A program made the translations under genes and the position numbers. Below, piece after piece: positions 1-64,000 of a stretch of DNA of 64,000 nucleotides; position 1 is the first letter of the stretch; the number at the start of each line of letters is the position of its first letter. The notes beneath the pieces were generated by a model. It worked only from the letters and a program-made list of their open reading frames with translations, searched no databases and was not told the origin of the DNA. This DNA is from Chloroflexota bacterium (GTDB lineage Bacteria > Chloroflexota > Anaerolineae > DUEN01): positions 24,558 through 88,557 of the forward strand of contig JAADGJ010000059.1 of assembly GCA_013152435.1 (NCBI GenBank). Reading direction: 5' to 3'.

Positions 1-32
1 GCGGAGTCGGCGGCACCGGAGGAGTCTGCACC

Positions 33-827
33 GTGAAGCTGGTCCTCTCCCTGGTTCAGATGAACTGCCGGGATGGCATGGTTGAGGCCAACCTGGCGCA
101 CGCGACGGAGGCGGTGCGTGAGGCGGCCGGGCGGGGGTCGGATATCGTCCTGCTGCCTGAGCTCTGGGCCAGCGGTTACGACCTGGAGTACGCCGCTCAG
201 CACGCAGCCCCTTTGGGGGAGGGCGCCTTCGCCCGGTCTGCGGAGCTGGCCTCCCGGTTTCGGGTCTGGCTGGCGGGCTCCTTGCTGGAGCGCGGCCAGG
301 ATGGCTCCTATTACAACACGGCCGCGATCTGGGACTCGTCCGGGGCGTTGCGCGGCGTGTATCGCAAGATCCACCTGTTTCGCCCCATGTCTGAGGACAA
401 GTATCTGGCCGCCGGCGATCGGATGTCCCTTGTCGAGTCCCCCTGGGGTTCCCTCGCGATAGCCATATGCTATGATCTGCGTTTCCCCGAGATGTTCCGC
501 CAATACGCTGTGGCCGGCGCCGGGCTGACTTTGGTCCCCGCCCAATGGCCGCGCGTTCGCGTCTCCCACTGGCAGATCCTGCTGCGCGCTCGCGCGATCG
601 AGGATCAGATGTTCATCGCCGGGTGCAATCGGGTTGGCGCACAGGGCGAGGCCCTCTTCGGCGGCCGGTCGGCGGTGATCGGCCCCTGGGGGGAGGTGTT
701 GACCGAGGGAGGCGAGGAAGAGGAGGTCTTGACGGCCGAGGTGGACCTGGATCAGGTGGAGCGGGCGCGCCGCAAGCTCCCGATCCTTCTCGACCGGCGG
801 CCGGAGCTATATGGCCCCCTCGCGTGA
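33..827 (+). CDS. carbon-nitrogen hydrolase family protein (nitrilase/Nit-like amidohydrolase)
   Basis: 264-aa ORF with GTG start. Glu-Lys-Cys triad contexts LLPELW, RKIHLF and AICYDLRFPE are typical of the CN-hydrolase superfamily. Confidence 0.8.
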   Translation: MKLVLSLVQMNCRDGMVEANLAHATEAVREAAGRGSDIVLLPELWASGYDLEYAAQHAAPLGEGAFARSAELASRFRVWLAGSLLERGQDGSYYNTAAIWDSSGALRGVYRKIHLFRPMSEDKYLAAGDRMSLVESPWGSLAIAICYDLRFPEMFRQYAVAGAGLTLVPAQWPRVRVSHWQILLRARAIEDQMFIAGCNRVGAQGEALFGGRSAVIGPWGEVLTEGGEEEEVLTAEVDLDQVERARRKLPILLDRRPELYGPLA

Positions 828-925
828 GCCTGTGGGCTCCTTGATATGGCATGAAAAATCCCCGGCCTGGCTGCCAGGCCGGGGATTCTGGATCAAGAGC
901 GCTGGTGAGACCGTCCGGAGCGCAT

Positions 926-2473
926 CTACGGGACGAGAGGGCACACGTCGGCGGCCGTGAAGGTGGGGTTGGCGTACCCGTAATCGGCCAGGATCTCGTA
1001 TGCCTCCGGGTGCGGCGTGGGGCCTGTGACGAAGGCGTTCACCGCCGCGCACGCGGCTGCCATGTCCTGCGTTGGCTGGTAGCTGGACCACCAGATATCG
1101 GCGATCTGCGCGTATACGGAGTCCGGGTACTCCGTTTGTAGGAGGTTGACGGTCGCCTCGGCGTTGTCCAAATCGCCCTGGTACCCGTAGGCCATAGCCA
1201 GGCGGAAGGCCGAGAAGCTTCGCAGCTCCTCCAGCTCGTTGGGGCGCACCCAGCACGCGATGAGCGTTGGGTCCTCCAGCGCCTTGCGGTACAGGTTGAT
1301 GGCCTGGGCGAAGTTGTCCGATCGGCCGTTGAGGAATGCCTGGTTGGCGTCCAGCACCGTGTGGTAGAGGCAATCGGACGGATCATAGACCTTTTCGATC
1401 TGGACGTACGGGGCGCCATCGATGGAGGCCCATGTCTCGGTCCAGGCTCGCTGGGGCCCGGCCCCCACGGACCCGATCACGCCGCCGTGGACGACGATCT
1501 CCTTGCCGGAGCCCTCATCGGTCACGTCCTCCAGCCGTACCTCGGGGTACGCCATGGTCAGGGTCCCGTCCATCCAGTTCTGGAACTCCGCATCGACCCA
1601 GGACATCACGTAGACGGACCCGAAGCACGTATGGGCGCCGCAGGTCGTCTCCGTCCATACGATGTCCATGTTCCCATCCTCGTTGATGTCGGCCACGTCC
1701 AGGATCTTCACCTGACCGGCGGCGTTGGCTCGAAAGGCCACGGACCATCCGGCCGAGCGCAGCACGAGCAGATCTCCGGGAGGAGCGGTCATATCCGAGT
1801 TGGGCGTCGTCAGGGCGACGATGATCTCCTTCACCCCGTCCCCGGTGAGGTCCACCGCCCGTACCTGGTCTTTCCCTTTGGCGATGGCGCCGCATGTGGA
1901 GAGCCAGTCGCCCAGGGCCTGGGCATCGCCGTTCGCGTTGGCCAGGAACGCGACGATGGCCGCGTCATAGCCGGCGAGATCGGCCGGGCACGTGGTGGGA
2001 GGAGGCGTGGGAGTCGGGGTCTCCTCCGCCTGTGCTGCTCCGCCGGTGGGGATCCAGATGCGTTCGCCGCGATAGAGCCAGTAGAACCGGTGGATCGCTT
2101 GCGGGTTGGCCTGCTGTAGACGGCGCACGCTGATGCCCGTACGCTGCGAGATCGACGTCCACGAGTCGCCCCTTTGCACCGTGTACCAATATCCGGATTC
2201 CCCGCCCGGCCGGGGGATCCAGATGCGCTCGCCGCGATAGAGCCAGTGGAACCGGTGGATCGCTTGTGGGTTGGCCCGTTGGAGTTCGGCCACGCTGACG
2301 CCGGTGCGCGCAGCGATGGAGGTCCACGTGTCGCCTCGCCGGACGGTATACCAATACCCGTTCCCTTCCTGTGCGGAGGCGAGGGAGACGCTGAGGAGCA
2401 GGATCAACAACACCAGGGCGCCCATCGTCCCCCAGTGATGATGCCGGATAATGGCTCGTTTGATGAATCCCAT
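926..2473 (-). CDS. secreted LysM-domain protein with two tandem LysM modules
   Basis: N-terminal signal-like segment (MGFIKRAII..LLILLLSVSLASAQ). Two near-identical ~48-aa LysM repeats (GYWYTV(R/Q)RGD(T/S)WTSI..GERIWIP) are followed by a Pro/Thr linker and a large C-terminal domain. Confidence 0.75.
   Translation of the reverse strand: MGFIKRAIIRHHHWGTMGALVLLILLLSVSLASAQEGNGYWYTVRRGDTWTSIAARTGVSVAELQRANPQAIHRFHWLYRGERIWIPRPGGESGYWYTVQRGDSWTSISQRTGISVRRLQQANPQAIHRFYWLYRGERIWIPTGGAAQAEETPTPTPPPTTCPADLAGYDAAIVAFLANANGDAQALGDWLSTCGAIAKGKDQVRAVDLTGDGVKEIIVALTTPNSDMTAPPGDLLVLRSAGWSVAFRANAAGQVKILDVADINEDGNMDIVWTETTCGAHTCFGSVYVMSWVDAEFQNWMDGTLTMAYPEVRLEDVTDEGSGKEIVVHGGVIGSVGAGPQRAWTETWASIDGAPYVQIEKVYDPSDCLYHTVLDANQAFLNGRSDNFAQAINLYRKALEDPTLIACWVRPNELEELRSFSAFRLAMAYGYQGDLDNAEATVNLLQTEYPDSVYAQIADIWWSSYQPTQDMAAACAAVNAFVTGPTPHPEAYEILADYGYANPTFTAADVCPLVP
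2045..2362 (-). repeat. internal tandem duplication (~171-bp period) encoding the two LysM modules
   Basis: Plus-strand segments around 2061-2115 and 2221-2290 share cgcgatagagccagtRgaaccggtggatcgcttgYgggttggcc. Confidence 0.6.
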
Positions 2474-2667
2474 GGCGATGCCCTCCTTACGAATCGCGAG
2501 GACGGTCTCGATGCTCCGTATCCAGAGGAGACCAGAGAGATGTGAGTACGGCCTGCTGCATTATACACCAGATCGCATTGACGCTCAATAGTCAGCGTGG
2601 TAGGATAGTGTATCCGGGGGATGGCAAATCTTGTGAGAGGGCCTGCCCCGTGATCGGGTGCGTCTGG

Positions 2668-2926
2668 GAGTATGTCTGAAAAACGCTGTTGCTTCTGCTG
2701 GGAGGAGGCCCGGAGGGGCGGAGCCCCTCCGGAAAAAGCTCTTCTTTTGCCCTCGACCTGTCCAGCCTCGACCTGGGTTCCGCGGAAAGGGCCGAGAAAG
2801 GCAAGTACAGGCCGGAAAGGTGGGATTTCCGTGGAGGGGAGGACCCCTCCACACCTCCCTCTGCGGAGCTGGTCGTTGAGGGAGCCTCCTCAGAACATCT
2901 TGCCGGTAAATTTTCAGACACGCTCT
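2668..2926 (+). repeat. family-1 structured intergenic repeat, copy A (MITE-like, 12-nt TIR GAGYGTGTCTGA / TCAGACACGCTC)
   Basis: Aligns along its length with 19826-20067 and, in reverse orientation, with 59963-60198. The internal inverted repeat is cgacctgYccagcctcgRcc / ggccgagaRaggcaggtacagg. It lies in the divergent spacer between the LysM gene and the exonuclease gene. Confidence 0.7.
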
Positions 2927-3077
2927 GAGCCGGCCGGGATCGCCGCCGGGGGTGGAGCGGGATAGGGATAGCGTAAGCCTGTTCCTCCTTGACTCCTGGG
3001 GCGAGCGCCCTTTCTCCAGCTTGCGGTTCAATGTGGCGTTGTCAGGGTGAAGCATCTCTCTGGGGGAAGCTCGGAAT

Positions 3078-3914
3078 ATGGAATCCATGGGACGTCCATC
3101 GCTTTCGCTGCCGCTTACGCAGGTGCTCTTCACCGTCCTGGACGTGGAGACCACCGGCTTGGATGTCAGCCTTGGGCATCGTCTGTGTGAGATCGCCCTC
3201 GTGCGCGGGCGGGTTGGGCAGGAGCCCGAGGAGTTCTCCCAATATGTCAACCCGGAGCGGCCGGTAGATCCTGGAGCCCGCGCGGTGCATGGGATCCCCG
3301 ATACGGTCCTGTGGCGATCGCCGCGCTTCGCCGAGATCGCCCCATCCGTGCGAGATCTGGTGGAGGGCACTGTGATCGTCGCCCACAACGCCCCGTTCGA
3401 CCTCGGCTTTCTGGCGGCCGAATGGAGGCGTCTGCGGTGGCCCGCGCCGGCCGTGCACATCGTCGATACGCTCTCCCTGGCGCGGCGCTGGTTGCGGCTC
3501 CCAAACAATCGGCTGGGTTCCGTCGCGCGGGCGTTGAGGGTCTCCGTCCGAGGAGCGCACAGCGCTCTGGGCGACGCCCGCATGACCTGGGGGGTCTTGC
3601 AAGCGCTGATTCGTTATCTACAGGGGTATGGATTCACCACTTTGGGCGATCTGATCAACGCGCAGGGCGGGCCCGTGGTCTGGCCTGGCACGATGTGGCA
3701 GAACCTGCCCGATCCGTTGCGGGAGGCGCTTCAGACCGGCCGCAGGCTCTGGTTGCGCTACCTGGGCCAGCGACGTGACCTGACCGAGCGATGGGTCGAG
3801 CCGCTGGATGTGAACGGCGGATATCTGATCGCCTATTGTCACCTGCGTGGAGAACAGCGTACGTTCCGGCTGGATCGGATCCTGGAGATGCGCCTTGAGG
3901 ATAGAAACGCCTGA
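3078..3914 (+). CDS. DEDDh 3'-5' exonuclease (DnaQ / Pol III epsilon-like) fused to a C-terminal WYL domain
   Basis: Exo I motif VLDVETTGL, then HNAPFDLGFL and a late HSALGDARMT motif. The C-terminus RLWLRYLGQ..WVEPLDV..GGYLIAYCHLRGEQRTFRLDRI matches the WYL fold signature. Confidence 0.75.
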   Translation: MESMGRPSLSLPLTQVLFTVLDVETTGLDVSLGHRLCEIALVRGRVGQEPEEFSQYVNPERPVDPGARAVHGIPDTVLWRSPRFAEIAPSVRDLVEGTVIVAHNAPFDLGFLAAEWRRLRWPAPAVHIVDTLSLARRWLRLPNNRLGSVARALRVSVRGAHSALGDARMTWGVLQALIRYLQGYGFTTLGDLINAQGGPVVWPGTMWQNLPDPLREALQTGRRLWLRYLGQRRDLTERWVEPLDVNGGYLIAYCHLRGEQRTFRLDRILEMRLEDRNA

Positions 3915-3950
3915 CCGTTTGTGTCGCGCTCGATGGGGGCGGGCTCACGT

Positions 3951-5150
3951 ATGAGTCCCCGCATTTTGGTCATCGATGACGATGACGATACCCACCTGTT
4001 CCTAAAGCTGACCCTGCAGCCCCACGGTCATCAGGTGATTGGCGCCCACAGCGTGACCCAGGGGCTGAACGCCGCCCGCCGGGAGAATCCGGACCTGATC
4101 GTGTTGGAGGCCGCGATCGAAAACGGGGCGGGGTTCGACCTGTGTCGCCGGCTGCGCCTGTTGCCTGGTGGGCGCGCACGCCCTATTCTGATCGTCTCCC
4201 GCCTGCGCGATCGAGAGGATCTGGTGCGGGGGCTGGAGCACGGCGCCAGCGCTTACCTGACCAAGCCGGCCGATCCAACGGAGCTGGTGGTCCGGGTCCA
4301 CATGCTCCTGCGCTACGATCAGGCGCCTCGCCCTACCGTCATCTTGGTCGTGGGCGCCAAGGGGGGCGTGGGGGCGACCACCATCGCGGTAAACCTGGGC
4401 GTGGCCCTGGCGCGCCGCTGGCGGGAGAAGGTGGCCCTGATCGACGCTGAATTCCCCGGCGGCGATCCGGCCGTCCAGTTGGACCTGCGCCCAACCCACA
4501 CCCTGGCCGATTTGGTCAGCTATGGGCAATCGGTGGACGTGGAGATGGTGGAGGGCGTGCTCCAGGAGCACAGCTCGGGTCTCCGGCTTCTCTCTGCCCC
4601 TATTGGGGTGTTGGACGAATTGCCACCACCCGATTTCCTGGTCCCGATCATCCACCTGATGTCCGGACACCAGACGTATGTGATCGTGGATATGCCCGCC
4701 TCCATGCGGGAACATGTGGAGGTGACGGCTCGGCTGGCCGATCATATCCTGGTGGTCGTGGTGCCGGAGTTAACCGCTTTATCGCGAGCCGGGATGTTGT
4801 TGGATTCCCTCACGAGGCGCCTGGATAGCGATGTGGAGACCCACCCGCAGTTTTGCCTGGTCCTGAATCAGGTCGGCCGTGGGGGAAGCATTCTGGTGGA
4901 CGAGCTACCCGAGGATCTGAAAGCGTATCCCTCCGTGCGCATCCGTTATGATGCGCGCAGGGTGCTGGCGTCCATCAACGCGGGCGTGCCGCTCGTCCTA
5001 CGCTCACCGCGCAGCGCGATCGCTCGCGAGCTCGTGCAACTGGCGCAGTCCTTGCGTCGCCCTGATCCGGCCGAGGAGCACTCGACGATATCCGATCGCA
5101 TCAGGGCCGTGTTGGGCCGGTTCCATGTACCTCGACTGGGCGAGGATTGA
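3951..5150 (+). CDS. response-regulator receiver domain fused to MinD/ParA-type ATPase (CpaE/TadZ-like)
   Basis: REC-like N-terminus (ILVIDDDDDTHLF..D..LIVLE..KP). Deviant Walker A VVGAKGGVGATTIAVNLG sits in the C-terminal domain. The start was chosen at the ATG preceded by GGGGGCGGG; in-frame alternatives exist at 3921 and 3933. Confidence 0.7.
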   Translation: MSPRILVIDDDDDTHLFLKLTLQPHGHQVIGAHSVTQGLNAARRENPDLIVLEAAIENGAGFDLCRRLRLLPGGRARPILIVSRLRDREDLVRGLEHGASAYLTKPADPTELVVRVHMLLRYDQAPRPTVILVVGAKGGVGATTIAVNLGVALARRWREKVALIDAEFPGGDPAVQLDLRPTHTLADLVSYGQSVDVEMVEGVLQEHSSGLRLLSAPIGVLDELPPPDFLVPIIHLMSGHQTYVIVDMPASMREHVEVTARLADHILVVVVPELTALSRAGMLLDSLTRRLDSDVETHPQFCLVLNQVGRGGSILVDELPEDLKAYPSVRIRYDARRVLASINAGVPLVLRSPRSAIARELVQLAQSLRRPDPAEEHSTISDRIRAVLGRFHVPRLGED

Positions 5151-5151
5151 A

Positions 5152-5177
5152 GCGCCCTGAGCCTTGTCAGGGCGATC
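5152..5177 (+). terminator. hairpin GCCCTGA-GCCTTG-TCAGGGC downstream of the CpaE-like gene (no U tract)
   Basis: Perfect 7-bp stem immediately after the stop codon at 5150. Confidence 0.3.
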
Positions 5178-5257
5178 CTCGCCGGGATTCCACGGCCGGG
5201 ATAACTTTTGATTCCTATCCCTCGTTTGTTGAAATAAGGAAAAAGGGCGGGTGACCC

Positions 5258-6805
5258 ATGGGTTCACGAGACTCCAAGATCATCACCACGTTGCGTCAGC
5301 GTCGCCAGATAGAGCGAGCGATCCAGGCCTTCACGGAGGCGGAAAGCGAGGAGGAGCTCATCGAGCGGGCGGCGGAGATCGCCAGGCAGGGCGAGGTCGT
5401 TCTCCCCGTCCTGCTGGCGTATCTGGGCGCGTCCGATCCTCAGCTGCGCGGCGGGTTGGCCCACATCGCTCGCCTGCTGCCGCGGGAGAAGGTCGTACCC
5501 GCCCTGCGGGCGGCAGCCCGGGATCGAACCCGCTCCGATCGAGAGCGGATGACCGCGATGACCATCCTGGAGCGCTACCTGGACGAGGAGCTGGGGCCCG
5601 ATCTGTTCGAGGGGCTCGCCGATCCTGAGACGTTGGCGTTGGAGTCGCTGCAGGAGGTGTTGGCGGAGGTCCATGAGGATCCGCAGGTGCTCATCGAGTA
5701 CCTGTCCCAGCTGGAGGAGGAGCCGGCGGAGACCGCCCTGATCATCGTGCGGGCGGCGCGACGTGTGGACCCGGCGGACGCCATCGAGCTGCTTCGCATG
5801 CTCTCCCTCGATCCCAGGCGGCGGGTCGCGCAGCAGGCCTTGCGCGAGTTGGGCAGCCTGCGGCTTCCGGCCGCCGTGACGGCCCTGCGGAGCCTGTTGC
5901 CGAACCTGCCCGCCACGCTGAAGCCTTTGGCGGAGCGCAGCCTGCGTAAGCTGCAGCTGAGTGGCGTCCGGGCTCCTGCGCCGGATACCTCGCAATGGCG
6001 GGCGCTGGTCAGCCCCCTGGACAGCGAGGGACGTCAGGCGCTCTGGTTCTTGCGCTCGTCCTCGGAGGAGACGGATCATCTGTTTATCGGGTTGTTGTTG
6101 AACGATCAGATGGGGATTCAGTATGCGTTGAAGGGCGAGGACCTGCCGTTCCCGCACCTGGCGGCTGATCCAGCCATCGGCACCGTTCATGTGGTGCGCA
6201 TGCCCCAGTTGGGGACGTCGGCGCTGTTGTTGGAGGCATCTTTCGACGTGGGGCGTGCGATCCTGCTGGAGGCGATCTCACAGCATTTGGAGAAGGGACA
6301 GCCCTTGCCTATGCCCTATCGGTTTTACTGCGTGCATCTGTGGGCTGTGCCCTGGGCCCCGCCGGAGGAGCCAGAGGCGGAGGCGCCTCCCGATGACGCT
6401 TCCTGGTCTCTGGAGCGCGCCGCCGAGATGCTGAGGCATCCGGCGTTTCATGCCTGGGGGTTGCAGACCCCGTGGGTGTACGACGTGGCCGAATCGCTGC
6501 TTCAGGGCTCGTCCGACTGGCCGGCCGACGAGGAGTTCTCCACCGCGGCCCAGGGGATCGCGGCTCGGGCCTTTGAGGGGCAGATACCGGAGGAGCTAGC
6601 TGATCGGTTGCGGCGCATGAGTCGGTGGCTTCGTCTCGCGGGCGATGCGGAGACGGCCCGGTTGGCGCTCTGGACGGCCGCGCACCTTCGCGATGTCTCG
6701 CCCGCCTCCCATCCGTTCCTGCTCCGTTTGGCCGAGGCGGGCTTGCGGGCCGCCGTGCACAACCTGGCGAGGGGCATAGACCTGCGCCGCCTCTACACGA
6801 TGTGA
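5258..6805 (+). CDS. HEAT / PBS-lyase-like repeat protein, function unknown
   Basis: 515-aa acidic helical-repeat protein. The ATG is preceded by AAGGAAAAAGGG and by a TTGATT-17-GAAATA promoter-like element. Confidence 0.55.
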   Translation: MGSRDSKIITTLRQRRQIERAIQAFTEAESEEELIERAAEIARQGEVVLPVLLAYLGASDPQLRGGLAHIARLLPREKVVPALRAAARDRTRSDRERMTAMTILERYLDEELGPDLFEGLADPETLALESLQEVLAEVHEDPQVLIEYLSQLEEEPAETALIIVRAARRVDPADAIELLRMLSLDPRRRVAQQALRELGSLRLPAAVTALRSLLPNLPATLKPLAERSLRKLQLSGVRAPAPDTSQWRALVSPLDSEGRQALWFLRSSSEETDHLFIGLLLNDQMGIQYALKGEDLPFPHLAADPAIGTVHVVRMPQLGTSALLLEASFDVGRAILLEAISQHLEKGQPLPMPYRFYCVHLWAVPWAPPEEPEAEAPPDDASWSLERAAEMLRHPAFHAWGLQTPWVYDVAESLLQGSSDWPADEEFSTAAQGIAARAFEGQIPEELADRLRRMSRWLRLAGDAETARLALWTAAHLRDVSPASHPFLLRLAEAGLRAAVHNLARGIDLRRLYTM

Positions 6806-6907
6806 GGCTTGGCGATGCCTGGCGCGGGCATACACGTTGCCCGATGAGTGGCAGACGGTCGCTCGGCGTTGAGACCCATCCTGGGCTCGCAGATCCCGTT
6901 GCCCCTC

Positions 6908-7600
6908 TCACTTATCCGGGCGGATGCCGAAGCGGTACCCCACGCCCGGGGTGGTCACGATCGCCTGTTCGCTGAGCTTGGAGCGCAGCCTCCCCACGTA
7001 GATGTGGATGTAGTGGGTTGCGCCCTTGTACTCCGGTCCCCAGACTCGGGTCAGCAGCTCGTCATGGGAGAGGACGCGAGGGGCGTTGCTTGCCAGCTCG
7101 TAGAGAAGGTTGTATTCCGTGGGGGTCAGGTGGACCGGTTTGCCATTCCATTCGACCGCGTGCGTCTCGCCGCTGATGTGCAAGGGGCCCAGCGTGATGT
7201 CCCGATGGTTGGTGTGTTCCTTGATCGCCGAGGGCACGGAGCGACGGAGGACGGCGCGCACGCGGGCCAGGAGCTCCTGTACGCCGAAAGGCTTCGTGAG
7301 ATAGTCATCCGCCCCCAGGTAGAGCGCCTGGACCTTGCCATCCTCATCACCGCGGGCGCTGAGGACGACGATGGGCACGACCGAATCCTCGCGAATGCGT
7401 CGGCATACGGCCCACCCATCCAGGCGAGGCATCATCAGGTCGAGGATGATCAGGTCGGGCTCCTGGGATGTGAATTGCTCCAGCGCCTCTATGCCATCTT
7501 GGGCTTGGATCACCCGGAACCCTCGCCGGGTGAGGTTGACCTCCAGAAATCTCAGAAGGTAGGGATCGTCATCGACGGTTAAAATCGTGAGATCGTTCAT
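6908..7600 (-). CDS. OmpR-family DNA-binding response regulator
   Basis: REC domain (ILTVDDD..DLIILDLMMP..KP) plus a winged-helix C-terminus (GYRFG). Its start overlaps the stop of the upstream kinase by 4 bp. Confidence 0.85.
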   Translation of the reverse strand: MNDLTILTVDDDPYLLRFLEVNLTRRGFRVIQAQDGIEALEQFTSQEPDLIILDLMMPRLDGWAVCRRIREDSVVPIVVLSARGDEDGKVQALYLGADDYLTKPFGVQELLARVRAVLRRSVPSAIKEHTNHRDITLGPLHISGETHAVEWNGKPVHLTPTEYNLLYELASNAPRVLSHDELLTRVWGPEYKGATHYIHIYVGRLRSKLSEQAIVTTPGVGYRFGIRPDK

Positions 7601-10446
7601 ATGTCCACCTCGTTCGCCTCGGCGTCATGGACGATGGGCAAGGTAAATTTGAAGGTGCTGCCCTTTTGCGGCTCACTTTCGACCCAGATCCGACCACCGT
7701 GTGCCTCGATGATCCCCCGGCAGATGGCCAGGCCCAACCCGGTGCCCGGCTGATTCTGGTCCTCCGGTATCCGGAAGAACTCCTCAAAGATACGCTTGTG
7801 GAATTCCTGCGCGATGCCGACCCCCTGATCGGAGACGCTGACGGTCATCCAGTCCGTGTCGGCGGTCGCGCCGATCGCGATGGTGCTCCCGGCGGGGGAG
7901 TATTTGGCCGCGTTCTCGACCAGGTTGGAGAGCACCTGCCCAATGCGTTGGCGGTCCGCGAAAACCCTCGGCAGATCGGGCGGGAGGGTCACCTGCAATT
8001 GATGGGATTTGGCCAGCATATGAAGGCGCTCCATGACGTCCTCCAGGATCGCCTCCAGCGGACACGGCACCGGCTTCACCTCCAGGGTGCCGGATTCCAG
8101 ACGCGACATATCCAGCAGTTGGTCGATCAGCTCGGATAGCTTATCGCTCTCGTATTCGATGATGGACAGGAACTCCCGTTGGGAGGCCCTGTCCCATTCG
8201 ACGTCGTCTTGCAGCAGGGTGGAGGCGAATCCCTTGATCGAGGCCAGCGGGGAGCGTAGCTCGTGCGAGATCATCGCCAGGAAGGCGCTCTTCAGGCGAT
8301 CGGCCTCCTGGGCGCGCTCCAGGGCCGCTTGTAGCTCCTTGGTCTGGGCTGCCACTTTCGCCTCCAACACGGCGGAGTGGCGTTGGAGCGTGTTGTAAAG
8401 GCGCGCGTTGTGGATGGCCACGGCGGCGTGATTCGCGAACGCCTGTACCAGCTTCGCCTCCTGGGGATGAAATCCGTCCTCTCCCGACCGGCAGACCTCG
8501 ATGCACCCGATGACCTCCCCTTGCACCACCAGCGGGGCCTTCACCTGCGCGTGATTGGGGCAGGGGGACTCCGGCGCTCCTCGATCCCAGGAGCAGATGT
8601 GTGCCCTGTCCACGGTCATGTGGAGGCTCCCCTGCTGCCAATCCTCCTGTTGCATGTCCACACACGCGCGAATGCCGATCAGGTCTTCCAGGTAGGGGCA
8701 GCCTCGCGCGGCCACCGTGTATGTCTCATCCTCCTCCATCAGCATGATCAGCGCCCCATGATGATGGACGACGGCCGCCAGCCGCTCCAGGATCAGATCG
8801 AGCACCTGATGCAGATCGCGCACCTGGGCGATGGTGGCAGCGATCTCATTCAGTGCCTCCAGCTGCGTCTGTCGCGCTTCCATCTCCGCGAAGAGCCGGG
8901 CGTTCGTGATCGCGATGGCCACGTGATTGGCCAACAGGATCAAGGTCTCCCGCTCCGTCTCGGAGTATATGCGGCCCGCTTCGTCGCTGAAGGCCAGCAC
9001 GCCGATGGGATCCTGGCCCACCAGCAGCGGCACGAACAGGAAGGACCAGTCGGCGACCTCCTCCAGCCCGGGGTACGGGGTGTAGTAGGGTTCATCCCCC
9101 AGACGAGGGGTCATGATGGGACGTCGGGTTCGGAACGCGATCGGCAGGACCCCTTGGTTCAGGGGGAAGCGCATGGTGTGTAAGGGGAGGTCCCCCTGAT
9201 ACCCCTGTACCGCCTTCACGACCAGCTCGTTGTGCTCGGGGTCGTACAGGAGGAGCACCGTGCGAGGCACATGGGCCAGCTCGGAGGCGTATCGGGCGAT
9301 CTGGGTCGCCAGCAAGTCCCAGTCCAGGGTCGCGCTGAGCTGGGTGCTCATCTGCACCAGGGTCTGGAGTTGGTGCGCCCGACGTTCCATCTCCTGGCGC
9401 AGGCGTGCATTGTAGATGGCGATGGCCGCATGGCTGGCGAAGGTGCTCAGCAGTTCCACGTCGGCGGACCGGAATGGCCTGGCCCGTGCCCGCACGACGA
9501 GCAAAGCGCCCAGCTTCTGCCCGCGATGGATCAGGGACACGCAGAGGAGGGGGTGGTCCGTCTCCTCCAGGGCTTTCAGGGGAGAGAAACGCCCAGATTT
9601 CCTCGCCTTGACTGGGCTGATGATCGTATCCCCTGTGTTCGCCACGTATTTGACGATCTCTTCAGCGAGAACGGGATCCAGCAGGGAGGAGGTGGTGGAT
9701 GCGTTGGCCACGATGGCTCGCGTTTCGGCCTGGCCGTCCCCGTTCAGGTAGAGCGCGCTCTCCTCCGCCTGTAGCAGCCGGGCCGCGGCGTCGACCACGG
9801 CCTGTAACAGCTTGTCCAGGTCCTGCTCCGTGTTCAGTCGCTGTGCCAGGCGGCCGATGGTCGCCAACCGATCGGCACGCGCCTGGGCATCCTGAGCCAG
9901 GCGCGCGTTTTGGATGCCCGTGCCCATCTGTTGGCCGATGGTGGCGAGCAGGGAGAGATCCTTGGGGTTGAATCGTCGGTCGGAGAGGTAACCGATGGCG
10001 ATGGTGCCTATGGGGCGTCCTTGCGCGATCAGCGGGACGATGAGGGCGGCACGTGGAATGCCGTCTTTGATCTGATCCTGCTGGGAGACGAGGCCGGATT
10101 GCTGGGGGAGGTTCTCGATGAAAAGGGGCTCTCCCGTCCGCAACACGCGGGCGTGAAGGCTGTTCGGATGCTCGGCTGGGATCTCTCGGAACGCCTGGAC
10201 GAAATCCGCCGGATGGCCATGATGGGCCAGCATGCGTAGCGTGCGGGTCTCATCGTCCAGGACGAACACAACGCCCGCTTCGGCGTCAAACGCCTGGACG
10301 ACCGTCTTCAGCACCGCTTGGGCCAGCTCGGAGGGCTTCAGGGAGAAGGCGGTGATCCTGGCCGTTTGCATCAAGGCAGTTAAGGCATGGGAGCGTTGTC
10401 CTTGGGTGGTTCCTTGGTGCTTCACTTGGGGGATCTCAGCCGGCAC
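7597..10446 (-). CDS. multi-GAF sensor histidine kinase
   Basis: 949 aa with repeated GAF-like blocks (RLFAEMEARQTQLEALNEI, NARLRQEMERRAHQLQTL). HisKA H-box SHELRSPL and HATPase_c N/G boxes (LSNLVENAAKYS, DQGVGI, GTGLGLAICR) follow. GTG start with GAGGAGG RBS. Confidence 0.85.
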   Translation of the reverse strand: MPAEIPQVKHQGTTQGQRSHALTALMQTARITAFSLKPSELAQAVLKTVVQAFDAEAGVVFVLDDETRTLRMLAHHGHPADFVQAFREIPAEHPNSLHARVLRTGEPLFIENLPQQSGLVSQQDQIKDGIPRAALIVPLIAQGRPIGTIAIGYLSDRRFNPKDLSLLATIGQQMGTGIQNARLAQDAQARADRLATIGRLAQRLNTEQDLDKLLQAVVDAAARLLQAEESALYLNGDGQAETRAIVANASTTSSLLDPVLAEEIVKYVANTGDTIISPVKARKSGRFSPLKALEETDHPLLCVSLIHRGQKLGALLVVRARARPFRSADVELLSTFASHAAIAIYNARLRQEMERRAHQLQTLVQMSTQLSATLDWDLLATQIARYASELAHVPRTVLLLYDPEHNELVVKAVQGYQGDLPLHTMRFPLNQGVLPIAFRTRRPIMTPRLGDEPYYTPYPGLEEVADWSFLFVPLLVGQDPIGVLAFSDEAGRIYSETERETLILLANHVAIAITNARLFAEMEARQTQLEALNEIAATIAQVRDLHQVLDLILERLAAVVHHHGALIMLMEEDETYTVAARGCPYLEDLIGIRACVDMQQEDWQQGSLHMTVDRAHICSWDRGAPESPCPNHAQVKAPLVVQGEVIGCIEVCRSGEDGFHPQEAKLVQAFANHAAVAIHNARLYNTLQRHSAVLEAKVAAQTKELQAALERAQEADRLKSAFLAMISHELRSPLASIKGFASTLLQDDVEWDRASQREFLSIIEYESDKLSELIDQLLDMSRLESGTLEVKPVPCPLEAILEDVMERLHMLAKSHQLQVTLPPDLPRVFADRQRIGQVLSNLVENAAKYSPAGSTIAIGATADTDWMTVSVSDQGVGIAQEFHKRIFEEFFRIPEDQNQPGTGLGLAICRGIIEAHGGRIWVESEPQKGSTFKFTLPIVHDAEANEVDI

Positions 10447-10522
10447 AGGCCCTTGTCCTCCTCAGCAACCGTTCTGTATCCTTGCGATTCTCTGATCGAC
10501 ATAAGGCGGAAGTTTATCGATA

Positions 10523-10531
10523 TTATAACAC
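10523..10531 (-). promoter_or_regulatory. extended -10 box TGTTATAAT (minus strand) upstream of the kinase/regulator operon
   Basis: Minus-strand sequence aagttgTGtTATAATa lies in the only AT-rich stretch of the 10447-10760 spacer, about 75 nt upstream of the GTG start at 10446. Confidence 0.35.
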
Positions 10532-10974
10532 AACTTGCTGATCTGGTGAGTATGCGCCTCGGCGTGGATGCACTATCTGCGCCTCTCCAGGTCGGACGCT
10601 TTTGAACCCGGCCAACGAGAGCTGCGCCGTCGGGTTTCCGGGTCAGACGCTCTCCTTTCGGCTCACGACGAAGGGCAGAGCTATCTTACTTTCACTCTCA
10701 TGATAATATGGAAACCAAAATATCGTAACATAAAATCTGCTTGCTAGGGCTTACAACCTACTGACAACGGCGGCGCGTCCATGGATGAGATGGGCTGCGG
10801 CCTGTGAAGGGTCCAGAGGCGTATCTGGGAATCGAGCAGTCCGTGATGCCTTCCCTGCGTGAGTGGAGCTTCCATGCGCCACCCGCGGTGGTGTGAAGGC
10901 CGCCGCTGCTGCGTTTCGCTTGTTCGCGTGCTCAGGGGCCCAACGGGACCCCAAAGAGGTTTCCTGGAAATGCG

Positions 10975-12060
10975 CTAAGCGTGAGATCTGCGGTGTCGAT
11001 GGAGGAGGGATGCTTGTAGACGGTGTCGTCGTCGCATGATCTCCAGCACACGGGGCATGGCAAAGTTGTAAAAGCGATAGCCGGCCTGCGATACGGGATA
11101 GTCCCACGCGCCGATCCAGGCGGTGAATCGGCCTCCGAAGCCGGCCTTGAATCGATAGACGCCCCACATGGGATCGCTCTTTTCCAAGACGTCCGGCGCT
11201 CCCCAAAGATCGTATGTGGTACACCCCTGGGCGCGTGCCCAGCGGATGGCCTCCCACTGAAGCAGATGGTTGGGCATGCGGCGTCGCTCCCGGTGGGAGG
11301 AGGCCCCATAGAAGTACCAGGCGGTCGGACCGAATCGCAACAGGAAGATCCCGGCGATGGGCTGAGCTTCTACCTCCGCCAGCAGGAGATGGCCCTGTCC
11401 GGCCTCCAGAAACCGCTGCCACACGAACCGATAGTAAGGGAAGGGGCGGATCAGGAACCCGTCGCGCTGGCTGGTCTCCGCGTACAGGGCGTAGAAGGTG
11501 CCCAGATCGGCCGGGGTGCCCGCGCGCACGGTGACCCCTCGCCGTTGGGCCAGCCGGATATTATACCGCCATTTGGACTTCATCGCCAGCAGCAACGCCT
11601 CCTCGTCGGGGCGTAAATCGATGAGCAGGGTGTTCCGGAACTGGATCTGCTCGGCGGAGGGGCGCCACCCGCGCGCTTTCAGGAGCCTGCGCACCTCCTC
11701 TCCGGCGGGCGTGTCGGCGGGCACGTCCGGGTCGATCTTGACGAAGAGCACCCGTTGTCGTCGGGCCTCCGCTTCCAGGGCCTCCAGGGCTGCCTGGACG
11801 GCTTGCGGGTCCTCCCAATTCAGGGTTGGGCCTTTGGGCACATAGGCGATGCGGAAGGGAAGGCGGTTGAGGGCGCGAACCAGTAGCGCGATGGCCGCTA
11901 CAGGCGCCTCCTCGTTCGTGACCAGGAGCCGGTGGACCTGCCATCCCGTCTGGGTCTTGCACTCACCCCACAGCCAGCTCTGCAGGACGTGCGGCCGCGG
12001 CCATTGCAGGAGCGCCTCATCCCAGGCCTGAGGCTCGTCGATTCGCCGCACCGCGATCAT
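10975..12060 (-). CDS. FemAB-family aminoacyl-tRNA-dependent peptidoglycan bridge transferase, paralog 1
   Basis: The listed ORF 10975-12633 carries a spurious 191-aa Arg/Pro-rich N-terminal extension. The real start is taken as MIAVRRIDEP, overlapping the upstream paralog's stop as ATGA. It has a KSKWRYNIR motif and the FemAB fold. Confidence 0.7.
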   Translation of the reverse strand: MIAVRRIDEPQAWDEALLQWPRPHVLQSWLWGECKTQTGWQVHRLLVTNEEAPVAAIALLVRALNRLPFRIAYVPKGPTLNWEDPQAVQAALEALEAEARRQRVLFVKIDPDVPADTPAGEEVRRLLKARGWRPSAEQIQFRNTLLIDLRPDEEALLLAMKSKWRYNIRLAQRRGVTVRAGTPADLGTFYALYAETSQRDGFLIRPFPYYRFVWQRFLEAGQGHLLLAEVEAQPIAGIFLLRFGPTAWYFYGASSHRERRRMPNHLLQWEAIRWARAQGCTTYDLWGAPDVLEKSDPMWGVYRFKAGFGGRFTAWIGAWDYPVSQAGYRFYNFAMPRVLEIMRRRHRLQASLLHRHRRSHA

Positions 12061-13115
12061 GCTTCCCTCCGGCGTAGACGTCTGCCCACCCGATAGAGCG
12101 CGTATCCCGGACGGGAGAGCGGCTTTTCCCATGCGCCCATGAAGCGCACGATGCGCCCGCCGAACCCCTGCTTGAACCGGTAGACGCCCCACAGCCCGCC
12201 CCTCCGACCGACGTCGGAGGATGTGAACACCTCGGGGTTTCGGCCCACCTCGTCCGGGATGCCCCACAGATCGTACAGGCGACAGCCGCGGTCCCTGGCC
12301 CAACGCATGGCCGCCCATTGCAGCGCGTGGTTGGGCATGAGGTTTCGGCCCTGGCTGGCCGACGCCCCCCAGAAATACCACGCCCGGTCGCCGTGGGCGA
12401 GGACGACGATGGCGGCCAGCAGGTGCTCTTGGTGTTCGGCCAGCAGCCATGCGGCCTGTCCCGTGGGGGTGAAGAGGTCGTAGGCGGCCTCGTAATACGC
12501 GGCCGTGTGGATCCCGAAACCGTCTCGTCGGGCCGTCTCCTGCATGAGCGCGTACACGGCGGGAAGATCTTCCCGGGTGCCCGCGCGCACGGTGACCCCC
12601 TTCCGGGCGGAAAGGCGTATGTTGTATCGCCACTTGGACTTCATGCGGGCCAGCATCGCGTCGTCGTCATCGAGCTCGATCACGATGGTACTGCGGGGTT
12701 GGATGGGCTGGGGGGCCGGCCGCCACCCCCCTGCGCTCAGCGATGAGGCGGCCTCAGACCCATCCGGAAGATCTGGCTCCATCAGGAGCACGGCCGCGTG
12801 GGAGCGCCGCGCCATGGCCTCAAGGGCCCGCCATAGGGCGTGAACCTGATCGGGGCGTCCCCAGTCCACGATCGGCCCCTTGGGAATGTAGGCCAGCGTC
12901 TGTCCCCAGGGAAGCCGTCGGAACAGGATCTGGGCGCCGGCTGTGATCTCATCGCCATCGACCAGGGCCACGCGATGAACCCGCCAGCCGAAGCGGGCCT
13001 TGAGTTCGCCCCACAGGCGATGTTGCAGGATGTGCGCGTCCTTCCTGCGGGTAAGCCAGGCGTCCCATCTCTCATCGGGTAGATTCGCATCCAGGGTGGA
13101 AAGGGTCGTGGTCAT
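12057..13115 (-). CDS. FemAB-family aminoacyl-tRNA-dependent peptidoglycan bridge transferase, paralog 2
   Basis: Start taken at MTTTLSTLD. It shares KSKWRYNIRL, MPNHALQW, YDLWG and FKQGFGG blocks with paralog 1. Confidence 0.7.
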   Translation of the reverse strand: MTTTLSTLDANLPDERWDAWLTRRKDAHILQHRLWGELKARFGWRVHRVALVDGDEITAGAQILFRRLPWGQTLAYIPKGPIVDWGRPDQVHALWRALEAMARRSHAAVLLMEPDLPDGSEAASSLSAGGWRPAPQPIQPRSTIVIELDDDDAMLARMKSKWRYNIRLSARKGVTVRAGTREDLPAVYALMQETARRDGFGIHTAAYYEAAYDLFTPTGQAAWLLAEHQEHLLAAIVVLAHGDRAWYFWGASASQGRNLMPNHALQWAAMRWARDRGCRLYDLWGIPDEVGRNPEVFTSSDVGRRGGLWGVYRFKQGFGGRIVRFMGAWEKPLSRPGYALYRVGRRLRRREA

Positions 13116-13124
13116 GACGCGGGG

Positions 13125-13134
13125 AATTATACCA
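13125..13134 (-). promoter_or_regulatory. extended -10 box TGGTATAATT (minus strand) about 10 nt upstream of the FemAB ATG; probable leaderless transcript
   Basis: Minus-strand ccaTGgTATAATtccccgcgtcATG; there is no room for a Shine-Dalgarno site. Confidence 0.35.
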
Positions 13135-13218
13135 TGGCTATGGCCTCTCGAGCGAACGGCGGAAGCGGGATGTGCGATCGTATGTCGGGATGAGCCCCTC
13201 ACCCGCTTGATCGGGAGG

Positions 13219-13227
13219 TGGTATAAT
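13219..13227 (+). promoter_or_regulatory. extended -10 box TGGTATAAT for the plus-strand sugar-catabolic operon
   Basis: ggTGgTATAATacc lies about 70 nt upstream of the ATG at 13298 (AAGGAG RBS present). It is divergent from the FemAB promoter. Confidence 0.35.
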
Positions 13228-13297
13228 ACCTTGCAATCGGCCATCCGCTCGCGAAACGTGCGCCACATCGAGCCAGGTTCAGCAAGGAGACGTCACC

Positions 13298-14314
13298 ATG
13301 ACCCTCGAGTCATCCCCCAGGATCCTCGTCCTGTTGCGTCCCAGCCTGTACGATCTGCTCTTCCCGTCGGAGGCGGATCGGGTGCTGCGTGGGCTGGGGC
13401 GCGTGGTCTTCCATGATGAGGAGCGCGATCTCTCATCGGGTGAGCTGGCCCGTCGACTCCCCGGCTTTGATGTCGTCATCACCGGCTGGGGGACGCCGCC
13501 GTTCACCGACGAGGTGCTGGCCGCGGCCGACCGACTGCGACTGATCGCTCACTCCGCCGGCTCCGTCAAGCACATGCTCCCGCCGGCCGTCTTCGAACGG
13601 GGCATCGCCGTCACCCACGCGGCCTCGGCCATCGCCCCCGCCGTGGCCGAGATGTCCCTGCTTCTGGTGCTCCTCCTCCTTCGCCGGGTGCATCAGCTGG
13701 ATCGGATGCTGAAGGCGGGTGGGGAGTGGGCGGAGGCCAAGGCGCTGGGCATGGGGCGGGAGATCGCTGGCCTGCGCGTGGGCGTGATCGGCGCGGGGTA
13801 CACCGGCCGCAACTTGATCCGGATGCTCCGCGCGCTGGACGCCGAGGTGTGGGTGTATGATCCTTACCTCAGCGAGGAGCAGGCGGCGGAGCTGGGCGTG
13901 TGCAAGGTGGCGTTGGATGAGCTTCTTCAAGGTTGCCCCGTGGTGTCGTTGCAGGCGCCCTCCACCCAGGAGACTCACCACATGATCGGCGCGCGGGAGC
14001 TGAGCCTGCTTCAGGATGGCGCCATCCTCATCAACACCGCCCGATCGTGGCTGGTCGATCAGGAGGCGCTGCTGGCCGAGCTGCGGACGGGGAGGATCCA
14101 GGCCGCACTGGACGTGTTCGATCAGGAGCCATTGCCACCCGATCACCCGTTCCGGACGTTGGACAATGTCTTCCTGACGCCCCACGTCGCGGGAGCGACC
14201 ATCCAGGCTCGCCATCGGCAGGGGTGGACAGTGGTCGAGGAGGTGCGGCGCTTTCTGCGAGGGGAGCCGCTTCGGTATCCGGTCACGCGTGAAAAGCTGG
14301 ACATCATGGCGTAG
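13298..14314 (+). CDS. D-isomer-specific 2-hydroxyacid dehydrogenase family, NAD(P)-binding
   Basis: GVIGAGYTGRNLIRML Rossmann motif and the catalytic FLTPHVAGAT context. Confidence 0.8.
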   Translation: MTLESSPRILVLLRPSLYDLLFPSEADRVLRGLGRVVFHDEERDLSSGELARRLPGFDVVITGWGTPPFTDEVLAAADRLRLIAHSAGSVKHMLPPAVFERGIAVTHAASAIAPAVAEMSLLLVLLLLRRVHQLDRMLKAGGEWAEAKALGMGREIAGLRVGVIGAGYTGRNLIRMLRALDAEVWVYDPYLSEEQAAELGVCKVALDELLQGCPVVSLQAPSTQETHHMIGARELSLLQDGAILINTARSWLVDQEALLAELRTGRIQAALDVFDQEPLPPDHPFRTLDNVFLTPHVAGATIQARHRQGWTVVEEVRRFLRGEPLRYPVTREKLDIMA

Positions 14315-14329
14315 GGAAGGGGCGATCTC

Positions 14330-15292
14330 ATGGAGAGGATTCCCATCGCGTTCATCGGCGCGGGAGGGTTTGCCAACCGGGTGCATTATCCCTCCCTATC
14401 TGAGATGCCCGACGTGCGGCTGGTGGCCGTGTGCGATCTGGTCGCGGAGAAGGCCCAGGAGACGGCCGCCCGCTATGGCATCCCCCGGTGGTACACAGAC
14501 TACCGTGAGATGCTGGCCCGTGAGGAGGTGGAGGCCGTCTACGTCATCATGCCTCCTATGGGGCTGAGGCCGATCGTCGTGGACTGTCTGCGAGCGGGGA
14601 AACATGTGTTCATCGAGAAGCCGCCGGGATATCGGCTGGAGGACATCCGGGAGATGGCCCGGGTGGCCGCGGAGGAGGATCGCCTGGCCATGTTCGGCGT
14701 CAACCGCCGTTGGGCGCCCGTGGTGGTGGAGGCGCGCCGCCGCGTCCTAGAGCGCGGCCCGGCCACGTTGGTGATCGGCGAGTTCCACAAACATCATCTG
14801 GGGGATCGCCCATACTATGACTCCGAGAGCTGGCTGCGGATGGATACCATCCATACCGTGGACACGATTCAGTTCCTGGGCGGCCGGGTGGAGCGGCTCA
14901 TAGTCAACGCGCGTCGCCTTTACGACTCGGCGGCGACGAACAACTACACGGCCCTCTTCTCCTTCGACACGGGCGGCTGCGGCGTCCTGTGCGCCAACTA
15001 CGCCTCGGGCGCGCGCGTCGAGCGGTTTGAGATGCACGGCCGGGGCATCGCCGCCTATATCAGGGCGCCGCAGGTGGCGCGCATTTATCGCGACGGCAAC
15101 CTGGAGCCGGAGGTCCTGGACGGCCCCACGCTGGCCCAAAGCAACGCCTTCCATCACACCTATGGATACTTCCAGGAGAGTCGTCATTTCATCGGGTGCA
15201 TCCGGGAGGGGCGGCAGCCGGATACCAACTTCGCCTATGGGGTCGAGCTGATGGAGCTGCTATACGCCATCGATCGGGGAGGGACGATTTGA
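14330..15292 (+). CDS. Gfo/Idh/MocA-family oxidoreductase
   Basis: N-terminal IAFIGAGGFANRVHYPSL dinucleotide-binding motif, EKP motif and a C-terminal alpha/beta domain. Confidence 0.8.
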   Translation: MERIPIAFIGAGGFANRVHYPSLSEMPDVRLVAVCDLVAEKAQETAARYGIPRWYTDYREMLAREEVEAVYVIMPPMGLRPIVVDCLRAGKHVFIEKPPGYRLEDIREMARVAAEEDRLAMFGVNRRWAPVVVEARRRVLERGPATLVIGEFHKHHLGDRPYYDSESWLRMDTIHTVDTIQFLGGRVERLIVNARRLYDSAATNNYTALFSFDTGGCGVLCANYASGARVERFEMHGRGIAAYIRAPQVARIYRDGNLEPEVLDGPTLAQSNAFHHTYGYFQESRHFIGCIREGRQPDTNFAYGVELMELLYAIDRGGTI

Positions 15293-15315
15293 GCGAAAGG
15301 GATTCCGATGTTCGC

Positions 15316-16683
15316 GTGTTGGAGGTGGAGCCCTTCTTTTCCAGGGAGAGGGCTCGCGAGCCGTTGAAGTTCGGCGCGGTGGTCATGGCGGAGGTGACCT
15401 ACTGCCAGGTGCGCGCTCGCGTGGAGAATCGGCGCGGCCGGGTGGCCGACGGCTGGGGCGCCATCTTCCTGGCCGACTTCTGGGCGTTCCCGACGCCGCG
15501 GGTGGAGCATCCGGTGCGAGACCAGGCCATGCGCCGGATGACGGAGCGGTTCTGCCGTCGAGTCGCCGACCACAAAGGGTTCGCCCATCCCGTCGACATC
15601 TTCCTGGCCCTGGAGGGCGACCTGCGGACCATCGCGGCCGAGGTGTCCCAGGAGATGGCCCTGGCCGAGCCGCTGCCCTTCCTGGCCGCGCTGGTGTGCG
15701 CCTCCCCGGTGGATGCCGCCATCCACGACGCGTTCGGCGTGGTCAACGGCATCTCGACCTACGAGGGCTATGGGCCGGAGTTCATGGCGCACGACCTCAG
15801 CGCGTACCTGGGGCCGGACTTCCGCGGCCGCTATCTATCCGACTTCATCCGGCCGCAATACGCTCCGGAGATCCCCGTCTTCCACCTGGTGGGGGGCCTG
15901 GACAAGCTGCGGGAGTCGGAGGTGCCGCCGGACGCGCCGCAGGACGGGCTGCCCAACTCCCTGGATCGCTGGATCGAGCGGGATGAGTTGAAGTGCCTGA
16001 AGGTCAAGCTGCGTGGGAACGACCTGGACTGGGATCTGGATCGGATCCTGGACGTCTACCGGGTGGCCCGGGAGGTGCAGACGCGTCAAGGACGGGATGA
16101 GCTGTACCTGTCCGTCGACACCAACGAGCAGTGCGAGAGCCCGGCCTACATGGTCGAGCTGCTCCACCGGCTGCGGGAGGCATCGCCCGGGGCGTATGAC
16201 GCGCTGCTGTGCGTGGAGCAGCCCACCGAGCGGGACCTGCGGGCCCATCGCTTCGACATGCGGGAGCTGGCCACGCTGAAGCCGGTGATCGTGGACGAGA
16301 GCCTGACGGGATTGGAGGACATGGATCTGGCGTTGGATCTGGGGTGGTCGGGCGTGGCACTGAAAACGTGCAAGTGCCACAGCATGGCGCTGCTGGTGGC
16401 CGCCCGGGCGGAAGCGCTGGGAGTCCCGTACACGGTTCAGGACCTGACGAACCCCGGGCTGGCGTTGATCCACTCGGTGGGGCTGGCCGCCCGGCTGCAT
16501 CCCCTTATGGGTGTGGAGGCCAACTCTCGACAGTACTTCCCGGCCACATCGGAGCCGGAGGCCGCCGTTCATCCCAACGTCTTCTCTCGGCGGAGCGGCG
16601 TGGCCCGGACCGAGACCCTGCGCGGCCCTGGGCTGGGCTATCAGATCGAGCGGATTGACCGGCCCATCTTTCGATCGCAATGA
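15316..16683 (+). CDS. enolase-superfamily protein (mandelate racemase / muconate lactonizing enzyme-like)
   Basis: KVKLRG (KxK) motif and acidic metal-ligand contexts (LSVDTNE, VEQP, VDES). The exact start is uncertain; GTG 15316 was chosen just after the upstream stop. Confidence 0.6.
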   Translation: MLEVEPFFSRERAREPLKFGAVVMAEVTYCQVRARVENRRGRVADGWGAIFLADFWAFPTPRVEHPVRDQAMRRMTERFCRRVADHKGFAHPVDIFLALEGDLRTIAAEVSQEMALAEPLPFLAALVCASPVDAAIHDAFGVVNGISTYEGYGPEFMAHDLSAYLGPDFRGRYLSDFIRPQYAPEIPVFHLVGGLDKLRESEVPPDAPQDGLPNSLDRWIERDELKCLKVKLRGNDLDWDLDRILDVYRVAREVQTRQGRDELYLSVDTNEQCESPAYMVELLHRLREASPGAYDALLCVEQPTERDLRAHRFDMRELATLKPVIVDESLTGLEDMDLALDLGWSGVALKTCKCHSMALLVAARAEALGVPYTVQDLTNPGLALIHSVGLAARLHPLMGVEANSRQYFPATSEPEAAVHPNVFSRRSGVARTETLRGPGLGYQIERIDRPIFRSQ

Positions 16684-16835
16684 TGGATTACGGAGGACGA
16701 TGAACGGACGACGAAGGAGAAATGACGGGGGCCTATGAGGACCCTACCCCTCGTTCATCGTCTGTTGTCAACGAAGGGGACAACCGTGCGACTTGCGGCA
16801 AGGAAGGGGATATCCTCCGTGGAGGCGAAGTGTTC

Positions 16836-17675
16836 ATGAAGCTCATGATGTTTTCCAAGCATCTGCAATCCATGTCCGTCGCCGAGGCGGGACGGGTGAT
16901 TCGGGACCTGGGCTTCGAGGGGGTGGACCTGACGGTGCGGCCGGGCGGACATGTGCTGCCCGAGAACGTGCGGGCCGATCTGCCCACGGCCGTGCAGACG
17001 CTGGCCGATCTGGGGCTTCAGGTGCCGCTGATCACGACGGCCGTCACGGCGGCGGACGAGCCGTACGCCGTCGATATCTTCGAGACGGCGGCCGAGGCCG
17101 GCGTGCCCGAGATCAAGCTGGGATACTGGCGCTATGAGAGCTTCGGCACCTTCCGCCGGGCGATGGACGAGGTGGCCCACCGGCTGGATGGCATCGAGGA
17201 GCTGGCCCGACGCACCGGCGTGCGGGCCAACATCCACACGCACTCCGGCGACTACATGTCGGCCAGTCCTTTCATCATCTGGCACTGGATCAGGGACCGG
17301 GATCCGGCCGCCATCGGCGCTTACGTGGACGCGGGGCATATCGTCGTGGAGGGCGGTGTGTCCACATGGAAGATGGCCCTTGACCTGCTGCGCGATCGGA
17401 TCACGTTGCTGGCGGTGAAGGACATGGAGTGGCGGCAGGTGGACGATCCTGTCCTGGGGAAGAGGCGGTGGGTCACGAGGTTGGTGCCGCTGAACCGGGG
17501 CGTGGTGCCGTGGCCCGAGCTGTTCGCCTGCCTGCGAGAGATCGGCTTCGATGGCTGGATCTCGGTGCATAGCGAATATCAGGGCGGCCATTCCTGGCGG
17601 AGCCTGACCGTAGAGGAGCTCATCGAACAGACGCGAGAGGATTTGGCGTATCTGCGCTGGGCGATGGGCGGATAG
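16836..17675 (+). CDS. sugar phosphate isomerase/epimerase (xylose isomerase-like TIM barrel)
   Basis: ATG preceded by GGAGG. FEGVDL, ANIHTHSGDY and AYVDAGH motifs. Confidence 0.75.
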   Translation: MKLMMFSKHLQSMSVAEAGRVIRDLGFEGVDLTVRPGGHVLPENVRADLPTAVQTLADLGLQVPLITTAVTAADEPYAVDIFETAAEAGVPEIKLGYWRYESFGTFRRAMDEVAHRLDGIEELARRTGVRANIHTHSGDYMSASPFIIWHWIRDRDPAAIGAYVDAGHIVVEGGVSTWKMALDLLRDRITLLAVKDMEWRQVDDPVLGKRRWVTRLVPLNRGVVPWPELFACLREIGFDGWISVHSEYQGGHSWRSLTVEELIEQTREDLAYLRWAMGG

Positions 17676-17798
17676 GGGGCGACTTCTGGTCCGATTCCTG
17701 TGGCATCCAGTCCCGGGCGTGTCGCTTACATGGATGCCCGTGAGGGCGGAGGGCCCAGCCCCTGCTGGCTTGGATGTACGACCGATTCCCAAAGGTTC

Positions 17799-17827
17799 TT
17801 GTCAAGGGATATCGATACGTGTATACT
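17799..17827 (+). promoter_or_regulatory. sigma70-type promoter TTGTCA-17-TATACT upstream of obg
   Basis: Exact 17-nt spacer, about 52 nt upstream of the obg TTG start. Confidence 0.4.
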
Positions 17828-17879
17828 GGCCCGCGATCGTGACTGTATTGTGATGGAGATATCCGGGTGAGGCGGGGCA

Positions 17880-19154
17880 TTGTTCTTTGACGAGGCGCGT
17901 ATCTACGTGAAGGGTGGAGACGGCGGAAACGGCTGCGTGTCGTTCCGCCGTGAAAAATATGTGCCGCTGGGCGGGCCCAATGGTGGCAATGGCGGGCGCG
18001 GCGGGAACGTCTACCTGGTGGTCGATCCCTCCCTGAACACGTTGGTCCATTTCCGGAGGAAGATCCACTTCAAGGCGGAGAAGGGGGGGAACGGGCGCGG
18101 CAAAGAGCAACATGGCCGTAAAGGGGCCGACTTGTTCGTCCCGGTGCCGCCTGGGACGGTCGTCTATGACGATGAGACTGGGGAGCTGCTGGCGGATCTG
18201 GTAGAGCCCGGCCAGAAGGCGTTGGTCGCCCGCGGCGGCCGGGGCGGGCGTGGCAACGCGGCCTTTAAGAGCCCCACGAACCAGGCCCCGCGCATCGCGG
18301 AGCGGGGTGAGCCGGGGGAGGAGCGGTGGCTGCGCCTGGAGCTCAAGCTCATCGCCGACGTGGGTCTCATTGGGGTGCCCAACGCCGGAAAGTCCACGTT
18401 GCTGGCTCGCGTGACGGCGGCCAAGCCTAAGATCGCCGATTACCCCTTCACGACGTTGCAGCCCAACCTGGGCGTCGTCCAGATCGATCATCGCGACTTC
18501 GTGATGGCCGATATCCCAGGGCTCATCGAGGGAGCGCACAGCGGCGCGGGGCTGGGAGATCAGTTCCTGCGTCATGTCGAGCGCTGTCGAGTGTTGATCC
18601 ACCTCCTGAACGGCCTCAGCCCGGATCCCGTCGGCGATTGGGAGGCCATCAACCAGGAGCTGGAGCTCTTCAATCCTCGTTTGGCGGCGAAACCCCAGAT
18701 CGTGGCCTTCAATAAGATGGACCTGCCGGAGGTGCGGGAGCGCTGGCCCGAGGTCCGTCAGGCGTTGTTGGACCGGGGCGTCGAGGACCCGATGGCCATC
18801 TCCGCCGCCACCGGTGAGGGCGTCCCCGCCCTGCTGCAGCGCGTCCTGAGTCTGCTCGATCGCCTGCCTAAGGAGCCGGAGGCCGTCGCCGAGGAGCTTC
18901 GGGTGTTCCGGCCGGAGCCGGACGAGGCGGAGTTCACCATCGAGCGAGACGGGGACGTCTGGCGGGTCAAGGGCAAACGGGTCGAGCGCGCCGCTGCCAT
19001 GACGAATTGGGAATATTACGAGGCCGTGCAACGGTTCCAGCGCATTCTGGAGGCGATGGGGGTGACCCAGGCGCTGGAGGAGGCGGGAGTGCAGGACGGC
19101 GATACGGTGATCATCGGTGATACAGAGCTGGTGTGGGGCGACCAGGAGGCATGA
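17880..19154 (+). CDS. obg: GTPase Obg
   Basis: Glycine-rich Obg fold ([28 protein letters not shown]). G1 [13 protein letters not shown]3 DIPGLIEGA and G4 NKMD motifs. TTG start with GAGGCGGGG RBS. Confidence 0.9.
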
Positions 19155-19810
19155 TGCGTATCGGGATTCTGGGGGGGACGTTTGATCCTCCTCATATCGG
19201 ACATCTCATCCTGGCGGAGGAGGCCTGGTCGCAGTTGAATCTGGATCGGGTGCTCCTGGTGCCGGCCGGCGATCCTCCTCACAAGCGGGGACAGCCTCTC
19301 TCCCCCGCGTTCCACCGTGTGCGCATGGTGGAGCTGGCTATTGCGGACAACCCGCATCTGGAGCTTTCCCGGGTCGATGTCGATCGACCGGGCCCGCATT
19401 ACACCATCGACATGGTGCATATCCTGCGTCGGCAGTTCGCGAACGATGAAGTGGAGTTGTTCTTCCTGATGGGGCTGGATTCTCTGGCGGATCTGCCTCA
19501 TTGGCACCGCGCGGCCGATCTGGTCGCCACCTGTCACCTCGTCGCCCTCAGCCGTCCCTATGTCTCCCTGGACTGGGAGCATCTGGAGCGCGCGCTGCCG
19601 GGCATCCGCCAGCGGGTGATCCTGCTGGATATGCCCGAGCTGGAGATCGCCTCGCATATCTTGCAGCAGCGTGTGCGGCAGGGGCGTCCGATCCGCTATC
19701 AAGTGGTGCCGGCGGTGGAGGAATACATCTATCGCCATCACCTGTATCGTCCTTCCCCGGCTCCGACGGCCGCTGCCCCCGAATCCTGTCGGGCCTCGGC
19801 TGGATCTTAG
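19151..19810 (+). CDS. nadD: nicotinate-nucleotide adenylyltransferase
   Basis: [12 protein letters not shown] motif. ATG with AGGAGG RBS; its start overlaps the obg stop. Confidence 0.85.
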
Positions 19811-19825
19811 AGGGGAGCCGTAGCT

Positions 19826-20067
19826 GAGGGTGTGTCTGAGGAATGCCGTCGCTTCTGCTGTGGGGAGCCCCTCCGGAAAAGGTCCTTCTTCTGCCTTCGA
19901 CCTGCCCAGCCTCGGCCTGGGCCCTTCGGGATGGGCCGAGAGAGGCAGGTACAGGCCGGAAAAGTGGGATTTCCGTGAAGGGGGGACCCCTCCGCACCTC
20001 CCCCTGTGGAGCGGGTCGTTGAGGGAGACCCTCCGGCACCTCTTATTGGAAGTTTTCGGACACGCTC
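19826..20067 (+). repeat. family-1 structured intergenic repeat, copy B
   Basis: Aligns with copy A end to end, with TIRs gagggtgtgtctga / tcggacacgctc. It lies between nadD and the M20 peptidase gene. Confidence 0.7.
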
Positions 20068-20228
20068 TGAGCCTAAGCGGTCGTCGGCGCAGGGTCAGAG
20101 ATTATGTCGGGGGAAGGGGGACGATTCGCTCCCCTTTCCCCGGGTAGTGGGGCTTCCATGCCCCACCTGCGGCGGCATGGAAGCCATCGCTGCCGAATGA
20201 TTTGAATCTGGATCGTGTCGAGGAGCTT

Positions 20229-21440
20229 ATGGATCTGTCTTCTGACCAAATCGCTGCGGTTCGCGCCGATGTGGAGCGCGCGGCCGAGTCCATGATCCAT
20301 TTCCTACGGGCGATCTGCGCCATCCCATCCTATGATGGGAAGATCGGCCCCGTCGGGGAGCGTTGCGCGCAGGAGATGCGCAAGCTGGGTTTCGATGAGG
20401 TGCGCTTCGATCGTATGGGGAATATCCTGGGCCGCATCGGGGATGGGCCGCGCGTCCTCCTGTACGATAGTCACATCGATACGGTGGGCATCGGCGATCC
20501 GGACGCGTGGGAGTGGGATCCATTCCAGGGCAAGGTCGAGGATGGCATCCTGTTCGCCCGCGGCGCAAGCGATGAGAAAGGCTCCACGCCGGGCATGATC
20601 TACGGGCTGGCCATCGCACGGGATCGTGGGTTGCTTCAGGGCTGGACGGTGTACTACTTCGGCAACATGGAGGAGTGGTGTGATGGGATCGCCCCCAACG
20701 CCCTGGTGGAGGTGGAGGGCATTCGCCCCGACTACGTGGTGATCGGCGAGCCGACGAACATGCGGGTGTACCGGGGGCACAAGGGGCGGGTCGAGATGAA
20801 GGTGGTGGCCAAGGGACGCAGCGCGCACGCGGCCTCCAACCATCTGGGGGACAACGCCATCTACAAGATGCTGCCGGTCATTGAGGCCATCCGGGACATG
20901 GAGCCATCCCTGGGAGATGATCCGTTCCTGGGGCATGGCAAGATCACCGTCACCGACATGCGCGTGCGCACGCCATCCATCAACGCCGTCCCTGACGAAT
21001 GCACGATCTTCATCGATCGACGCCTGACCCTGGGGGAGAGTAAGGAGGCCGCGCTGGATCAGGTGCGTCGGCATATCCCCCCCGGCTCCGAGATCACCGT
21101 GGAGATCCTACAATACGCCGAGCCCTCGTACACGGGGTTCGTCTTTCCGGTGGAGAAGTACTTCCCCGCCTGGGTGTTGGAGGATGATCATCCACTGGTG
21201 CGAGCGGGCCAGGTGGTGCGTCGGGCCATCGGATTGCCGGACGCGCCGGCGGGCAAGTGGGATTTCAGCACGAACGGGATCTATTGGATGGGGAAGGCGG
21301 GCATCCCCAGCATCGGGTTCGGCCCCGGCAATGAGGTTCACGCACATACTGTCTTGGATCAGGTCCCCCTGGCCGACGTGGTTCAGTCGGCCGCTTTCTA
21401 CGCGCTGTTGCCCGCCGCGTTAGGGGATGTTGCCTCCTGA
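20229..21440 (+). CDS. M20-family metallopeptidase / amidohydrolase (ArgE/DapE/YgeY-like)
   Basis: Metal-ligand contexts LYDSHIDTV, GASDEKGS, GEPT and GHKG. ATG at 20229 is preferred; a TTG at 20202 is in frame. Confidence 0.8.
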   Translation: MDLSSDQIAAVRADVERAAESMIHFLRAICAIPSYDGKIGPVGERCAQEMRKLGFDEVRFDRMGNILGRIGDGPRVLLYDSHIDTVGIGDPDAWEWDPFQGKVEDGILFARGASDEKGSTPGMIYGLAIARDRGLLQGWTVYYFGNMEEWCDGIAPNALVEVEGIRPDYVVIGEPTNMRVYRGHKGRVEMKVVAKGRSAHAASNHLGDNAIYKMLPVIEAIRDMEPSLGDDPFLGHGKITVTDMRVRTPSINAVPDECTIFIDRRLTLGESKEAALDQVRRHIPPGSEITVEILQYAEPSYTGFVFPVEKYFPAWVLEDDHPLVRAGQVVRRAIGLPDAPAGKWDFSTNGIYWMGKAGIPSIGFGPGNEVHAHTVLDQVPLADVVQSAAFYALLPAALGDVAS

Positions 21441-21498
21441 TGGCGGGCGACCTGTATCGCGCCGGATCCGATAGGCTCCCTCGTCAAAGGAGACGAAA

Positions 21499-22464
21499 GT
21501 GAGCGTTTCCCGAGTATCGAATGGACGTAAGATCGCCGTAGTCGCCGTGGGGGGCAACTCCCTCATCAAAGACCCCGCGCATCCCGAGGTTCCCCACCAG
21601 TGGGATGCGGTTCGGGAGACCTGCACCCATGTGGCGGAGATGGTGGAGCAGGGATGGGATCTGGCCATCACCCACGGGAACGGGCCGCAGGTGGGCTTCA
21701 TCCTGCGCCGGAACGAGTTGGCCGCTCATGAGGTGCATCAGACCCCCATGGACCTCATCAACGCCGATACCCAGGGTTCCATCGGCTACATGCTTCAGCA
21801 GGCGTTGAGCAACGAGATGCATCGCCGGGGGATCCGCAAGCAGGCGGTGACCGTGATCACCCAGACCCTGGTCGATGCCCAAGACCCCGCCTTTCGGCAT
21901 CCCACCAAGCCCATCGGCGCCTTCCTGGATGAGGCGCAGGCACGCGCGCTGGAGGCGGAGGGTTGGTCGGTGATCGAGGACGCGGGGCGCGGCTGGCGAC
22001 GCGTGGTGGCCTCGCCGAAGCCTCGACAGATCCTCGAGTTGGAGATCGTCACCCGTCTTCTGAAGGATGGTTACATCGTGATCGCGGTGGGGGGCGGGGG
22101 GATCCCCGTGGTGCGCAACCGGAAGGGAGAGCTGCGCGGTGTGATGGCCGTGGTGGATAAGGACCTGGCCACGGCGCTGTTGGCCATCGGCCTGCGGGCC
22201 GACCTCTTCCTGATCTCCACGGCGGTGGAGAAGGTGGCGCTGAATTATCGTCAACCTGACCAGGTGGACCTGGATCGCATGACGCTCTCGGAGGCGAAGC
22301 GATATCTGGCCGAGGGACACTTCGCCCCGGGCAGCATGCGCCCCAAGATCGAGGCCGTGATCCACTATCTGGAGGCGGGCGGACCGCGTGCCATCATCAC
22401 GAATCCGGAGAACATCGCCCGGGCCCTGCAAGGGGAGACGGGCACCCACATCGTGCCGGATTGA
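21499..22464 (+). CDS. arcC: carbamate kinase
   Basis: KIAVVAVGGNSL and the hallmark THGNGPQVG. GTG start with AAAGGAG RBS. Confidence 0.85.
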   Translation: MSVSRVSNGRKIAVVAVGGNSLIKDPAHPEVPHQWDAVRETCTHVAEMVEQGWDLAITHGNGPQVGFILRRNELAAHEVHQTPMDLINADTQGSIGYMLQQALSNEMHRRGIRKQAVTVITQTLVDAQDPAFRHPTKPIGAFLDEAQARALEAEGWSVIEDAGRGWRRVVASPKPRQILELEIVTRLLKDGYIVIAVGGGGIPVVRNRKGELRGVMAVVDKDLATALLAIGLRADLFLISTAVEKVALNYRQPDQVDLDRMTLSEAKRYLAEGHFAPGSMRPKIEAVIHYLEAGGPRAIITNPENIARALQGETGTHIVPD

Positions 22465-22471
22465 GACGCTC

Positions 22472-23728
22472 ATGGAGGGAGGCGTGGATCACCTGACGGG
22501 CTGGCGATGCAGCCTCTGCGGGACGGAGTACGCGCCGGAGGAGGTGACGTACACCTGCCCGGCCTGTGGCGACGCGGGGATCCTGGACGCCCTGTATGAT
22601 TACGTCGCGATCGCCCGGGAGATCACCCCGGGCGCGATCCGGACCCAGGGCGGCGCCGATCATTGGCGTTATCGCCCCCTGCTGCCGCTGCCCGATGGAG
22701 CGCCGCTTCCGCCGCTTCAGGTGGGGTGGACTCCCCTGTATCCGGCGCCCCGTCTGGCGCGAGAGGTGGGGGTCCGCGCCCTGTGGGTGAAGGACGACGG
22801 GCGTAACCCCACGGGCTCGCTGAAGGATCGGGCCAGTGCGCTGGTTCTGGCCATTGCGGCGGGGCGCGGCGAGGCCATCGTCACGACGGCTTCCACGGGC
22901 AACGCGGCCGCGGCCCTGGCCGGCTTGGCCGCCTCCACCGGCCAGCGGGCGGTCATCTTCGTGCCGGCGGCCGCACCGCCGGCCAAGATCGCCCAGCTGA
23001 TGGCGTATGAGGCTCGCGTGTTGCTGGTCCGCGGGAACTACGACGCGGCGTACGATCTGTGCCTGGAGGCCGCCCGGGCCTTCGGCTGGTATTGCCGCAA
23101 CACGGCCTACAATCCCTACACGGCGGAGGGGAAGAAGACGGTGGCCTTCGAGGTCGCTGAGCAGCTTGGCTGGCGCGCCCCTGAGTGGATCGTGGTGCCT
23201 GTGGGGGATGGGAATATCATCACCGGGGTGCATCGGGGCCTCCAGGACCTGATGGCCCTGGGCTGGATCGACCGGATGCCTCGCTTGCTGGCGGTGCAGG
23301 CGGAGGGCTCAGCGGCCGTGTGTCGTGCGTGGGCGGCCGGGCGAGATCGAGTCGAACCGGTCCGGGCTCACACGGTGGCGGACTCCATCGCGGCCGATCT
23401 CCCCCGGGATGGTGTGCGGGCCCTGCGCGCCGTACGCCAGACGGATGGCGCCTGTGTGGCGGTGTCTGACGACGAGATCCTGGCCGCTATCCCGGCCATC
23501 GCGCGGGGGAGCGGCGTGTTCGCCGAGCCGGCGGCCGCCGCGGGGTACGCGGGGCTGCGGCGGGCCGTGGTGGAGGGCATCGTGGACCCCTCGGCCGAGG
23601 TGGTGCTCCTCGTCACGGGGAACGGGCTGAAGGATATCGCCAGCGTGCGCCGATCCGTGTCCGAACCGGCCTCGATTGAGCCGCGCCTGGCGGCCGTCGA
23701 GGAGGCAGTGAGAGACCTCATCAGCTGA
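22472..23728 (+). CDS. threonine synthase-like fold-type II PLP enzyme with N-terminal Cys4 zinc ribbon
   Basis: CSLCGTEY..CPACG ribbon, PLP-lysine context NPTGSLKDRAS and a glycine loop. ATG lies 8 nt after the carbamate kinase stop. Confidence 0.7.
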   Translation: MEGGVDHLTGWRCSLCGTEYAPEEVTYTCPACGDAGILDALYDYVAIAREITPGAIRTQGGADHWRYRPLLPLPDGAPLPPLQVGWTPLYPAPRLAREVGVRALWVKDDGRNPTGSLKDRASALVLAIAAGRGEAIVTTASTGNAAAALAGLAASTGQRAVIFVPAAAPPAKIAQLMAYEARVLLVRGNYDAAYDLCLEAARAFGWYCRNTAYNPYTAEGKKTVAFEVAEQLGWRAPEWIVVPVGDGNIITGVHRGLQDLMALGWIDRMPRLLAVQAEGSAAVCRAWAAGRDRVEPVRAHTVADSIAADLPRDGVRALRAVRQTDGACVAVSDDEILAAIPAIARGSGVFAEPAAAAGYAGLRRAVVEGIVDPSAEVVLLVTGNGLKDIASVRRSVSEPASIEPRLAAVEEAVRDLIS

Positions 23729-23858
23729 GAGAGCGCCCGGATGGCCAGAACACAAGGAGTAGCGGGAGTGAGTTCTGTGCCTCCGGGGCTGAGCGTGGGA
23801 GCTCAGCTCGCTGTTGGAGAATGGTCGGCTCATGAGATGAACCTTATCTTTTATCGGG

Positions 23859-25286
23859 GTGGATGAACCCATGTTGGAGAACATCAACGTCAAGAATCTG
23901 GTCCTCGGGCCTACGTTCGAGGAGATGCTGCATCCGGAGCGCATCGATCCCGAGGTGCGTCGGCGGGCGTTGCGGGCCATGACGGCCGATCCGCTGGATC
24001 CCATCAACCTCTACAACATCACCTGGCGGGATCCCGATGGTCGCATCCGCTATGAGGTGTTGCCCCAGGAGTTGACGGGCGTCGCGGCCCCCATCGTGGT
24101 CCTGTATGGGAAGGATTTCCCCACCGGCTCCCACAAGGTGGGGGCGGCGTACTCCGTCCTGGTGGAGAAGGAGCTCTACGGCGAAGTTGATCCCTCCGTC
24201 CACAAGCTGGTCTGGCCGAGCACTGGCAACTACGGCATCGGCGGCGCGTGGGTGGGGTGCCGTATGGGCTTTGACAGCATCGTGGTGCTGCCCGAGGGGA
24301 TGAGCCAGGAGCGCTTCGAGATCATCGAATCCTACGGCGCCCGGGTGATCCGAACCCCAGGGTCGGAGTCCAACGTGAAGGAGATCTACGACAAGACCTG
24401 GGAGCTGCGGCGGGCCGATCCCGATGTGCGCGTCCTGAACCAGTTCGAGGTGATGGGCAACTATCGGTTCCATTATTACGTCACCGGAAACACGATCGTG
24501 GAGCTGGCTGACGTGCTGCGCGAGCAGGGGATCGGCCGGGGCGAGATCACGGCCTTCGTCTCGGCGATGGGATCCGCGGGCACCATCGCGGCCGGGGATC
24601 GGCTGAAGCAGGTCTGGCCGGAGCATAAGATCGTCGGGTTAGAGCCCATCCAGTGCCCCACGTTGTATCAGAACGGCTACGGCACGCACGATATCCAGGG
24701 GATCGGCGATAAGCATGTGACCTGGATCCACAACGTGTGGAACATGGATGCCCTCATGTGTATCGACGATCTCGAGTGCAAGATGGGGCTGCAGCTGCTC
24801 ACGGAGGAGGCCGGCTGGCGCACCATGGTCGATCGATACGGCGTGCCCGAGGAGAAGGTGCGCAAGATGGCCACCATCTTCGGGATCTCCGGGGTGTGCA
24901 ACGTCCTGGGGGCCATCAAGACGGCGAAGTTCTACGGCCTGTCCGGGGACGACGTGATCGTCACCATCTGTACGGACGCCATCGACCGGTATCGCAGCGT
25001 GATGGCGCAGTTGACGGAGCAATACGGGCCAATGGACGAGACCGAGGCCGCGGTTCGCCTGGTGAGCATCTTCCACAAGCAGAAGCTGGATTGGATCCGG
25101 GAGGCCACACGGGACGAGCGATCCCGGTGGCATAACCTGAAGTACTATACGTGGGTGGAACAGCAGGGCAAGACTGTGGAGGAGCTCGACGCGCAGCGGG
25201 ACCCGGCCTGGTGGCAGGCGGAACAGGCCAAGGTGGCGGAGATCGACGAGCGCATCCGGGAGGCGCGTCGCCTGCAAGGGATGTGA
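23859..25286 (+). CDS. fold-type II PLP-dependent enzyme, cysteine synthase / OrtB-like (475 aa)
   Basis: PLP-lysine context TGSHKVGAAY, STGNYGIGGAW and VVLPEGMSQER. GTG at 23859 or ATG at 23871. Confidence 0.65.
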   Translation: MDEPMLENINVKNLVLGPTFEEMLHPERIDPEVRRRALRAMTADPLDPINLYNITWRDPDGRIRYEVLPQELTGVAAPIVVLYGKDFPTGSHKVGAAYSVLVEKELYGEVDPSVHKLVWPSTGNYGIGGAWVGCRMGFDSIVVLPEGMSQERFEIIESYGARVIRTPGSESNVKEIYDKTWELRRADPDVRVLNQFEVMGNYRFHYYVTGNTIVELADVLREQGIGRGEITAFVSAMGSAGTIAAGDRLKQVWPEHKIVGLEPIQCPTLYQNGYGTHDIQGIGDKHVTWIHNVWNMDALMCIDDLECKMGLQLLTEEAGWRTMVDRYGVPEEKVRKMATIFGISGVCNVLGAIKTAKFYGLSGDDVIVTICTDAIDRYRSVMAQLTEQYGPMDETEAAVRLVSIFHKQKLDWIREATRDERSRWHNLKYYTWVEQQGKTVEELDAQRDPAWWQAEQAKVAEIDERIREARRLQGM

Positions 25287-25324
25287 GGCGGTCGTCACTG
25301 CCCGGGGTGACGTGAGGAGGAGCG

Positions 25325-26299
25325 ATGGCAGAGCTGCCGGAGCGGAATCTGGCGTTGGAGCTGGTGCAGGTCACCGAGGCGGCTGCCCTGGCCGCCGGCC
25401 GGTGGACCGGGCGCGGGGACAAGGAGGCGGTGGAGCGCGCCGCCGTCTATGCCATGTCCCTGGTCCTGCAGCAGATCGAGATGGACGGGATCGTCGTGAT
25501 CGGCCGGGGGGACAAGGCGGATACGCCCCGGTTGTACCATGGGGAGCGCCTGGGGATCGCCTCGGCTCCCAAGCTGGACATCGTCGTCGAGCCGGTGGAT
25601 GGCATCCGGCTCACGGCCGAGGGATGGCCCGGCGCCGTCTCCGCGGCGGCCATGGCCGAGCGGGGAACGCTGTTCGTGCCCGGCCCGCTGCGATATATGG
25701 AGAAGCTCGCCGTCGGCCCTGAGGCGAAGGATGTGGTGGATCTCGAGGCGCCCGTGGCCGAGACGCTGCAGCGCATCGCGCAGGCGAAACAGCGCGATGT
25801 GGGCGACCTGACCGTGATGGTGTTGGATCGACCACGGCACATTGCGCTCATTGAGGAGATCCGGGCGGCCGGGGCTCGTATCCGGCTGATCCGCGATGGC
25901 GACGTGGCCGCGGCCGTCTACACCGCTCTGCCGGAGAGCGGCATCGATGTGCTCATGGGGATCGGCGGCGCGGGGGAGGCCGTGCTCGGCGCCTGCGCGC
26001 TCAAATGTCTGGGCGGGGAGATCCTGTGTCGCCCTTACATCCGCAACCCGGAGGAGGCGGAATATCTGTCTCAGCTGCAGATCGCCGAGGATCAGGTCCT
26101 CTCGTCGGATGATCTCGTCAAAGGCGAGGATATCTTCTTCGCCATCACGGGCGTCACCGATGGCGAGGTGTTGCAGGGCGTGAAGTACTTCGGAAGGCAC
26201 GCCAGGACGCATAGCATCGTCACTCGTTCGAGGACGGGTACCCTGCGAGTGATTCGCACCACGTACCGTTGGGACAGGGTCATGCAGATCCTGCGGTGA
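25325..26299 (+). CDS. glpX: class II fructose-1,6-bisphosphatase / sedoheptulose bisphosphatase
   Basis: GlpX-type N-terminus (LELVQVTEAAALAAGRWTGRGDKEAVERAAV) and LIRDGDVA motif. Confidence 0.85.
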   Translation: MAELPERNLALELVQVTEAAALAAGRWTGRGDKEAVERAAVYAMSLVLQQIEMDGIVVIGRGDKADTPRLYHGERLGIASAPKLDIVVEPVDGIRLTAEGWPGAVSAAAMAERGTLFVPGPLRYMEKLAVGPEAKDVVDLEAPVAETLQRIAQAKQRDVGDLTVMVLDRPRHIALIEEIRAAGARIRLIRDGDVAAAVYTALPESGIDVLMGIGGAGEAVLGACALKCLGGEILCRPYIRNPEEAEYLSQLQIAEDQVLSSDDLVKGEDIFFAITGVTDGEVLQGVKYFGRHARTHSIVTRSRTGTLRVIRTTYRWDRVMQILR

Positions 26300-26322
26300 G
26301 GTTTTTTCTCTGGCGCACGATG

Positions 26323-26356
26323 AAAGGAGGGCAGATTTCCCTATCTGCCCTCCTTT
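26323..26356. terminator. 14-bp perfect hairpin (AAAGGAGGGCAGAT / ATCTGCCCTCCTTT) between convergent glpX and the minus-strand operon
   Basis: Seen directly in the sequence. The T-run precedes rather than follows the stem on the plus strand. Confidence 0.5.
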
Positions 26357-26371
26357 GGCTTTGATGATGCA

Positions 26372-27520
26372 CTACGACGATGTATAGCGCCGACAGAATC
26401 GGTCGAACAGATCATCCAGCTCCTCGGGCGTGAGATCCCCATCGATCAGAAGGGCCAGACCCTCGGGGCGTAGCGCCTCGCACAGGGAGAGCACCTCGTC
26501 AGGGGGACAGATCACCAGGACGGATCGTCCCTTTTGTTGGATCTTGCGGAACATATCCACCCAGGCCAGGGCCGAAGGCGTGCCCGCGCCCGGGGTGAAC
26601 TGGATGGCCTGGATCTCGGGCACCGACAGCAGCGCGTCGATGTGGGTGGCCGCCCCGGGGCCGTCCAGATGGAAGACCGCCCGGCCGACGGTCGCCGCCT
26701 GGCGGGCGATGTCCGGCAGGAACAGGCGCTCGAACTCCCGTGGCCCGATCATGAAGTTGAAATCGCAGGCGGGGATCATGTAGGGGCGGTTCGACCACAG
26801 GCCGAGCCAGTGGATCAGCCCCGCGCCCCGCCCGAGGACGATCCGATACATCTCCGTGAAGACCTGTCGCCAGGCGGGGTAGATGGCATCGATGGCGGCG
26901 CGCACGCGGTCGGGCTGGTCGATGACGTCCATGCAGAGCTGGGTGGCTCCCCGCAGGTTGAGCAGCACGTCGGCCGATCCGCCCAGATCCGGCGTGCAGA
27001 CCAGGTAGCGTCCCACCGCATCCTTGGCCACGCGCTGCAACAGGTGGCGCAACAGCTTCCACCACGGATTGTCCTCATGGATGGTCCAATCGGGCGCGTT
27101 GGACCAGTCGTCGTTGATGAAGGCGTGCGTCCACCCCGTGTCGGCGCCGAACTCCAGCTTTCCTCCGAACATCCCGCTCAGCAGCACCGGCCCGAAGTCG
27201 GCGCGAATGTAGGGCAGCGCGTCGCCGACCCGGTGGAGCTGTCTCAGGTCCGCGTATTTGGCCTCGAACCAGGCGTCGGGGTCATGGAGCAGCTCCAGCC
27301 GTCGGGTGATGGGGCGTGAGGGATCGGTGTTGGCCGTCGCCATGAAGATGGGACGGTCCAGTAGCTCGTGGGCCCACCACGCCTCGAAGCGCCGGGCGAT
27401 GGTGGGGAAATCCGGACAGAACGCCAACGGCTCGGTGGCGATCCGCTGCAATGTGCTTGCCCAGTCCGACAGCTCCGCGATGGGCGTGATCGGCGGATAG
27501 GTGATCGGTGAAGCGCTCAT
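26372..27520 (-). CDS. hypothetical protein (possibly uroporphyrinogen decarboxylase / methyltransferase-like TIM barrel)
   Basis: 382-aa ORF in an operon with the membrane protein and cytochrome c genes. The fold assignment is weak. Confidence 0.5.
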   Translation of the reverse strand: MSASPITYPPITPIAELSDWASTLQRIATEPLAFCPDFPTIARRFEAWWAHELLDRPIFMATANTDPSRPITRRLELLHDPDAWFEAKYADLRQLHRVGDALPYIRADFGPVLLSGMFGGKLEFGADTGWTHAFINDDWSNAPDWTIHEDNPWWKLLRHLLQRVAKDAVGRYLVCTPDLGGSADVLLNLRGATQLCMDVIDQPDRVRAAIDAIYPAWRQVFTEMYRIVLGRGAGLIHWLGLWSNRPYMIPACDFNFMIGPREFERLFLPDIARQAATVGRAVFHLDGPGAATHIDALLSVPEIQAIQFTPGAGTPSALAWVDMFRKIQQKGRSVLVICPPDEVLSLCEALRPEGLALLIDGDLTPEELDDLFDRFCRRYTSS

Positions 27521-27533
27521 CCTTCCCCCTCCC

Positions 27534-29054
27534 TCAATCAGGCCAGCTCCAGGGCAGCGTGTTCTGGTAGACCCAGGCGATGGTGTGGAATGCCTGCGTG
27601 GCGATGAGCAGGATCCCGGCCTCGAGCTGCGCGCTGCGTTCGGGAAGCGCAGCCATCAGGCGATCCACCGTCAGCAGCGTGAGGGGGACCGCCGCGGGGG
27701 CGAAAAGATCCCAATCCCGTTGCCCCCCGTAGTCTGGGTTCCACGTCCAGATGAAGAGCAGGTAGAGGCCGGCTGCGATCGCCAGGAGGCGGGTCCACGT
27801 CGATCCGGTGCGCACGCGCGGCCAGGCGAGGGCCGCCAGCGCGACGAGCGTCCATAGCGCCATGGGCGCCGTCAACAGCTGCTCATTCAGCATATCGACC
27901 AGGTGTCCCCAGGAGAACATGGTGTAGTGTTCCCAGCGGGTGGTCGCGGCGAATAGGGGCACGAACCATTTGCCATCGCCTCCCCCCGGCCGATCCTCTC
28001 CGACCAGGTAGCGGAGGCCGTGCCCGCCCTGTTCCATCAGGAGGATAACACCGCCGGCCACGATCACCATCGGCAGGATGATCTGCCATGCGGCCGCGCC
28101 GTAGCGCCGCTCTTCGCCCTTTCGCGCCCAAACCCATCCCAGGTACAACAAAGAGGGAGCCAGCACGATGCTCGATGGGTGCAGCGCGTGGGTGAGCGCG
28201 AGCGCCGTCGCGGGCCAGAGGAGCGGGATCTGGTCTTGCAGGCAGCGCCACGCCAGCCACAGGTAGATCATCATCCCCAGCGTCATCAGGGAGTAGTTCT
28301 CCACGTATCCGAAGAACAGTTGTATGGTGCCCAGCGTGGCGACCAGGCCGAAGGTGATCGCCGCCGCGTACCGATCACGGGATGTTTCGATGGCTAGGCG
28401 TGCCAGCGCGTAGAGAAAGATCCCGCCCGCCAGCACACTGGTGAGCGCGTAGGGGGGCATCGCGTCGCTCCAGCCCCACAGTCGGTGGCCCAGCGCCCAC
28501 AGCTGCGCGTGCAGATAGACGGTCAGCGGCGCCTGCCAGGTGTACGTGAGATGGACATCGGGGTGCGCGATCGCCTGGCTGAGGATATACGCGTCGCCCC
28601 AGCGGGTGTGGACCAGGCGGAATCGCCAGAACAGTGGCAGGCCGATCAGGGCCAGCAGCAGAGGCAGTCGTCGGATGGTCACGCGAGCCAGGATGCGCTC
28701 GGCGAACGCCGCTGCCCGCCGCGTGATGGGAGGATAGCAGAGGAGAACTGCCAGCCCGGCCAGGGGCCAGCGCGCCCATGGCGGGAGATAGGTCGTCGGC
28801 CACAGGCCCCACGCGCGGGTCTCCCCAAGGGCGGGCGCCGATAGGTGCAGGGCGATGATGATCAACGCGATGGCGCGCAGACCGGTGAGGAGCCGAAGCG
28901 ATCGCTCCGAGATCCGGGAGACGTGATTGGATGACGAGTTAGCAGGCGTAGGCACCGTGTTGACCACCCCGCTGATGCGGTGGGCGCCGGGTTTGGAGGG
29001 CACGGCGATCAGTTCAGGTCGCCCTGGGGCCCTCGTTGCCACACGATGTGGCAT
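27534..29054 (-). CDS. polytopic integral membrane protein (GT-C / ArnT-like topology?), function unknown
   Basis: At least 10 hydrophobic segments. It overlaps the 3' end of the cytochrome gene by 46 nt, so the true start may be internal. Confidence 0.55.
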   Translation of the reverse strand: MPHRVATRAPGRPELIAVPSKPGAHRISGVVNTVPTPANSSSNHVSRISERSLRLLTGLRAIALIIIALHLSAPALGETRAWGLWPTTYLPPWARWPLAGLAVLLCYPPITRRAAAFAERILARVTIRRLPLLLALIGLPLFWRFRLVHTRWGDAYILSQAIAHPDVHLTYTWQAPLTVYLHAQLWALGHRLWGWSDAMPPYALTSVLAGGIFLYALARLAIETSRDRYAAAITFGLVATLGTIQLFFGYVENYSLMTLGMMIYLWLAWRCLQDQIPLLWPATALALTHALHPSSIVLAPSLLYLGWVWARKGEERRYGAAAWQIILPMVIVAGGVILLMEQGGHGLRYLVGEDRPGGGDGKWFVPLFAATTRWEHYTMFSWGHLVDMLNEQLLTAPMALWTLVALAALAWPRVRTGSTWTRLLAIAAGLYLLFIWTWNPDYGGQRDWDLFAPAAVPLTLLTVDRLMAALPERSAQLEAGILLIATQAFHTIAWVYQNTLPWSWPD

Positions 29055-29707
29055 CGATCACAGGCCGGGAAGACGATCTCCTCGGACAGAAAGTCCAGCT
29101 CCTGTGGGATATCCCGGTGGCTGACGTGACAATCGCTACAGTACAGGACGTTCGCGTCCGCGTCCGCCCGGACGACGGGGTCCGCATTGTACTCCGGCAG
29201 GTAGAAGTGGTAGTGATTCTCGAAGTCTTGGTCGTCGATGGCCTCTTCATGGCAGCGCGTGCAGCTCGCGTTGGGAAGCCAATCGAATCGTGAGCGCCCG
29301 ACCGCCTGTGTCCCCTCGTCACCGAGCAGCCATTTCACCGTGTTTCGGGCGCCCAGCGTCAGGGCGATCGCCCTGTGTCGCAGGCTTTGATCCCCCCGGT
29401 GGCAGGCCACGCAGTTGACGACGCCTCGTGTTTCCCCTCCGGGGGACTGATAGAACTCCTCCTCGTCGTCCTCTTCCTCCTCCCATTCGCCTCTGACGGT
29501 GACGGCGTAGTGGAAGGCCGCCAGGTTGGGGCTGTAGTCCGGCGTGGCCTGCTCGGCCTGATTGACGTAGCGCACCTCCGAGGGGCGATGGCAACTGGCA
29601 CAGAACCGGTTATCCTCCTCCAGATGGCTCACGACGATGGCTGGGATCAGCCCTGCCAGCAATCCTGCGATGAGGATGGCTAAGATCGTTCGTGCCCGGC
29701 CGGGCAT
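29009..29707 (-). CDS. membrane-anchored pentaheme c-type cytochrome (NapC/NirT/NrfH-like)
   Basis: N-terminal transmembrane helix. Five CxxCH motifs (CASCH, CVACH, CTRCH, CSDCH, CDRCH) plus an acidic EEEEDDEEE insert. Confidence 0.75.
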   Translation of the reverse strand: MPGRARTILAILIAGLLAGLIPAIVVSHLEEDNRFCASCHRPSEVRYVNQAEQATPDYSPNLAAFHYAVTVRGEWEEEEDDEEEFYQSPGGETRGVVNCVACHRGDQSLRHRAIALTLGARNTVKWLLGDEGTQAVGRSRFDWLPNASCTRCHEEAIDDQDFENHYHFYLPEYNADPVVRADADANVLYCSDCHVSHRDIPQELDFLSEEIVFPACDRCHIVWQRGPQGDLN

Positions 29708-29799
29708 GCAGGCCTCCTGCTCTTCTCGGGTACGTAGAGGATGTTCGATTCGTCCATCGGGGGAGGCGTGGGCCTATCATATCACACCGCGTGGACTCA

Positions 29800-29960
29800 T
29801 GTCTAATGGATGGAAAGGAGAAAGTATCTTCGGGCGGAGGGGAGTCCCTCTCCGGCCTGCACCTGCCTTGCTCGGCCCTTTCCGAAGGATCCAGGCCGGG
29901 GCCGGGCAGGTCGAAGGCAGAATCGGAGGGGGGATCGTGCGGCCGGTCCGAGGAGATGGC
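29800..29960 (-). repeat. degenerate or partial family-1 repeat, copy C (reverse orientation)
   Basis: Core 29835-29935 is the reverse complement of the family-1 central inverted-repeat segment (ttctgccttcgacctgccc..ggccgagcaaggcaggtgcagg). The termini have diverged. Confidence 0.45.
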
Positions 29961-30077
29961 AGCCTGTCCTGCCACGCCTCCCGGGAATTCATTGACGAGC
30001 CCGTGCTGCGCCCGTATAATGCCCACGCGACGCAACGATGGCGCGTCCTCTAGCATGGGCTATGGAGGGATGAGGAT

Positions 30078-30692
30078 ATGGCTCGCATGTTGGAAGCACC
30101 GATGTATCCGGTTGCTGGAGAAGTTTCCCTCGACCCGCGGCGCACCGCCGTGGTGGTGGTGGATATGCAAAACGACTTCGTGAAGCCGGATGGGAAGCTT
30201 CACGTTCCCAGCGCTCAGGAGGCCGTGGAGCCGATCGCCCGACTGTTGGAGCGGGCGCGAGAGGCGGGCGTTCTGATCATTTATACGCAGGATCTGCATG
30301 GCGAGGATGATCCCGAGTATGGGATCTGGGGGGAGCACGTGAAGGCAGGCACCTGGGGGGCGGAGATCATCCCGGAGCTGGCTCCCCAGCCGGGGGATGA
30401 GATCGTACAGAAGCCTCGCTACGATGCCTTCTACGCCTCTCGCATGGAGGACGTGCTGCACTCACATTGGGAGGTGGACACGCTGATCATCACGGGCACG
30501 GTGACCAATATCTGCGTGCTCCACACGGCCGGAAGCGCGGCGCTGCGCTGGTATCGGATCGTGGTCCCGAAGGACGCCGTGGCCGCCCTGAACGAGTTCG
30601 ACCAGGAGGCCGCGTTGCATCAGATCGACTTCCTGTACAAGGGGACGATCACCACGGTGGATGCGATCCGTTTTGACGCTGACGAGGGATGA
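30078..30692 (+). CDS. isochorismatase-family cysteine hydrolase
   Basis: VVVDMQNDF, a Lys residue and the catalytic Cys context GTVTNICVLHTA. ATG with GGAGGG RBS. Confidence 0.8.
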   Translation: MARMLEAPMYPVAGEVSLDPRRTAVVVVDMQNDFVKPDGKLHVPSAQEAVEPIARLLERAREAGVLIIYTQDLHGEDDPEYGIWGEHVKAGTWGAEIIPELAPQPGDEIVQKPRYDAFYASRMEDVLHSHWEVDTLIITGTVTNICVLHTAGSAALRWYRIVVPKDAVAALNEFDQEAALHQIDFLYKGTITTVDAIRFDADEG

Positions 30693-30714
30693 GTAGACAT
30701 TACTACGGGATAAC

Positions 30715-30812
30715 CCGAAGGAGCAAAGCCCCCCGGAAAGATCTCTTTCTCCGGCCTCCGATCTGCCGGGCCTCGGCCCAGATCCCCACACAAAGGACCG
30801 AGGCCCGGCAGG
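30715..30812. repeat. short family-1-like hairpin fragment
   Basis: ccggaaagatctctttctccgg, then ctgccgggcctcggcc..ggaccgaggcccggcag, echoing the family-1 internal palindrome. Confidence 0.3.
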
Positions 30813-30837
30813 TGCTGGCTGGGAGGTGAGAGCTCTG

Positions 30838-31038
30838 GGGAGGGAGAATCTGCCTCCCCATTGGTATCAACTTAAGCGATATGGAAGCGTGGCCCCGCAT
30901 CTCTGGGGTGGTTCGGAGGGGCTTCCCCTCCGCCCCCCCCTTTCAGGTGCGACCGCCCGTGGAGGGAAAAGGTGGCAGGCAGGGGCCTCGCTCATGCTGT
31001 TCAGTTGATGCGAATAGGAGGGAGAATCTGCCTCCCCT
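30838..31038 (+). repeat. family-2 structured intergenic repeat, copy D (157-bp core 30860-31016 flanked by 21-nt direct repeats GGAGGGAGAATCTGCCTCCCC)
   Basis: Core attggtatcaac..ctgttcagttgatgcgaat is shared with 45801-45957 and 60281-60427. The flanking direct repeats are themselves hairpins. Confidence 0.7.
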
Positions 31039-31183
31039 TGGGAGGGCACAGAGGTAGGGAGCACCTTCGGGCGCCGAGCCGGCGAATTTTCCGGTGTGCT
31101 CTCCGCGAATGGCTCGATGTTCGACGGGGCGTGGACGGAAGGCGTCGAAGGGAGCCTGCCTCCATGGACGGGCCGTGATGACG

Positions 31184-32356
31184 CTATTCGAAGAAGGAGG
31201 CCCCTTCTTGTAGGTGCGCTCGTGCGACCTCCTCGTTTAGCGTAATCCCCAGCCCGGGCTCGTCCGGCAGCGCGATGTAGCCGTCCTGGATAAGCGGCGT
31301 GTCGCCGACGACCAGGTCATCCCACCACGGCACCTCCTGGGCGTGGAACTCGAGGATGAAAAAGTTGCGCATGCTGGCGCAGGAGTGGCACGCGGCCATG
31401 GTGGCGATGGGGCTGGAGACGTTGTGAGCGGCCATGGGGATGTAGTAGATGTCGGCTAAGTCGGCGATCTTTTTAGCCTCCAGCAGGCCGCCCACTTTGG
31501 GGATATCGGGTTGGACGATGTCGACCGCCTGAGTGGTGATTATGGGACGCAGCCCATGGCGCGTGTAGTGGTTCTCGCCGGAGCAGATCGGGACCGGCGA
31601 GTGCTCGGTGACGCGCTTTAGCGCCTCGACGTTGTCGGGCGGCGTGGGATCTTCCATCCACATCAGACGGAAGGGCTCCAGTTCCTGGGCCAGTTTGATG
31701 ACATCACGGGTGTTGTAGTTCCAGTGGCAGTCCACGGCCAGGTCCACGTCGGGGCCGATGGCCTCACGTACGGCGCCGACCAGGCTGACCATGAGATCGA
31801 TCTCCCGGGTGGAGAGGGGGCGTTGCTGGCCCTGGAGCCATCCCTTACGTGCGCCGACGCCTACGTGGTAGGGATCCCGGAATCGTTCGGGGGCGATGTT
31901 GTCGAGATCGAACTTGATGGCGGTGAATCCCTCGGCGACCGCCTGTTGGGCGTGCTCAGCCCACGCGGCCGGTGTAGGTTCGGCGCCATGACCGCAGTCC
32001 GCGTATACCCGGATCCGATCTCGATATCGCCCGCCCAACAGGTTGTAGATCGGCGTGCCCAGGGCCTTCCCCTTGATGTCCCACAGGGCCAGCTCGATGC
32101 CGCTGATGGCGGCCACGACGGCGCCGCCGGTGGATCCGGCCCCAGACATCCCCCGCACCATCTTCTGGTACAGCCAATCGATGTTGTGCGGGCTTTCGCC
32201 TATCAGCAGCGGCTTCATGCGGCGCACGATGGTCTCCACGCCGGCGCCCCAGTAGCACTCCCCCAATCCGATGATCCCCTGGTCCGTGTACACGCGGACC
32301 AGGATCCATTCGAAGTTCCCCTGTACGACGGCGGTTTTCACGTCAGTGATCTTCAT
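31184..32356 (-). CDS. enolase-superfamily dehydratase (D-galactonate / D-mannonate dehydratase-like)
   Basis: MKITDVKT..GLGECYWGAG N-terminal capping domain, and barrel acidic ligands (VDCHWN, WMEDP). The protein is 390 aa. Confidence 0.8.
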   Translation of the reverse strand: MKITDVKTAVVQGNFEWILVRVYTDQGIIGLGECYWGAGVETIVRRMKPLLIGESPHNIDWLYQKMVRGMSGAGSTGGAVVAAISGIELALWDIKGKALGTPIYNLLGGRYRDRIRVYADCGHGAEPTPAAWAEHAQQAVAEGFTAIKFDLDNIAPERFRDPYHVGVGARKGWLQGQQRPLSTREIDLMVSLVGAVREAIGPDVDLAVDCHWNYNTRDVIKLAQELEPFRLMWMEDPTPPDNVEALKRVTEHSPVPICSGENHYTRHGLRPIITTQAVDIVQPDIPKVGGLLEAKKIADLADIYYIPMAAHNVSSPIATMAACHSCASMRNFFILEFHAQEVPWWDDLVVGDTPLIQDGYIALPDEPGLGITLNEEVARAHLQEGASFFE

Positions 32357-32591
32357 CTTGCAGCCTCCCTTCGCCTGAGGAACCCGCTTATGGCCGCGAT
32401 GACAATGGCGGGTTGAGGAAAGACGATGGCCTCTACCTTATCGCAAAACCCGGGGTTCCGCAAGCGTCTTTGCGGTTTCGATAGCGAGAGGCCCGCAGGT
32501 TACTGGCTCAAGTCCCGGCCAGGCGGGCGAGGGCGGGGGAAGGGCTGCTCACATTTTCGTGGGTGCTATCAAACGTGTCTTGGAGAGGGAA

Positions 32592-33233
32592 ATGATCGCT
32601 TTCGTCTCGGATATCCATGGGAATCTGGCCGCCTTGGAGGCCGTTGTGGAGGACGCCCGCGGCCAGGGGGCGCAGCGCTTCGTCTGTCTGGGGGATGTGG
32701 GCAGCTCAGCCTGCCTGGACCTTCTGTCCGAGATCAGGGCCGTGTGCGTGTTTGGCAATTGGGAGGTGTCCGGCTGGCATCGGTACGCCGAACGTCACCG
32801 ATCCTGGGTGCGCGGGTGGCCGCCGTTGTGGGGCGAGGACCGGTGGGTGGCGGCACACGCTTCGCCCGACTGGCCAGAGGACGTGGATTCCGTGGAGGCG
32901 GCGGAGGCCTATCGCCGCCGACATGGCCTGTCCTGGCTGGCGATGTTTCCAGCCCTGCACCGGGATGCGGAGGCTCGCTGGCGAGCCCTGGCGGCCATGG
33001 AGCTCAGGGGAGTGCAGATCGCCTTTCATGGCCATACGCATGTGCAGGAGGTGTGGCAGTGGGGAGCGGACCGTCGTTTGGTGCGTGTTCCATCCGCTGA
33101 CTTGGAGGTCGTCCACGGCAGTCGCTACCTGGTGGGCGTGGGGAGCGTGGGGAATCCGCGGGATGTCTACGGGGCCTGCTACGCGTTGTGGGAGCCACCA
33201 GGGCGGGTGCGCCTGTTGCAGGTGTCTACCTGA
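32592..33233 (+). CDS. calcineurin-like metallophosphoesterase
   Basis: DIHGN, GD, GNWE (GNHE-like) and HGHTH motifs. ATG preceded by GGAGAGGG; a GTG at 32559 is in frame. Confidence 0.7.
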   Translation: MIAFVSDIHGNLAALEAVVEDARGQGAQRFVCLGDVGSSACLDLLSEIRAVCVFGNWEVSGWHRYAERHRSWVRGWPPLWGEDRWVAAHASPDWPEDVDSVEAAEAYRRRHGLSWLAMFPALHRDAEARWRALAAMELRGVQIAFHGHTHVQEVWQWGADRRLVRVPSADLEVVHGSRYLVGVGSVGNPRDVYGACYALWEPPGRVRLLQVST

Positions 33234-33313
33234 CAGAGGGGGAGGCGGGCAAAGGCGGCCTGGATGCCGTCCTCGCCCGCCTCCTCCCATTTGCTCGGCG
33301 TGGCGTGGTGGGG

Positions 33314-36292
33314 TTACGGTGATTGGTGTTGGATAAACGGCATATAGATGCCGGGCACTCTGCGTGGGAGCGCCAGGACCAGCGCCGGATCGCCGAACAG
33401 GGTCATCGTGTGGAGTAGCGGGTCGTCTCCGACGGACGCGTACAACGTCAGCTTGGCCTTGACCGTGGCCGGCCCGATCTGGCGGATGCCATCGCTGAAG
33501 AGGGCGTGATAGAATCCTCTGGCCAGAATGTGCTCGATATGGGCCAGCCCGAGCCCGGTGGGCGACCAGTTGGCGATGGAGCCGCGCTCCGCCACGATGC
33601 TCATCGCCTCGGCGATGGAAAGGTAGCGGTTCTTCCAGGGGGCGATGAACGCGCCGTCGAAGCAGTTAAACGTCGTCACGAACGGATAGCGATCCTTGTT
33701 GTGCAGTTGGGACACGTAGGAGGAGCGCCAGACGGCCTCGTTGGCCCAGAGGTCCATGGCGCCATGTCCAGTCCAGGTGACGAACAGGACGCCGTGGTTG
33801 ATCGCACGCGTGATCGCTGAGGTCACCTCATCGCCGGTTGCGTGCGTTTGCCCCAGGTATGCCCGGGTGACGGAGATGTAGGAGGGGATCTCCCCGGTGA
33901 TGAGGGCATCGGAGAGGACCGGGAAGTTACCCGCCTCGTCCGGGTTGTCGGCGGCCATGAGGGCTCGCTGTTGCCATGGCGCTGGGGGCTGGCTGCTGTA
34001 GCTCAGGATCTTGTCCACGACTCCCTGGGCTTCCTCCAGGGTGTTGACGGCGATCCGGCCGATGATCATGTCCGGGAGTGGATCATCGCCGACGATGGTC
34101 ACGAAGGTGTTGTCGGCGGGCGCTTGCCCGAGCCAGGGATCCTCCCAGACCAGATAAGGGGGGATGCGGATGGGGATGGTGAGGTAGACCGTTGGGTTGT
34201 AGTTCCGCAGGTTCGCGTGGGCGTCCCCGAGCAGGGTCACGAAGAGAGGGGCCGGGGGCTGCCAGTTGGCGTATGCGTAGGCGAGGAAGTCTCGGATCGC
34301 CCGGGGATGCCGGATCCCATCATAGAACTCGTTGTAGATCTCCTGCACGTTCACGATGGCCACCCGCTGCCCTCGCGATCGATGGAACGCGGCCAGGCGT
34401 TCGGCCGCCGGGCGGAATTCCTCATCGATGATCAGGATGTGATCTGCGCCCTGTGTCGGGCTCCGAATGGCGGAAGGAGACACGGGCTGCGCTGTGTCGG
34501 GCGCTCGGATGGCCGACGCCGCCACGGCGAGGAAGCGATCTCCCGCCCCCGTGGTGAGCCCTGTGCGCAGCGTGTACCGGTTGGACTCGGTGATCACCTG
34601 AAAGGCGGTGATGCGCTTCGGCTCGCCGGGGTCGGTGATGTCGTATAGATACAGGTCTGGCTGGGTGAAATCGGTGATCTGGAAGTCCCAGGTGCCGGGC
34701 GTGTCCGCGTGAAAGAGGAGTGTGTCCTGGTACGCCCGGTATGCTCGCGAGTAGGACACCTCGATCCAGTTGGGGAACATGTCCTCGACGGCCACCCCGG
34801 GCAGTCGCACGAACTCCAGCGTGACCTGATTCACCCCGGAGACGAGCAATGTTGGAGAGACGGTGGCCGTGATCTGGATGGAGTGGGATCCGTCCCAGGT
34901 CACTTCTTGCACCTGCGTTCCGTTCAAGAAGACCCGGGTCAGGTGGTCTGGGTCGAGCTCCGGGGATTGGGAGCGGGCGCGCACTTCGACGGTCATCTGG
35001 ACGGTTTCGGTCACCGGGGCCGGGAATGGAACGGTGACGGTGTAGGTCTTTGACACGGATGTGGCCTTTCCTCCGACCACGACGCGCTCCCAGAACCAGG
35101 TGTCCTTCACATCGGGCGTCTTCGTCTCCAGGGTCCACCAGAAGGTGTTCTCCTCCGCGTGGATGGTGTCCCGGAACGAGGTGGGCGTGGCCTTCCCCTG
35201 GGGGGCTCCGTTCACGGTGACCATCCGCTTGCCGGACGCGCCCCCATAGCTTAGCCAGTAGATGTTCGTCCCCGTATACTGGGTGTCCTCGATGTCCCCG
35301 TGGAACGCCTGGCCGTAGAATTCGATGTAGTCCGCCGGATCCAGGCGGCCATCCTCCTCCCCGGATACCCAGATGGCGATCTCGCGCCCCTGGCTGCTGA
35401 TGGAGAGCGTGCGCGGGTCTAGCGTGTCGACCGGGAGTCCCCAGGAGGCGAGTTGATCGTAGGTGATCCGATAGATCCCATCGTGGTCAATTGGGATCTT
35501 GTAGCGCACGCTCGCCGCGGCCGCGGAGGCGCTGCGGGCGATCTCGGGCAGGGGGGCAGCCTCCGGCGGGACGCGCCAGAGGCGGGCCTGGTCGTAGTTG
35601 AGCAGGACGGCTCGTAGGATATCTTCCACCGGTTCGGGCTCTGCGATCTGTGTGGTCGGCGCCTGAGCGGGGATCCCCGTGAATCGGACGGAGAAGCGAA
35701 TCCGGGTGTGCACAATAAGCTGACGCCGCTGTGGATCGTATTGGAAGGGGGCGATCACCAGCCGGGCGAGCCGTTGGCTGCGCAGGAACCCCGCCGGCTC
35801 GATGGCCACCGGTGCCTGGGGATAGAGGCCGTCCTTCTGAGGGGGGAGAGCCTGGACCCTCGCGCCGGCCTCCTGTGCGGAAGCGAGCGCGTCGGAGAGG
35901 TCGCCACGGATCGGCTGCCAGGCGGCCACCGGTTGGTCGAGAGACCGGATCTCCTGCTGATCCTCGACGATGGAAACGATCGCTTTCCCACTCGGCGGGA
36001 GGCCGATCAGCGTCCCCGTGATCGGAAGGCGAGGGAACCCTGGCGGCGCGTTTGGAACCAGGCCGGGGGCGCTCACCTCGCTGGACTCCCCGATGGAGCT
36101 TACCCGATAGGGGGGCACGGTGAATTCTATCTCGAGGCCGTCGGCCCGTTGTTGAACGATCCGAAGCCCAGGGATCGATGTGTCCGATCCCTGGGCGCTG
36201 CCGGGCACGGCCAGGGATCCTAGGAGGAGGAACAGTCCGATCGCAATGGAGATCCCGATGGCAAATCTTCCGGTGACGATGATCCTTTTCAC
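33314..36292 (-). CDS. large secreted protein with C-terminal clan-CD cysteine peptidase domain (C25 gingipain-like)
   Basis: Signal peptide MKRIIVTGRFAIGISIAIGLFLLLGSLAVPGSAQG. His-Gly (TWTGHGAMD) followed by Cys (TTFNCFDGAF) resembles a C25-type catalytic dyad. The family call is tentative. Confidence 0.55.
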   Translation of the reverse strand: MKRIIVTGRFAIGISIAIGLFLLLGSLAVPGSAQGSDTSIPGLRIVQQRADGLEIEFTVPPYRVSSIGESSEVSAPGLVPNAPPGFPRLPITGTLIGLPPSGKAIVSIVEDQQEIRSLDQPVAAWQPIRGDLSDALASAQEAGARVQALPPQKDGLYPQAPVAIEPAGFLRSQRLARLVIAPFQYDPQRRQLIVHTRIRFSVRFTGIPAQAPTTQIAEPEPVEDILRAVLLNYDQARLWRVPPEAAPLPEIARSASAAAASVRYKIPIDHDGIYRITYDQLASWGLPVDTLDPRTLSISSQGREIAIWVSGEEDGRLDPADYIEFYGQAFHGDIEDTQYTGTNIYWLSYGGASGKRMVTVNGAPQGKATPTSFRDTIHAEENTFWWTLETKTPDVKDTWFWERVVVGGKATSVSKTYTVTVPFPAPVTETVQMTVEVRARSQSPELDPDHLTRVFLNGTQVQEVTWDGSHSIQITATVSPTLLVSGVNQVTLEFVRLPGVAVEDMFPNWIEVSYSRAYRAYQDTLLFHADTPGTWDFQITDFTQPDLYLYDITDPGEPKRITAFQVITESNRYTLRTGLTTGAGDRFLAVAASAIRAPDTAQPVSPSAIRSPTQGADHILIIDEEFRPAAERLAAFHRSRGQRVAIVNVQEIYNEFYDGIRHPRAIRDFLAYAYANWQPPAPLFVTLLGDAHANLRNYNPTVYLTIPIRIPPYLVWEDPWLGQAPADNTFVTIVGDDPLPDMIIGRIAVNTLEEAQGVVDKILSYSSQPPAPWQQRALMAADNPDEAGNFPVLSDALITGEIPSYISVTRAYLGQTHATGDEVTSAITRAINHGVLFVTWTGHGAMDLWANEAVWRSSYVSQLHNKDRYPFVTTFNCFDGAFIAPWKNRYLSIAEAMSIVAERGSIANWSPTGLGLAHIEHILARGFYHALFSDGIRQIGPATVKAKLTLYASVGDDPLLHTMTLFGDPALVLALPRRVPGIYMPFIQHQSP

Positions 36293-36469
36293 GCTGGCTC
36301 TCCCCTACATCGATGGTGAATATGTGGCGCTGTCAATGGATTGAGCCTCATGATGAGGCCCTGTGTTGCCCTGTGCCTTAAGGCCCGAGAGGATGGGCTT
36401 GGTTTCTATTGTACATCCGCCCGTGGAGGACGACTCTATCCCTCTGGTACCACTGCGAAGCGGCACTCC

Positions 36470-37420
36470 CTATTGTTGCTGGCCGGTGAGGTCTTCCAGG
36501 ATCGCCTCGCACACGGCTGGAAGATCATCGAGCGCGCGGGGGACGGCTATCCGGCGTGCGGGCACTCTGGTGACGAGACGGCAGTATTGTTCAAAGAGCC
36601 CCACTTGCAGTTCGGACTCGATCCATCGAATGCCGTAGGTGTTTCGCAGGAGCTCGGCTACCGCTTCGTGGGAGGGAAGGGCGGTGATGCGAGGCGCGTT
36701 CTGCCCGCCGGCGCCTGGGCGATCGAGTAGATAGATCGCACCGAGAGGGCAGGGGCGCCCGTGAAATGCGTGCCAGACGGGGACACGCCGTTTGTCCGTC
36801 CCTGGGAACACGCGGGGGAAATCCCCGGATGTGCCCAAGAGCCTGGCGATCGTCCCCGGCCGTAGGCGCAGAGCGGGGTATCCTGGCATCCCCCAACAGC
36901 GATCGTCTTTCATCTGGAGAGCGAGGATATCGTCCGTCAGAAGGGGAAACCCTTGTCGGAGGAAGGCGGCGGCTGTAGTGGACTTTCCCCCTCCCGTCCG
37001 GTCGATGAAGGCTATGGCATGGCCTTTGATCACCACCGCACTGGCGTGGAGAACGGGGACCCGCTGAAGGTGGAGGTGCAGCGCGAGCACGGGGCCCAGG
37101 ATGCACGCTCGAATATCGGCGTCCGTCGTCCCCACGATCGGGCGGCAACGGATCTCCTCGCCGCTTCGGGGGATGTGGAAGTCCCCGGTGTCGCTGTATC
37201 GCATGAGATAGGCCCGCGGGCTGTGGTAGACCCGATACAGGGGTGATCCGTTGATCTGCCGGTCGCTTTCATGAGCCAAGGAGAACTCCGGACCTATGCT
37301 GAATAGCGGTCCGGCAGGCAGCAGCTTCAGGTGAACGTGCGCATCGGACGTTCGGGCGGTGGGAAGCTCGGGAAAAGGGAGGTCGCTGAAGAGGTTCAGC
37401 CCATAGAGGGAATAGATCAT
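36470..37420 (-). CDS. HPr kinase C-domain-like serine kinase (lasso-peptide-associated precursor kinase type)
   Basis: P-loop IDRTGGGKSTTAAAF in an HprK-C-like fold. It is the last gene of the lasso operon. Confidence 0.75.
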   Translation of the reverse strand: MIYSLYGLNLFSDLPFPELPTARTSDAHVHLKLLPAGPLFSIGPEFSLAHESDRQINGSPLYRVYHSPRAYLMRYSDTGDFHIPRSGEEIRCRPIVGTTDADIRACILGPVLALHLHLQRVPVLHASAVVIKGHAIAFIDRTGGGKSTTAAAFLRQGFPLLTDDILALQMKDDRCWGMPGYPALRLRPGTIARLLGTSGDFPRVFPGTDKRRVPVWHAFHGRPCPLGAIYLLDRPGAGGQNAPRITALPSHEAVAELLRNTYGIRWIESELQVGLFEQYCRLVTRVPARRIAVPRALDDLPAVCEAILEDLTGQQQ

Positions 37421-37473
37421 AGGACGGGATCATCTGCCACGGCCTGGATTTAACCGGGGGGCGACCGGGCTTA

Positions 37474-37626
37474 CCCTATCGCCCCCCTATGGCCATATCG
37501 GAAGATTAGGTCAGGACTTGCCAAGAGCGGCGTCGGTGGCTCCTGCAGCTCCACCTTCCGTGAGCTCTTGAAGCGTTCCGTATTCGACGATCTGAGGAGG
37601 CGAGTACGATCTACGCCTATTATCAT
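37474..37626 (-). CDS. 51-aa small ORF between cyclase and kinase (possible but unconvincing precursor peptide)
   Basis: Peptide MIIGVDRTRLLRSSNTERFKSSRKVELQEPPTPLLASPDLIFRYGHRGAIG. It is the only ORF in the 245-bp spacer and has a weak AGGT RBS. It lacks a Thr(-2)/Gly-Ala-Ser-Cys(+1)/Asp-Glu(+7..9) lasso core signature and a C-terminal Ser. Confidence 0.25.
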
Positions 37627-37665
37627 GACGTGATTCTACCTGCTTTGTATCCGATCGGTCGCCCA

Positions 37666-39603
37666 TCATTTCCTCCTTACAGAAGGTGAGTGGTTGGTGG
37701 AATCAGCGCCAGGATCAACTTGGAGCCTCCCGCGATGGTTCAGACGGTTAAGCCAGATCTCCGCGATGAGAGCATACCATATAACCCAGGAGTCGGCCAT
37801 TTCACCGCGGCGGAATCGCTCGTATTGCTCCCGGAGCTTCTCTCCATTGACATAACCCCGCCTGGCCAGCTCTGGTGAGCGGAGTAGTTGGTGGATCGTT
37901 TCCACACCGCGCTCCCTCAATCCACGCGAGACCAATGGGTCGGCCAGGACCTTAGCCCGAGCCGTCCGTATCTGGTCTGGAAGACGGCCTTGCATGGCCT
38001 GGCGGAGCAAAGGTTTCTTCTCCCCTGTGGGTGTGAGAAACTGCTCCAGAGGGATCGCAAATGCGAATTCTACCAGCTGCTTGTCCAGGAAAGGATGCCG
38101 GGCTTCCAGGGAATGCAGGCTCATCATCTGATCGATGAAGCTGAGCCAGGATTGCAATCCAGGGCCGGTAATCCAGATCAGGCTTTGCGCTCGGGCCGCT
38201 TTAACGCGATGTAGCCCCAGTCCCTCCTTTTGTCGTTTGGCGAGTCCGTGCTTGCGCTCGAACTTCGGGTCCAACCAGACAGGTGGTAGATCCCATGCAT
38301 TGGGGCGAATCCGGCGCCGCATGGGAACGGGGAGCAGGCGGAAGATGCCTGCTCGCAATCGCAATGGGGGAAGCCGTTGGTATCGCCTCCAGTAGTGCCA
38401 GATATCCACCCCAAAGCGGATGGGCCGCAGCAGTTGCAGGTGATGGAAATATGCCAGGGGGGATTCAGCGCAAACGTCATCTCCCCCATATCCCGTCAGG
38501 ACGAATCGGTGTCCCCGGGACCGCACGATATCCAGAGCCGTATCCCATAGTAGATATTGGATTGCCGGCGTCGGCTCATCGAATTCGAGCAGGGTGCGGG
38601 GATAGTCCCCCAAGGGCCAGCAGTGATCCGCCGGGATGTAGGTGGTGCGGAGGCCGTATTGGCGGGCGATGGCCTCGATGTTCTCCCTCTCGTCGCATTC
38701 CGGAATCTCATCGAACACAAAGGAGAAGGCCTCGACCCTTCCTGGATCTCCGTGGGACCCGGGGGGATCCCCGACCGCAAGGCTGGCGATGGATGTCGAG
38801 TCCAGGCCTCCGCTCATCATGATGCCGAATGGGCTTTTTCCACGGGTGCGACGGAGCACAGCTTCCGTCAGAAGATCCCGGAAGTGTTCAGCGTAGCTCT
38901 CCTCCTTCTCATAACGGATCGGCTGCACATCGTCCAGTGACCAATACCGGCGGTGCTGGGTGCTCGTGCTCCTGATGATCAGGACATGTGCCGGTGGAAG
39001 CCGCTGGATGCCTCGGTAGGTCGTCTCCTCAGGATGGCTCACGCATCCGGAGATCAGGAAGTCGCCTAGGGCCGCCTCATTGAGCTCGTTCGGGACGTCG
39101 GGGTGCTGTAGGAGTTGTTTGATCTCCGAGGCGCATACCAGCACCTGTGGGGCTTGATAGTAGACTAGAGGGCGGATCCCCAGATGATCCCGGCCGAGCA
39201 CGAGCGTTTGCCGTTGCTGATCCCATAGGGCAAAGGCGAAGTCCCCCAGCAGATGCCGGGGAAAATCGATCCCCCAGCGCTCATAGGCTGCCAGGATCAG
39301 ATCCGCGTCCGTCGGCTCTGGCCGGACATAGGAACCCAACAGGGATCGGAGCAGCTCCTTTCGATTGTAAATGCGGGCATCCGCTGTAATCCAACAGGTG
39401 CGTGTACCGTTTGACCTGGTTTGGTGCTCTCGGGGGAGCTCAGGGGTGGAGTGCAGAGCGAGATGAGCCAGCCCCACATGCCCGTGGATCCAGTATCGGA
39501 TCCCGTCTGGGCCGCGATGCGCGGCAGCCTCCGCCATCCTACGCAAGGTCTTTGGGTCGACCGGACTCCCATCCAGGTTTACGATCGCGCAGATGCCGCT
39601 CAT
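37666..39603 (-). CDS. asparagine synthetase-like lasso peptide cyclase (C protein)
   Basis: N-terminal MSGICAIVNLDG (Ntn-amidotransferase-like) and PP-loop MMSGGLDSTS. Its start overlaps the B2 stop as ATGA. Confidence 0.8.
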   Translation of the reverse strand: MSGICAIVNLDGSPVDPKTLRRMAEAAAHRGPDGIRYWIHGHVGLAHLALHSTPELPREHQTRSNGTRTCWITADARIYNRKELLRSLLGSYVRPEPTDADLILAAYERWGIDFPRHLLGDFAFALWDQQRQTLVLGRDHLGIRPLVYYQAPQVLVCASEIKQLLQHPDVPNELNEAALGDFLISGCVSHPEETTYRGIQRLPPAHVLIIRSTSTQHRRYWSLDDVQPIRYEKEESYAEHFRDLLTEAVLRRTRGKSPFGIMMSGGLDSTSIASLAVGDPPGSHGDPGRVEAFSFVFDEIPECDERENIEAIARQYGLRTTYIPADHCWPLGDYPRTLLEFDEPTPAIQYLLWDTALDIVRSRGHRFVLTGYGGDDVCAESPLAYFHHLQLLRPIRFGVDIWHYWRRYQRLPPLRLRAGIFRLLPVPMRRRIRPNAWDLPPVWLDPKFERKHGLAKRQKEGLGLHRVKAARAQSLIWITGPGLQSWLSFIDQMMSLHSLEARHPFLDKQLVEFAFAIPLEQFLTPTGEKKPLLRQAMQGRLPDQIRTARAKVLADPLVSRGLRERGVETIHQLLRSPELARRGYVNGEKLREQYERFRRGEMADSWVIWYALIAEIWLNRLNHRGRLQVDPGADSTNHSPSVRRK

Positions 39604-40046
39604 TTGTGGATCGCTTGGGTCCCCAGGGAGGCGAAGTTGCTGATAGCCGAGTCCGGTTCTCCCACGGGCTGGCCGGCGTATTCCACCCACGCGTGAGCGA
39701 GCAGCGTGTCGTCCTCCTTACGCACCCCGATGCGCAGCTCGGTGACGATGCCCTGGCGGCCTAACAGCCATTGCAGGGCCAAGGCCCGTCGCAGACAGCT
39801 CATCGGATACAGGTGATGGCGCGCTGCGATGTCCACCAGACGTTGCACCTGGTGTATGATCGCGGTGTCCTCCTCCGCTGACGGACGGTGCCGGCTTTCC
39901 CGATGCCTTGCCGTCCGCTGTTGAATCATAGAAAACGGCAGCAAACGCAGCCCGAGATCGATCGTCAGCAGCAAGATCCACGCCTGGGCCAGGATCCACT
40001 TCTCGTGGCGAGAGAGGCGGAGCAGACTCTGTAGCTTACGTCTCAT
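39600..40046 (-). CDS. transglutaminase-like leader peptidase (lasso B2 protein)
   Basis: Cys-His contexts YPMSCLRRALAL and LLAHAWVEY. Confidence 0.8.
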   Translation of the reverse strand: MRRKLQSLLRLSRHEKWILAQAWILLLTIDLGLRLLPFSMIQQRTARHRESRHRPSAEEDTAIIHQVQRLVDIAARHHLYPMSCLRRALALQWLLGRQGIVTELRIGVRKEDDTLLAHAWVEYAGQPVGEPDSAISNFASLGTQAIHK

Positions 40047-40317
40047 GGATCTCCAGAAGTTGCCGGGAGGTCAGTTCCTCAACGAAGCGGCACAAATCTT
40101 GTTGGAGCTGATCTTCCGCGACGTCATACTCTTCCAACAGCGCCCGAAAGGCGGGCTCGACCTGCCCATGTTCGGTCAGCAGCGTCCACATCCGGGTGCC
40201 GACCTCGTCCAGGCCGTAGTACTTGCCCGTTTGGAGGTTCAGAAGCACGGATTCTCCTCCTAGATCCCGGAACAGTACATCTTTGCCGGCCCGGACTCGC
40301 GTGTCTAAAGTGATCAT
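40036..40317 (-). CDS. PqqD-family RiPP recognition element (lasso B1 protein)
   Basis: 93 aa with LFRDLGGESVLLNLQTGKYYGLDEVGTRMW, a typical PqqD/RRE. It is the first gene of the operon. Confidence 0.8.
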   Translation of the reverse strand: MITLDTRVRAGKDVLFRDLGGESVLLNLQTGKYYGLDEVGTRMWTLLTEHGQVEPAFRALLEEYDVAEDQLQQDLCRFVEELTSRQLLEIHET

Positions 40318-40375
40318 GATCGTTTATCAATCGACGCTCATTACGGACTGCGATTTTTTGTAGTGTTGTTAACTG

Positions 40376-40404
40376 ATATTAACTCAATGATTCAATCTTG
40401 GCAA
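40376..40404 (-). promoter_or_regulatory. sigma70-type promoter TTGCCA-17-TAATAT (minus strand) for the lasso operon
   Basis: Exact 17-nt spacer; the -10 box lies about 58 nt upstream of the B1 ATG. Confidence 0.45.
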
Positions 40405-40419
40405 GGTATGGTGCTTCCC

Positions 40420-40441
40420 TTTCTTTACAGTTTCTTTACAG
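40420..40441 (-). promoter_or_regulatory. perfect tandem direct repeat CTGTAAAGAAA x2 immediately upstream of the -35 box
   Basis: Plus strand reads tttctttacag tttctttacag. It lies between the stop of the Crp-family gene and the lasso promoter. Confidence 0.4.
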
Positions 40442-40461
40442 TTGCTATCGCGCCCCTGTCA

Positions 40462-41130
40462 TCATCCCTCTGCAATGGCTTGCAGTCCCTCGGGATCCAG
40501 GATTGTGATCCGCTTGCGGCCGATATCGATCAGTCCCTGGGCTTTGAGCTCGTTCAATACCTGGGTGGCCGTCTCTCGATAGGTGCCCACCGTCTCCGCC
40601 AGGTCCTGATGGGTCAGCCCGGTGATCACGTTCCCCTGCTCCTCCGCCAGTCGTAGCAGCAGCGATGCCAGCCGGGCGGGGATGCCCTTGAAGGCCATGT
40701 CTTCCAACCTCTCCTCCACCGCCCGCAGCCGTCGTCCCGTGATCTCCAACACCCGCAACGCCACCTGAGGCTTGTCCAGGATCAAGCGTTCCAGGTCCGT
40801 ACGGCTCATGACACAGATCTGACAGTCCTCAATCGCCTCGGCGAAGGTGTTGTGCATCCGTTGGCCGATCAAGGCCATCTCCCCGAAGATGCTGCCAGGG
40901 CCTAACGTGGCGATCACTAATTTCTTGCCCTCTGGCGATATACGATAGAGCTGGACCCGCCCTTTCTTCAGAATGAAAAGGACCTCCCCCACCTCTTCTG
41001 GCCGGTAGAAGACCTTGCCCTTCTCGACGGAGCTTACCGTGGTGATGCGGTCCAGCTCCTCCATCTCCTTAGGGCTTAAATCCTGGAAGATCTCCATATC
41101 TCGTAAGTAGGCTTGCTTGTCCAGGTCCAT
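40462..41130 (-). CDS. Crp/Fnr-family transcriptional regulator (cNMP-binding domain + HTH)
   Basis: cNMP-binding beta-roll ([18 protein letters not shown]) and C-terminal HTH ([21 protein letters not shown]). Strong GAGGAGGGAGG RBS. Confidence 0.85.
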
Positions 41131-41268
41131 CCTCCCTCCTCAGCGTACAGGCCCTCTCCAGTGAGGGCTCGGGCTTGCCGTGCGATCATCCTTATGTCTC
41201 GACGTGAGTGCGTCCCTGCCTGCCTGGACCGGATCGCCACCTCCGGGTTGTCTGACCGGGTGAGCTTG

Positions 41269-42477
41269 CTATGGGATCAATCCGAGAGCCCGCCCGGCCT
41301 GCGCGAAGGCCTCGAGCGCGAAGTCGATATCCTCCTCCGTGTGTGCGGCGGTTACGTTGGCCCGGATGCGGCTGGTGCCCGGCGGGACCGCGGGCGGGAG
41401 CACGGGCAGGGCGAAGACCCCGTTATCCTGCAGCAACCGGGTCATCTGCATGGCGTGATCATCAGAGCCGACGATGACCGGGATGATCGGGGTTTCCGTG
41501 TGGCCGGTGTCGAACCCCAGCGCCTTTAGGCCGCCGATGAAATGGTCGACGTTGCGTTGCAATCGAGCTCGAAGGGCCGCTCCCTCCTCCTCGATCACCT
41601 GGAACGCCGAGATGGCCGCCGCGCACACAGCCGGCGGCAGGGCGGCGGAGAAGATGAACCCGCGAGCCGCGTGTTTCAGGTATGTGATCATATCTCGATC
41701 GGCGGCGATATACCCGCCCACGGCCGGGATGGTTTTGGAGAGCGTGCCCATCTTGATATCTACGGCCCCCTCCATCCCGAAGTGCTCTTCGATCCCGCGC
41801 CCGGTCTTCCCCAGGACGCCTAGACTGTGCGCCTCATCCACCATCAGACGGGCGCGATAGCGTCGGCACAGTTCAACCACCTGGGGTAACGGCGTGATAT
41901 CCCCGTCCATGCTGTAGACCGCGTCCACGACCACCAGGCGGGTGGCTTTGTCCTGTGTCTTGGCGAGGCATCGCTCCAGATCCGCCATATCGTTGTGGCG
42001 GAAGCGGAGGAATTTGGCTCGTGAGAGCAGACATCCGTCGACGATGGAGGCGTGATCCCATTTGTCACAGATCACGACGTCGTTGCGGCCGACCAGCGTG
42101 GAAATGGTCGCGAGGTTGGTCACATAGCCGCTGGAGAAGGTGATGGCGTCCTCCGTCCCCTTGAAGTGGGCGATCTTTCTCTCCAGTTCCTGGTGTAGGG
42201 TGATGGTGCCCCCGAGCAGGCGGACGCCATGAGTCCCGGTCCCGAACTGCAGAGTGGCTTTCTGGGCCGCCTCGTTGATCTTAGGGTGATTCAGCAGGCC
42301 CAGATAGCTGTAGGTAGCGAACATCAATTTCGGCTTACCGTCGACCCACACATGCGCGCCATCGAGCTTCTCAACGGGTTGGAGGTAATAGTAGAGGCCT
42401 TCTTCTTTCCCCCACTGAATGCGTTGGACCACTTCCGCAATGCGCCTATCAAGGCCATCAGGGGCCTTCTTCTCCAC
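41269..42477 (-). CDS. alpha-oxoamine synthase family PLP enzyme (BioF / Kbl / serine palmitoyltransferase-like)
   Basis: PLP-lysine context GTLSKTIPAVGGY, DEAHSLG and SSGYVTN motifs. Confidence 0.8.
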   Translation of the reverse strand: MEKKAPDGLDRRIAEVVQRIQWGKEEGLYYYLQPVEKLDGAHVWVDGKPKLMFATYSYLGLLNHPKINEAAQKATLQFGTGTHGVRLLGGTITLHQELERKIAHFKGTEDAITFSSGYVTNLATISTLVGRNDVVICDKWDHASIVDGCLLSRAKFLRFRHNDMADLERCLAKTQDKATRLVVVDAVYSMDGDITPLPQVVELCRRYRARLMVDEAHSLGVLGKTGRGIEEHFGMEGAVDIKMGTLSKTIPAVGGYIAADRDMITYLKHAARGFIFSAALPPAVCAAAISAFQVIEEEGAALRARLQRNVDHFIGGLKALGFDTGHTETPIIPVIVGSDDHAMQMTRLLQDNGVFALPVLPPAVPPGTSRIRANVTAAHTEEDIDFALEAFAQAGRALGLIP

Positions 42478-42868
42478 GGGGTGTCCCTCCTGCCGGTAAT
42501 GGTGGTGCTACCCCCATGATGGGCTGTGAGAGGACGCAGGCTGATCTGGAGCGCGAGGATGAGCGGATTCACTGCATGAGTTGATCGCCTGCGCGCAGCC
42601 TTTGGGGCGACGCCATGCCGTTTGCTGTCCTCCACCTGTCGTCGTGCGGGTGGCGACAAGATTCGGCGGGTGGTAGGTGTGATCGTGCACGAACGCGTGC
42701 ATCCGGGGCGCATCGTACCGCAGAATAGGCGAAAGTGCAAGTCGTTTTCGTGATCCTCGTTTGTCCAGGACGCGATGCGAGGCCGGGAGCTGCCCACCTG
42801 ATCCAGGTGTTGGGGGGATCGGGGCGCGGTCCCGGATGTCTATCCAGGTGTGATGGGGAATGGAGGGG

Positions 42869-44481
42869 TTACATGCTGGGGGCGGCGGCGGGGATGACGT
42901 CTTGGATGGCCACCTCCTGCGGTTGATAGGGCGCAAGCGCGGGTTGTTTGCGGGGGAGCGTGACGCGGAAGGTGCTACCCCTTCCGACCTCGCTCTCCAC
43001 CTCGACGTCGCCGCCGTGTGCTTTGACGATCTCTTTCACGATGAGCAACCCCAGGCCGGTGCCCTGAATGCATCGGGTGTGCTCATTGGCCACACGTGTG
43101 TATTTGGAGAAGAGAAGCGGGATCTGGCCGGCGGGTATGCCGATCCCATTGTCGCTTACCTCGATCACAAGGCTGTCCGGCTGGGTTCGAAGCCTGACGG
43201 TGATGCGGCCACCCTGGGGGGTGTATTTGATGGCGTTGCTGAGGAGGTTGGTGACGACCTGTCCCACCCGCTCCCCGTCCACCCAGGCGATGGCGGGCTC
43301 GTCAGGGACCTGAACCTCCAGTGTGTGCTGCCGCTGATGCGCCAGCGGTTGGATCTCTCGCACGGCCTCCCGGATGACCTGGCTGACATCCGTCTCCGCC
43401 GGCTGGAGGCGCAGGAACCCCGCATCGATCGCGGAGTAGTCCAGGAAGTCGTTGATAAGATCCAGGAGCTTGCGTATGGATCGCCGGATGATATCCATCA
43501 TCTCCTTTTGAGCCTCGTTTAGCGGGCCGGCGGTCTCCTGGATCAGCAGGTCAACGAATCCCGTGATGGCCATGGCCGGGCTGCGCAGATCGTGCGTGAT
43601 CATGGAGTAGAAGTCGGCCTTCATGCGCTCCAGCTCTTTCTCCTGAGAGATGTCGTGTAGGCTGATGATGGCTCCTGGAAGCCCATCGCTGTGTAGGCGC
43701 ACCGGGTTCAGGGTCACGCTGAAGACGCGGCCGTCCTGATTCGATCCCGTGAACGGGTTGGGGATCTCTATGCGGACCGGCTCCTTGGAGGACAGGGCCT
43801 GTTGCAGGCTCGTGAGGAGCTGTTTGTGAATGGGGAGCTGGGAGATCGGCTGCCCGATGACCTCTTCCAGGGAAATGCCGAGCTCTTTTTCCGCCTGAGG
43901 GTTCATGAGAAGGATGCGACCCTCTTGATCGACGGCGATCACGATCTCCGAGATGCTGAAGAGGATCTCCCGGAGTTTATTCCGTTCCTCCTGTAACTCG
44001 TTGCGTGCCTGTTGAAGCTCCCGTACGGTCGCTTCTAGCTCTCGGTTCTTCTGCCGGATCTCTTGTTCCAGTTGAATCCGTCGAACCTGGCTTTCCCGAA
44101 ACTCGAGAGCGCGGTGGACGATGTGCCAGAATTCGTCCAGACCCTTGCCGATGGAGATCTGGGACTTCTCGACGTAGCCGTCGGCGCCCTGCTGGACGGC
44201 TTCGATGGCCGTTTTGATGTCGCCGTGCCCGGTGATCATCACGATGCAGGTGTCCTGATCGCGGGAGCGGATCTCCTTGAGGAGGGCAATCCCATCCGTA
44301 TCCGGCAGCATGAGATCGAGCAGGATCAGATCAAAGGACTCCGTCTCGTGTAGCCTCATCCCGGTTGTGCCATCGCTGGCGATCGAGACATCATGTCCCA
44401 TACGGGTCAACAGTCGCTCAAGATACCGACAAATCGTGAGGCTGTCATCGATCACCAGGACGCGTAGGTGCTCTCGCATCA
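42869..44481 (-). CDS. hybrid sensor histidine kinase with N-terminal receiver and PAS domain
   Basis: REC (LVIDDS..DLILLDLMLPDTDG..KS), coiled coil, PAS, H-box THDLRSPA and HATPase_c (NLLSNAIKYT, DNGIGI, GTGLGLLIVK). The start is taken at MREHLRVLVIDD. Confidence 0.8.
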
Positions 44482-44743
44482 GATCTTCGCTCCCTTGTGC
44501 TCGTATTCGGATCGTGCATAGGTGCGGCGCAAACGATTCCATGCCCATTATACGGTGGTTGTGAGAAGCTTAAAATAGGACATTCGGTGCGCATCGGGCG
44601 ATATCGCTGCGAATAGGGGCGGGGTAGAGATCGTTATTAAGGATGGCACAGGATCGAAGGGCCGGAGGAGGGCCCTTCTGGGTCCCATATTTCCCTGGGT
44701 CTGTTATCGGCTTAGGAAAAGCTCTGAAAGTGGCGCCGCGCGT

Positions 44744-44772
44744 TTGACAAATCCGCAAACGCGTGCTAAACT
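44744..44772 (+). promoter_or_regulatory. consensus-like promoter TTGACA-17-TAAACT upstream of tRNA-Leu
   Basis: Perfect -35 box and 17-nt spacer, about 22 nt upstream of the tRNA 5' end. Confidence 0.45.
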
Positions 44773-44794
44773 TAGTCGTGAAATTAGAATTCGT

Positions 44795-44882
44795 GCCGAA
44801 GTGGCGGAACAGGCAGACGCGCTACGTTCAGGGCGTAGTGGGCTTTACGCCCGTGTGGGTTCAACTCCCACCTTCGGCACCA
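44795..44882 (+). tRNA. tRNA-Leu (anticodon CAG), class II with long variable arm
   Basis: Acceptor GCCGAAG/CTTCGGC, D arm GCGG..., anticodon stem CTACG/CGTAG with loop TTCAGGG, variable arm TGGGCTTTACGCCCGTG, T arm GTGGGTTCAACTCCCAC, discriminator A and encoded CCA. Confidence 0.85.
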
Positions 44883-44891
44883 GGCGGTGAT

Positions 44892-44922
44892 CCCAGCGCT
44901 GCAGGGCAGGCTGGGATTTTGT
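44892..44922 (+). terminator. hairpin CCCAGCGCTGC..GCAGGCTGGG followed by ATTTTGTT
   Basis: Immediately 3' of tRNA-Leu. Confidence 0.35.
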
Positions 44923-44953
44923 TACGGCTCCGTCTCTGAAAGGAGCGACGATC

Positions 44954-45355
44954 GTGTCTTACCGGATGCGGCGATATTCGCTGAACCTGTCGCAGTGGAT
45001 GATATTGATCACGATCGTGTTCCTGGCGCTTCTGGGGGTGGGATATATCGAGCGCCGGGCGACGCTGGCCTCCCTGAAGGGCGAGCTGGCGCAGACGAGG
45101 GAGATGGTTCAGGGGGCTCAGCAGCGTCAGGGTGAGCTGTTGGGGTATCTGGAGTATGTCCGGAAGGACTTGCACATCGATGCGATGGCTCGTTCATTGT
45201 TGGGGTGGGCGAAGCCGGAGGACGTGGCAGTGGATGTGATCCCGGAGGATGCCCCTCTGCCGACGCCGGAGATCGCGGAGCCCTTGCAGGAGGAGGAGCA
45301 GGGACAGAGGCGGATGCCGTGGCAGGCGTGGTGGGATCTGTTCTTCGGCCCATAG
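44954..45355 (+). CDS. FtsB/DivIC/FtsL-like septum formation initiator family membrane protein
   Basis: GTG start with AAAGGAG RBS, one transmembrane helix (WMILITIVFLALLGVGYI), a coiled-coil segment and an acidic Pro-rich tail. Confidence 0.55.
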   Translation: MSYRMRRYSLNLSQWMILITIVFLALLGVGYIERRATLASLKGELAQTREMVQGAQQRQGELLGYLEYVRKDLHIDAMARSLLGWAKPEDVAVDVIPEDAPLPTPEIAEPLQEEEQGQRRMPWQAWWDLFFGP

Positions 45356-45419
45356 CGGGATATCTTGTGGCCATGGAATTTGACAGTCGTGCCGCCGCCG
45401 AGTATAATCGTAAGCGTGC

Positions 45420-45493
45420 TGCGGGGTGGAGCAGAGGCAGCTCGTCGGGCTCATAACCCGAAGGTCGCAGGTTCGAATCCTGCCCCCGCTACC
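45420..45493 (+). tRNA. initiator tRNA-fMet (anticodon CAT)
   Basis: Three consecutive G-C pairs closing the anticodon stem (TCGGG CTCATAA CCCGA) and an unpaired 1:72 position (U:U). High identity to canonical initiator tRNA. The 3' end reads ACCT, so CCA is not fully encoded. Confidence 0.8.
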
Positions 45494-45497
45494 TAAA

Positions 45498-45536
45498 GGC
45501 TGATGGGTTTGGGAGGGTTTCCACCATCAGCTTTTC
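45498..45536 (+). terminator. hairpin GGCTGATGG..CCATCAGC followed by TTTTCGCTC between the two Met tRNAs
   Basis: 8-bp stem plus T tract. It could be a processing or attenuation structure. Confidence 0.3.
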
Positions 45537-45549
45537 GCTCTCAGCGTGT

Positions 45550-45624
45550 GGCGACGTAGCTCAGATGGCAGAGCAAGCGGCTCATAATCGCTGGGTCACT
45601 GGTTCGAGTCCAGTCGTCGCCACC
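45550..45624 (+). tRNA. tRNA-Met elongator (anticodon CAT; tRNA-Ile2-lysidine cannot be excluded)
   Basis: Acceptor GGCGACG/CGTCGCC, anticodon loop CTCATAA, T arm CTGGTTCGAGTCCAG and discriminator A. The 3' end reads ACCT. Confidence 0.75.
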
Positions 45625-45663
45625 TGCCACTAGATGCCGTGGCATCGCTTTGTTACCCTGTTA

Positions 45664-45702
45664 CCCCTCGTGGTCGAGGTATGCCGCGAGGGGTATTTTT
45701 GT
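45664..45702 (+). terminator. rho-independent terminator CCCCTCGTGG-loop-CCGCGAGGGG + TATTTTTGT
   Basis: 10-bp GC-rich stem followed by a T-run downstream of the tRNA cluster. Confidence 0.55.
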
Positions 45703-45779
45703 AAGCGACGCAAGAAAGGCGCCTTCTGTGGGCTTTTCCCAGGCGGGGGATTTATCTGTCGCTGTCCATCTGTGAGCGA

Positions 45780-45979
45780 GGGCGACTCATGAATCGCCCC
45801 ATTGGTATCAAGGTATGCGATACGGAAGCGTGGCCTCGCATCTCTGGGGTGGCTCGGAGGGGCTCTCCCTCCGCACCTCCCCTTTCAGGTGTGACCGCCT
45901 GTGGAGGGAAAAAGCAACAGGCGGGGGGCTCACCCACGCTGTTCAGTTGATGCGAATGGGGCGACTCATGAATCGTCCC
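45780..45979 (+). repeat. family-2 structured intergenic repeat, copy E (core 45801-45957 flanked by direct repeats GGGCGACTCATGAATCG(C/T)CCC)
   Basis: The core aligns with copies D and G. The flanking 21-nt hairpin is duplicated with one mismatch. It lies next to the tRNA cluster. Confidence 0.7.
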
Positions 45980-46057
45980 TGCCCCGGCAACGCCCATGAG
46001 GGAGACCACTGGCGAGATCACGCTCAATAATCCACATCGAAAGTCACGCGTGTAAAC

Positions 46058-47284
46058 ATGGCACAACCCAACGAGATCGACTATAAATCCTTTTTGCGAA
46101 CCCTCGGGCGCCCTATTGTCGTCCTGCTGACGCTTCAACTGATGGGGGGCATGATCCTCGCCCCGCATCTCACCTTTTTCCCGCTTTACCTGAAGGACTT
46201 GGGCCACTCCACCATTGTGATCGCCAACATCGTCGCCGCCAGGCAGGTGGCGGGGTTGATCGCGTCCCTGGTCGGTGGCACCCTGAGCGACTCGGTGGGG
46301 CGGAAATGGACGCTGCTATTGGGGAACGTGGGCTATCTGGTGTCCAGCTTCGCGTTTCTCGTCCTTTCGCCGGGTTGGATCGGACTTCTATGGATCATCG
46401 GCGGGTTTGGGCAGGGCTTGCACACCCTGGGCGGGCAGAGTTATCTGATGGACACTGCTGCCCCCCAGTTTCTCGGCCTGACCTCGGCTTTGTACAACTG
46501 GGGCTATACGCTCGGCGGCGTGCTCAGCAGCCCTATCGCGGGCTGGATCCTCGATCGTTGGGACTATGGCGTCTTTGCCAGAGTGTTGGTCGTGTTCTCC
46601 ATTGGCACGGTGGCGCTCAACCAATTCGTCTTGCCACGCTCCCCCGTGGAGCACCGGACGCAGGCTCCCGGCCTGAGTCGCTTCTTCGGCTATGGCGATA
46701 TCGCCCCTCGTCCCACCGTGCTGATTCTGGCCACGCTGCGCTTCCTGCCCACGTTCTACTATGCGATCATGCTGGTCCTGATCCCCTTGCTGCTGGACGC
46801 CGCCGGGGCCAGCAAGACGATCATCGCCTGGTACGCCACGATCAGCTGGATAGCGGCCTCCCTCGCTCAGGCCGTCGTGGGATATGCCGCGGACCGGTGG
46901 AACCCCATCCCGGCGACGGCGATGACCTTTGCCGCGCTGCTCGCCAGCATGCTCGGCATCGGGCTCCGATCTTCCAGCCTGTGGGTCGTGTTCACTTTTG
47001 GGACCGTGGGCATCGCCGCTGCGTGGTCGCTGTCGACCCTGTTGCCCAGCCTTGTCGCTCTGGCCACCGTCCCGGAGGAGCGCGGGCGCGTCTTGGGATT
47101 CATCCATTTGTGGTGGAACCTCGCCATGATCATCGGGTCGATGGCCAGCGGGGCGCTGTTCGAGATCGCCTCCGGATTGCCCTTCTTGGTCGCCGGCATC
47201 GCCAACATCGGCTCCCTGGCTCTGCTGTTCGTCTATCATCGCCTCGTCGCACCGTCGCGTGCCTTGCCTTCCTCCCCCCGCTAA
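46058..47284 (+). CDS. MFS-family transporter
   Basis: 12 predicted transmembrane segments and the MFS loop motif GTLSDSVGRKWTLL. Confidence 0.8.
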   Translation: MAQPNEIDYKSFLRTLGRPIVVLLTLQLMGGMILAPHLTFFPLYLKDLGHSTIVIANIVAARQVAGLIASLVGGTLSDSVGRKWTLLLGNVGYLVSSFAFLVLSPGWIGLLWIIGGFGQGLHTLGGQSYLMDTAAPQFLGLTSALYNWGYTLGGVLSSPIAGWILDRWDYGVFARVLVVFSIGTVALNQFVLPRSPVEHRTQAPGLSRFFGYGDIAPRPTVLILATLRFLPTFYYAIMLVLIPLLLDAAGASKTIIAWYATISWIAASLAQAVVGYAADRWNPIPATAMTFAALLASMLGIGLRSSSLWVVFTFGTVGIAAAWSLSTLLPSLVALATVPEERGRVLGFIHLWWNLAMIIGSMASGALFEIASGLPFLVAGIANIGSLALLFVYHRLVAPSRALPSSPR

Positions 47285-49272
47285 CGCTCTGTTTGTTGAT
47301 CGCGTTCGCCAGGGGGCAACAGGTCCACGCGGCGGATCTCCCAGAGGCGATCGTGCCGTAAGGCCTCCTCCTGCCGGATTTCCGTCCCCTGTGTGTCCGG
47401 TTCCAGCTGCCAGATACTGCCCGGAGGGCCGGCGAACGTGAGTCGGAATGGCCACGCGGGGGTGCCGGGTTGCTTCTGAACCATGAGTCGGTAGGCATCC
47501 CGCGTGACGACCCCCTCGGGCAGCCGATATATGAGCCGTACGACATGCGCCGTCCCCGGCTTCATCACGAAATATCCGGCGATCTCCCACGTTTCCTTCT
47601 CGCCAGGTTCCTCCTGCACGCTCCCCGGGTCCAATCCTTCCGCCTCCAGCAGCCGGGAGCCGTCTGGCACGTACACGCGCAGGTAGTTCCAATAACAGCG
47701 GCGTGTCATGTCTGCATATGTGCGGCCGTACTCCGGCCGGTGGACACAAGAGGGCAGCTCGATCTGGACGGGATGCGTGTAGGTGAGCGTCAGCCGGGCG
47801 GTCCAGCCGTTCTCTTGCCAGGTGACGGCGTAGTCCATCTGACGGGCGACGACCGCGTTGACCTTGTTATATCCCACGTTCGTGTCGAACACGGCCAGAT
47901 AGTCCTGCTCTCCCGGGTGCAGGCCGCCGTCCCATCCCAACGTCGTGATCACCGCCTGGGCCTCCGGGTGGTTCACGTAGATCAGGATGTGCTTCTCACG
48001 GGCCGCCTTCCAAAACGCGTATCCCAGCCGTTGGAGATCCACGTCTCCACCGCTCAGCCGCTGGACGGCCGCCTGCACGAGGGCGGGCATGAAGTCCTTT
48101 CGCCGCCGCCACCATTCCCTGGAATCTTGCTCAATGGTCAGTCCCTCGGCCGGCTGTTCCCAGGCCGCCTTGATCTGGGACAGGACGTTCTTCCTCGTGA
48201 GGGGTTTCTCGGCACCGGGGACGTGGAGTGGCTCCAGCGCGCCGACGAGCTCCTGCACGGCGATCAGGTCGAAGGCGATGACGCCGTGGGTAGCCACGCC
48301 CTGATCCAGCTCGTACAGCGTCTGCATGATGCGAGCGCTGGTGGGGAAATCCGGGGACCAGTTGGCGTCCCGCAGGAAGAGGAGTTCGGCGCCCATGTAG
48401 CGGCGTAACGGCTCCGGCGCGGGTGGGTGGGGCTGGTCCAGATTGTCGACGGCGTAGCTGTCCCGGAACGTGAGATCCACGATCCGTCCGTCGATCAGGC
48501 GAACCAATCCGGCCCCGCTGATGAACCCGCCGGTGGCCCGTAGCTCGTCGCTGTTCTGGGCGATGATCAGGTAGGCCCGCTCGCCCTGGGCGCCCAGGAG
48601 GTCTGGCAGGTGGGGCAGGAGATCCACCAAGGGCCGTCCCGCGGCGAGAAGATCCCGGCCCCGTCGCAGGCGATCTCCCCAGACGGGGGGGAGGCGTCCC
48701 GGATCGACCCGTTGGAGCGCCGCGCTGGCCTGGTCCAGATGGGCTCCCACCGAGCGCCAGGCCGGCGCTCCGGCCTCCAGATAGGGCAACACCCGCGCCA
48801 GGATGTCGACCTGCGCGGCGTCGCCTGGGGAATCGCCCGGCCGCCTCAGCGCTTCCAGCATGGGCAGCGCCTGTTCCGCCCCGATACGGCCGGCGCTGAC
48901 CAACGCGATCCCCGCCTCCAGCAGATCGGGGGCGATGCTGATCTCATAGCCATAGCGGGGCAGCGGCTCCAGGCGCCGCATGAGCGGGAAAAAGGGCTCG
49001 ATCTCGTCCCGCAGGCTGGTGAGCTCGGCCTCCATGGTGCCCAGAAGCGGAGGCAGATCTTTCCACTGCGCCGGGTCCTGAGGCTGTGCGAGCGCCTGGC
49101 GAGCCGTCGACTTCAGCTGTTGAGCGGTGGCCCATATGGCCCGGGCGTGGGTGTAGACGCGATAAGCCTTGAACCCGGCCCAGCCGAGGGAGATCAGGAT
49201 GATACTCGTGAGCGCCAGGATCAGGAATCGGCGATAAGGTGTGCCTCGTCGTGATGGCAGAGAGCGTGTCAT
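47281..49272 (-). CDS. N-terminally membrane-anchored hypothetical protein (DUF4012-like?)
   Basis: 663 aa with a single N-terminal transmembrane helix (FLILALTSIILISLGWAGF) and a large extracytoplasmic domain. It is the last gene of the long minus-strand envelope operon. Confidence 0.55.
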   Translation of the reverse strand: MTRSLPSRRGTPYRRFLILALTSIILISLGWAGFKAYRVYTHARAIWATAQQLKSTARQALAQPQDPAQWKDLPPLLGTMEAELTSLRDEIEPFFPLMRRLEPLPRYGYEISIAPDLLEAGIALVSAGRIGAEQALPMLEALRRPGDSPGDAAQVDILARVLPYLEAGAPAWRSVGAHLDQASAALQRVDPGRLPPVWGDRLRRGRDLLAAGRPLVDLLPHLPDLLGAQGERAYLIIAQNSDELRATGGFISGAGLVRLIDGRIVDLTFRDSYAVDNLDQPHPPAPEPLRRYMGAELLFLRDANWSPDFPTSARIMQTLYELDQGVATHGVIAFDLIAVQELVGALEPLHVPGAEKPLTRKNVLSQIKAAWEQPAEGLTIEQDSREWWRRRKDFMPALVQAAVQRLSGGDVDLQRLGYAFWKAAREKHILIYVNHPEAQAVITTLGWDGGLHPGEQDYLAVFDTNVGYNKVNAVVARQMDYAVTWQENGWTARLTLTYTHPVQIELPSCVHRPEYGRTYADMTRRCYWNYLRVYVPDGSRLLEAEGLDPGSVQEEPGEKETWEIAGYFVMKPGTAHVVRLIYRLPEGVVTRDAYRLMVQKQPGTPAWPFRLTFAGPPGSIWQLEPDTQGTEIRQEEALRHDRLWEIRRVDLLPPGERDQQTER

Positions 49273-49282
49273 CAGTACAGCC

Positions 49283-50848
49283 CTACGGGGTGTGCGGTTT
49301 CAGCAAATACAGTGGACCCTTGCGGATGGCGCTGTAGCGGGTGAGCGGATCCACCATCAGCTCCGCCAGGTAGACCGGCCGGACGCGCACGTTTTCATCC
49401 ACCAGCGCGCCGAAATCGGGCGGGGTGGATCGCCCCCCGACCAGCACCACGTCGGGATGCCATCTTGCCACCGTTTCCCGGTACCAGTCAAAGGCGTACA
49501 GGTTGGCGTTGAGGATGGCCACGTCGGGGCGCAGGCCCAGGCCGTAGCGGAAATACCACAGGGAGAACGTCGGCTGATCGGTGGCCGTGATGATGAGAGC
49601 ATCATCCTGGGCCGTGGCCAGCGCCTGTCGCCCGAAGTCCACGGCCTCTCGATCTTCCCCCAGATCTTCGGCCGCCCAGTGCATCCACACCTGCCCGGCC
49701 GGCAGCAGGGCGAGCGCGAACAGAAGGGCCCCGGCGACCGCGCGAGATCGGCCCGGCCAGCGCTCTCGGACCCATTGGATCGCCTCGGCCCCCGTCACCC
49801 AGGCGCCCAGCGCGATCGCGGGCGCCAGCGAGAGGTACACGGGGCTCAGGTAGACGTAGGAGTCCGCCGTGCTGTAGCCCAGCGCGTATACGCTGAACAC
49901 GGCGACGTTCAGGATCGTCATGCTCAGCAGGCCGCGGTGGTTCGCCTCCGCCCACCACAGCCCAAACAGCGCCAGTGCCAGCCCGGGGAGCGTCAGGTTC
50001 TGCAGCAGGAGGGCTGCCCAGCCGGATAGCCGCCACGGAAGCCAGGCGAGGGGGAAGGCGAAGACGAGGGGGCGATATGCCTGTCCGGAGACCAGCCACC
50101 AGAGCCGGGGGAGATCACGAGGGTTCCCCCAGTTCACCGGCGGATCCCGATGAGCGGCCCATGGCAGGTACAGATACGTCAACAGGCCGATCGCGCAGCC
50201 GATGAGGAGCCCCATGAGGGCGCGTCGGGTCAGGCGCGTCCCGCTCAGCCGGATATATGCGAACATCCCCGGGATGAGCAACGCCAGCGAGAGGTGATTC
50301 CCCAGACCCAGGCCGAACAGCAGCCCCACCGCAAGTCCCTGTCTGCCGCGCACGACACCGCCTCCTAGACGGAGCGCCAAGTAGATGAGGGCGGCCGTGA
50401 AGAGCGCGTGGAGCCCGTAGACCTCCGTGATGACCGCCTGGGACCATAGGGTGGGGGCGAAGCCGATGAGCAAGGCCACGATCGCTGCAAGGGGGCGTGC
50501 GATCGCTTGAGGCGCTTGGGCCTCTCGCAGGGATCGCTCACCGGCCAGCGCGATGAAGACGAGCGCGAGGCTGGTGGTGAGCGCGGAGAAGAGATTGCCC
50601 AGGAAGGCAGGAGGGCCGCCTGGCAACGCGAGCATCCCCCGCAGGAGGAGCATGTAGGTGGGATAGCCGGGGGGATGGGGAACGCCGCCGGTCAGTGCAG
50701 CGGTCAACAGATCGCCGCCGTCGGCGCCGTTGTGGGCCCAGGTCAGGTCCGGCGCCAGCGTGGCCCGGTAGACGGCGAAGGCGATGAGCGCTGGCCCGAG
50801 GGGCCACAAGCGGGTGATGGATCTGGGGCGGCCGCGTGTCACTTGCAT
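49283..50848 (-). CDS. DUF2723 / protein-O-mannosyltransferase-like GT-C fold membrane protein
   Basis: N-terminal AVYRATLAPDLTWAHNGADGGDLLTAALTGGVPHPPGYP motif typical of DUF2723/PMT-like proteins; 521 aa with many transmembrane segments. Confidence 0.6.
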   Translation of the reverse strand: MQVTRGRPRSITRLWPLGPALIAFAVYRATLAPDLTWAHNGADGGDLLTAALTGGVPHPPGYPTYMLLLRGMLALPGGPPAFLGNLFSALTTSLALVFIALAGERSLREAQAPQAIARPLAAIVALLIGFAPTLWSQAVITEVYGLHALFTAALIYLALRLGGGVVRGRQGLAVGLLFGLGLGNHLSLALLIPGMFAYIRLSGTRLTRRALMGLLIGCAIGLLTYLYLPWAAHRDPPVNWGNPRDLPRLWWLVSGQAYRPLVFAFPLAWLPWRLSGWAALLLQNLTLPGLALALFGLWWAEANHRGLLSMTILNVAVFSVYALGYSTADSYVYLSPVYLSLAPAIALGAWVTGAEAIQWVRERWPGRSRAVAGALLFALALLPAGQVWMHWAAEDLGEDREAVDFGRQALATAQDDALIITATDQPTFSLWYFRYGLGLRPDVAILNANLYAFDWYRETVARWHPDVVLVGGRSTPPDFGALVDENVRVRPVYLAELMVDPLTRYSAIRKGPLYLLKPHTP

Positions 50849-51771
50849 CGCGATGTGGGCACATGAGCGCCGGTAGGCGGGAGATAGGCCGGCGGGAGGG
50901 GGATGCTGACCCCAGTGGACAGGCGGAGCCCCTCTGTGGTGGCGACCTCGATGATGTTGTCGATGATCTCACCGGGAGGCGCATCGGGTGCGACGATCCC
51001 CATGATGGTGAGCTCGACCGAGGAGCCCGCGGCCACGGTGCCTAGAGCGATCTCTACGATCTGCCCTGTCTGCTCCGATGTCCCCTGGGGTGCCTGGACC
51101 TCCCCCGGGGTGATCACGGGCGGAAGCTCATCACGTACCGTGACGCCTTCGGCGTCGATGGCACCTGTGTTGCTTATGGTAAGCTGGAAGGCCACCTCAC
51201 GGCCGGGAATGGCCCAGGGCGGATCCGTTATGAGGTCCAACGCCAGTTCGGGGAGGGGCTGCGGCGTGTCCGTGGGCGTGGGTGTGGGCGTCGGCGGCGG
51301 GGCCTCGGTGAGGACGGGGATCGCCGAGATGTCCCCTTGCGTTTGGGTCAAAGGCGCGTAGAGCCAGCCCGTGCGTCCTTCATACTCGATGGCCCACCAG
51401 TCTCCCTCGGCATTCTGCCCGAGGATAGGATAGGGCTGCCCTGCGTTCGCGGTCCCGATGATCGCTCGCTCCGTGCTGGGGCCCTCGCGCACGTTCATGT
51501 CCCCTCGGGGGATCGCGACCGGCGCGGCGGGCATGGGCGATGTCTCCGGGGATGAGGGGATAGGCGTGTCCGTGGGCGTAGGCGTGGGGTTTGCGGGCGT
51601 CGCAGTGGGCAGAGGTTCCGGCTTGTGTTGCTTGGTCGGCGTAGGCGTGGGAACCGTTTGCGCGGGGACGCCCGGCTGAGCCCAGGCCGGCGCGCCGGGG
51701 CCGATCGTCGCGAGCAGGATCAGGATCAACAGCGCAGCACCCGTGCTTACAAGCTCTCTCGCCTTGATCAT
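50839..51771 (-). CDS. secreted SH3b-domain + DUF11 (conserved repeat) protein with Pro/Thr-rich linkers
   Basis: Signal peptide, (TPTP)n linkers, SH3b-like block (GDMNVREGPSTER..GWLYAPL) and DUF11-like block (AFQLTISNTG..VTV). Confidence 0.6.
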   Translation of the reverse strand: MIKARELVSTGAALLILILLATIGPGAPAWAQPGVPAQTVPTPTPTKQHKPEPLPTATPANPTPTPTDTPIPSSPETSPMPAAPVAIPRGDMNVREGPSTERAIIGTANAGQPYPILGQNAEGDWWAIEYEGRTGWLYAPLTQTQGDISAIPVLTEAPPPTPTPTPTDTPQPLPELALDLITDPPWAIPGREVAFQLTISNTGAIDAEGVTVRDELPPVITPGEVQAPQGTSEQTGQIVEIALGTVAAGSSVELTIMGIVAPDAPPGEIIDNIIEVATTEGLRLSTGVSIPLPPAYLPPTGAHVPTSRCK

Positions 51772-51787
51772 ATCACAGCCTCACAGG

Positions 51788-53631
51788 TTATCGACGGACA
51801 ACCGCCAGAGGGAAGAACTGTCGCGTGACTCCCACGAAGACATCGCCGATGGCCGTGTTGTTGTCCGGGTTGACGTCACCCTCTACGCCCACCAGCCGGG
51901 CATACACCTGGTAATATCCCGGCGAGAGGTTCCGCCATACGATCTCCGCCGTCGCGTCGGATCCCGGCTGCTTCTCGACGATGTCGATCATCGTGCCTCC
52001 GCCCTGCGGATCGCCATGCCAGAACTCCACGGTGAACCCGGTGTCGCTGCCGCGTCCGCCGAGGCTTTGGATCCGGACGCGCACGGGGACGTCGATGGGA
52101 GCCCCCGTGGGCGTGAGGGGCGGCAGCGCGCCGGCGCTGGGAGTGGTGATAGCCAGATCCAGGGGCAGATCCACAGTGGTAGAGAGCGTGTTGTTGTCCT
52201 CGTTGGGCTCCTCGATCTCCCGGCGCGCATCCACCTGGAAGGATATCGTGGCCCCCTGCACGTTCGCCCGGGACCATGTGATGACGGCAGAGGCGTTGCC
52301 CTGGTAGCGGCTAGGCACGCCGGGTATGCTCTTCTCCTTGATGAGGGTTCCCGTGCCCACCGGGCCATCCCAGAATCGCACCCGGAACAGGTCTGCGACG
52401 GTGTTCCCCCAATTCGTCACCGTGCCTCGTAACTCGAGTTGGGTGGGCTCGATGGCCCAGATGGGGGACTCCAGGACCCGGTAGGTCAGGGACACAGGTT
52501 CCAGGTCGACATAGGGGGTGACGAGCGGGGCGGTGTAGGCCGCATACGCCTCTCCCATGGGGGTGATCTGGCCGGTGTCCGGGTCAAAGAGGGCTCCCCA
52601 GGTCGTCCCCCAGCCGAAGCTGTTGTCGTCCAGGCTATACCAGGCCCAACGTTGCACCAGCCGATTATCGTCGTCTGGCATGCCCAGTTCGCTGTCTCGC
52701 GCGTTCAGGAAGTAATTGAAGGTGTTGTACATGTAATTCCGCACACGCTCGAAGTCGTAGCCCAGCTCCTCGTTGAACAGGATCCCGTACTCGGAGACGA
52801 TCAGTTCCTTTTTACGTTGTCCGTGGTTGCGCATCCAACGTCGGAAGCGCAGGACCTGATCCTGTAGCAGGTCCATACGGTCCAGGTCGCTGATCTCGAT
52901 CCACAGCCCACAGTTGGCATCGATGCCCGGCGGGATGTCCGCTCCCCAGGCTCCGAGCTCGCGTGCGCCCGGCGGGGCGCACTGCAACACCTCCTCCAGG
53001 GGCAGACCCGGCTTCAGCTCTCGCAACACGAAGGTGTGGATGTTCCACACGTCGACGGGCATCGTCTCCCCGTACAGGCGCTGGTATTCGTCCCACACCA
53101 TGTTCAGCCACTTCATGCGTAGCGGCGTGGCCTGGACGATGCCGCCGTTCGCGATCCGGGCCGTCGGATCGATGCTCTTGATCAGGTAGTAAAGTTCATG
53201 GTAGAGCTGGGCGTAGACGGTGGGGTGTACGCTGTCCTGGGTGTAGATGCGATCGGGCTCGTTGCCGATGAGCCACAGAGTGCCCGGGTTGTTGCGGACC
53301 GTCTCGACCAGAGCGTCGCCGTACGGGGAATAGGGAGTGTTACACGATCGGTACTGGCTATCGCACAGCCGGATGATCTGCACATATTCCAGGCCGGCCG
53401 GGTTCCTGGTGCGGGAGGTGGAACCCCAATTCACATACCATCCCGCGTGCAGCTTCCCCACGTCGAATCGACCGATGTCGGTGACGACGCCGAAGCCGAA
53501 ACGCTCGTTGGCGGATGGATAAAGCGTGCCTTGCTGTGTGCCTGTGTCGGCGAGGGCGGGAGTCCCTCCGCCGACGAGAAATCCCAGAATCGTTCCCAAT
53601 AAGAGAAGCGTCAGAGCCATCTGACGCATAG
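51788..53631 (-). CDS. secreted clan GH-A glycoside hydrolase with C-terminal CARDB-like domains
   Basis: The start is taken at MRQMALTLLLLG, a signal peptide. Acid/base motif WLIGNEPD and nucleophile motif IVSEYG define a GH-A TIM barrel. The C-terminal beta-domains carry NNT..V motifs. Confidence 0.6.
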
Positions 53632-53772
53632 GACTTACCTCGATGAAGAAGTGGTGATGACAAAGCAAATGTGGGGCACCCCGCGCGCCGGCGCCCCACA
53701 TCGCGTTTTTATATTTCGAAATCGGTAGAAATCGGGGTTGCCCGTTTAGTAGCACTCACCTCTTGGCCAACA

Positions 53773-54237
53773 TTACTTGCGGCGTGCCCGCATCCGCAAC
53801 CCCGCGTAGCCAGCCAGACCGGCCAGGCCGCTGCCCAGCATCAGGATCGTGGTCGGCTCGGGGATGATGGGGGGAGCCTGGAAGGTATCCCACGTGAACA
53901 CGCCTTCGGCGCATTCCGCGTAGATGGTGATCGTCTCATCCAGCTCGATCGGACGGAGCAGGTTGACGACGAAGTTGCCGTCTTGGTCTACAAGACCTGT
54001 ACCCAGCAGCACGCCATCGGGCCCACTGCCCGAGTAGATGTAGACGGTCACGTTGGCGCAACGGGTATCCAATTGCCCTCGAACCACCGTGTCGCCCTGG
54101 GTGGGTGGCGTGATATTCCCCGGGACGCTGGTGCTTGTGCCCTGCATCCAGGGGGCTGCCCACGCACCACCGAACGAGGAGAGCGCTAAGATGATGAGGA
54201 TCACTGCCGTGATGAGGATAGAAGCGCGTCGGAGCAT
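53773..54237 (-). CDS. PEP-CTERM sorting-domain protein (exosortase substrate)
   Basis: Signal peptide, then C-terminal PEP-TTILMLGSGLAGLAGYAGL-RMRARRK, a canonical PEP motif followed by a transmembrane segment and a basic tail. Confidence 0.75.
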   Translation of the reverse strand: MLRRASILITAVILIILALSSFGGAWAAPWMQGTSTSVPGNITPPTQGDTVVRGQLDTRCANVTVYIYSGSGPDGVLLGTGLVDQDGNFVVNLLRPIELDETITIYAECAEGVFTWDTFQAPPIIPEPTTILMLGSGLAGLAGYAGLRMRARRK

Positions 54238-54532
54238 TCTCCTTTCTCCTTTCTGACCTCGAAGCTAGGGTACTGTCATGGAAGATAGCTAGGGTGATGA
54301 TCGGGATAATGGAGTGTTTGCCGGGAGGATATACAGAACGGCGAGCGACCACCCCCCTTCCCCACCGATACCGGTACTCCATACCGGCGTTATGCTCATT
54401 TCAAGTTTGATGAAGTCGTGCCAAGTATAGCAGATTTCATTAGGATTGTCCAGTGCAAAACCCAGAAGATTTTGTAAAAAGCGTAAGGGAGAGAAGGTTA
54501 TCCTTTCAGCACGAGAGGCGATCTCATTGACG

Positions 54533-56122
54533 CTACAAGGCTCCATCCCCTCGCCACACGGCGAAGATCGTCCGCCAGAGGATGGCCAGATCGCGTCGTA
54601 GCGAGTAGTGATCGATGTAGTCCAGCTCCAACGCCAGGCGTTCGCTCAGGCTGAGACGGCCGCGGCCGTTCACCTGCATGGGGCCGGTCATGCCCGGCTT
54701 CACCGCCAGCCGCCGTCGCTGCTCGTCCGTGTAGAGGCGTACCAGTCGGGCCTCCTCCGGGCGTGGTCCAACCAGGCTCATCTCTCCCTTCAGCACGTTG
54801 ATGAATTGGGGGATCTCGTCCAGGCTCCAGCGGCGTAGCCAGCGCCCGACGCGCGTGACGCGGGGGTCCGGGGCGTCCTTGATCACGACCCGGTCCAGCT
54901 CCTCCGGGTTTTCCGGTTGGGGCGCGCTCCGCTCCGCCTCCGCGTACATGGTGCGCAGCTTGATCATGCGAAAGGGGCGTCCGTGCTCACCCACGCGCAC
55001 CTGGGTGTAGAAGATGGGGCCGGGCGAGTCCAGTCGGATCGCCAGCGCCAGGATCGGGAGGAGCGGCAGGGTGAGGATCAGGCCTGCCAGGGCGCCGACG
55101 ATGTCCATGAGCCGCTTGATGATCCGTTGCGATCCGGCGATGGCCGGACGCTGGGGCCCGGTGTAGCCGGCGAAGCGAATGGTGCCCACGGCCAGGCCAG
55201 CGCCCAGCGCCGCCGCCCGCACCAGCAGCATGGGCAGCGCGATCAGGGATACGGCGCGATCTCGACGCCAGGCGTGGCGGAGGAAGGGGATGGCGCTGAA
55301 CGCGAACAGCCCGAACGAGAGCAGGGCTATCCACCCGAGCGGCGGCCAGAGGATCGCCCCGGCCAGCCCCAGCCCGCCCAGTCCGAGCGTGACAATCTGG
55401 ACCTTCAGCGCCTGCGGGGTATGCGAGTCGCTCATCGCCTTCTCAGGCAGCCAGCGTAGCATCAACGCCTTCCAATAACCGATATGGTACTTGCGCCGGA
55501 AGTAGGCTGGGATGGAGGTTACGTGTTGGTGGTACACCTGTGCCTGGGGGACGAAGACCAGGCGATACCCTTTAGAGGCCAGGCGGAATGAGAGCTCCTG
55601 ATCCTCCACGGTGGGGGCCTGAAAGGTCGTGTCGAACCCCCCGTTCTCCAGGAGGACCGCGCGGCGGTACCCGGCCGAGTACGTGTCGATGAAGTCGATG
55701 CGCTCGCGGCCGGCCATGCGCGCGTAGCGCTCCTCGTACTCCACCTGGACGAAGCGGGCGATGAGCTCCCGCTGGCGGGTCAGGTACGTGCCCTTGGCGC
55801 CGACCACGCCTGGGTCCGCCAGCGCCTCCAACAGACTACGGGCCCAATGGGGCGTCGGCTCGCAGTCGGCGTCCGTGAAGAGGATGAGGTCGCCTTGCGC
55901 CGCCTCCAGCCCTGCGTTGCGGGCCGCGGCGGGCCCGCTGTGCGGGATTCGGATCGTTCGGGCGCCCATGGCCCTGGCGATCTCGGTCGTGTCGTCGGTC
56001 GAGCCGTCGTCGACCACGATGATCTCGTAGGTTTCGGCGGGGATGTCTTGGCGATGTAGCGCCTGCAGGCATCGTCTCAGAGTACGGCTGGCGTTGTATG
56101 CCGGGACCACGATGGTGACCAT
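54533..56122 (-). CDS. GT2-family glycosyltransferase fused to polyprenyl-phosphate sugar-1-phosphate transferase (EpsL/WbaP C-domain)
   Basis: The 907-aa listed ORF carries a spurious 378-aa N-terminal extension. The real start is MVTIVVPAYNAS, 3 nt after the upstream stop. The GT2 domain has DDGSTDDT and DAD motifs; after transmembrane segments the C-terminal domain has DSPGPIFY..R..MIKLRTM and SLVGPRP motifs. Confidence 0.75.
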   Translation of the reverse strand: MVTIVVPAYNASRTLRRCLQALHRQDIPAETYEIIVVDDGSTDDTTEIARAMGARTIRIPHSGPAAARNAGLEAAQGDLILFTDADCEPTPHWARSLLEALADPGVVGAKGTYLTRQRELIARFVQVEYEERYARMAGRERIDFIDTYSAGYRRAVLLENGGFDTTFQAPTVEDQELSFRLASKGYRLVFVPQAQVYHQHVTSIPAYFRRKYHIGYWKALMLRWLPEKAMSDSHTPQALKVQIVTLGLGGLGLAGAILWPPLGWIALLSFGLFAFSAIPFLRHAWRRDRAVSLIALPMLLVRAAALGAGLAVGTIRFAGYTGPQRPAIAGSQRIIKRLMDIVGALAGLILTLPLLPILALAIRLDSPGPIFYTQVRVGEHGRPFRMIKLRTMYAEAERSAPQPENPEELDRVVIKDAPDPRVTRVGRWLRRWSLDEIPQFINVLKGEMSLVGPRPEEARLVRLYTDEQRRRLAVKPGMTGPMQVNGRGRLSLSERLALELDYIDHYSLRRDLAILWRTIFAVWRGDGAL

Positions 56123-56124
56123 CC

Positions 56125-57174
56125 TCAGGCCTCCAGGCGCGAGACCGGCGTCCGATGGGATTGCAGACTGACCCACATCAGGCTGATGACGCCCAGGATG
56201 ATGAGCTGCACCACCACGATCAGATGCAACCACACGGCGAAGGCCAGCGCGTGCTCCCGTGGGATGCCGAATAGCCCCAGTCCCACCATGGCCAGGTAGT
56301 GGAAGATGCCGATCTTGGCAGGCGAGGAGGGGAGCGCACTGCCTGCCTGCAGGATCACCAGCAGGGCGATGGCGATGAGCGGTGAGGGGGGCAGGTTCAG
56401 CGCTCGCAGGAGCAACAGGTTCGTGCCTGCGGACAGCAGCCAGACGAGGATCGTCCATCCCAGCAGGGCGCCCATCTGAGGGGCGGAGTGAAGGGCCGCC
56501 AGCCCGGCGTGGGCGGCCTCCCATCCCCGGCTGAGAGGGGTTCCCCAGCGGCTGGGGAGGCGATCGAGCCCCCTCTGGATGAGGGGCTGCGCGCGCTCCA
56601 GGAACACGAGGGCGCCGATGAGGGCCAGGGTGAGCCCCACGGCGAGCGTGGCGAGCCCTCGTCCCCACGCGACCAGCCAGGAGGGCCATGCGATCGTGAG
56701 GAGGAGGCCGCTGAAGGTGACGAATAGCAGGATCAGGTCGGCCCACTTCTCTATGGCGATGGTGCTGAGGGAGAGGGCCTTGCTGTGCCCCTCCAGGCGC
56801 TCCAGGGCGTAGATGCGGGCGAGTTCCCCCAGCCGGGCGGGGATCAGCAGGTTCACCATCATGCCGATTAGCAGGGCGGGCGTCAGTGCCGCCAGGCTGG
56901 GACGCTCGCCCTCCTCTGGATAGAGCCCCCGCCAGCGGGCGGCCTTGGCCCCGACGGTGGCGACCACGGAGATGATGGCGAGGCCCGCCCAGGCCGGGTG
57001 GATGTCGCCTAGAGCCCGGGTTACCTGCCCGATATCGACCGTTCTCAGGGCCAGGTAAAGCGCTCCGCCGCTCAGGATCAGGCCGAACCAGAAGCGGCCG
57101 GCTCTTACTGCCTGGCCGGCCGCCGACGAGATGGTGAAAGGAAACGGAGATTCGTGATCCGGGTTGTGATCCAA
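56125..57174 (-). CDS. flippase-like / lysylphosphatidylglycerol-synthase TM-domain family membrane protein (UPF0104)
   Basis: Multi-transmembrane protein. The listed ORF's N-terminus (poly-Leu) is an artefact of the antisense Tyr-codon repeat. The start is uncertain; a TTG near 57174 with GGAGAAAC upstream is proposed. Confidence 0.5.
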   Translation of the reverse strand: MDHNPDHESPFPFTISSAAGQAVRAGRFWFGLILSGGALYLALRTVDIGQVTRALGDIHPAWAGLAIISVVATVGAKAARWRGLYPEEGERPSLAALTPALLIGMMVNLLIPARLGELARIYALERLEGHSKALSLSTIAIEKWADLILLFVTFSGLLLTIAWPSWLVAWGRGLATLAVGLTLALIGALVFLERAQPLIQRGLDRLPSRWGTPLSRGWEAAHAGLAALHSAPQMGALLGWTILVWLLSAGTNLLLLRALNLPPSPLIAIALLVILQAGSALPSSPAKIGIFHYLAMVGLGLFGIPREHALAFAVWLHLIVVVQLIILGVISLMWVSLQSHRTPVSRLEA

Positions 57175-57179
57175 GCTGA

Positions 57180-58859
57180 CTACTCTCTTTGTTTCTCCGG
57201 CCGTGAGGGCGGTTTGCGGAACCACCGTGTCGCGATGCTGCGCCACCCTCGCCCATCGGCCTGCAGGCTCCGCCGCCGTCGGTAGCCGTTCTCGCTCTCG
57301 GAGTAGTAATAATAGTAGTAGTAATAATAGTAGTAGCCGGATCGTCCCGTTGCGAGCTTGTTCAGCGCGACGCCCAGGATGTGAGCGCCCACGTTGGTCA
57401 GCTCCTGGCATGCGCGTTGCGCCAGCGGCTGACGCGTCTCCCCGGCGTCGATGACCAGGAGCACGCCGTCGAGCTGGCGGGCCAGCACGGCCGCGTCGGT
57501 CACCGCCAGGGCGGGAGGGCTATCGAAGACGAGGATGTCGGCCTCCTGTTGGAGGCGCTGGATCACGTCCTGCATGCGCTGGGACCCCAACAGCTCCGAC
57601 GGGTTGGGAGGCGTCGGGCCGCTGGTGAGGACCCACAGGTTTTCGACCTCGGTGGGCTGCAGATAGCCGTCCAGGATGGGATCCGCCCCGGTGAGCAGGG
57701 AGGTCGTCAGGCCCGCGGCGTTGGGCAGGCCGAAGAACTTATGCAGGATAGGACGCCGCAGGTCGGTATCGATCAGGATCACGCGCTGCCCTGTCTGGGC
57801 CATGACCACGGCCAGGTTCGCCGCGGTCGTGCTCTTGCCCTCGCTGGGGCTGGAGCTGGTCACCAGGAGCGTGCGGATGGGGCGATCGACGCTGGAGAAC
57901 TGGATGTTGGTGCGCAGGGTGCGGTAGGCCTCGGAGATGGGGGATTTCGGCTCGCTGTGCGTGATGAGCTGTTGCGCTCGGCCATCGGTGCGGATGCGAG
58001 CGATGGCGCCAAGTGTAGGCAGCCCCAGGATCTGGGAGACGTCGTCGGGCGTCTTGATCGTGTCGTCCAGGTACTCGATGAGGAAGACGCCGCCGATGGC
58101 GAGCATGGCTCCTACGATGGCGGCCAGGAGGGTGTTGAGCAGGACGCGCGGCCGCACCGGGTAGGTGGGCACCTCCGCGGGCTCTGAGATGACGATGTTG
58201 TTGATGGAGCGGGCCTCCGCCAGGCGGATCTCCTCGTAGCTTTGCAGCAGGTTGGAGTAGCTGTTGCGATATTGCGTCAGCGCGCTCTGGAGCCGATCGA
58301 GTTCAGCCTGTTGTGCCGGGGTCTCCGGCGTGCCCAGGCGGGTGATGGCCTCCTGGGTTTTTGCGATGTCCTGTTGGATCGCCTCGATCTCACGCGCCAG
58401 GTTCTCCTTGGAGCTGGCGAACCGTCCCAGTTGCATGCGCTCGTTGCGCTCCGCGAAGATGACCGGGATCATGTTGGCGATCTCGGCCGCCAGCTCTGGG
58501 TTCGGGCTCTCCACACTGAGGCGGATGAGCTGGGTGTCCCGCACCGGCTGCACGGAGATCTCCTTTGCCAGCTCGTTGGCCTCCATGGGCAGGCCAAGCC
58601 GCTCGATCACCTGCTCCAGCACGGGACGGGTCTTCAGCAGCTCGGCATATGTGCGTGCCAGCCGCTCGCTGGTGAGGATCGCGGTGTAATCGTTCAGATC
58701 GGGGTTTTGCGCCTCATTGATCAGCAGGGTCACGGAGGCTTGGTAAATAGGGGTACTGTTGCGGCTGACCCAGTATGCCGTGCCGCCGGCGAGGATCGTA
58801 CAAAGCAGGATAAGCCATAGCCACCGCCAGATGATGTTCGCGTATTGTCTGAGTTCCAT
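57180..58859 (-). CDS. Wzc-like polysaccharide co-polymerase / tyrosine autokinase (BY-kinase) with C-terminal 11-Tyr cluster
   Basis: Wzz-type periplasmic domain flanked by two transmembrane helices. Walker A SSSPSEGKSTTAANLA, Walker A' ILIDTDLRRP and Walker B ILVFDSPP. The tail reads GYYYYYYYYYYYSESENGY. Confidence 0.8.
   Translation of the reverse strand: MELRQYANIIWRWLWLILLCTILAGGTAYWVSRNSTPIYQASVTLLINEAQNPDLNDYTAILTSERLARTYAELLKTRPVLEQVIERLGLPMEANELAKEISVQPVRDTQLIRLSVESPNPELAAEIANMIPVIFAERNERMQLGRFASSKENLAREIEAIQQDIAKTQEAITRLGTPETPAQQAELDRLQSALTQYRNSYSNLLQSYEEIRLAEARSINNIVISEPAEVPTYPVRPRVLLNTLLAAIVGAMLAIGGVFLIEYLDDTIKTPDDVSQILGLPTLGAIARIRTDGRAQQLITHSEPKSPISEAYRTLRTNIQFSSVDRPIRTLLVTSSSPSEGKSTTAANLAVVMAQTGQRVILIDTDLRRPILHKFFGLPNAAGLTTSLLTGADPILDGYLQPTEVENLWVLTSGPTPPNPSELLGSQRMQDVIQRLQQEADILVFDSPPALAVTDAAVLARQLDGVLLVIDAGETRQPLAQRACQELTNVGAHILGVALNKLATGRSGYYYYYYYYYYYSESENGYRRRRSLQADGRGWRSIATRWFRKPPSRPEKQRE
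57303..57335 (-). repeat. AT-only codon tract (TAC/TAT)11 encoding poly-Tyr; 15-nt period TACTACTACTATTAT
   Basis: Plus strand reads gtagtaataatagta gtagtaataatagta gta; it is the only 33-nt run with 0% GC in the window. Confidence 0.8.
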
Positions 58860-58991
58860 GGGGTAGCCTGCGCTCCTTCTGTGTCAGTTTGATTGAGACA
58901 ACACCCTGATCTGGGTGCCCACCATCTGGATGCGCGAGACACCTGGAGCTCTCAACCCGTTGAGAGCTTCAAGGGGTCCGTGCGTATCCGT

Positions 58992-59735
58992 TTATTCCTG
59001 CAGTTTCGCTCGCACGATCACGCGATGGGTGTTCGTCCAGAAAGGCCAACAGGTGATCAACGTCAGGCTGGGCTCATCCGTGGGAGCCATCCATTGGGCG
59101 TTCTTCCGCCGTTCCTCCTCAGAGGCGCCGACTTCCTGTAACAGCAGGACCTGTTCCACTTGATACGTATAATCACGCCCGTCGGCCGTGTAGACCTGGA
59201 TCTCCGCTCCCGGGATCAGCCGGGGCTCCTTGCGATCGATATCCCGGCTGATCTGCTCGAAGACCTTTCCCTTGATATTATGGTGTCCGGAGATGACCAC
59301 GTTGCCGACCTGCCCCGGATTGGCGCTGTTGACGTGATGGCCGGCTGCGTAATCGGCGGTTTGCCACTCGCTGCGTCGTTCCTCGCCCTCCCCCACGATG
59401 TGCCATCCAACCTCTACGACGGGTACGTCGATGCCAAGCGCGGGGATCACCAGGCGTACCGGTGGGCTGTCAGGCGTCGGTGTGGGGGGGATATGGGATA
59501 CGCCCTCCTCTTGGATGGGCTTCGTTGGGACAGGGGTCGACGTTGCCTGTGGGCGCGGTGTAGAGGTCGCGTCGGTGACCTGCGAGACGGTCTCGGTGAC
59601 CGTGGGAAGTGCCTGCTCGGGCTCCTGCCGCGCACTGCATCCTACGATGATGCCCAAGAGCAACATGAGGCTGGCTGCAAGCAACCTTATCAATGGTAAG
59701 AATTGGTACGAGCGGATCTTTCGTATGATAGGCAT
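58992..59735 (-). CDS. sortase-family transpeptidase (class E/F-like)
   Basis: N-terminal transmembrane anchor, catalytic His (ISGHHNI), catalytic Cys TLxTC (SLTLITCWPF) and Arg (RVIVRA). Start taken at MPIIRK. Confidence 0.7.
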   Translation of the reverse strand: MPIIRKIRSYQFLPLIRLLAASLMLLLGIIVGCSARQEPEQALPTVTETVSQVTDATSTPRPQATSTPVPTKPIQEEGVSHIPPTPTPDSPPVRLVIPALGIDVPVVEVGWHIVGEGEERRSEWQTADYAAGHHVNSANPGQVGNVVISGHHNIKGKVFEQISRDIDRKEPRLIPGAEIQVYTADGRDYTYQVEQVLLLQEVGASEEERRKNAQWMAPTDEPSLTLITCWPFWTNTHRVIVRAKLQE

Positions 59736-59962
59736 CTGCTTTTTGGTGATGATCCCGCATCCCAGCCGGCGAACCCGTGTCCCGCTCTCTACAGTACATG
59801 TCAACGTGAATCGCAAAAGGCTACCAGCGTATGCTATTATATCCTAGCCAGAGCGAAAAGGCAATACGTTTGCTTACCTATGTGGGTGGACGTGATTTCC
59901 CCGTGCCGCTCGTTTTCCTGGCTCCCTCAAAGGTTTCCATCTTTTTTGGCTCGTGTGTGTTA

Positions 59963-60198
59963 GAGCGTGCCTGAGGATTTATCGGCAAGGTGTCTGAGGG
60001 GTCTCCCCCAACGACCCGCTCCACAGGGGGAGGTGTGGAGGGGACCTCCCCTCCACGGGAACCCCCTCGCTTTTCCGGCATGCACCTGCCTTTCTCGGTC
60101 CTTCCCAAGAGATCCAGGCCGAGGCCGGGCAGGTCGAAGGCAGGAGAAGGACTTTTTCCACCCCACAGCAGAAGCAACGGCGTTTCTCAGACACACTC
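59963..60198 (-). repeat. family-1 structured intergenic repeat, copy F (reverse orientation)
   Basis: Its reverse complement aligns end to end with copies A and B, with TIRs gagcgtgcctga / tcagacacactc. Confidence 0.7.
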
Positions 60199-60257
60199 TT
60201 CTTGATCTTCACGTGGTGAAAGAAACATGCGGGCCGCGTCATTCATTTCGGATAAGT

Positions 60258-60449
60258 GGGGGCAACCCACCGGGTCGCCCGTTGGTATCAGGTTAAGCGA
60301 TACGGAAGCGTGGCCCCACATCTCTGGGGTGGCTCGGAGGGGAAGCCCCTCCCCTTTCAGGTGTGACCGTCTGTGGAGGGAAAAGCGACGGCGGGGACCT
60401 CGCCCACGCTGTTCAGTTGATGCGAATAGGGCGACTCGCCAGGTCGCCC
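60258..60449 (+). repeat. family-2 structured intergenic repeat, copy G (core 60281-60427, flanked by GGGCAACCCACCGGGTCGCCC / GGGCGACTCGCCAGGTCGCCC)
   Basis: The core aligns with copies D and E, with loop indels in the internal GGAGGGG hairpin. It lies directly next to family-1 copy F. Confidence 0.7.
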
Positions 60450-60589
60450 TACAGAACCCTGCTATTTCCTGAAAACCAGGGTTCATACCATAGGTTGACG
60501 GATAGCACATTTGTTCTTATAATGAGGATGTAAGGATGGGTGACACAGAGGAGGGAGCTCGCGAGCAGGTGAGGTAGAGGGAGGATCGG

Positions 60590-61789
60590 ATGCTCGTAAA
60601 GGCGGTGGTGGACGTCCGTGACCGGGTGTCCTTGCTGAGTCAGGCCGCTCGATATGACGCCTGTCCGGAGGCCGGGCGGGTTGTCTCCGCCCCGCCCACG
60701 CGGGGGGCGAGGGTGCCCGCGGGATTCCTGCCGGAGCAGCGGGTCTCGCATGTCCTCGCCGGGGGACGGCGCATGCCCGTGCTCAAGATCTTGCAGACCA
60801 GCGCCTGCGAGCGGAACTGCTTCTATTGCCCCTTCCGCGCGGGTCGAGGGTTCCGCCGCGAGTCCCTTTCCCCCGACGACCTGGCTCACACCTTCGATCA
60901 GATGACCCGCGCCGGATTGGTGGAGGGGCTGTTTCTGAGCTCCGGCATCCTGAACACGACCCGCAGCATGGACCAGATGATCGCCACCGTCGAGATCCTG
61001 CGCCGGAAGTATGAGTTTCGCGGGTATGTCCACCTGAAGCTGTTGCCCGGCGCGGAGGCGGCGCACATCGAGCGGGCGATCGCGCTGGCGGATCGGGTGA
61101 GCGTGAACCTGGAGGCGCCGACGCCGGCTCGTCTGGCGCGGCTGGCGCCTCGCAAGGAGTTCACCCGTGAGCTGTGGGATACGCTGCACCGCGCGGCGGC
61201 TCTGATTCGGATGATGCGGCGGGAGGGGCGACCTGCCGCCCGCGCCGGCATCGTCACCCAATTCGTCGTCGGGCCCGCCGGGGAGAGCGATCGGGAGCTG
61301 TTGGCCACCGTGCAGGCCCTATACAATGCTCAGGTGCTCTCCCGGGCGTACTTTAGTGCCTTTTCCCCCGTCCCCGATACCCCGCTGGAGGACCATCCAC
61401 CGACCCCCTCACTGCGTGAGCATCGCCTCTATCAGAGCGATTTCCTCCTCCGCTACTATGGGTTCCGCGCCGATGAGTTGGTCTATGATGAGGATGGCCA
61501 TCTCGTGCTGGATCGGGATCCGAAGCTGGCCTGGGCGCTGGCGCATCCGGAGCGGTTCCCGATCGAGGTGAACCGGGCGGGGCGTCATCTTCTCCTTCGC
61601 GTGCCGGGCATCGGCCCGCGTTCGGCCGATCGCATCCTCGCGGCCCGTCGCTGGGGGACGCTGCGCGATCTGGGCCAGCTGAGGCGTCTGGGTGTGAATA
61701 CGGAACGGGCGGCCCCCTTCCTCCTCCTGGCCGGGCGCGCTCCGGCCGTTCAACTCCCGCTGTTCCCCGAATGGCGCGCCGCATCCTGA
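60590..61789 (+). CDS. putative DNA modification/repair radical SAM protein (TIGR03916-like) with C-terminal helix-hairpin-helix
   Basis: CxxxCxxC motif TSACERNCFYCPF, N-terminal AARYDAC, and C-terminal HhH (LLRVPGIGPRSADRILAARRWGTL). Confidence 0.7.
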   Translation: MLVKAVVDVRDRVSLLSQAARYDACPEAGRVVSAPPTRGARVPAGFLPEQRVSHVLAGGRRMPVLKILQTSACERNCFYCPFRAGRGFRRESLSPDDLAHTFDQMTRAGLVEGLFLSSGILNTTRSMDQMIATVEILRRKYEFRGYVHLKLLPGAEAAHIERAIALADRVSVNLEAPTPARLARLAPRKEFTRELWDTLHRAAALIRMMRREGRPAARAGIVTQFVVGPAGESDRELLATVQALYNAQVLSRAYFSAFSPVPDTPLEDHPPTPSLREHRLYQSDFLLRYYGFRADELVYDEDGHLVLDRDPKLAWALAHPERFPIEVNRAGRHLLLRVPGIGPRSADRILAARRWGTLRDLGQLRRLGVNTERAAPFLLLAGRAPAVQLPLFPEWRAAS

Positions 61790-61939
61790 GCCTTGGGCGT
61801 TCCGAACGATATATTCTTGACGAAATTCCCCTTTTCATGGCATACTCTGTTGCGAGCCATCCTGATGGTGAGCTCTTTGGTGGGAATTGTGTGTGATCGG
61901 GCGTTCACACGATAGCAGGGCGGCTGGCGCCGATAGGGG

Positions 61940-62890
61940 ATGATGACCCAGGAGCCCTCGGCGATGCACGAGATTGAAATCCAGGTCCGCCCGGCGGCGC
62001 AGGAGGATCGAGCTCGTATTCTGGCGTTGCTCGATCAGGCTCGTCGCCAATACGTGGCCTTTGGCCTCGAGGACCTTTCCAGCCTGTTGGCTCATCCCAC
62101 CCACATTTTCGTCCTGGCCGATACGGGGCCGTTATTGTGGGGGATCGCGTGCGCCACGGTGCGGCCACGTCCGGTGGCCCCCGGTGAGGAGGCGTCGGTC
62201 AACTGGAGCTATCTGCGCGGGCTGGCGCTAACCAACGGCTGGCGTGCCGAAGTGGGTGTGTGGACGCTGCTGGAGGGCCTGCGTGTGGGGCTGCAGGCCC
62301 GTGATGCCACGTATCTGGTCGCCTATGCCACTCAACCGTGGATGGTACATCCTCTGTTAAAAGCGGGGTTGCGTCCCGTTGAGCACATCATCACGTATGA
62401 GCGTACTCATCGGGCGTTGCCCAAGTCCGTGCTTCCCCCTCATGTCCATATCCGCCCAGCTCGCCCGGATGACGTGTCCGACCTGACCCTGCTGGATGCG
62501 GCCGCCTTTGAGCCGCTATGGCGTTTGGCCAGCGGCGAGCTGATCGGGCTGCTGGTGACCAGTGGGCATTTCGTCGTGGCCGAGCGCGCCGGGAGGCTGG
62601 TGGGATACGTGTGCAGCGACGTGCAGCGCGGCCTGGGCCACGTGCATCGTCTGGCGGTGCATCCCGATGTGCAAGGGCAGGGGATCGGCCGGGCCCTGCT
62701 GGCCGACGCGCTGGCGTACTGCCAGTCCGCCGGTGCCTCACTGGTCACGATCAATACGCAGCAGAGCAATGCTCGATCGGATCGTCTGTATCGTCGGTTC
62801 GGATTTCGGCCGATGCCTCGGCGGATTCCCGTCATGATGGGGGAGATCGCCGCTCGCGAAGGGCAGATCGCGCAAGATCGGCCGCCGTGA
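61940..62890 (+). CDS. tandem-GNAT N-acetyltransferase
   Basis: Two acyl-CoA-binding motifs: (R/Q)xxGxG/A-like in each half, with RLAVHPDVQGQGIGRALL in the second. Confidence 0.7.
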   Translation: MMTQEPSAMHEIEIQVRPAAQEDRARILALLDQARRQYVAFGLEDLSSLLAHPTHIFVLADTGPLLWGIACATVRPRPVAPGEEASVNWSYLRGLALTNGWRAEVGVWTLLEGLRVGLQARDATYLVAYATQPWMVHPLLKAGLRPVEHIITYERTHRALPKSVLPPHVHIRPARPDDVSDLTLLDAAAFEPLWRLASGELIGLLVTSGHFVVAERAGRLVGYVCSDVQRGLGHVHRLAVHPDVQGQGIGRALLADALAYCQSAGASLVTINTQQSNARSDRLYRRFGFRPMPRRIPVMMGEIAAREGQIAQDRPP

Positions 62891-63033
62891 CGTCGTGTAA
62901 CCGGGGAGATCGATCGGCCTGCGGCTTTTGAGCCGTTGGCTTGGGAACCCTCGGGAGGGGAAGACGTCTCTGATATGTACCCAGCGGGGGTTCTCTAGGC
63001 GCTTCAAGTTCATGCGATGAGTGAGGCGTGGAG

Positions 63034-64000
63034 ATGAGCCGACGAGGCCGATCGATTCGATTTGGGTGTTTCATCGTTTGCATTATAGGGGTGATGTTGT
63101 TCGTCGCCTGTGCGGACCTTCTGGGGCCCGCACGTGTCCATGAGAGGACGCAGGATCGCCTGATCGCGGCCGTCGAGTCGTATATGACGGACCTGCCGGG
63201 GCCGACGCCCAAGCTGTTCCTTACCACACGAGTATATGATCGAAACGGCGTGCTCATAGGCGAGTTCTGGGACGAGGGTCGTCGCTACTGGGTGCCCCTG
63301 GAGCGCATCGCCCCGGCCTTACGCCAGGCGACCATCGCGACCGAGGATAAGACGTTTTACACGAATCCGGGCGTGGACTGGGCGGCCATCGCCCGCGCGG
63401 TCTTCCAAAACACGACCGAGAGGGAGATCGTCTCCGGGGCCTCCACGATCACCCAACAGTTGGCGCGGAACATCGCCTTCACGTATGAGGAGCGCATCGC
63501 CCGTTCGCTCGATCGCAAGGTGCGAGAGGCGGCGCTGGCGCGGGAGCTGACCCGGCGCTTTACCAAGGATGAGATCCTGGAGATGTACCTGAACGTGGTC
63601 TATTATGGGCATCTGGCGTATGGCGCCGAGGCGGCCGCCCGCACGTACTTTGGAAAATCGGCAGCTGAGCTCACGCTGGCCGAGAGCGCTCTGCTAGCCG
63701 CGCTCCCTCAGGCCCCTCGTGATCTGGATCCTCTGGTGCCGGGGAACCTGGAGCGGGCGAAGGCGAGACAGGGGCTGGTGTTGGCGTTGATGGCGCGCAA
63801 CGGATTCATCACGCCGGAGGAGGCGGCAGCGGCGTATTCTGAGCCATTGGAGTTCCGCCCCGCCGAGGTGCCCCGTGTGGCCCCCCATTTCCTGGTCTAC
63901 GTGCGGCATCTCTTGGAGGCCCAGTACGGGAAGGACGTGGTGGCTCGCGGGGGGCTGACGGTGATCACGACGCTGGACACCCGGCTCCAGCAGGTCGCCC
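63034..64000 (+). CDS. class A penicillin-binding protein (PBP1A family), 5' part with GT51 transglycosylase domain; continues beyond the window
   Basis: N-terminal transmembrane helix and GT51 motifs ATEDKTFYTNPGVD and GASTITQQLARN. The frame is open to position 64000. Confidence 0.8.
   Translation, partial: MSRRGRSIRFGCFIVCIIGVMLFVACADLLGPARVHERTQDRLIAAVESYMTDLPGPTPKLFLTTRVYDRNGVLIGEFWDEGRRYWVPLERIAPALRQATIATEDKTFYTNPGVDWAAIARAVFQNTTEREIVSGASTITQQLARNIAFTYEERIARSLDRKVREAALARELTRRFTKDEILEMYLNVVYYGHLAYGAEAAARTYFGKSAAELTLAESALLAALPQAPRDLDPLVPGNLERAKARQGLVLALMARNGFITPEEAAAAYSEPLEFRPAEVPRVAPHFLVYVRHLLEAQYGKDVVARGGLTVITTLDTRLQQVA

Follow-up and report, generated by a model that had tools for sequence, protein, structure and literature searches.

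The 64-kb stretch of DNA analysed here (the window) comes from an uncultured Anaerolineae-type Chloroflexota bacterium, whose DNA has a GC content of 65%. Open reading frame and domain analysis places nine genes at 47281-59735, all running in one direction on the minus strand, and together they form a conserved cell-envelope operon (Table 1). The domain matches bear out the gene-by-gene description given in an earlier note on this DNA. Most intergenic gaps within the operon are tight, at -10 to 16 nt, with wider gaps following the sortase gene (132 nt) and flanking the PEP-CTERM gene (295 and 143 nt).

Table 1. Features of the operon, and one further peptidase gene of the window, with the evidence for each.
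Feature	Coordinates	Strand	Evidence
Sortase	58992..59735	-	PF04203 89 bits (cutoff 26.6); TLITC motif
BY-kinase, fused chain-length determinant/tyrosine autokinase	57180..58859	-	Wzz and GNVR (PF02706, PF13807); TIGR01007
Flippase-like multi-TM protein, LPG_synthase_TM/UPF0104	56125..57174	-	PF03706 147 bits; TIGR00374 54.6 bits (cutoff 43.2)
GT2 with C-terminal TM helices, fused to Bac_transf phosphoglycosyl transferase	54533..56122	-	PF00535 117.7 bits; PF02397 210.8 bits
Promoter-like site	54424..54452	-	Consensus match only
PEP-CTERM protein, 154 aa, secreted, Ig-like	53773..54237	-	TIGR02595; orthologue alignments; AlphaFold model
PEP-CTERM signal IPEPTTILMLGSGLAGLAGYAGLRMRARRK	53776..53865	-	Tail conservation in orthologues and other loci
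Secreted putative glycoside hydrolase, Glyco_hydro_cc and CARDB	51788..53629	-	PF11790 23.8 bits (cutoff 21; weak); PF07705 26.7 bits (cutoff 22.7)
Secreted SH3b (SH3_3) and DUF11 (CLIPPER) protein, PT-rich linkers	50839..51771	-	PF08239 41 bits; PF01345 47 bits
LPPTG motif, candidate sortase recognition site	50869..50883	-	Conserved motif in SH3b/DUF11 orthologues
TMEM260-like/DUF2723 multi-TM GT-C-type glycosyltransferase	49283..50848	-	PF11028 86.8 bits (cutoff 24.2)
DUF4012 protein, N-terminally anchored, last operon gene	47281..49272	-	PF13196 108.8 bits
PorU-like C25 peptidase	33314-36304		NF033707 282 bits, below cutoff 420; ~11 kb past last operon gene

Conservation of the operon extends to at least four further species-level MAGs, among which its gene content varies. 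At locus L003 the BY-kinase gene is missing and the GT2 domain with its TM helices forms a separate gene of 323 aa, while the DUF4012 gene is present at L003, L005/6, L009 and L057. The sortase and PEP-CTERM genes belong to a common operon in three or more species, and the PEP-CTERM gene is consistently accompanied by the hydrolase/CARDB gene, with which it is paired at L003, L005-7, L010 and L060. Because the sortase operon is kept without a PEP-CTERM gene in close relatives (L057 and L058), and the PEP-CTERM and hydrolase/CARDB pair is found apart from the sortase operon at L060 and L010, the PEP-CTERM gene counts here as an accessory insertion, subject to modular gain or loss. The 295-nt spacer upstream of it holds a promoter-like TGGACA-17-TATACT with an extended -10, recognised by consensus match only, and then a strong AAAGGAGAAAGGAGA Shine-Dalgarno sequence ahead of the gene.

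The 154-aa protein ends in IPEP-TTILMLGSGLAGLAGYAGL-RMRARRK, a PEP motif, hydrophobic helix and basic cluster that close the open reading frame. The earlier note had identified it as a PEP-CTERM protein, and GenBank record NOZ27913.1 already carries that name from PGAP. Taken alone the call is weak, with a TIGR02595 match above its cutoff (19.1 against 16 bits, E 0.0016) and a PF07589 match below it (16.5 against 20.7 bits), and such marginal scores could be read as a chance likeness of a hydrophobic, basic C-terminus that holds no sorting signal. PF07589, however, picks up only about 22% of TIGR02595 matches (Haft 2006, PMC1569441), and the identification is secure because the tail is conserved in orthologues and identical to that of a large Anaerolineae family. 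Scanning genome contigs for SGLAGLAGY brought up 47 loci, of which about 40 come from Anaerolineae/Chloroflexota MAGs, with several per genome. The pattern [VI]PEPxT..LLGSGLAGLAGYA.LR.R terminates 82 open reading frames in these loci, and at four of the loci such genes adjoin exosortases. The 28-residue tail moreover recurs on unrelated proteins (P0006-P0008). These unrelated carriers, the family of 82 and the tail-specific conservation in orthologues rule out a chance resemblance, a reading with which the PGAP naming also disagrees and to which we assign next to no probability.

Between orthologues the tail keeps 86-93% identity, as against 39-54% in the mature domain, while 4-12 of its codons differ synonymously, and on this comparison it is under purifying selection. 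By inspection, the protein begins with a signal peptide, a hydrophobic N-terminus ending AWA|AP that is kept in six orthologues. The earlier note had held that orthologues devoid of a signal peptide would mark the motif as a generic membrane anchor; all orthologues retain it, and the PEP-CTERM tail is therefore not a generic anchor. The AlphaFold model of the protein has a pLDDT of 84-93 at residues 40-118, and Foldseek matches it best to an Ig-like domain, that of gingipain K (E 5.8e-5). The window holds only one PEP-CTERM tail, and the exact SGLAGLAGY pattern has a single locus in the species-representative MAG Dive96_bin10.82. Other Anaerolineae MAGs carry up to eight PEP-CTERM tails in tandem (L047), and genomes that have PEP-CTERM proteins encode a median of eight (Haft 2006, PMC1569441).

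A profile built from four Anaerolineae exosortases matches none of the open reading frames of at least 80 aa in the 64-kb window at E<=1, in agreement with the earlier observation that the operon lacks an exosortase; the remaining multi-TM open reading frames of the window are one MFS transporter and one orphan with no family match. Nor was an exosortase seen in the lineage's DNA when some 60 kb of orthologous loci were added to the window. Elsewhere in the class, exosortases directly adjoin same-tail genes at L020, L022, L029 and L054, and are followed by EpsI-like genes. The Anaerolineae exosortases score 148-159 bits on TIGR02602 (cutoff 105.55) and carry C-x-G and N-x-x-R, the exosortase motifs of Haft 2006 (PMC1569441). 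At E<=1e-10 their profile matches 1999 proteins of the database; PF09721 is present in all of the best 120, and the named ones among these come from Anaerolineae/Chloroflexi. The absence of an exosortase from the locus is largely ordinary because class exosortases are rarely near same-tail PEP-CTERM genes: one lies within 10 kb at just four of the 47 loci, and at two of the 19 loci of at least 15 kb, leaving about 90% of PEP-CTERM loci in Anaerolineae MAGs with this tail without one at that distance. A PEP-CTERM gene unlinked to an exosortase is mostly normal for this group, and the apparent paradox is largely an ordinary state of affairs. Of the explanations put forward earlier, that of a distal exosortase is favoured, but only at the level of the class: same-tail Anaerolineae MAGs encode an exosortase and EpsI, mostly unlinked, and by analogy the cognate exosortase gene most likely lies in another part of the genome.

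An alternative is that the lineage has no exosortase, and that the tail is an inherited, uncleaved membrane anchor tethering the Ig-like protein to the cytoplasmic membrane. The exosortase-free window and orthologous loci of the lineage, the one tail of exact type in the Dive96_bin10.82 MAG and the resemblance of the PEP-CTERM gene to a recent insert with its own promoter-like site would all fit this explanation. We nevertheless consider it unlikely, as the PEP motif and GSGLAGLAGYA core are nearly invariant in orthologues that have diverged widely elsewhere, a degree of tail conservation that would be superfluous in a plain TM anchor, and as the tail matches those that adjoin exosortases.

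The catalytic residues of the operon sortase (HH, TLITC and HRVIVR, giving the His, TLxTC Cys and Arg triad) are conserved in the orthologue alignment. It begins with a signal peptide, in which LLGIIVGC resembles a lipobox, followed by a PT-rich linker; gene callers place the start at M51 (59666). None of the NCBIfam cutoffs for sortase classes A-F is reached, the best scores being those for class E (59.4 bits against 160) and class F (51.1 against 166). Orthologues overlap the next gene translationally at L003 and L057, and at L143 a distant orthologue sits among housekeeping genes, adjoining a protein that ends in LPTTGG, a TM helix and RR. The enzyme looks like a housekeeping sortase, the general one of the lineage, and the motif of the family appears to be LPxTGG. 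As to the LPXTG substrates raised in the earlier note, no canonical LPXTG, TM and KR tail is found across the 64-kb window. The SH3b/DUF11 protein has an LPPTG end. This motif stands 9 residues from the C-terminus in the window, within an end of the form LPPTG plus 5-9 residues, with no hydrophobic segment or basic tail following it, and the DUF11 orthologues end L[PS]PTG[GA], conserved in four species, making the protein a candidate sortase substrate. The window also contains two FemAB/FemX-like genes, consistent with side-chain branches or interpeptide bridges in the peptidoglycan, structures of the type that receive proteins from classical sortases.

The earlier note had also suggested that PEP-CTERM sorting is organised differently in this lineage, for instance through the sortase. 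That the two genes share an operon in several species lends this some appeal, and the PorU-like peptidase of the window, a transpeptidase-type enzyme by its NF033707 match, would offer a second agent. Processing by either enzyme is nevertheless very improbable: the operon persists where the PEP-CTERM gene is absent, the PEP-CTERM and hydrolase pair occurs without the sortase, and a sortase homologue is present at none of the 46 other PEP-CTERM loci of the genome scan. The sortase family has, furthermore, a canonical LPTTGG substrate, whereas IPEPTT does not fit LPxTG, and the PorU-like protein scores below the cutoff of its model and showed no operon link in relatives.

Several of the remaining genes may serve polysaccharide synthesis and glycosylation. 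The BY-kinase exceeds the TIGR01007 cutoff (202.9 against 108.05 bits) and has an 11-Tyr run near its C-terminus, while the XrtA-associated models stay under their equivalog cutoffs in this operon (TIGR03018, 140.7 against 230.65; TIGR03007, 80.4 against 278.85; TIGR03013, 168.7 against 393.35). The GT2, flippase-like and TMEM260-like proteins, adjacent in the locus and all above family cutoffs, are conserved together at L003, L006 and L057. An N-terminal stretch of the TMEM260-like protein, HNGADGGDLLTA, is conserved in three orthologues, and we take it to be the first loop. In humans, TMEM260 acts as a protein O-mannosyltransferase on Ig-like IPT domains (PMC10214176). The GT2 domain does not specifically match any polyprenyl-phosphate sugar synthase. 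By analogy, the three proteins could make up a lipid-linked glycosylation route outside the membrane.

A comparison of these lines of evidence enables us to propose a model for the locus, which we regard as probably correct: a conserved Anaerolineae-type envelope operon, headed by the general sortase of its lineage, carries a PEP-CTERM cargo of a distal exosortase/EpsI pair, with the sortase forming a separate system. In this model, the Bac_transf phosphoglycosyl transferase and the BY-kinase would initiate and control polysaccharide synthesis, the GT2, flippase-like and GT-C proteins would carry out lipid-linked glycosylation outside the membrane, and three surface proteins, which have an Ig-like fold or domains of Ig-type families (CARDB, DUF11), would be secreted. 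The 154-aa Ig-like protein would be cleaved and sorted by the exosortase/EpsI pair encoded elsewhere in the genome, and the operon sortase would act apart from this, on the LPxTGG-type end of the SH3b/DUF11 protein.

A more speculative extension, which we consider unlikely, is that covalent sorting systems of two unrelated kinds work together on a single surface structure encoded by the operon. The sortase would then fix the SH3b/DUF11 protein through its anchor-less LPPTG, perhaps with SH3b in place of a TM segment keeping it at the wall, the distal exosortase would release the Ig-like PEP-CTERM protein to work with the hydrolase/CARDB protein, and the TMEM260-like GT-C would glycosylate the Ig-type proteins. 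If true, PEP-CTERM sorting would operate in cells that lack an outer membrane, and the LPPTG end would define a new type of sortase signal. On the probable model, too, interest remains in the pairing of sortase and exosortase cargo within a single operon, the phylum being generally considered monoderm (10.1101/2025.08.19.671072), as well as in the anchor-less LPPTG end and the GT2, flippase-like and TMEM260-like set.

Compared with the PEP-CTERM/exosortase (EpsH, XrtA-type) system of Gram-negative EPS producers (Haft 2006, PMC1569441), the cargo is the same, with its signal peptide, PEP motif, TM helix and Arg-rich end, and so is the gene company of BY-kinase, chain-length determinant and priming sugar transferase. 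Exosortases of the same class, with C-x-G, N-x-x-R and EpsI partners, likewise adjoin same-tail genes. The differences lie in the Chloroflexota host, that study having stated an outer membrane for every PEP-CTERM species, in a locus without an exosortase and in the lineage-specific GSGLAGLAGYA core of the tail; the Anaerolineae exosortases, moreover, score 152-166 on the XrtA model and do not reach its cutoff of 208.

With the LPXTG/sortase anchoring of monoderms (class E/F-like, housekeeping) the operon shares the His, TLxTC Cys and Arg in a sortase fold, the LPTTGG, TM and RR protein beside the L143 orthologue and the Fem-type peptidyl-transferase genes of the window. It departs from that system in reaching no class cutoff, in the lipoprotein-like N-terminus of the sortase and in an in-operon candidate substrate that has no membrane anchor. 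Three-component extracytoplasmic glycosylation (GtrABV-, PMT/TMEM260-type) combines a GT2 polyprenyl-phosphate sugar synthase, a flippase and a GT-C transferase. The putative trio of the operon resembles it in its GT2, which has TM helices at the C-terminus, its flippase-like protein and its TMEM260-like GT-C, and in being conserved together with secreted Ig-like or Ig-type proteins rich in PT linkers. The flippase here, however, is of the UPF0104/LPG_synthase_TM type rather than GtrA, and the GT2 of the window is fused to a priming phosphoglycosyl transferase.

The nine consecutive minus-strand genes at window positions 47281-59735, described in the earlier note as one envelope or exopolysaccharide operon, were recovered by family scans together with every domain it had named. 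Window GC is 65%, and the operon's intergenic distances are -10 to 16 nt, barring three gaps: 132 nt after the sortase gene, and 295 nt and 143 nt flanking the PEP-CTERM gene, which is preceded by a promoter-like site (about 54424-54452) and a strong Shine-Dalgarno sequence of its own. Elsewhere in the window, an exact-protein comparison found no identical protein on record for two genes (see table), and a metagenome scan found only relatives of at most 73% identity for the truncated PBP at the right end.

Features of the window and their principal model matches
Feature	Position	Strand	Remarks
Sortase	58992-59735	minus	PF04203 89 bits; TLITC
Fused chain-length determinant/tyrosine kinase (BY-kinase)		minus	TIGR01007 202.9 bits; 11 consecutive Tyr
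Flippase-like LPG_synthase_TM protein		minus	
GT2 fused to Bac_transf priming transferase		minus	
PEP-CTERM protein	53773-54237	minus	154 aa; TIGR02595 19.1 bits (cutoff 16); Pfam model sub-threshold
Secreted hydrolase/CARDB protein	51788-53629	minus	Glyco_hydro_cc match (weak); CARDB
SH3b + DUF11 protein	50839-51771	minus	
TMEM260-like/DUF2723 GT-C protein		minus	
DUF4012 protein	47281-49272	minus	
FemAB/FemX-like peptidyl-transferase genes, tandem	10975-12050; 12057-13268	minus	NF047883 82 and 90 bits
Orphan multi-TM ORF	27537-29057	minus	507 aa
Multihaem cytochrome	29009-29773	minus	membrane-anchored; MtrC/MtrF-like domain; NrfH-like
Secreted C25 peptidase	33314-36304	minus	996 aa; resembles type IX secretion sortase PorU; NF033707 282 bits (cutoff 420); PF01364 270 bits; C25 propeptide
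Lasso-peptide gene cluster	36470-40046	minus	precursor peptide not located
HprK-related kinase	36470-37420	minus	lasso-peptide cluster
Lasso cyclase/asparagine synthetase homologue	37666-39690	minus	NF033535 454 bits
B2 protein	39600-40046	minus	NF033537 90 bits
Genes without identical protein on record	61940-62890; 60590-61789		

The 154-aa protein belongs to the PEP-CTERM family, and existing annotation says so: the identical GenBank entry NOZ27913.1, on a 126,251-bp contig, is titled 'MAG: PEP-CTERM sorting domain-containing protein [Chloroflexi bacterium]'. GCA_054014295.1 encodes a further, identical copy and the Chloroflexota MAG Dive96_bin10.82 (JAJRVX01) one of 99% identity; orthologues of 55-65% identity occur in MAGs labelled Anaerolineae. 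The signal peptide is kept by all orthologues. Across three of them the 28-residue tail is 86-93% identical, as opposed to 39-54% for the mature domain, and its 4-12 synonymous codon differences indicate purifying selection on the tail. The same tail, with its GSGLAGLAGYA core, is also found on proteins with unrelated N-terminal domains. Kept in orthologues, under purifying selection and common to unrelated proteins, it is a genuine sorting signal, as had been proposed from the sequence. The mature protein was modelled as a seven-stranded Ig-like sandwich (pLDDT 84-93), with the Ig-like domain of gingipain K as top PDB match.

The reported lack of an exosortase was also borne out, as a profile of four Anaerolineae exosortases found none among all window ORFs; a six-frame scan found a single PEP-CTERM tail in the 64 kb. 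The other multi-TM ORFs are an MFS transporter and a family-less orphan of 507 aa. The latter was considered as a cryptic exosortase or GT-C protein and rejected, with no Pfam or NCBIfam match and an hhalign probability of 0.04% against the exosortase alignment; it adjoins the multihaem cytochrome gene.

A genome scan for the peptide SGLAGLAGY, with one genome per species, returned 47 loci; Anaerolineae/Chloroflexota MAGs account for about 40, often with more than one locus in the same genome. Within these, 82 ORFs end [VI]PEPxT..LLGSGLAGLAGYA.LR.R, in tandem runs of up to eight. One locus of Chloroflexota MAG CSMAG_1213 (L047:2905-10706) holds eight tandem genes, all with the Anaerolineae-type tail, and no exosortase was found there within 10 kb. 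In four loci (L020, L022, L029 and L054) a multi-pass protein of about 7-8 TM segments directly adjoins a same-tail gene. These exosortases (276-301 aa, or 276-289 aa from the likely start) score 148-159 bits with TIGR02602 (cutoff 105.55) and contain the C-x-G and N-x-x-R exosortase motifs of Haft et al. 2006 (PMC1569441); at 152-166 against a cutoff of 208 for the XrtA model, they fall in no named Xrt type. An EpsI-like gene follows each (TIGR02914 40-42 bits vs 42.8). Their profile retrieved 1999 proteins at E<=1e-10, of which the best 120 all carry PF09721, those named being from Anaerolineae/Chloroflexi MAGs; none of these 120 was as GC-shifted in composition as the membrane proteins of the window. 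The occurrence of exosortase and EpsI-like genes beside same-tail genes indicates that the Anaerolineae have their own exosortase/EpsI system. A conserved, family-less lipoprotein of about 400 aa, encoded after the exosortase and EpsI genes (L022:11855-13120, L029:2996-4183, L020:1589-3082), may be a third component of it.

Anaerolineae exosortase cargo genes are mostly unlinked to their enzyme, which was not found within 10 kb in 43 of the 47 loci, nor in 17 of the 19 loci of at least 15 kb. The puzzle of a substrate without an enzyme is therefore largely settled and ordinary, and from the class-level evidence and the selection on the tail we infer an exosortase in the window organism. A reading in which the tail serves just to anchor the protein, in a lineage devoid of exosortase, would fit the enzyme-free window; set against the same class-level evidence and selection, we consider it improbable.

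Comparison with other species enabled us to separate the PEP-CTERM gene from the rest of the operon, which recurs with its sortase, flippase-like, GT2, PEP-CTERM, hydrolase/CARDB, DUF11, TMEM260-like and DUF4012 genes. The BY-kinase and priming transferase are present in the orthologous operons L006 and L057 and absent from L003; the sortase gene overlaps its neighbour in L003 and L057. L057/L058, two assemblies of one related species (80% sortase identity), lack the PEP-CTERM gene: 67 nt separate the GT2 fusion from the hydrolase gene that comes next. The assemblies with a PEP-CTERM-less operon are GCA_033581235.1 and GCA_025060615.1. Conversely, the PEP-CTERM and hydrolase/CARDB pair stands apart from the sortase operon in L060, among unrelated genes, and in L010, a contig of only 5.8 kb. 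The PEP-CTERM gene is thus an accessory module whose constant partner is the hydrolase/CARDB gene, not the sortase. In L057/L058 (14963-16921) three ORFs, of 92 aa, 159 or 154 aa, and 386 aa, stand in place of an intact hydrolase/CARDB gene; together with the absence of the PEP-CTERM gene, this may represent decay of the module. The other 46 PEP-CTERM loci of the scan contain no sortase homologue; of the remaining operon genes, only the hydrolase (in L010) and, as a weak match, the DUF11 domain (in L040) have counterparts there. A DUF11-domain search of a representative library, dominated by giant multi-repeat proteins, gave no further orthologues.

The window holds a third sorting-type peptidase, the C25 protein; we know of no type IX secretion system in Chloroflexota. 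Processing of the tail by this PorU-like enzyme or by the sortase would draw on activities encoded in the window itself, and is very unlikely. The hydrolase/CARDB protein, which has no significant match in a PDB sequence search, ends x-F-[FLVI]-P-L-x(2-5) in the window and in the L003, L005, L057 and L060 orthologues (for example RQFFPLAVVRR, RYFVPLVVSP). Similar ends occur on unrelated Anaerolineae ORFs (YRAYLPLLCRG, RSFYLPLVIK; L010:324-2369, L034:778-2013) and on the PorU-like peptidase (GIYMPFIQHQSP). Judged by sequence, they may constitute a C-terminal motif that has gone unrecognised in secreted proteins.

The sortase has a lipoprotein-like signal (LLGIIVGC / LLAGILASC), a PT-rich linker and the His, TLITC and Arg elements, and is below every class-model cutoff. 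A 51%-identical orthologue lies on a 1.8-Mb Anaerolineae contig among the housekeeping genes der, trmD and rplS, directly preceded by a 162-aa protein that ends ...LPTTGG-TELPALWALLSSGALGVVLLVLG-RLFRR, a canonical sorting signal. No canonical LPXTG, TM and basic tail was found in the six-frame scan of the 64 kb. The DUF11 protein ends PLPPAYLPPTG plus 9 residues, and the orthologous proteins of three other species terminate in ELSPTGG.., ELPPTGG.. and ELPPTGA... This LPPTG motif appears compatible with the sortase family; lacking a hydrophobic segment or basic tail, the protein is at best a putative non-canonical substrate. Frameshift fusion to the TM helix of the next gene was rejected, as the gene junction differs in each orthologue (-10, +2, +8 and +50 nt). 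The FemAB/FemX-like pair suggests peptidoglycan with side-chain branches or interpeptide bridges, and in L057 two LytR_cpsA_psr (LCP) genes (L057:2230-4426) precede the orthologous sortase operon by about 6 kb. LCP enzymes join glycopolymers to peptidoglycan in monoderm bacteria.

The cross-species core comprises the sortase, a GT2 with C-terminal TM helices, the flippase-like protein, the TMEM260-like GT-C and DUF4012, together with three secreted proteins that combine PT-rich linkers with Ig-like folds or Ig-type domains. GT2, flippase and GT-C form a standard layout in which a lipid-linked sugar is made inside the cell and transferred outside. In humans, TMEM260 acts as a protein O-mannosyltransferase with specificity for Ig-like IPT domains (PMC10214176). 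Taken together, core, layout and TMEM260 activity suggest that the locus would make, glycosylate and anchor a surface-layer or polysaccharide-associated protein set, with the BY-kinase and priming transferase perhaps contributing a polysaccharide branch in certain lineages. The locus thereby offers concrete candidates for the builders of the outer layers in these filaments, and a putative bacterial TMEM260-type route of protein glycosylation.

The initial observation was right and its explanation is mostly ordinary. A full-text literature search found no paper on exosortases or PEP-CTERM proteins in Anaerolineae/Chloroflexota; database annotation already names both. What modest interest remains is threefold: a single operon encodes sortase and exosortase cargo together, the LPPTG end has no anchor, and a TMEM260-type glycosylation route may be present. 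The sortase/LPXTG system was defined as a monoderm feature. The window locus differs from the XrtA-type EPS locus, as its accessory equivalog models are not reached. PEP-CTERM species were all reported to have an outer membrane (Haft 2006, PMC1569441), and Chloroflexota are generally held to be monoderm, with a multilayered envelope (10.1101/2025.08.19.671072). In a Chloroflexota, whose apparently outer-membrane-free envelope is still under debate, exosortase-type and sortase-type cargo are here both encoded in one conserved operon.
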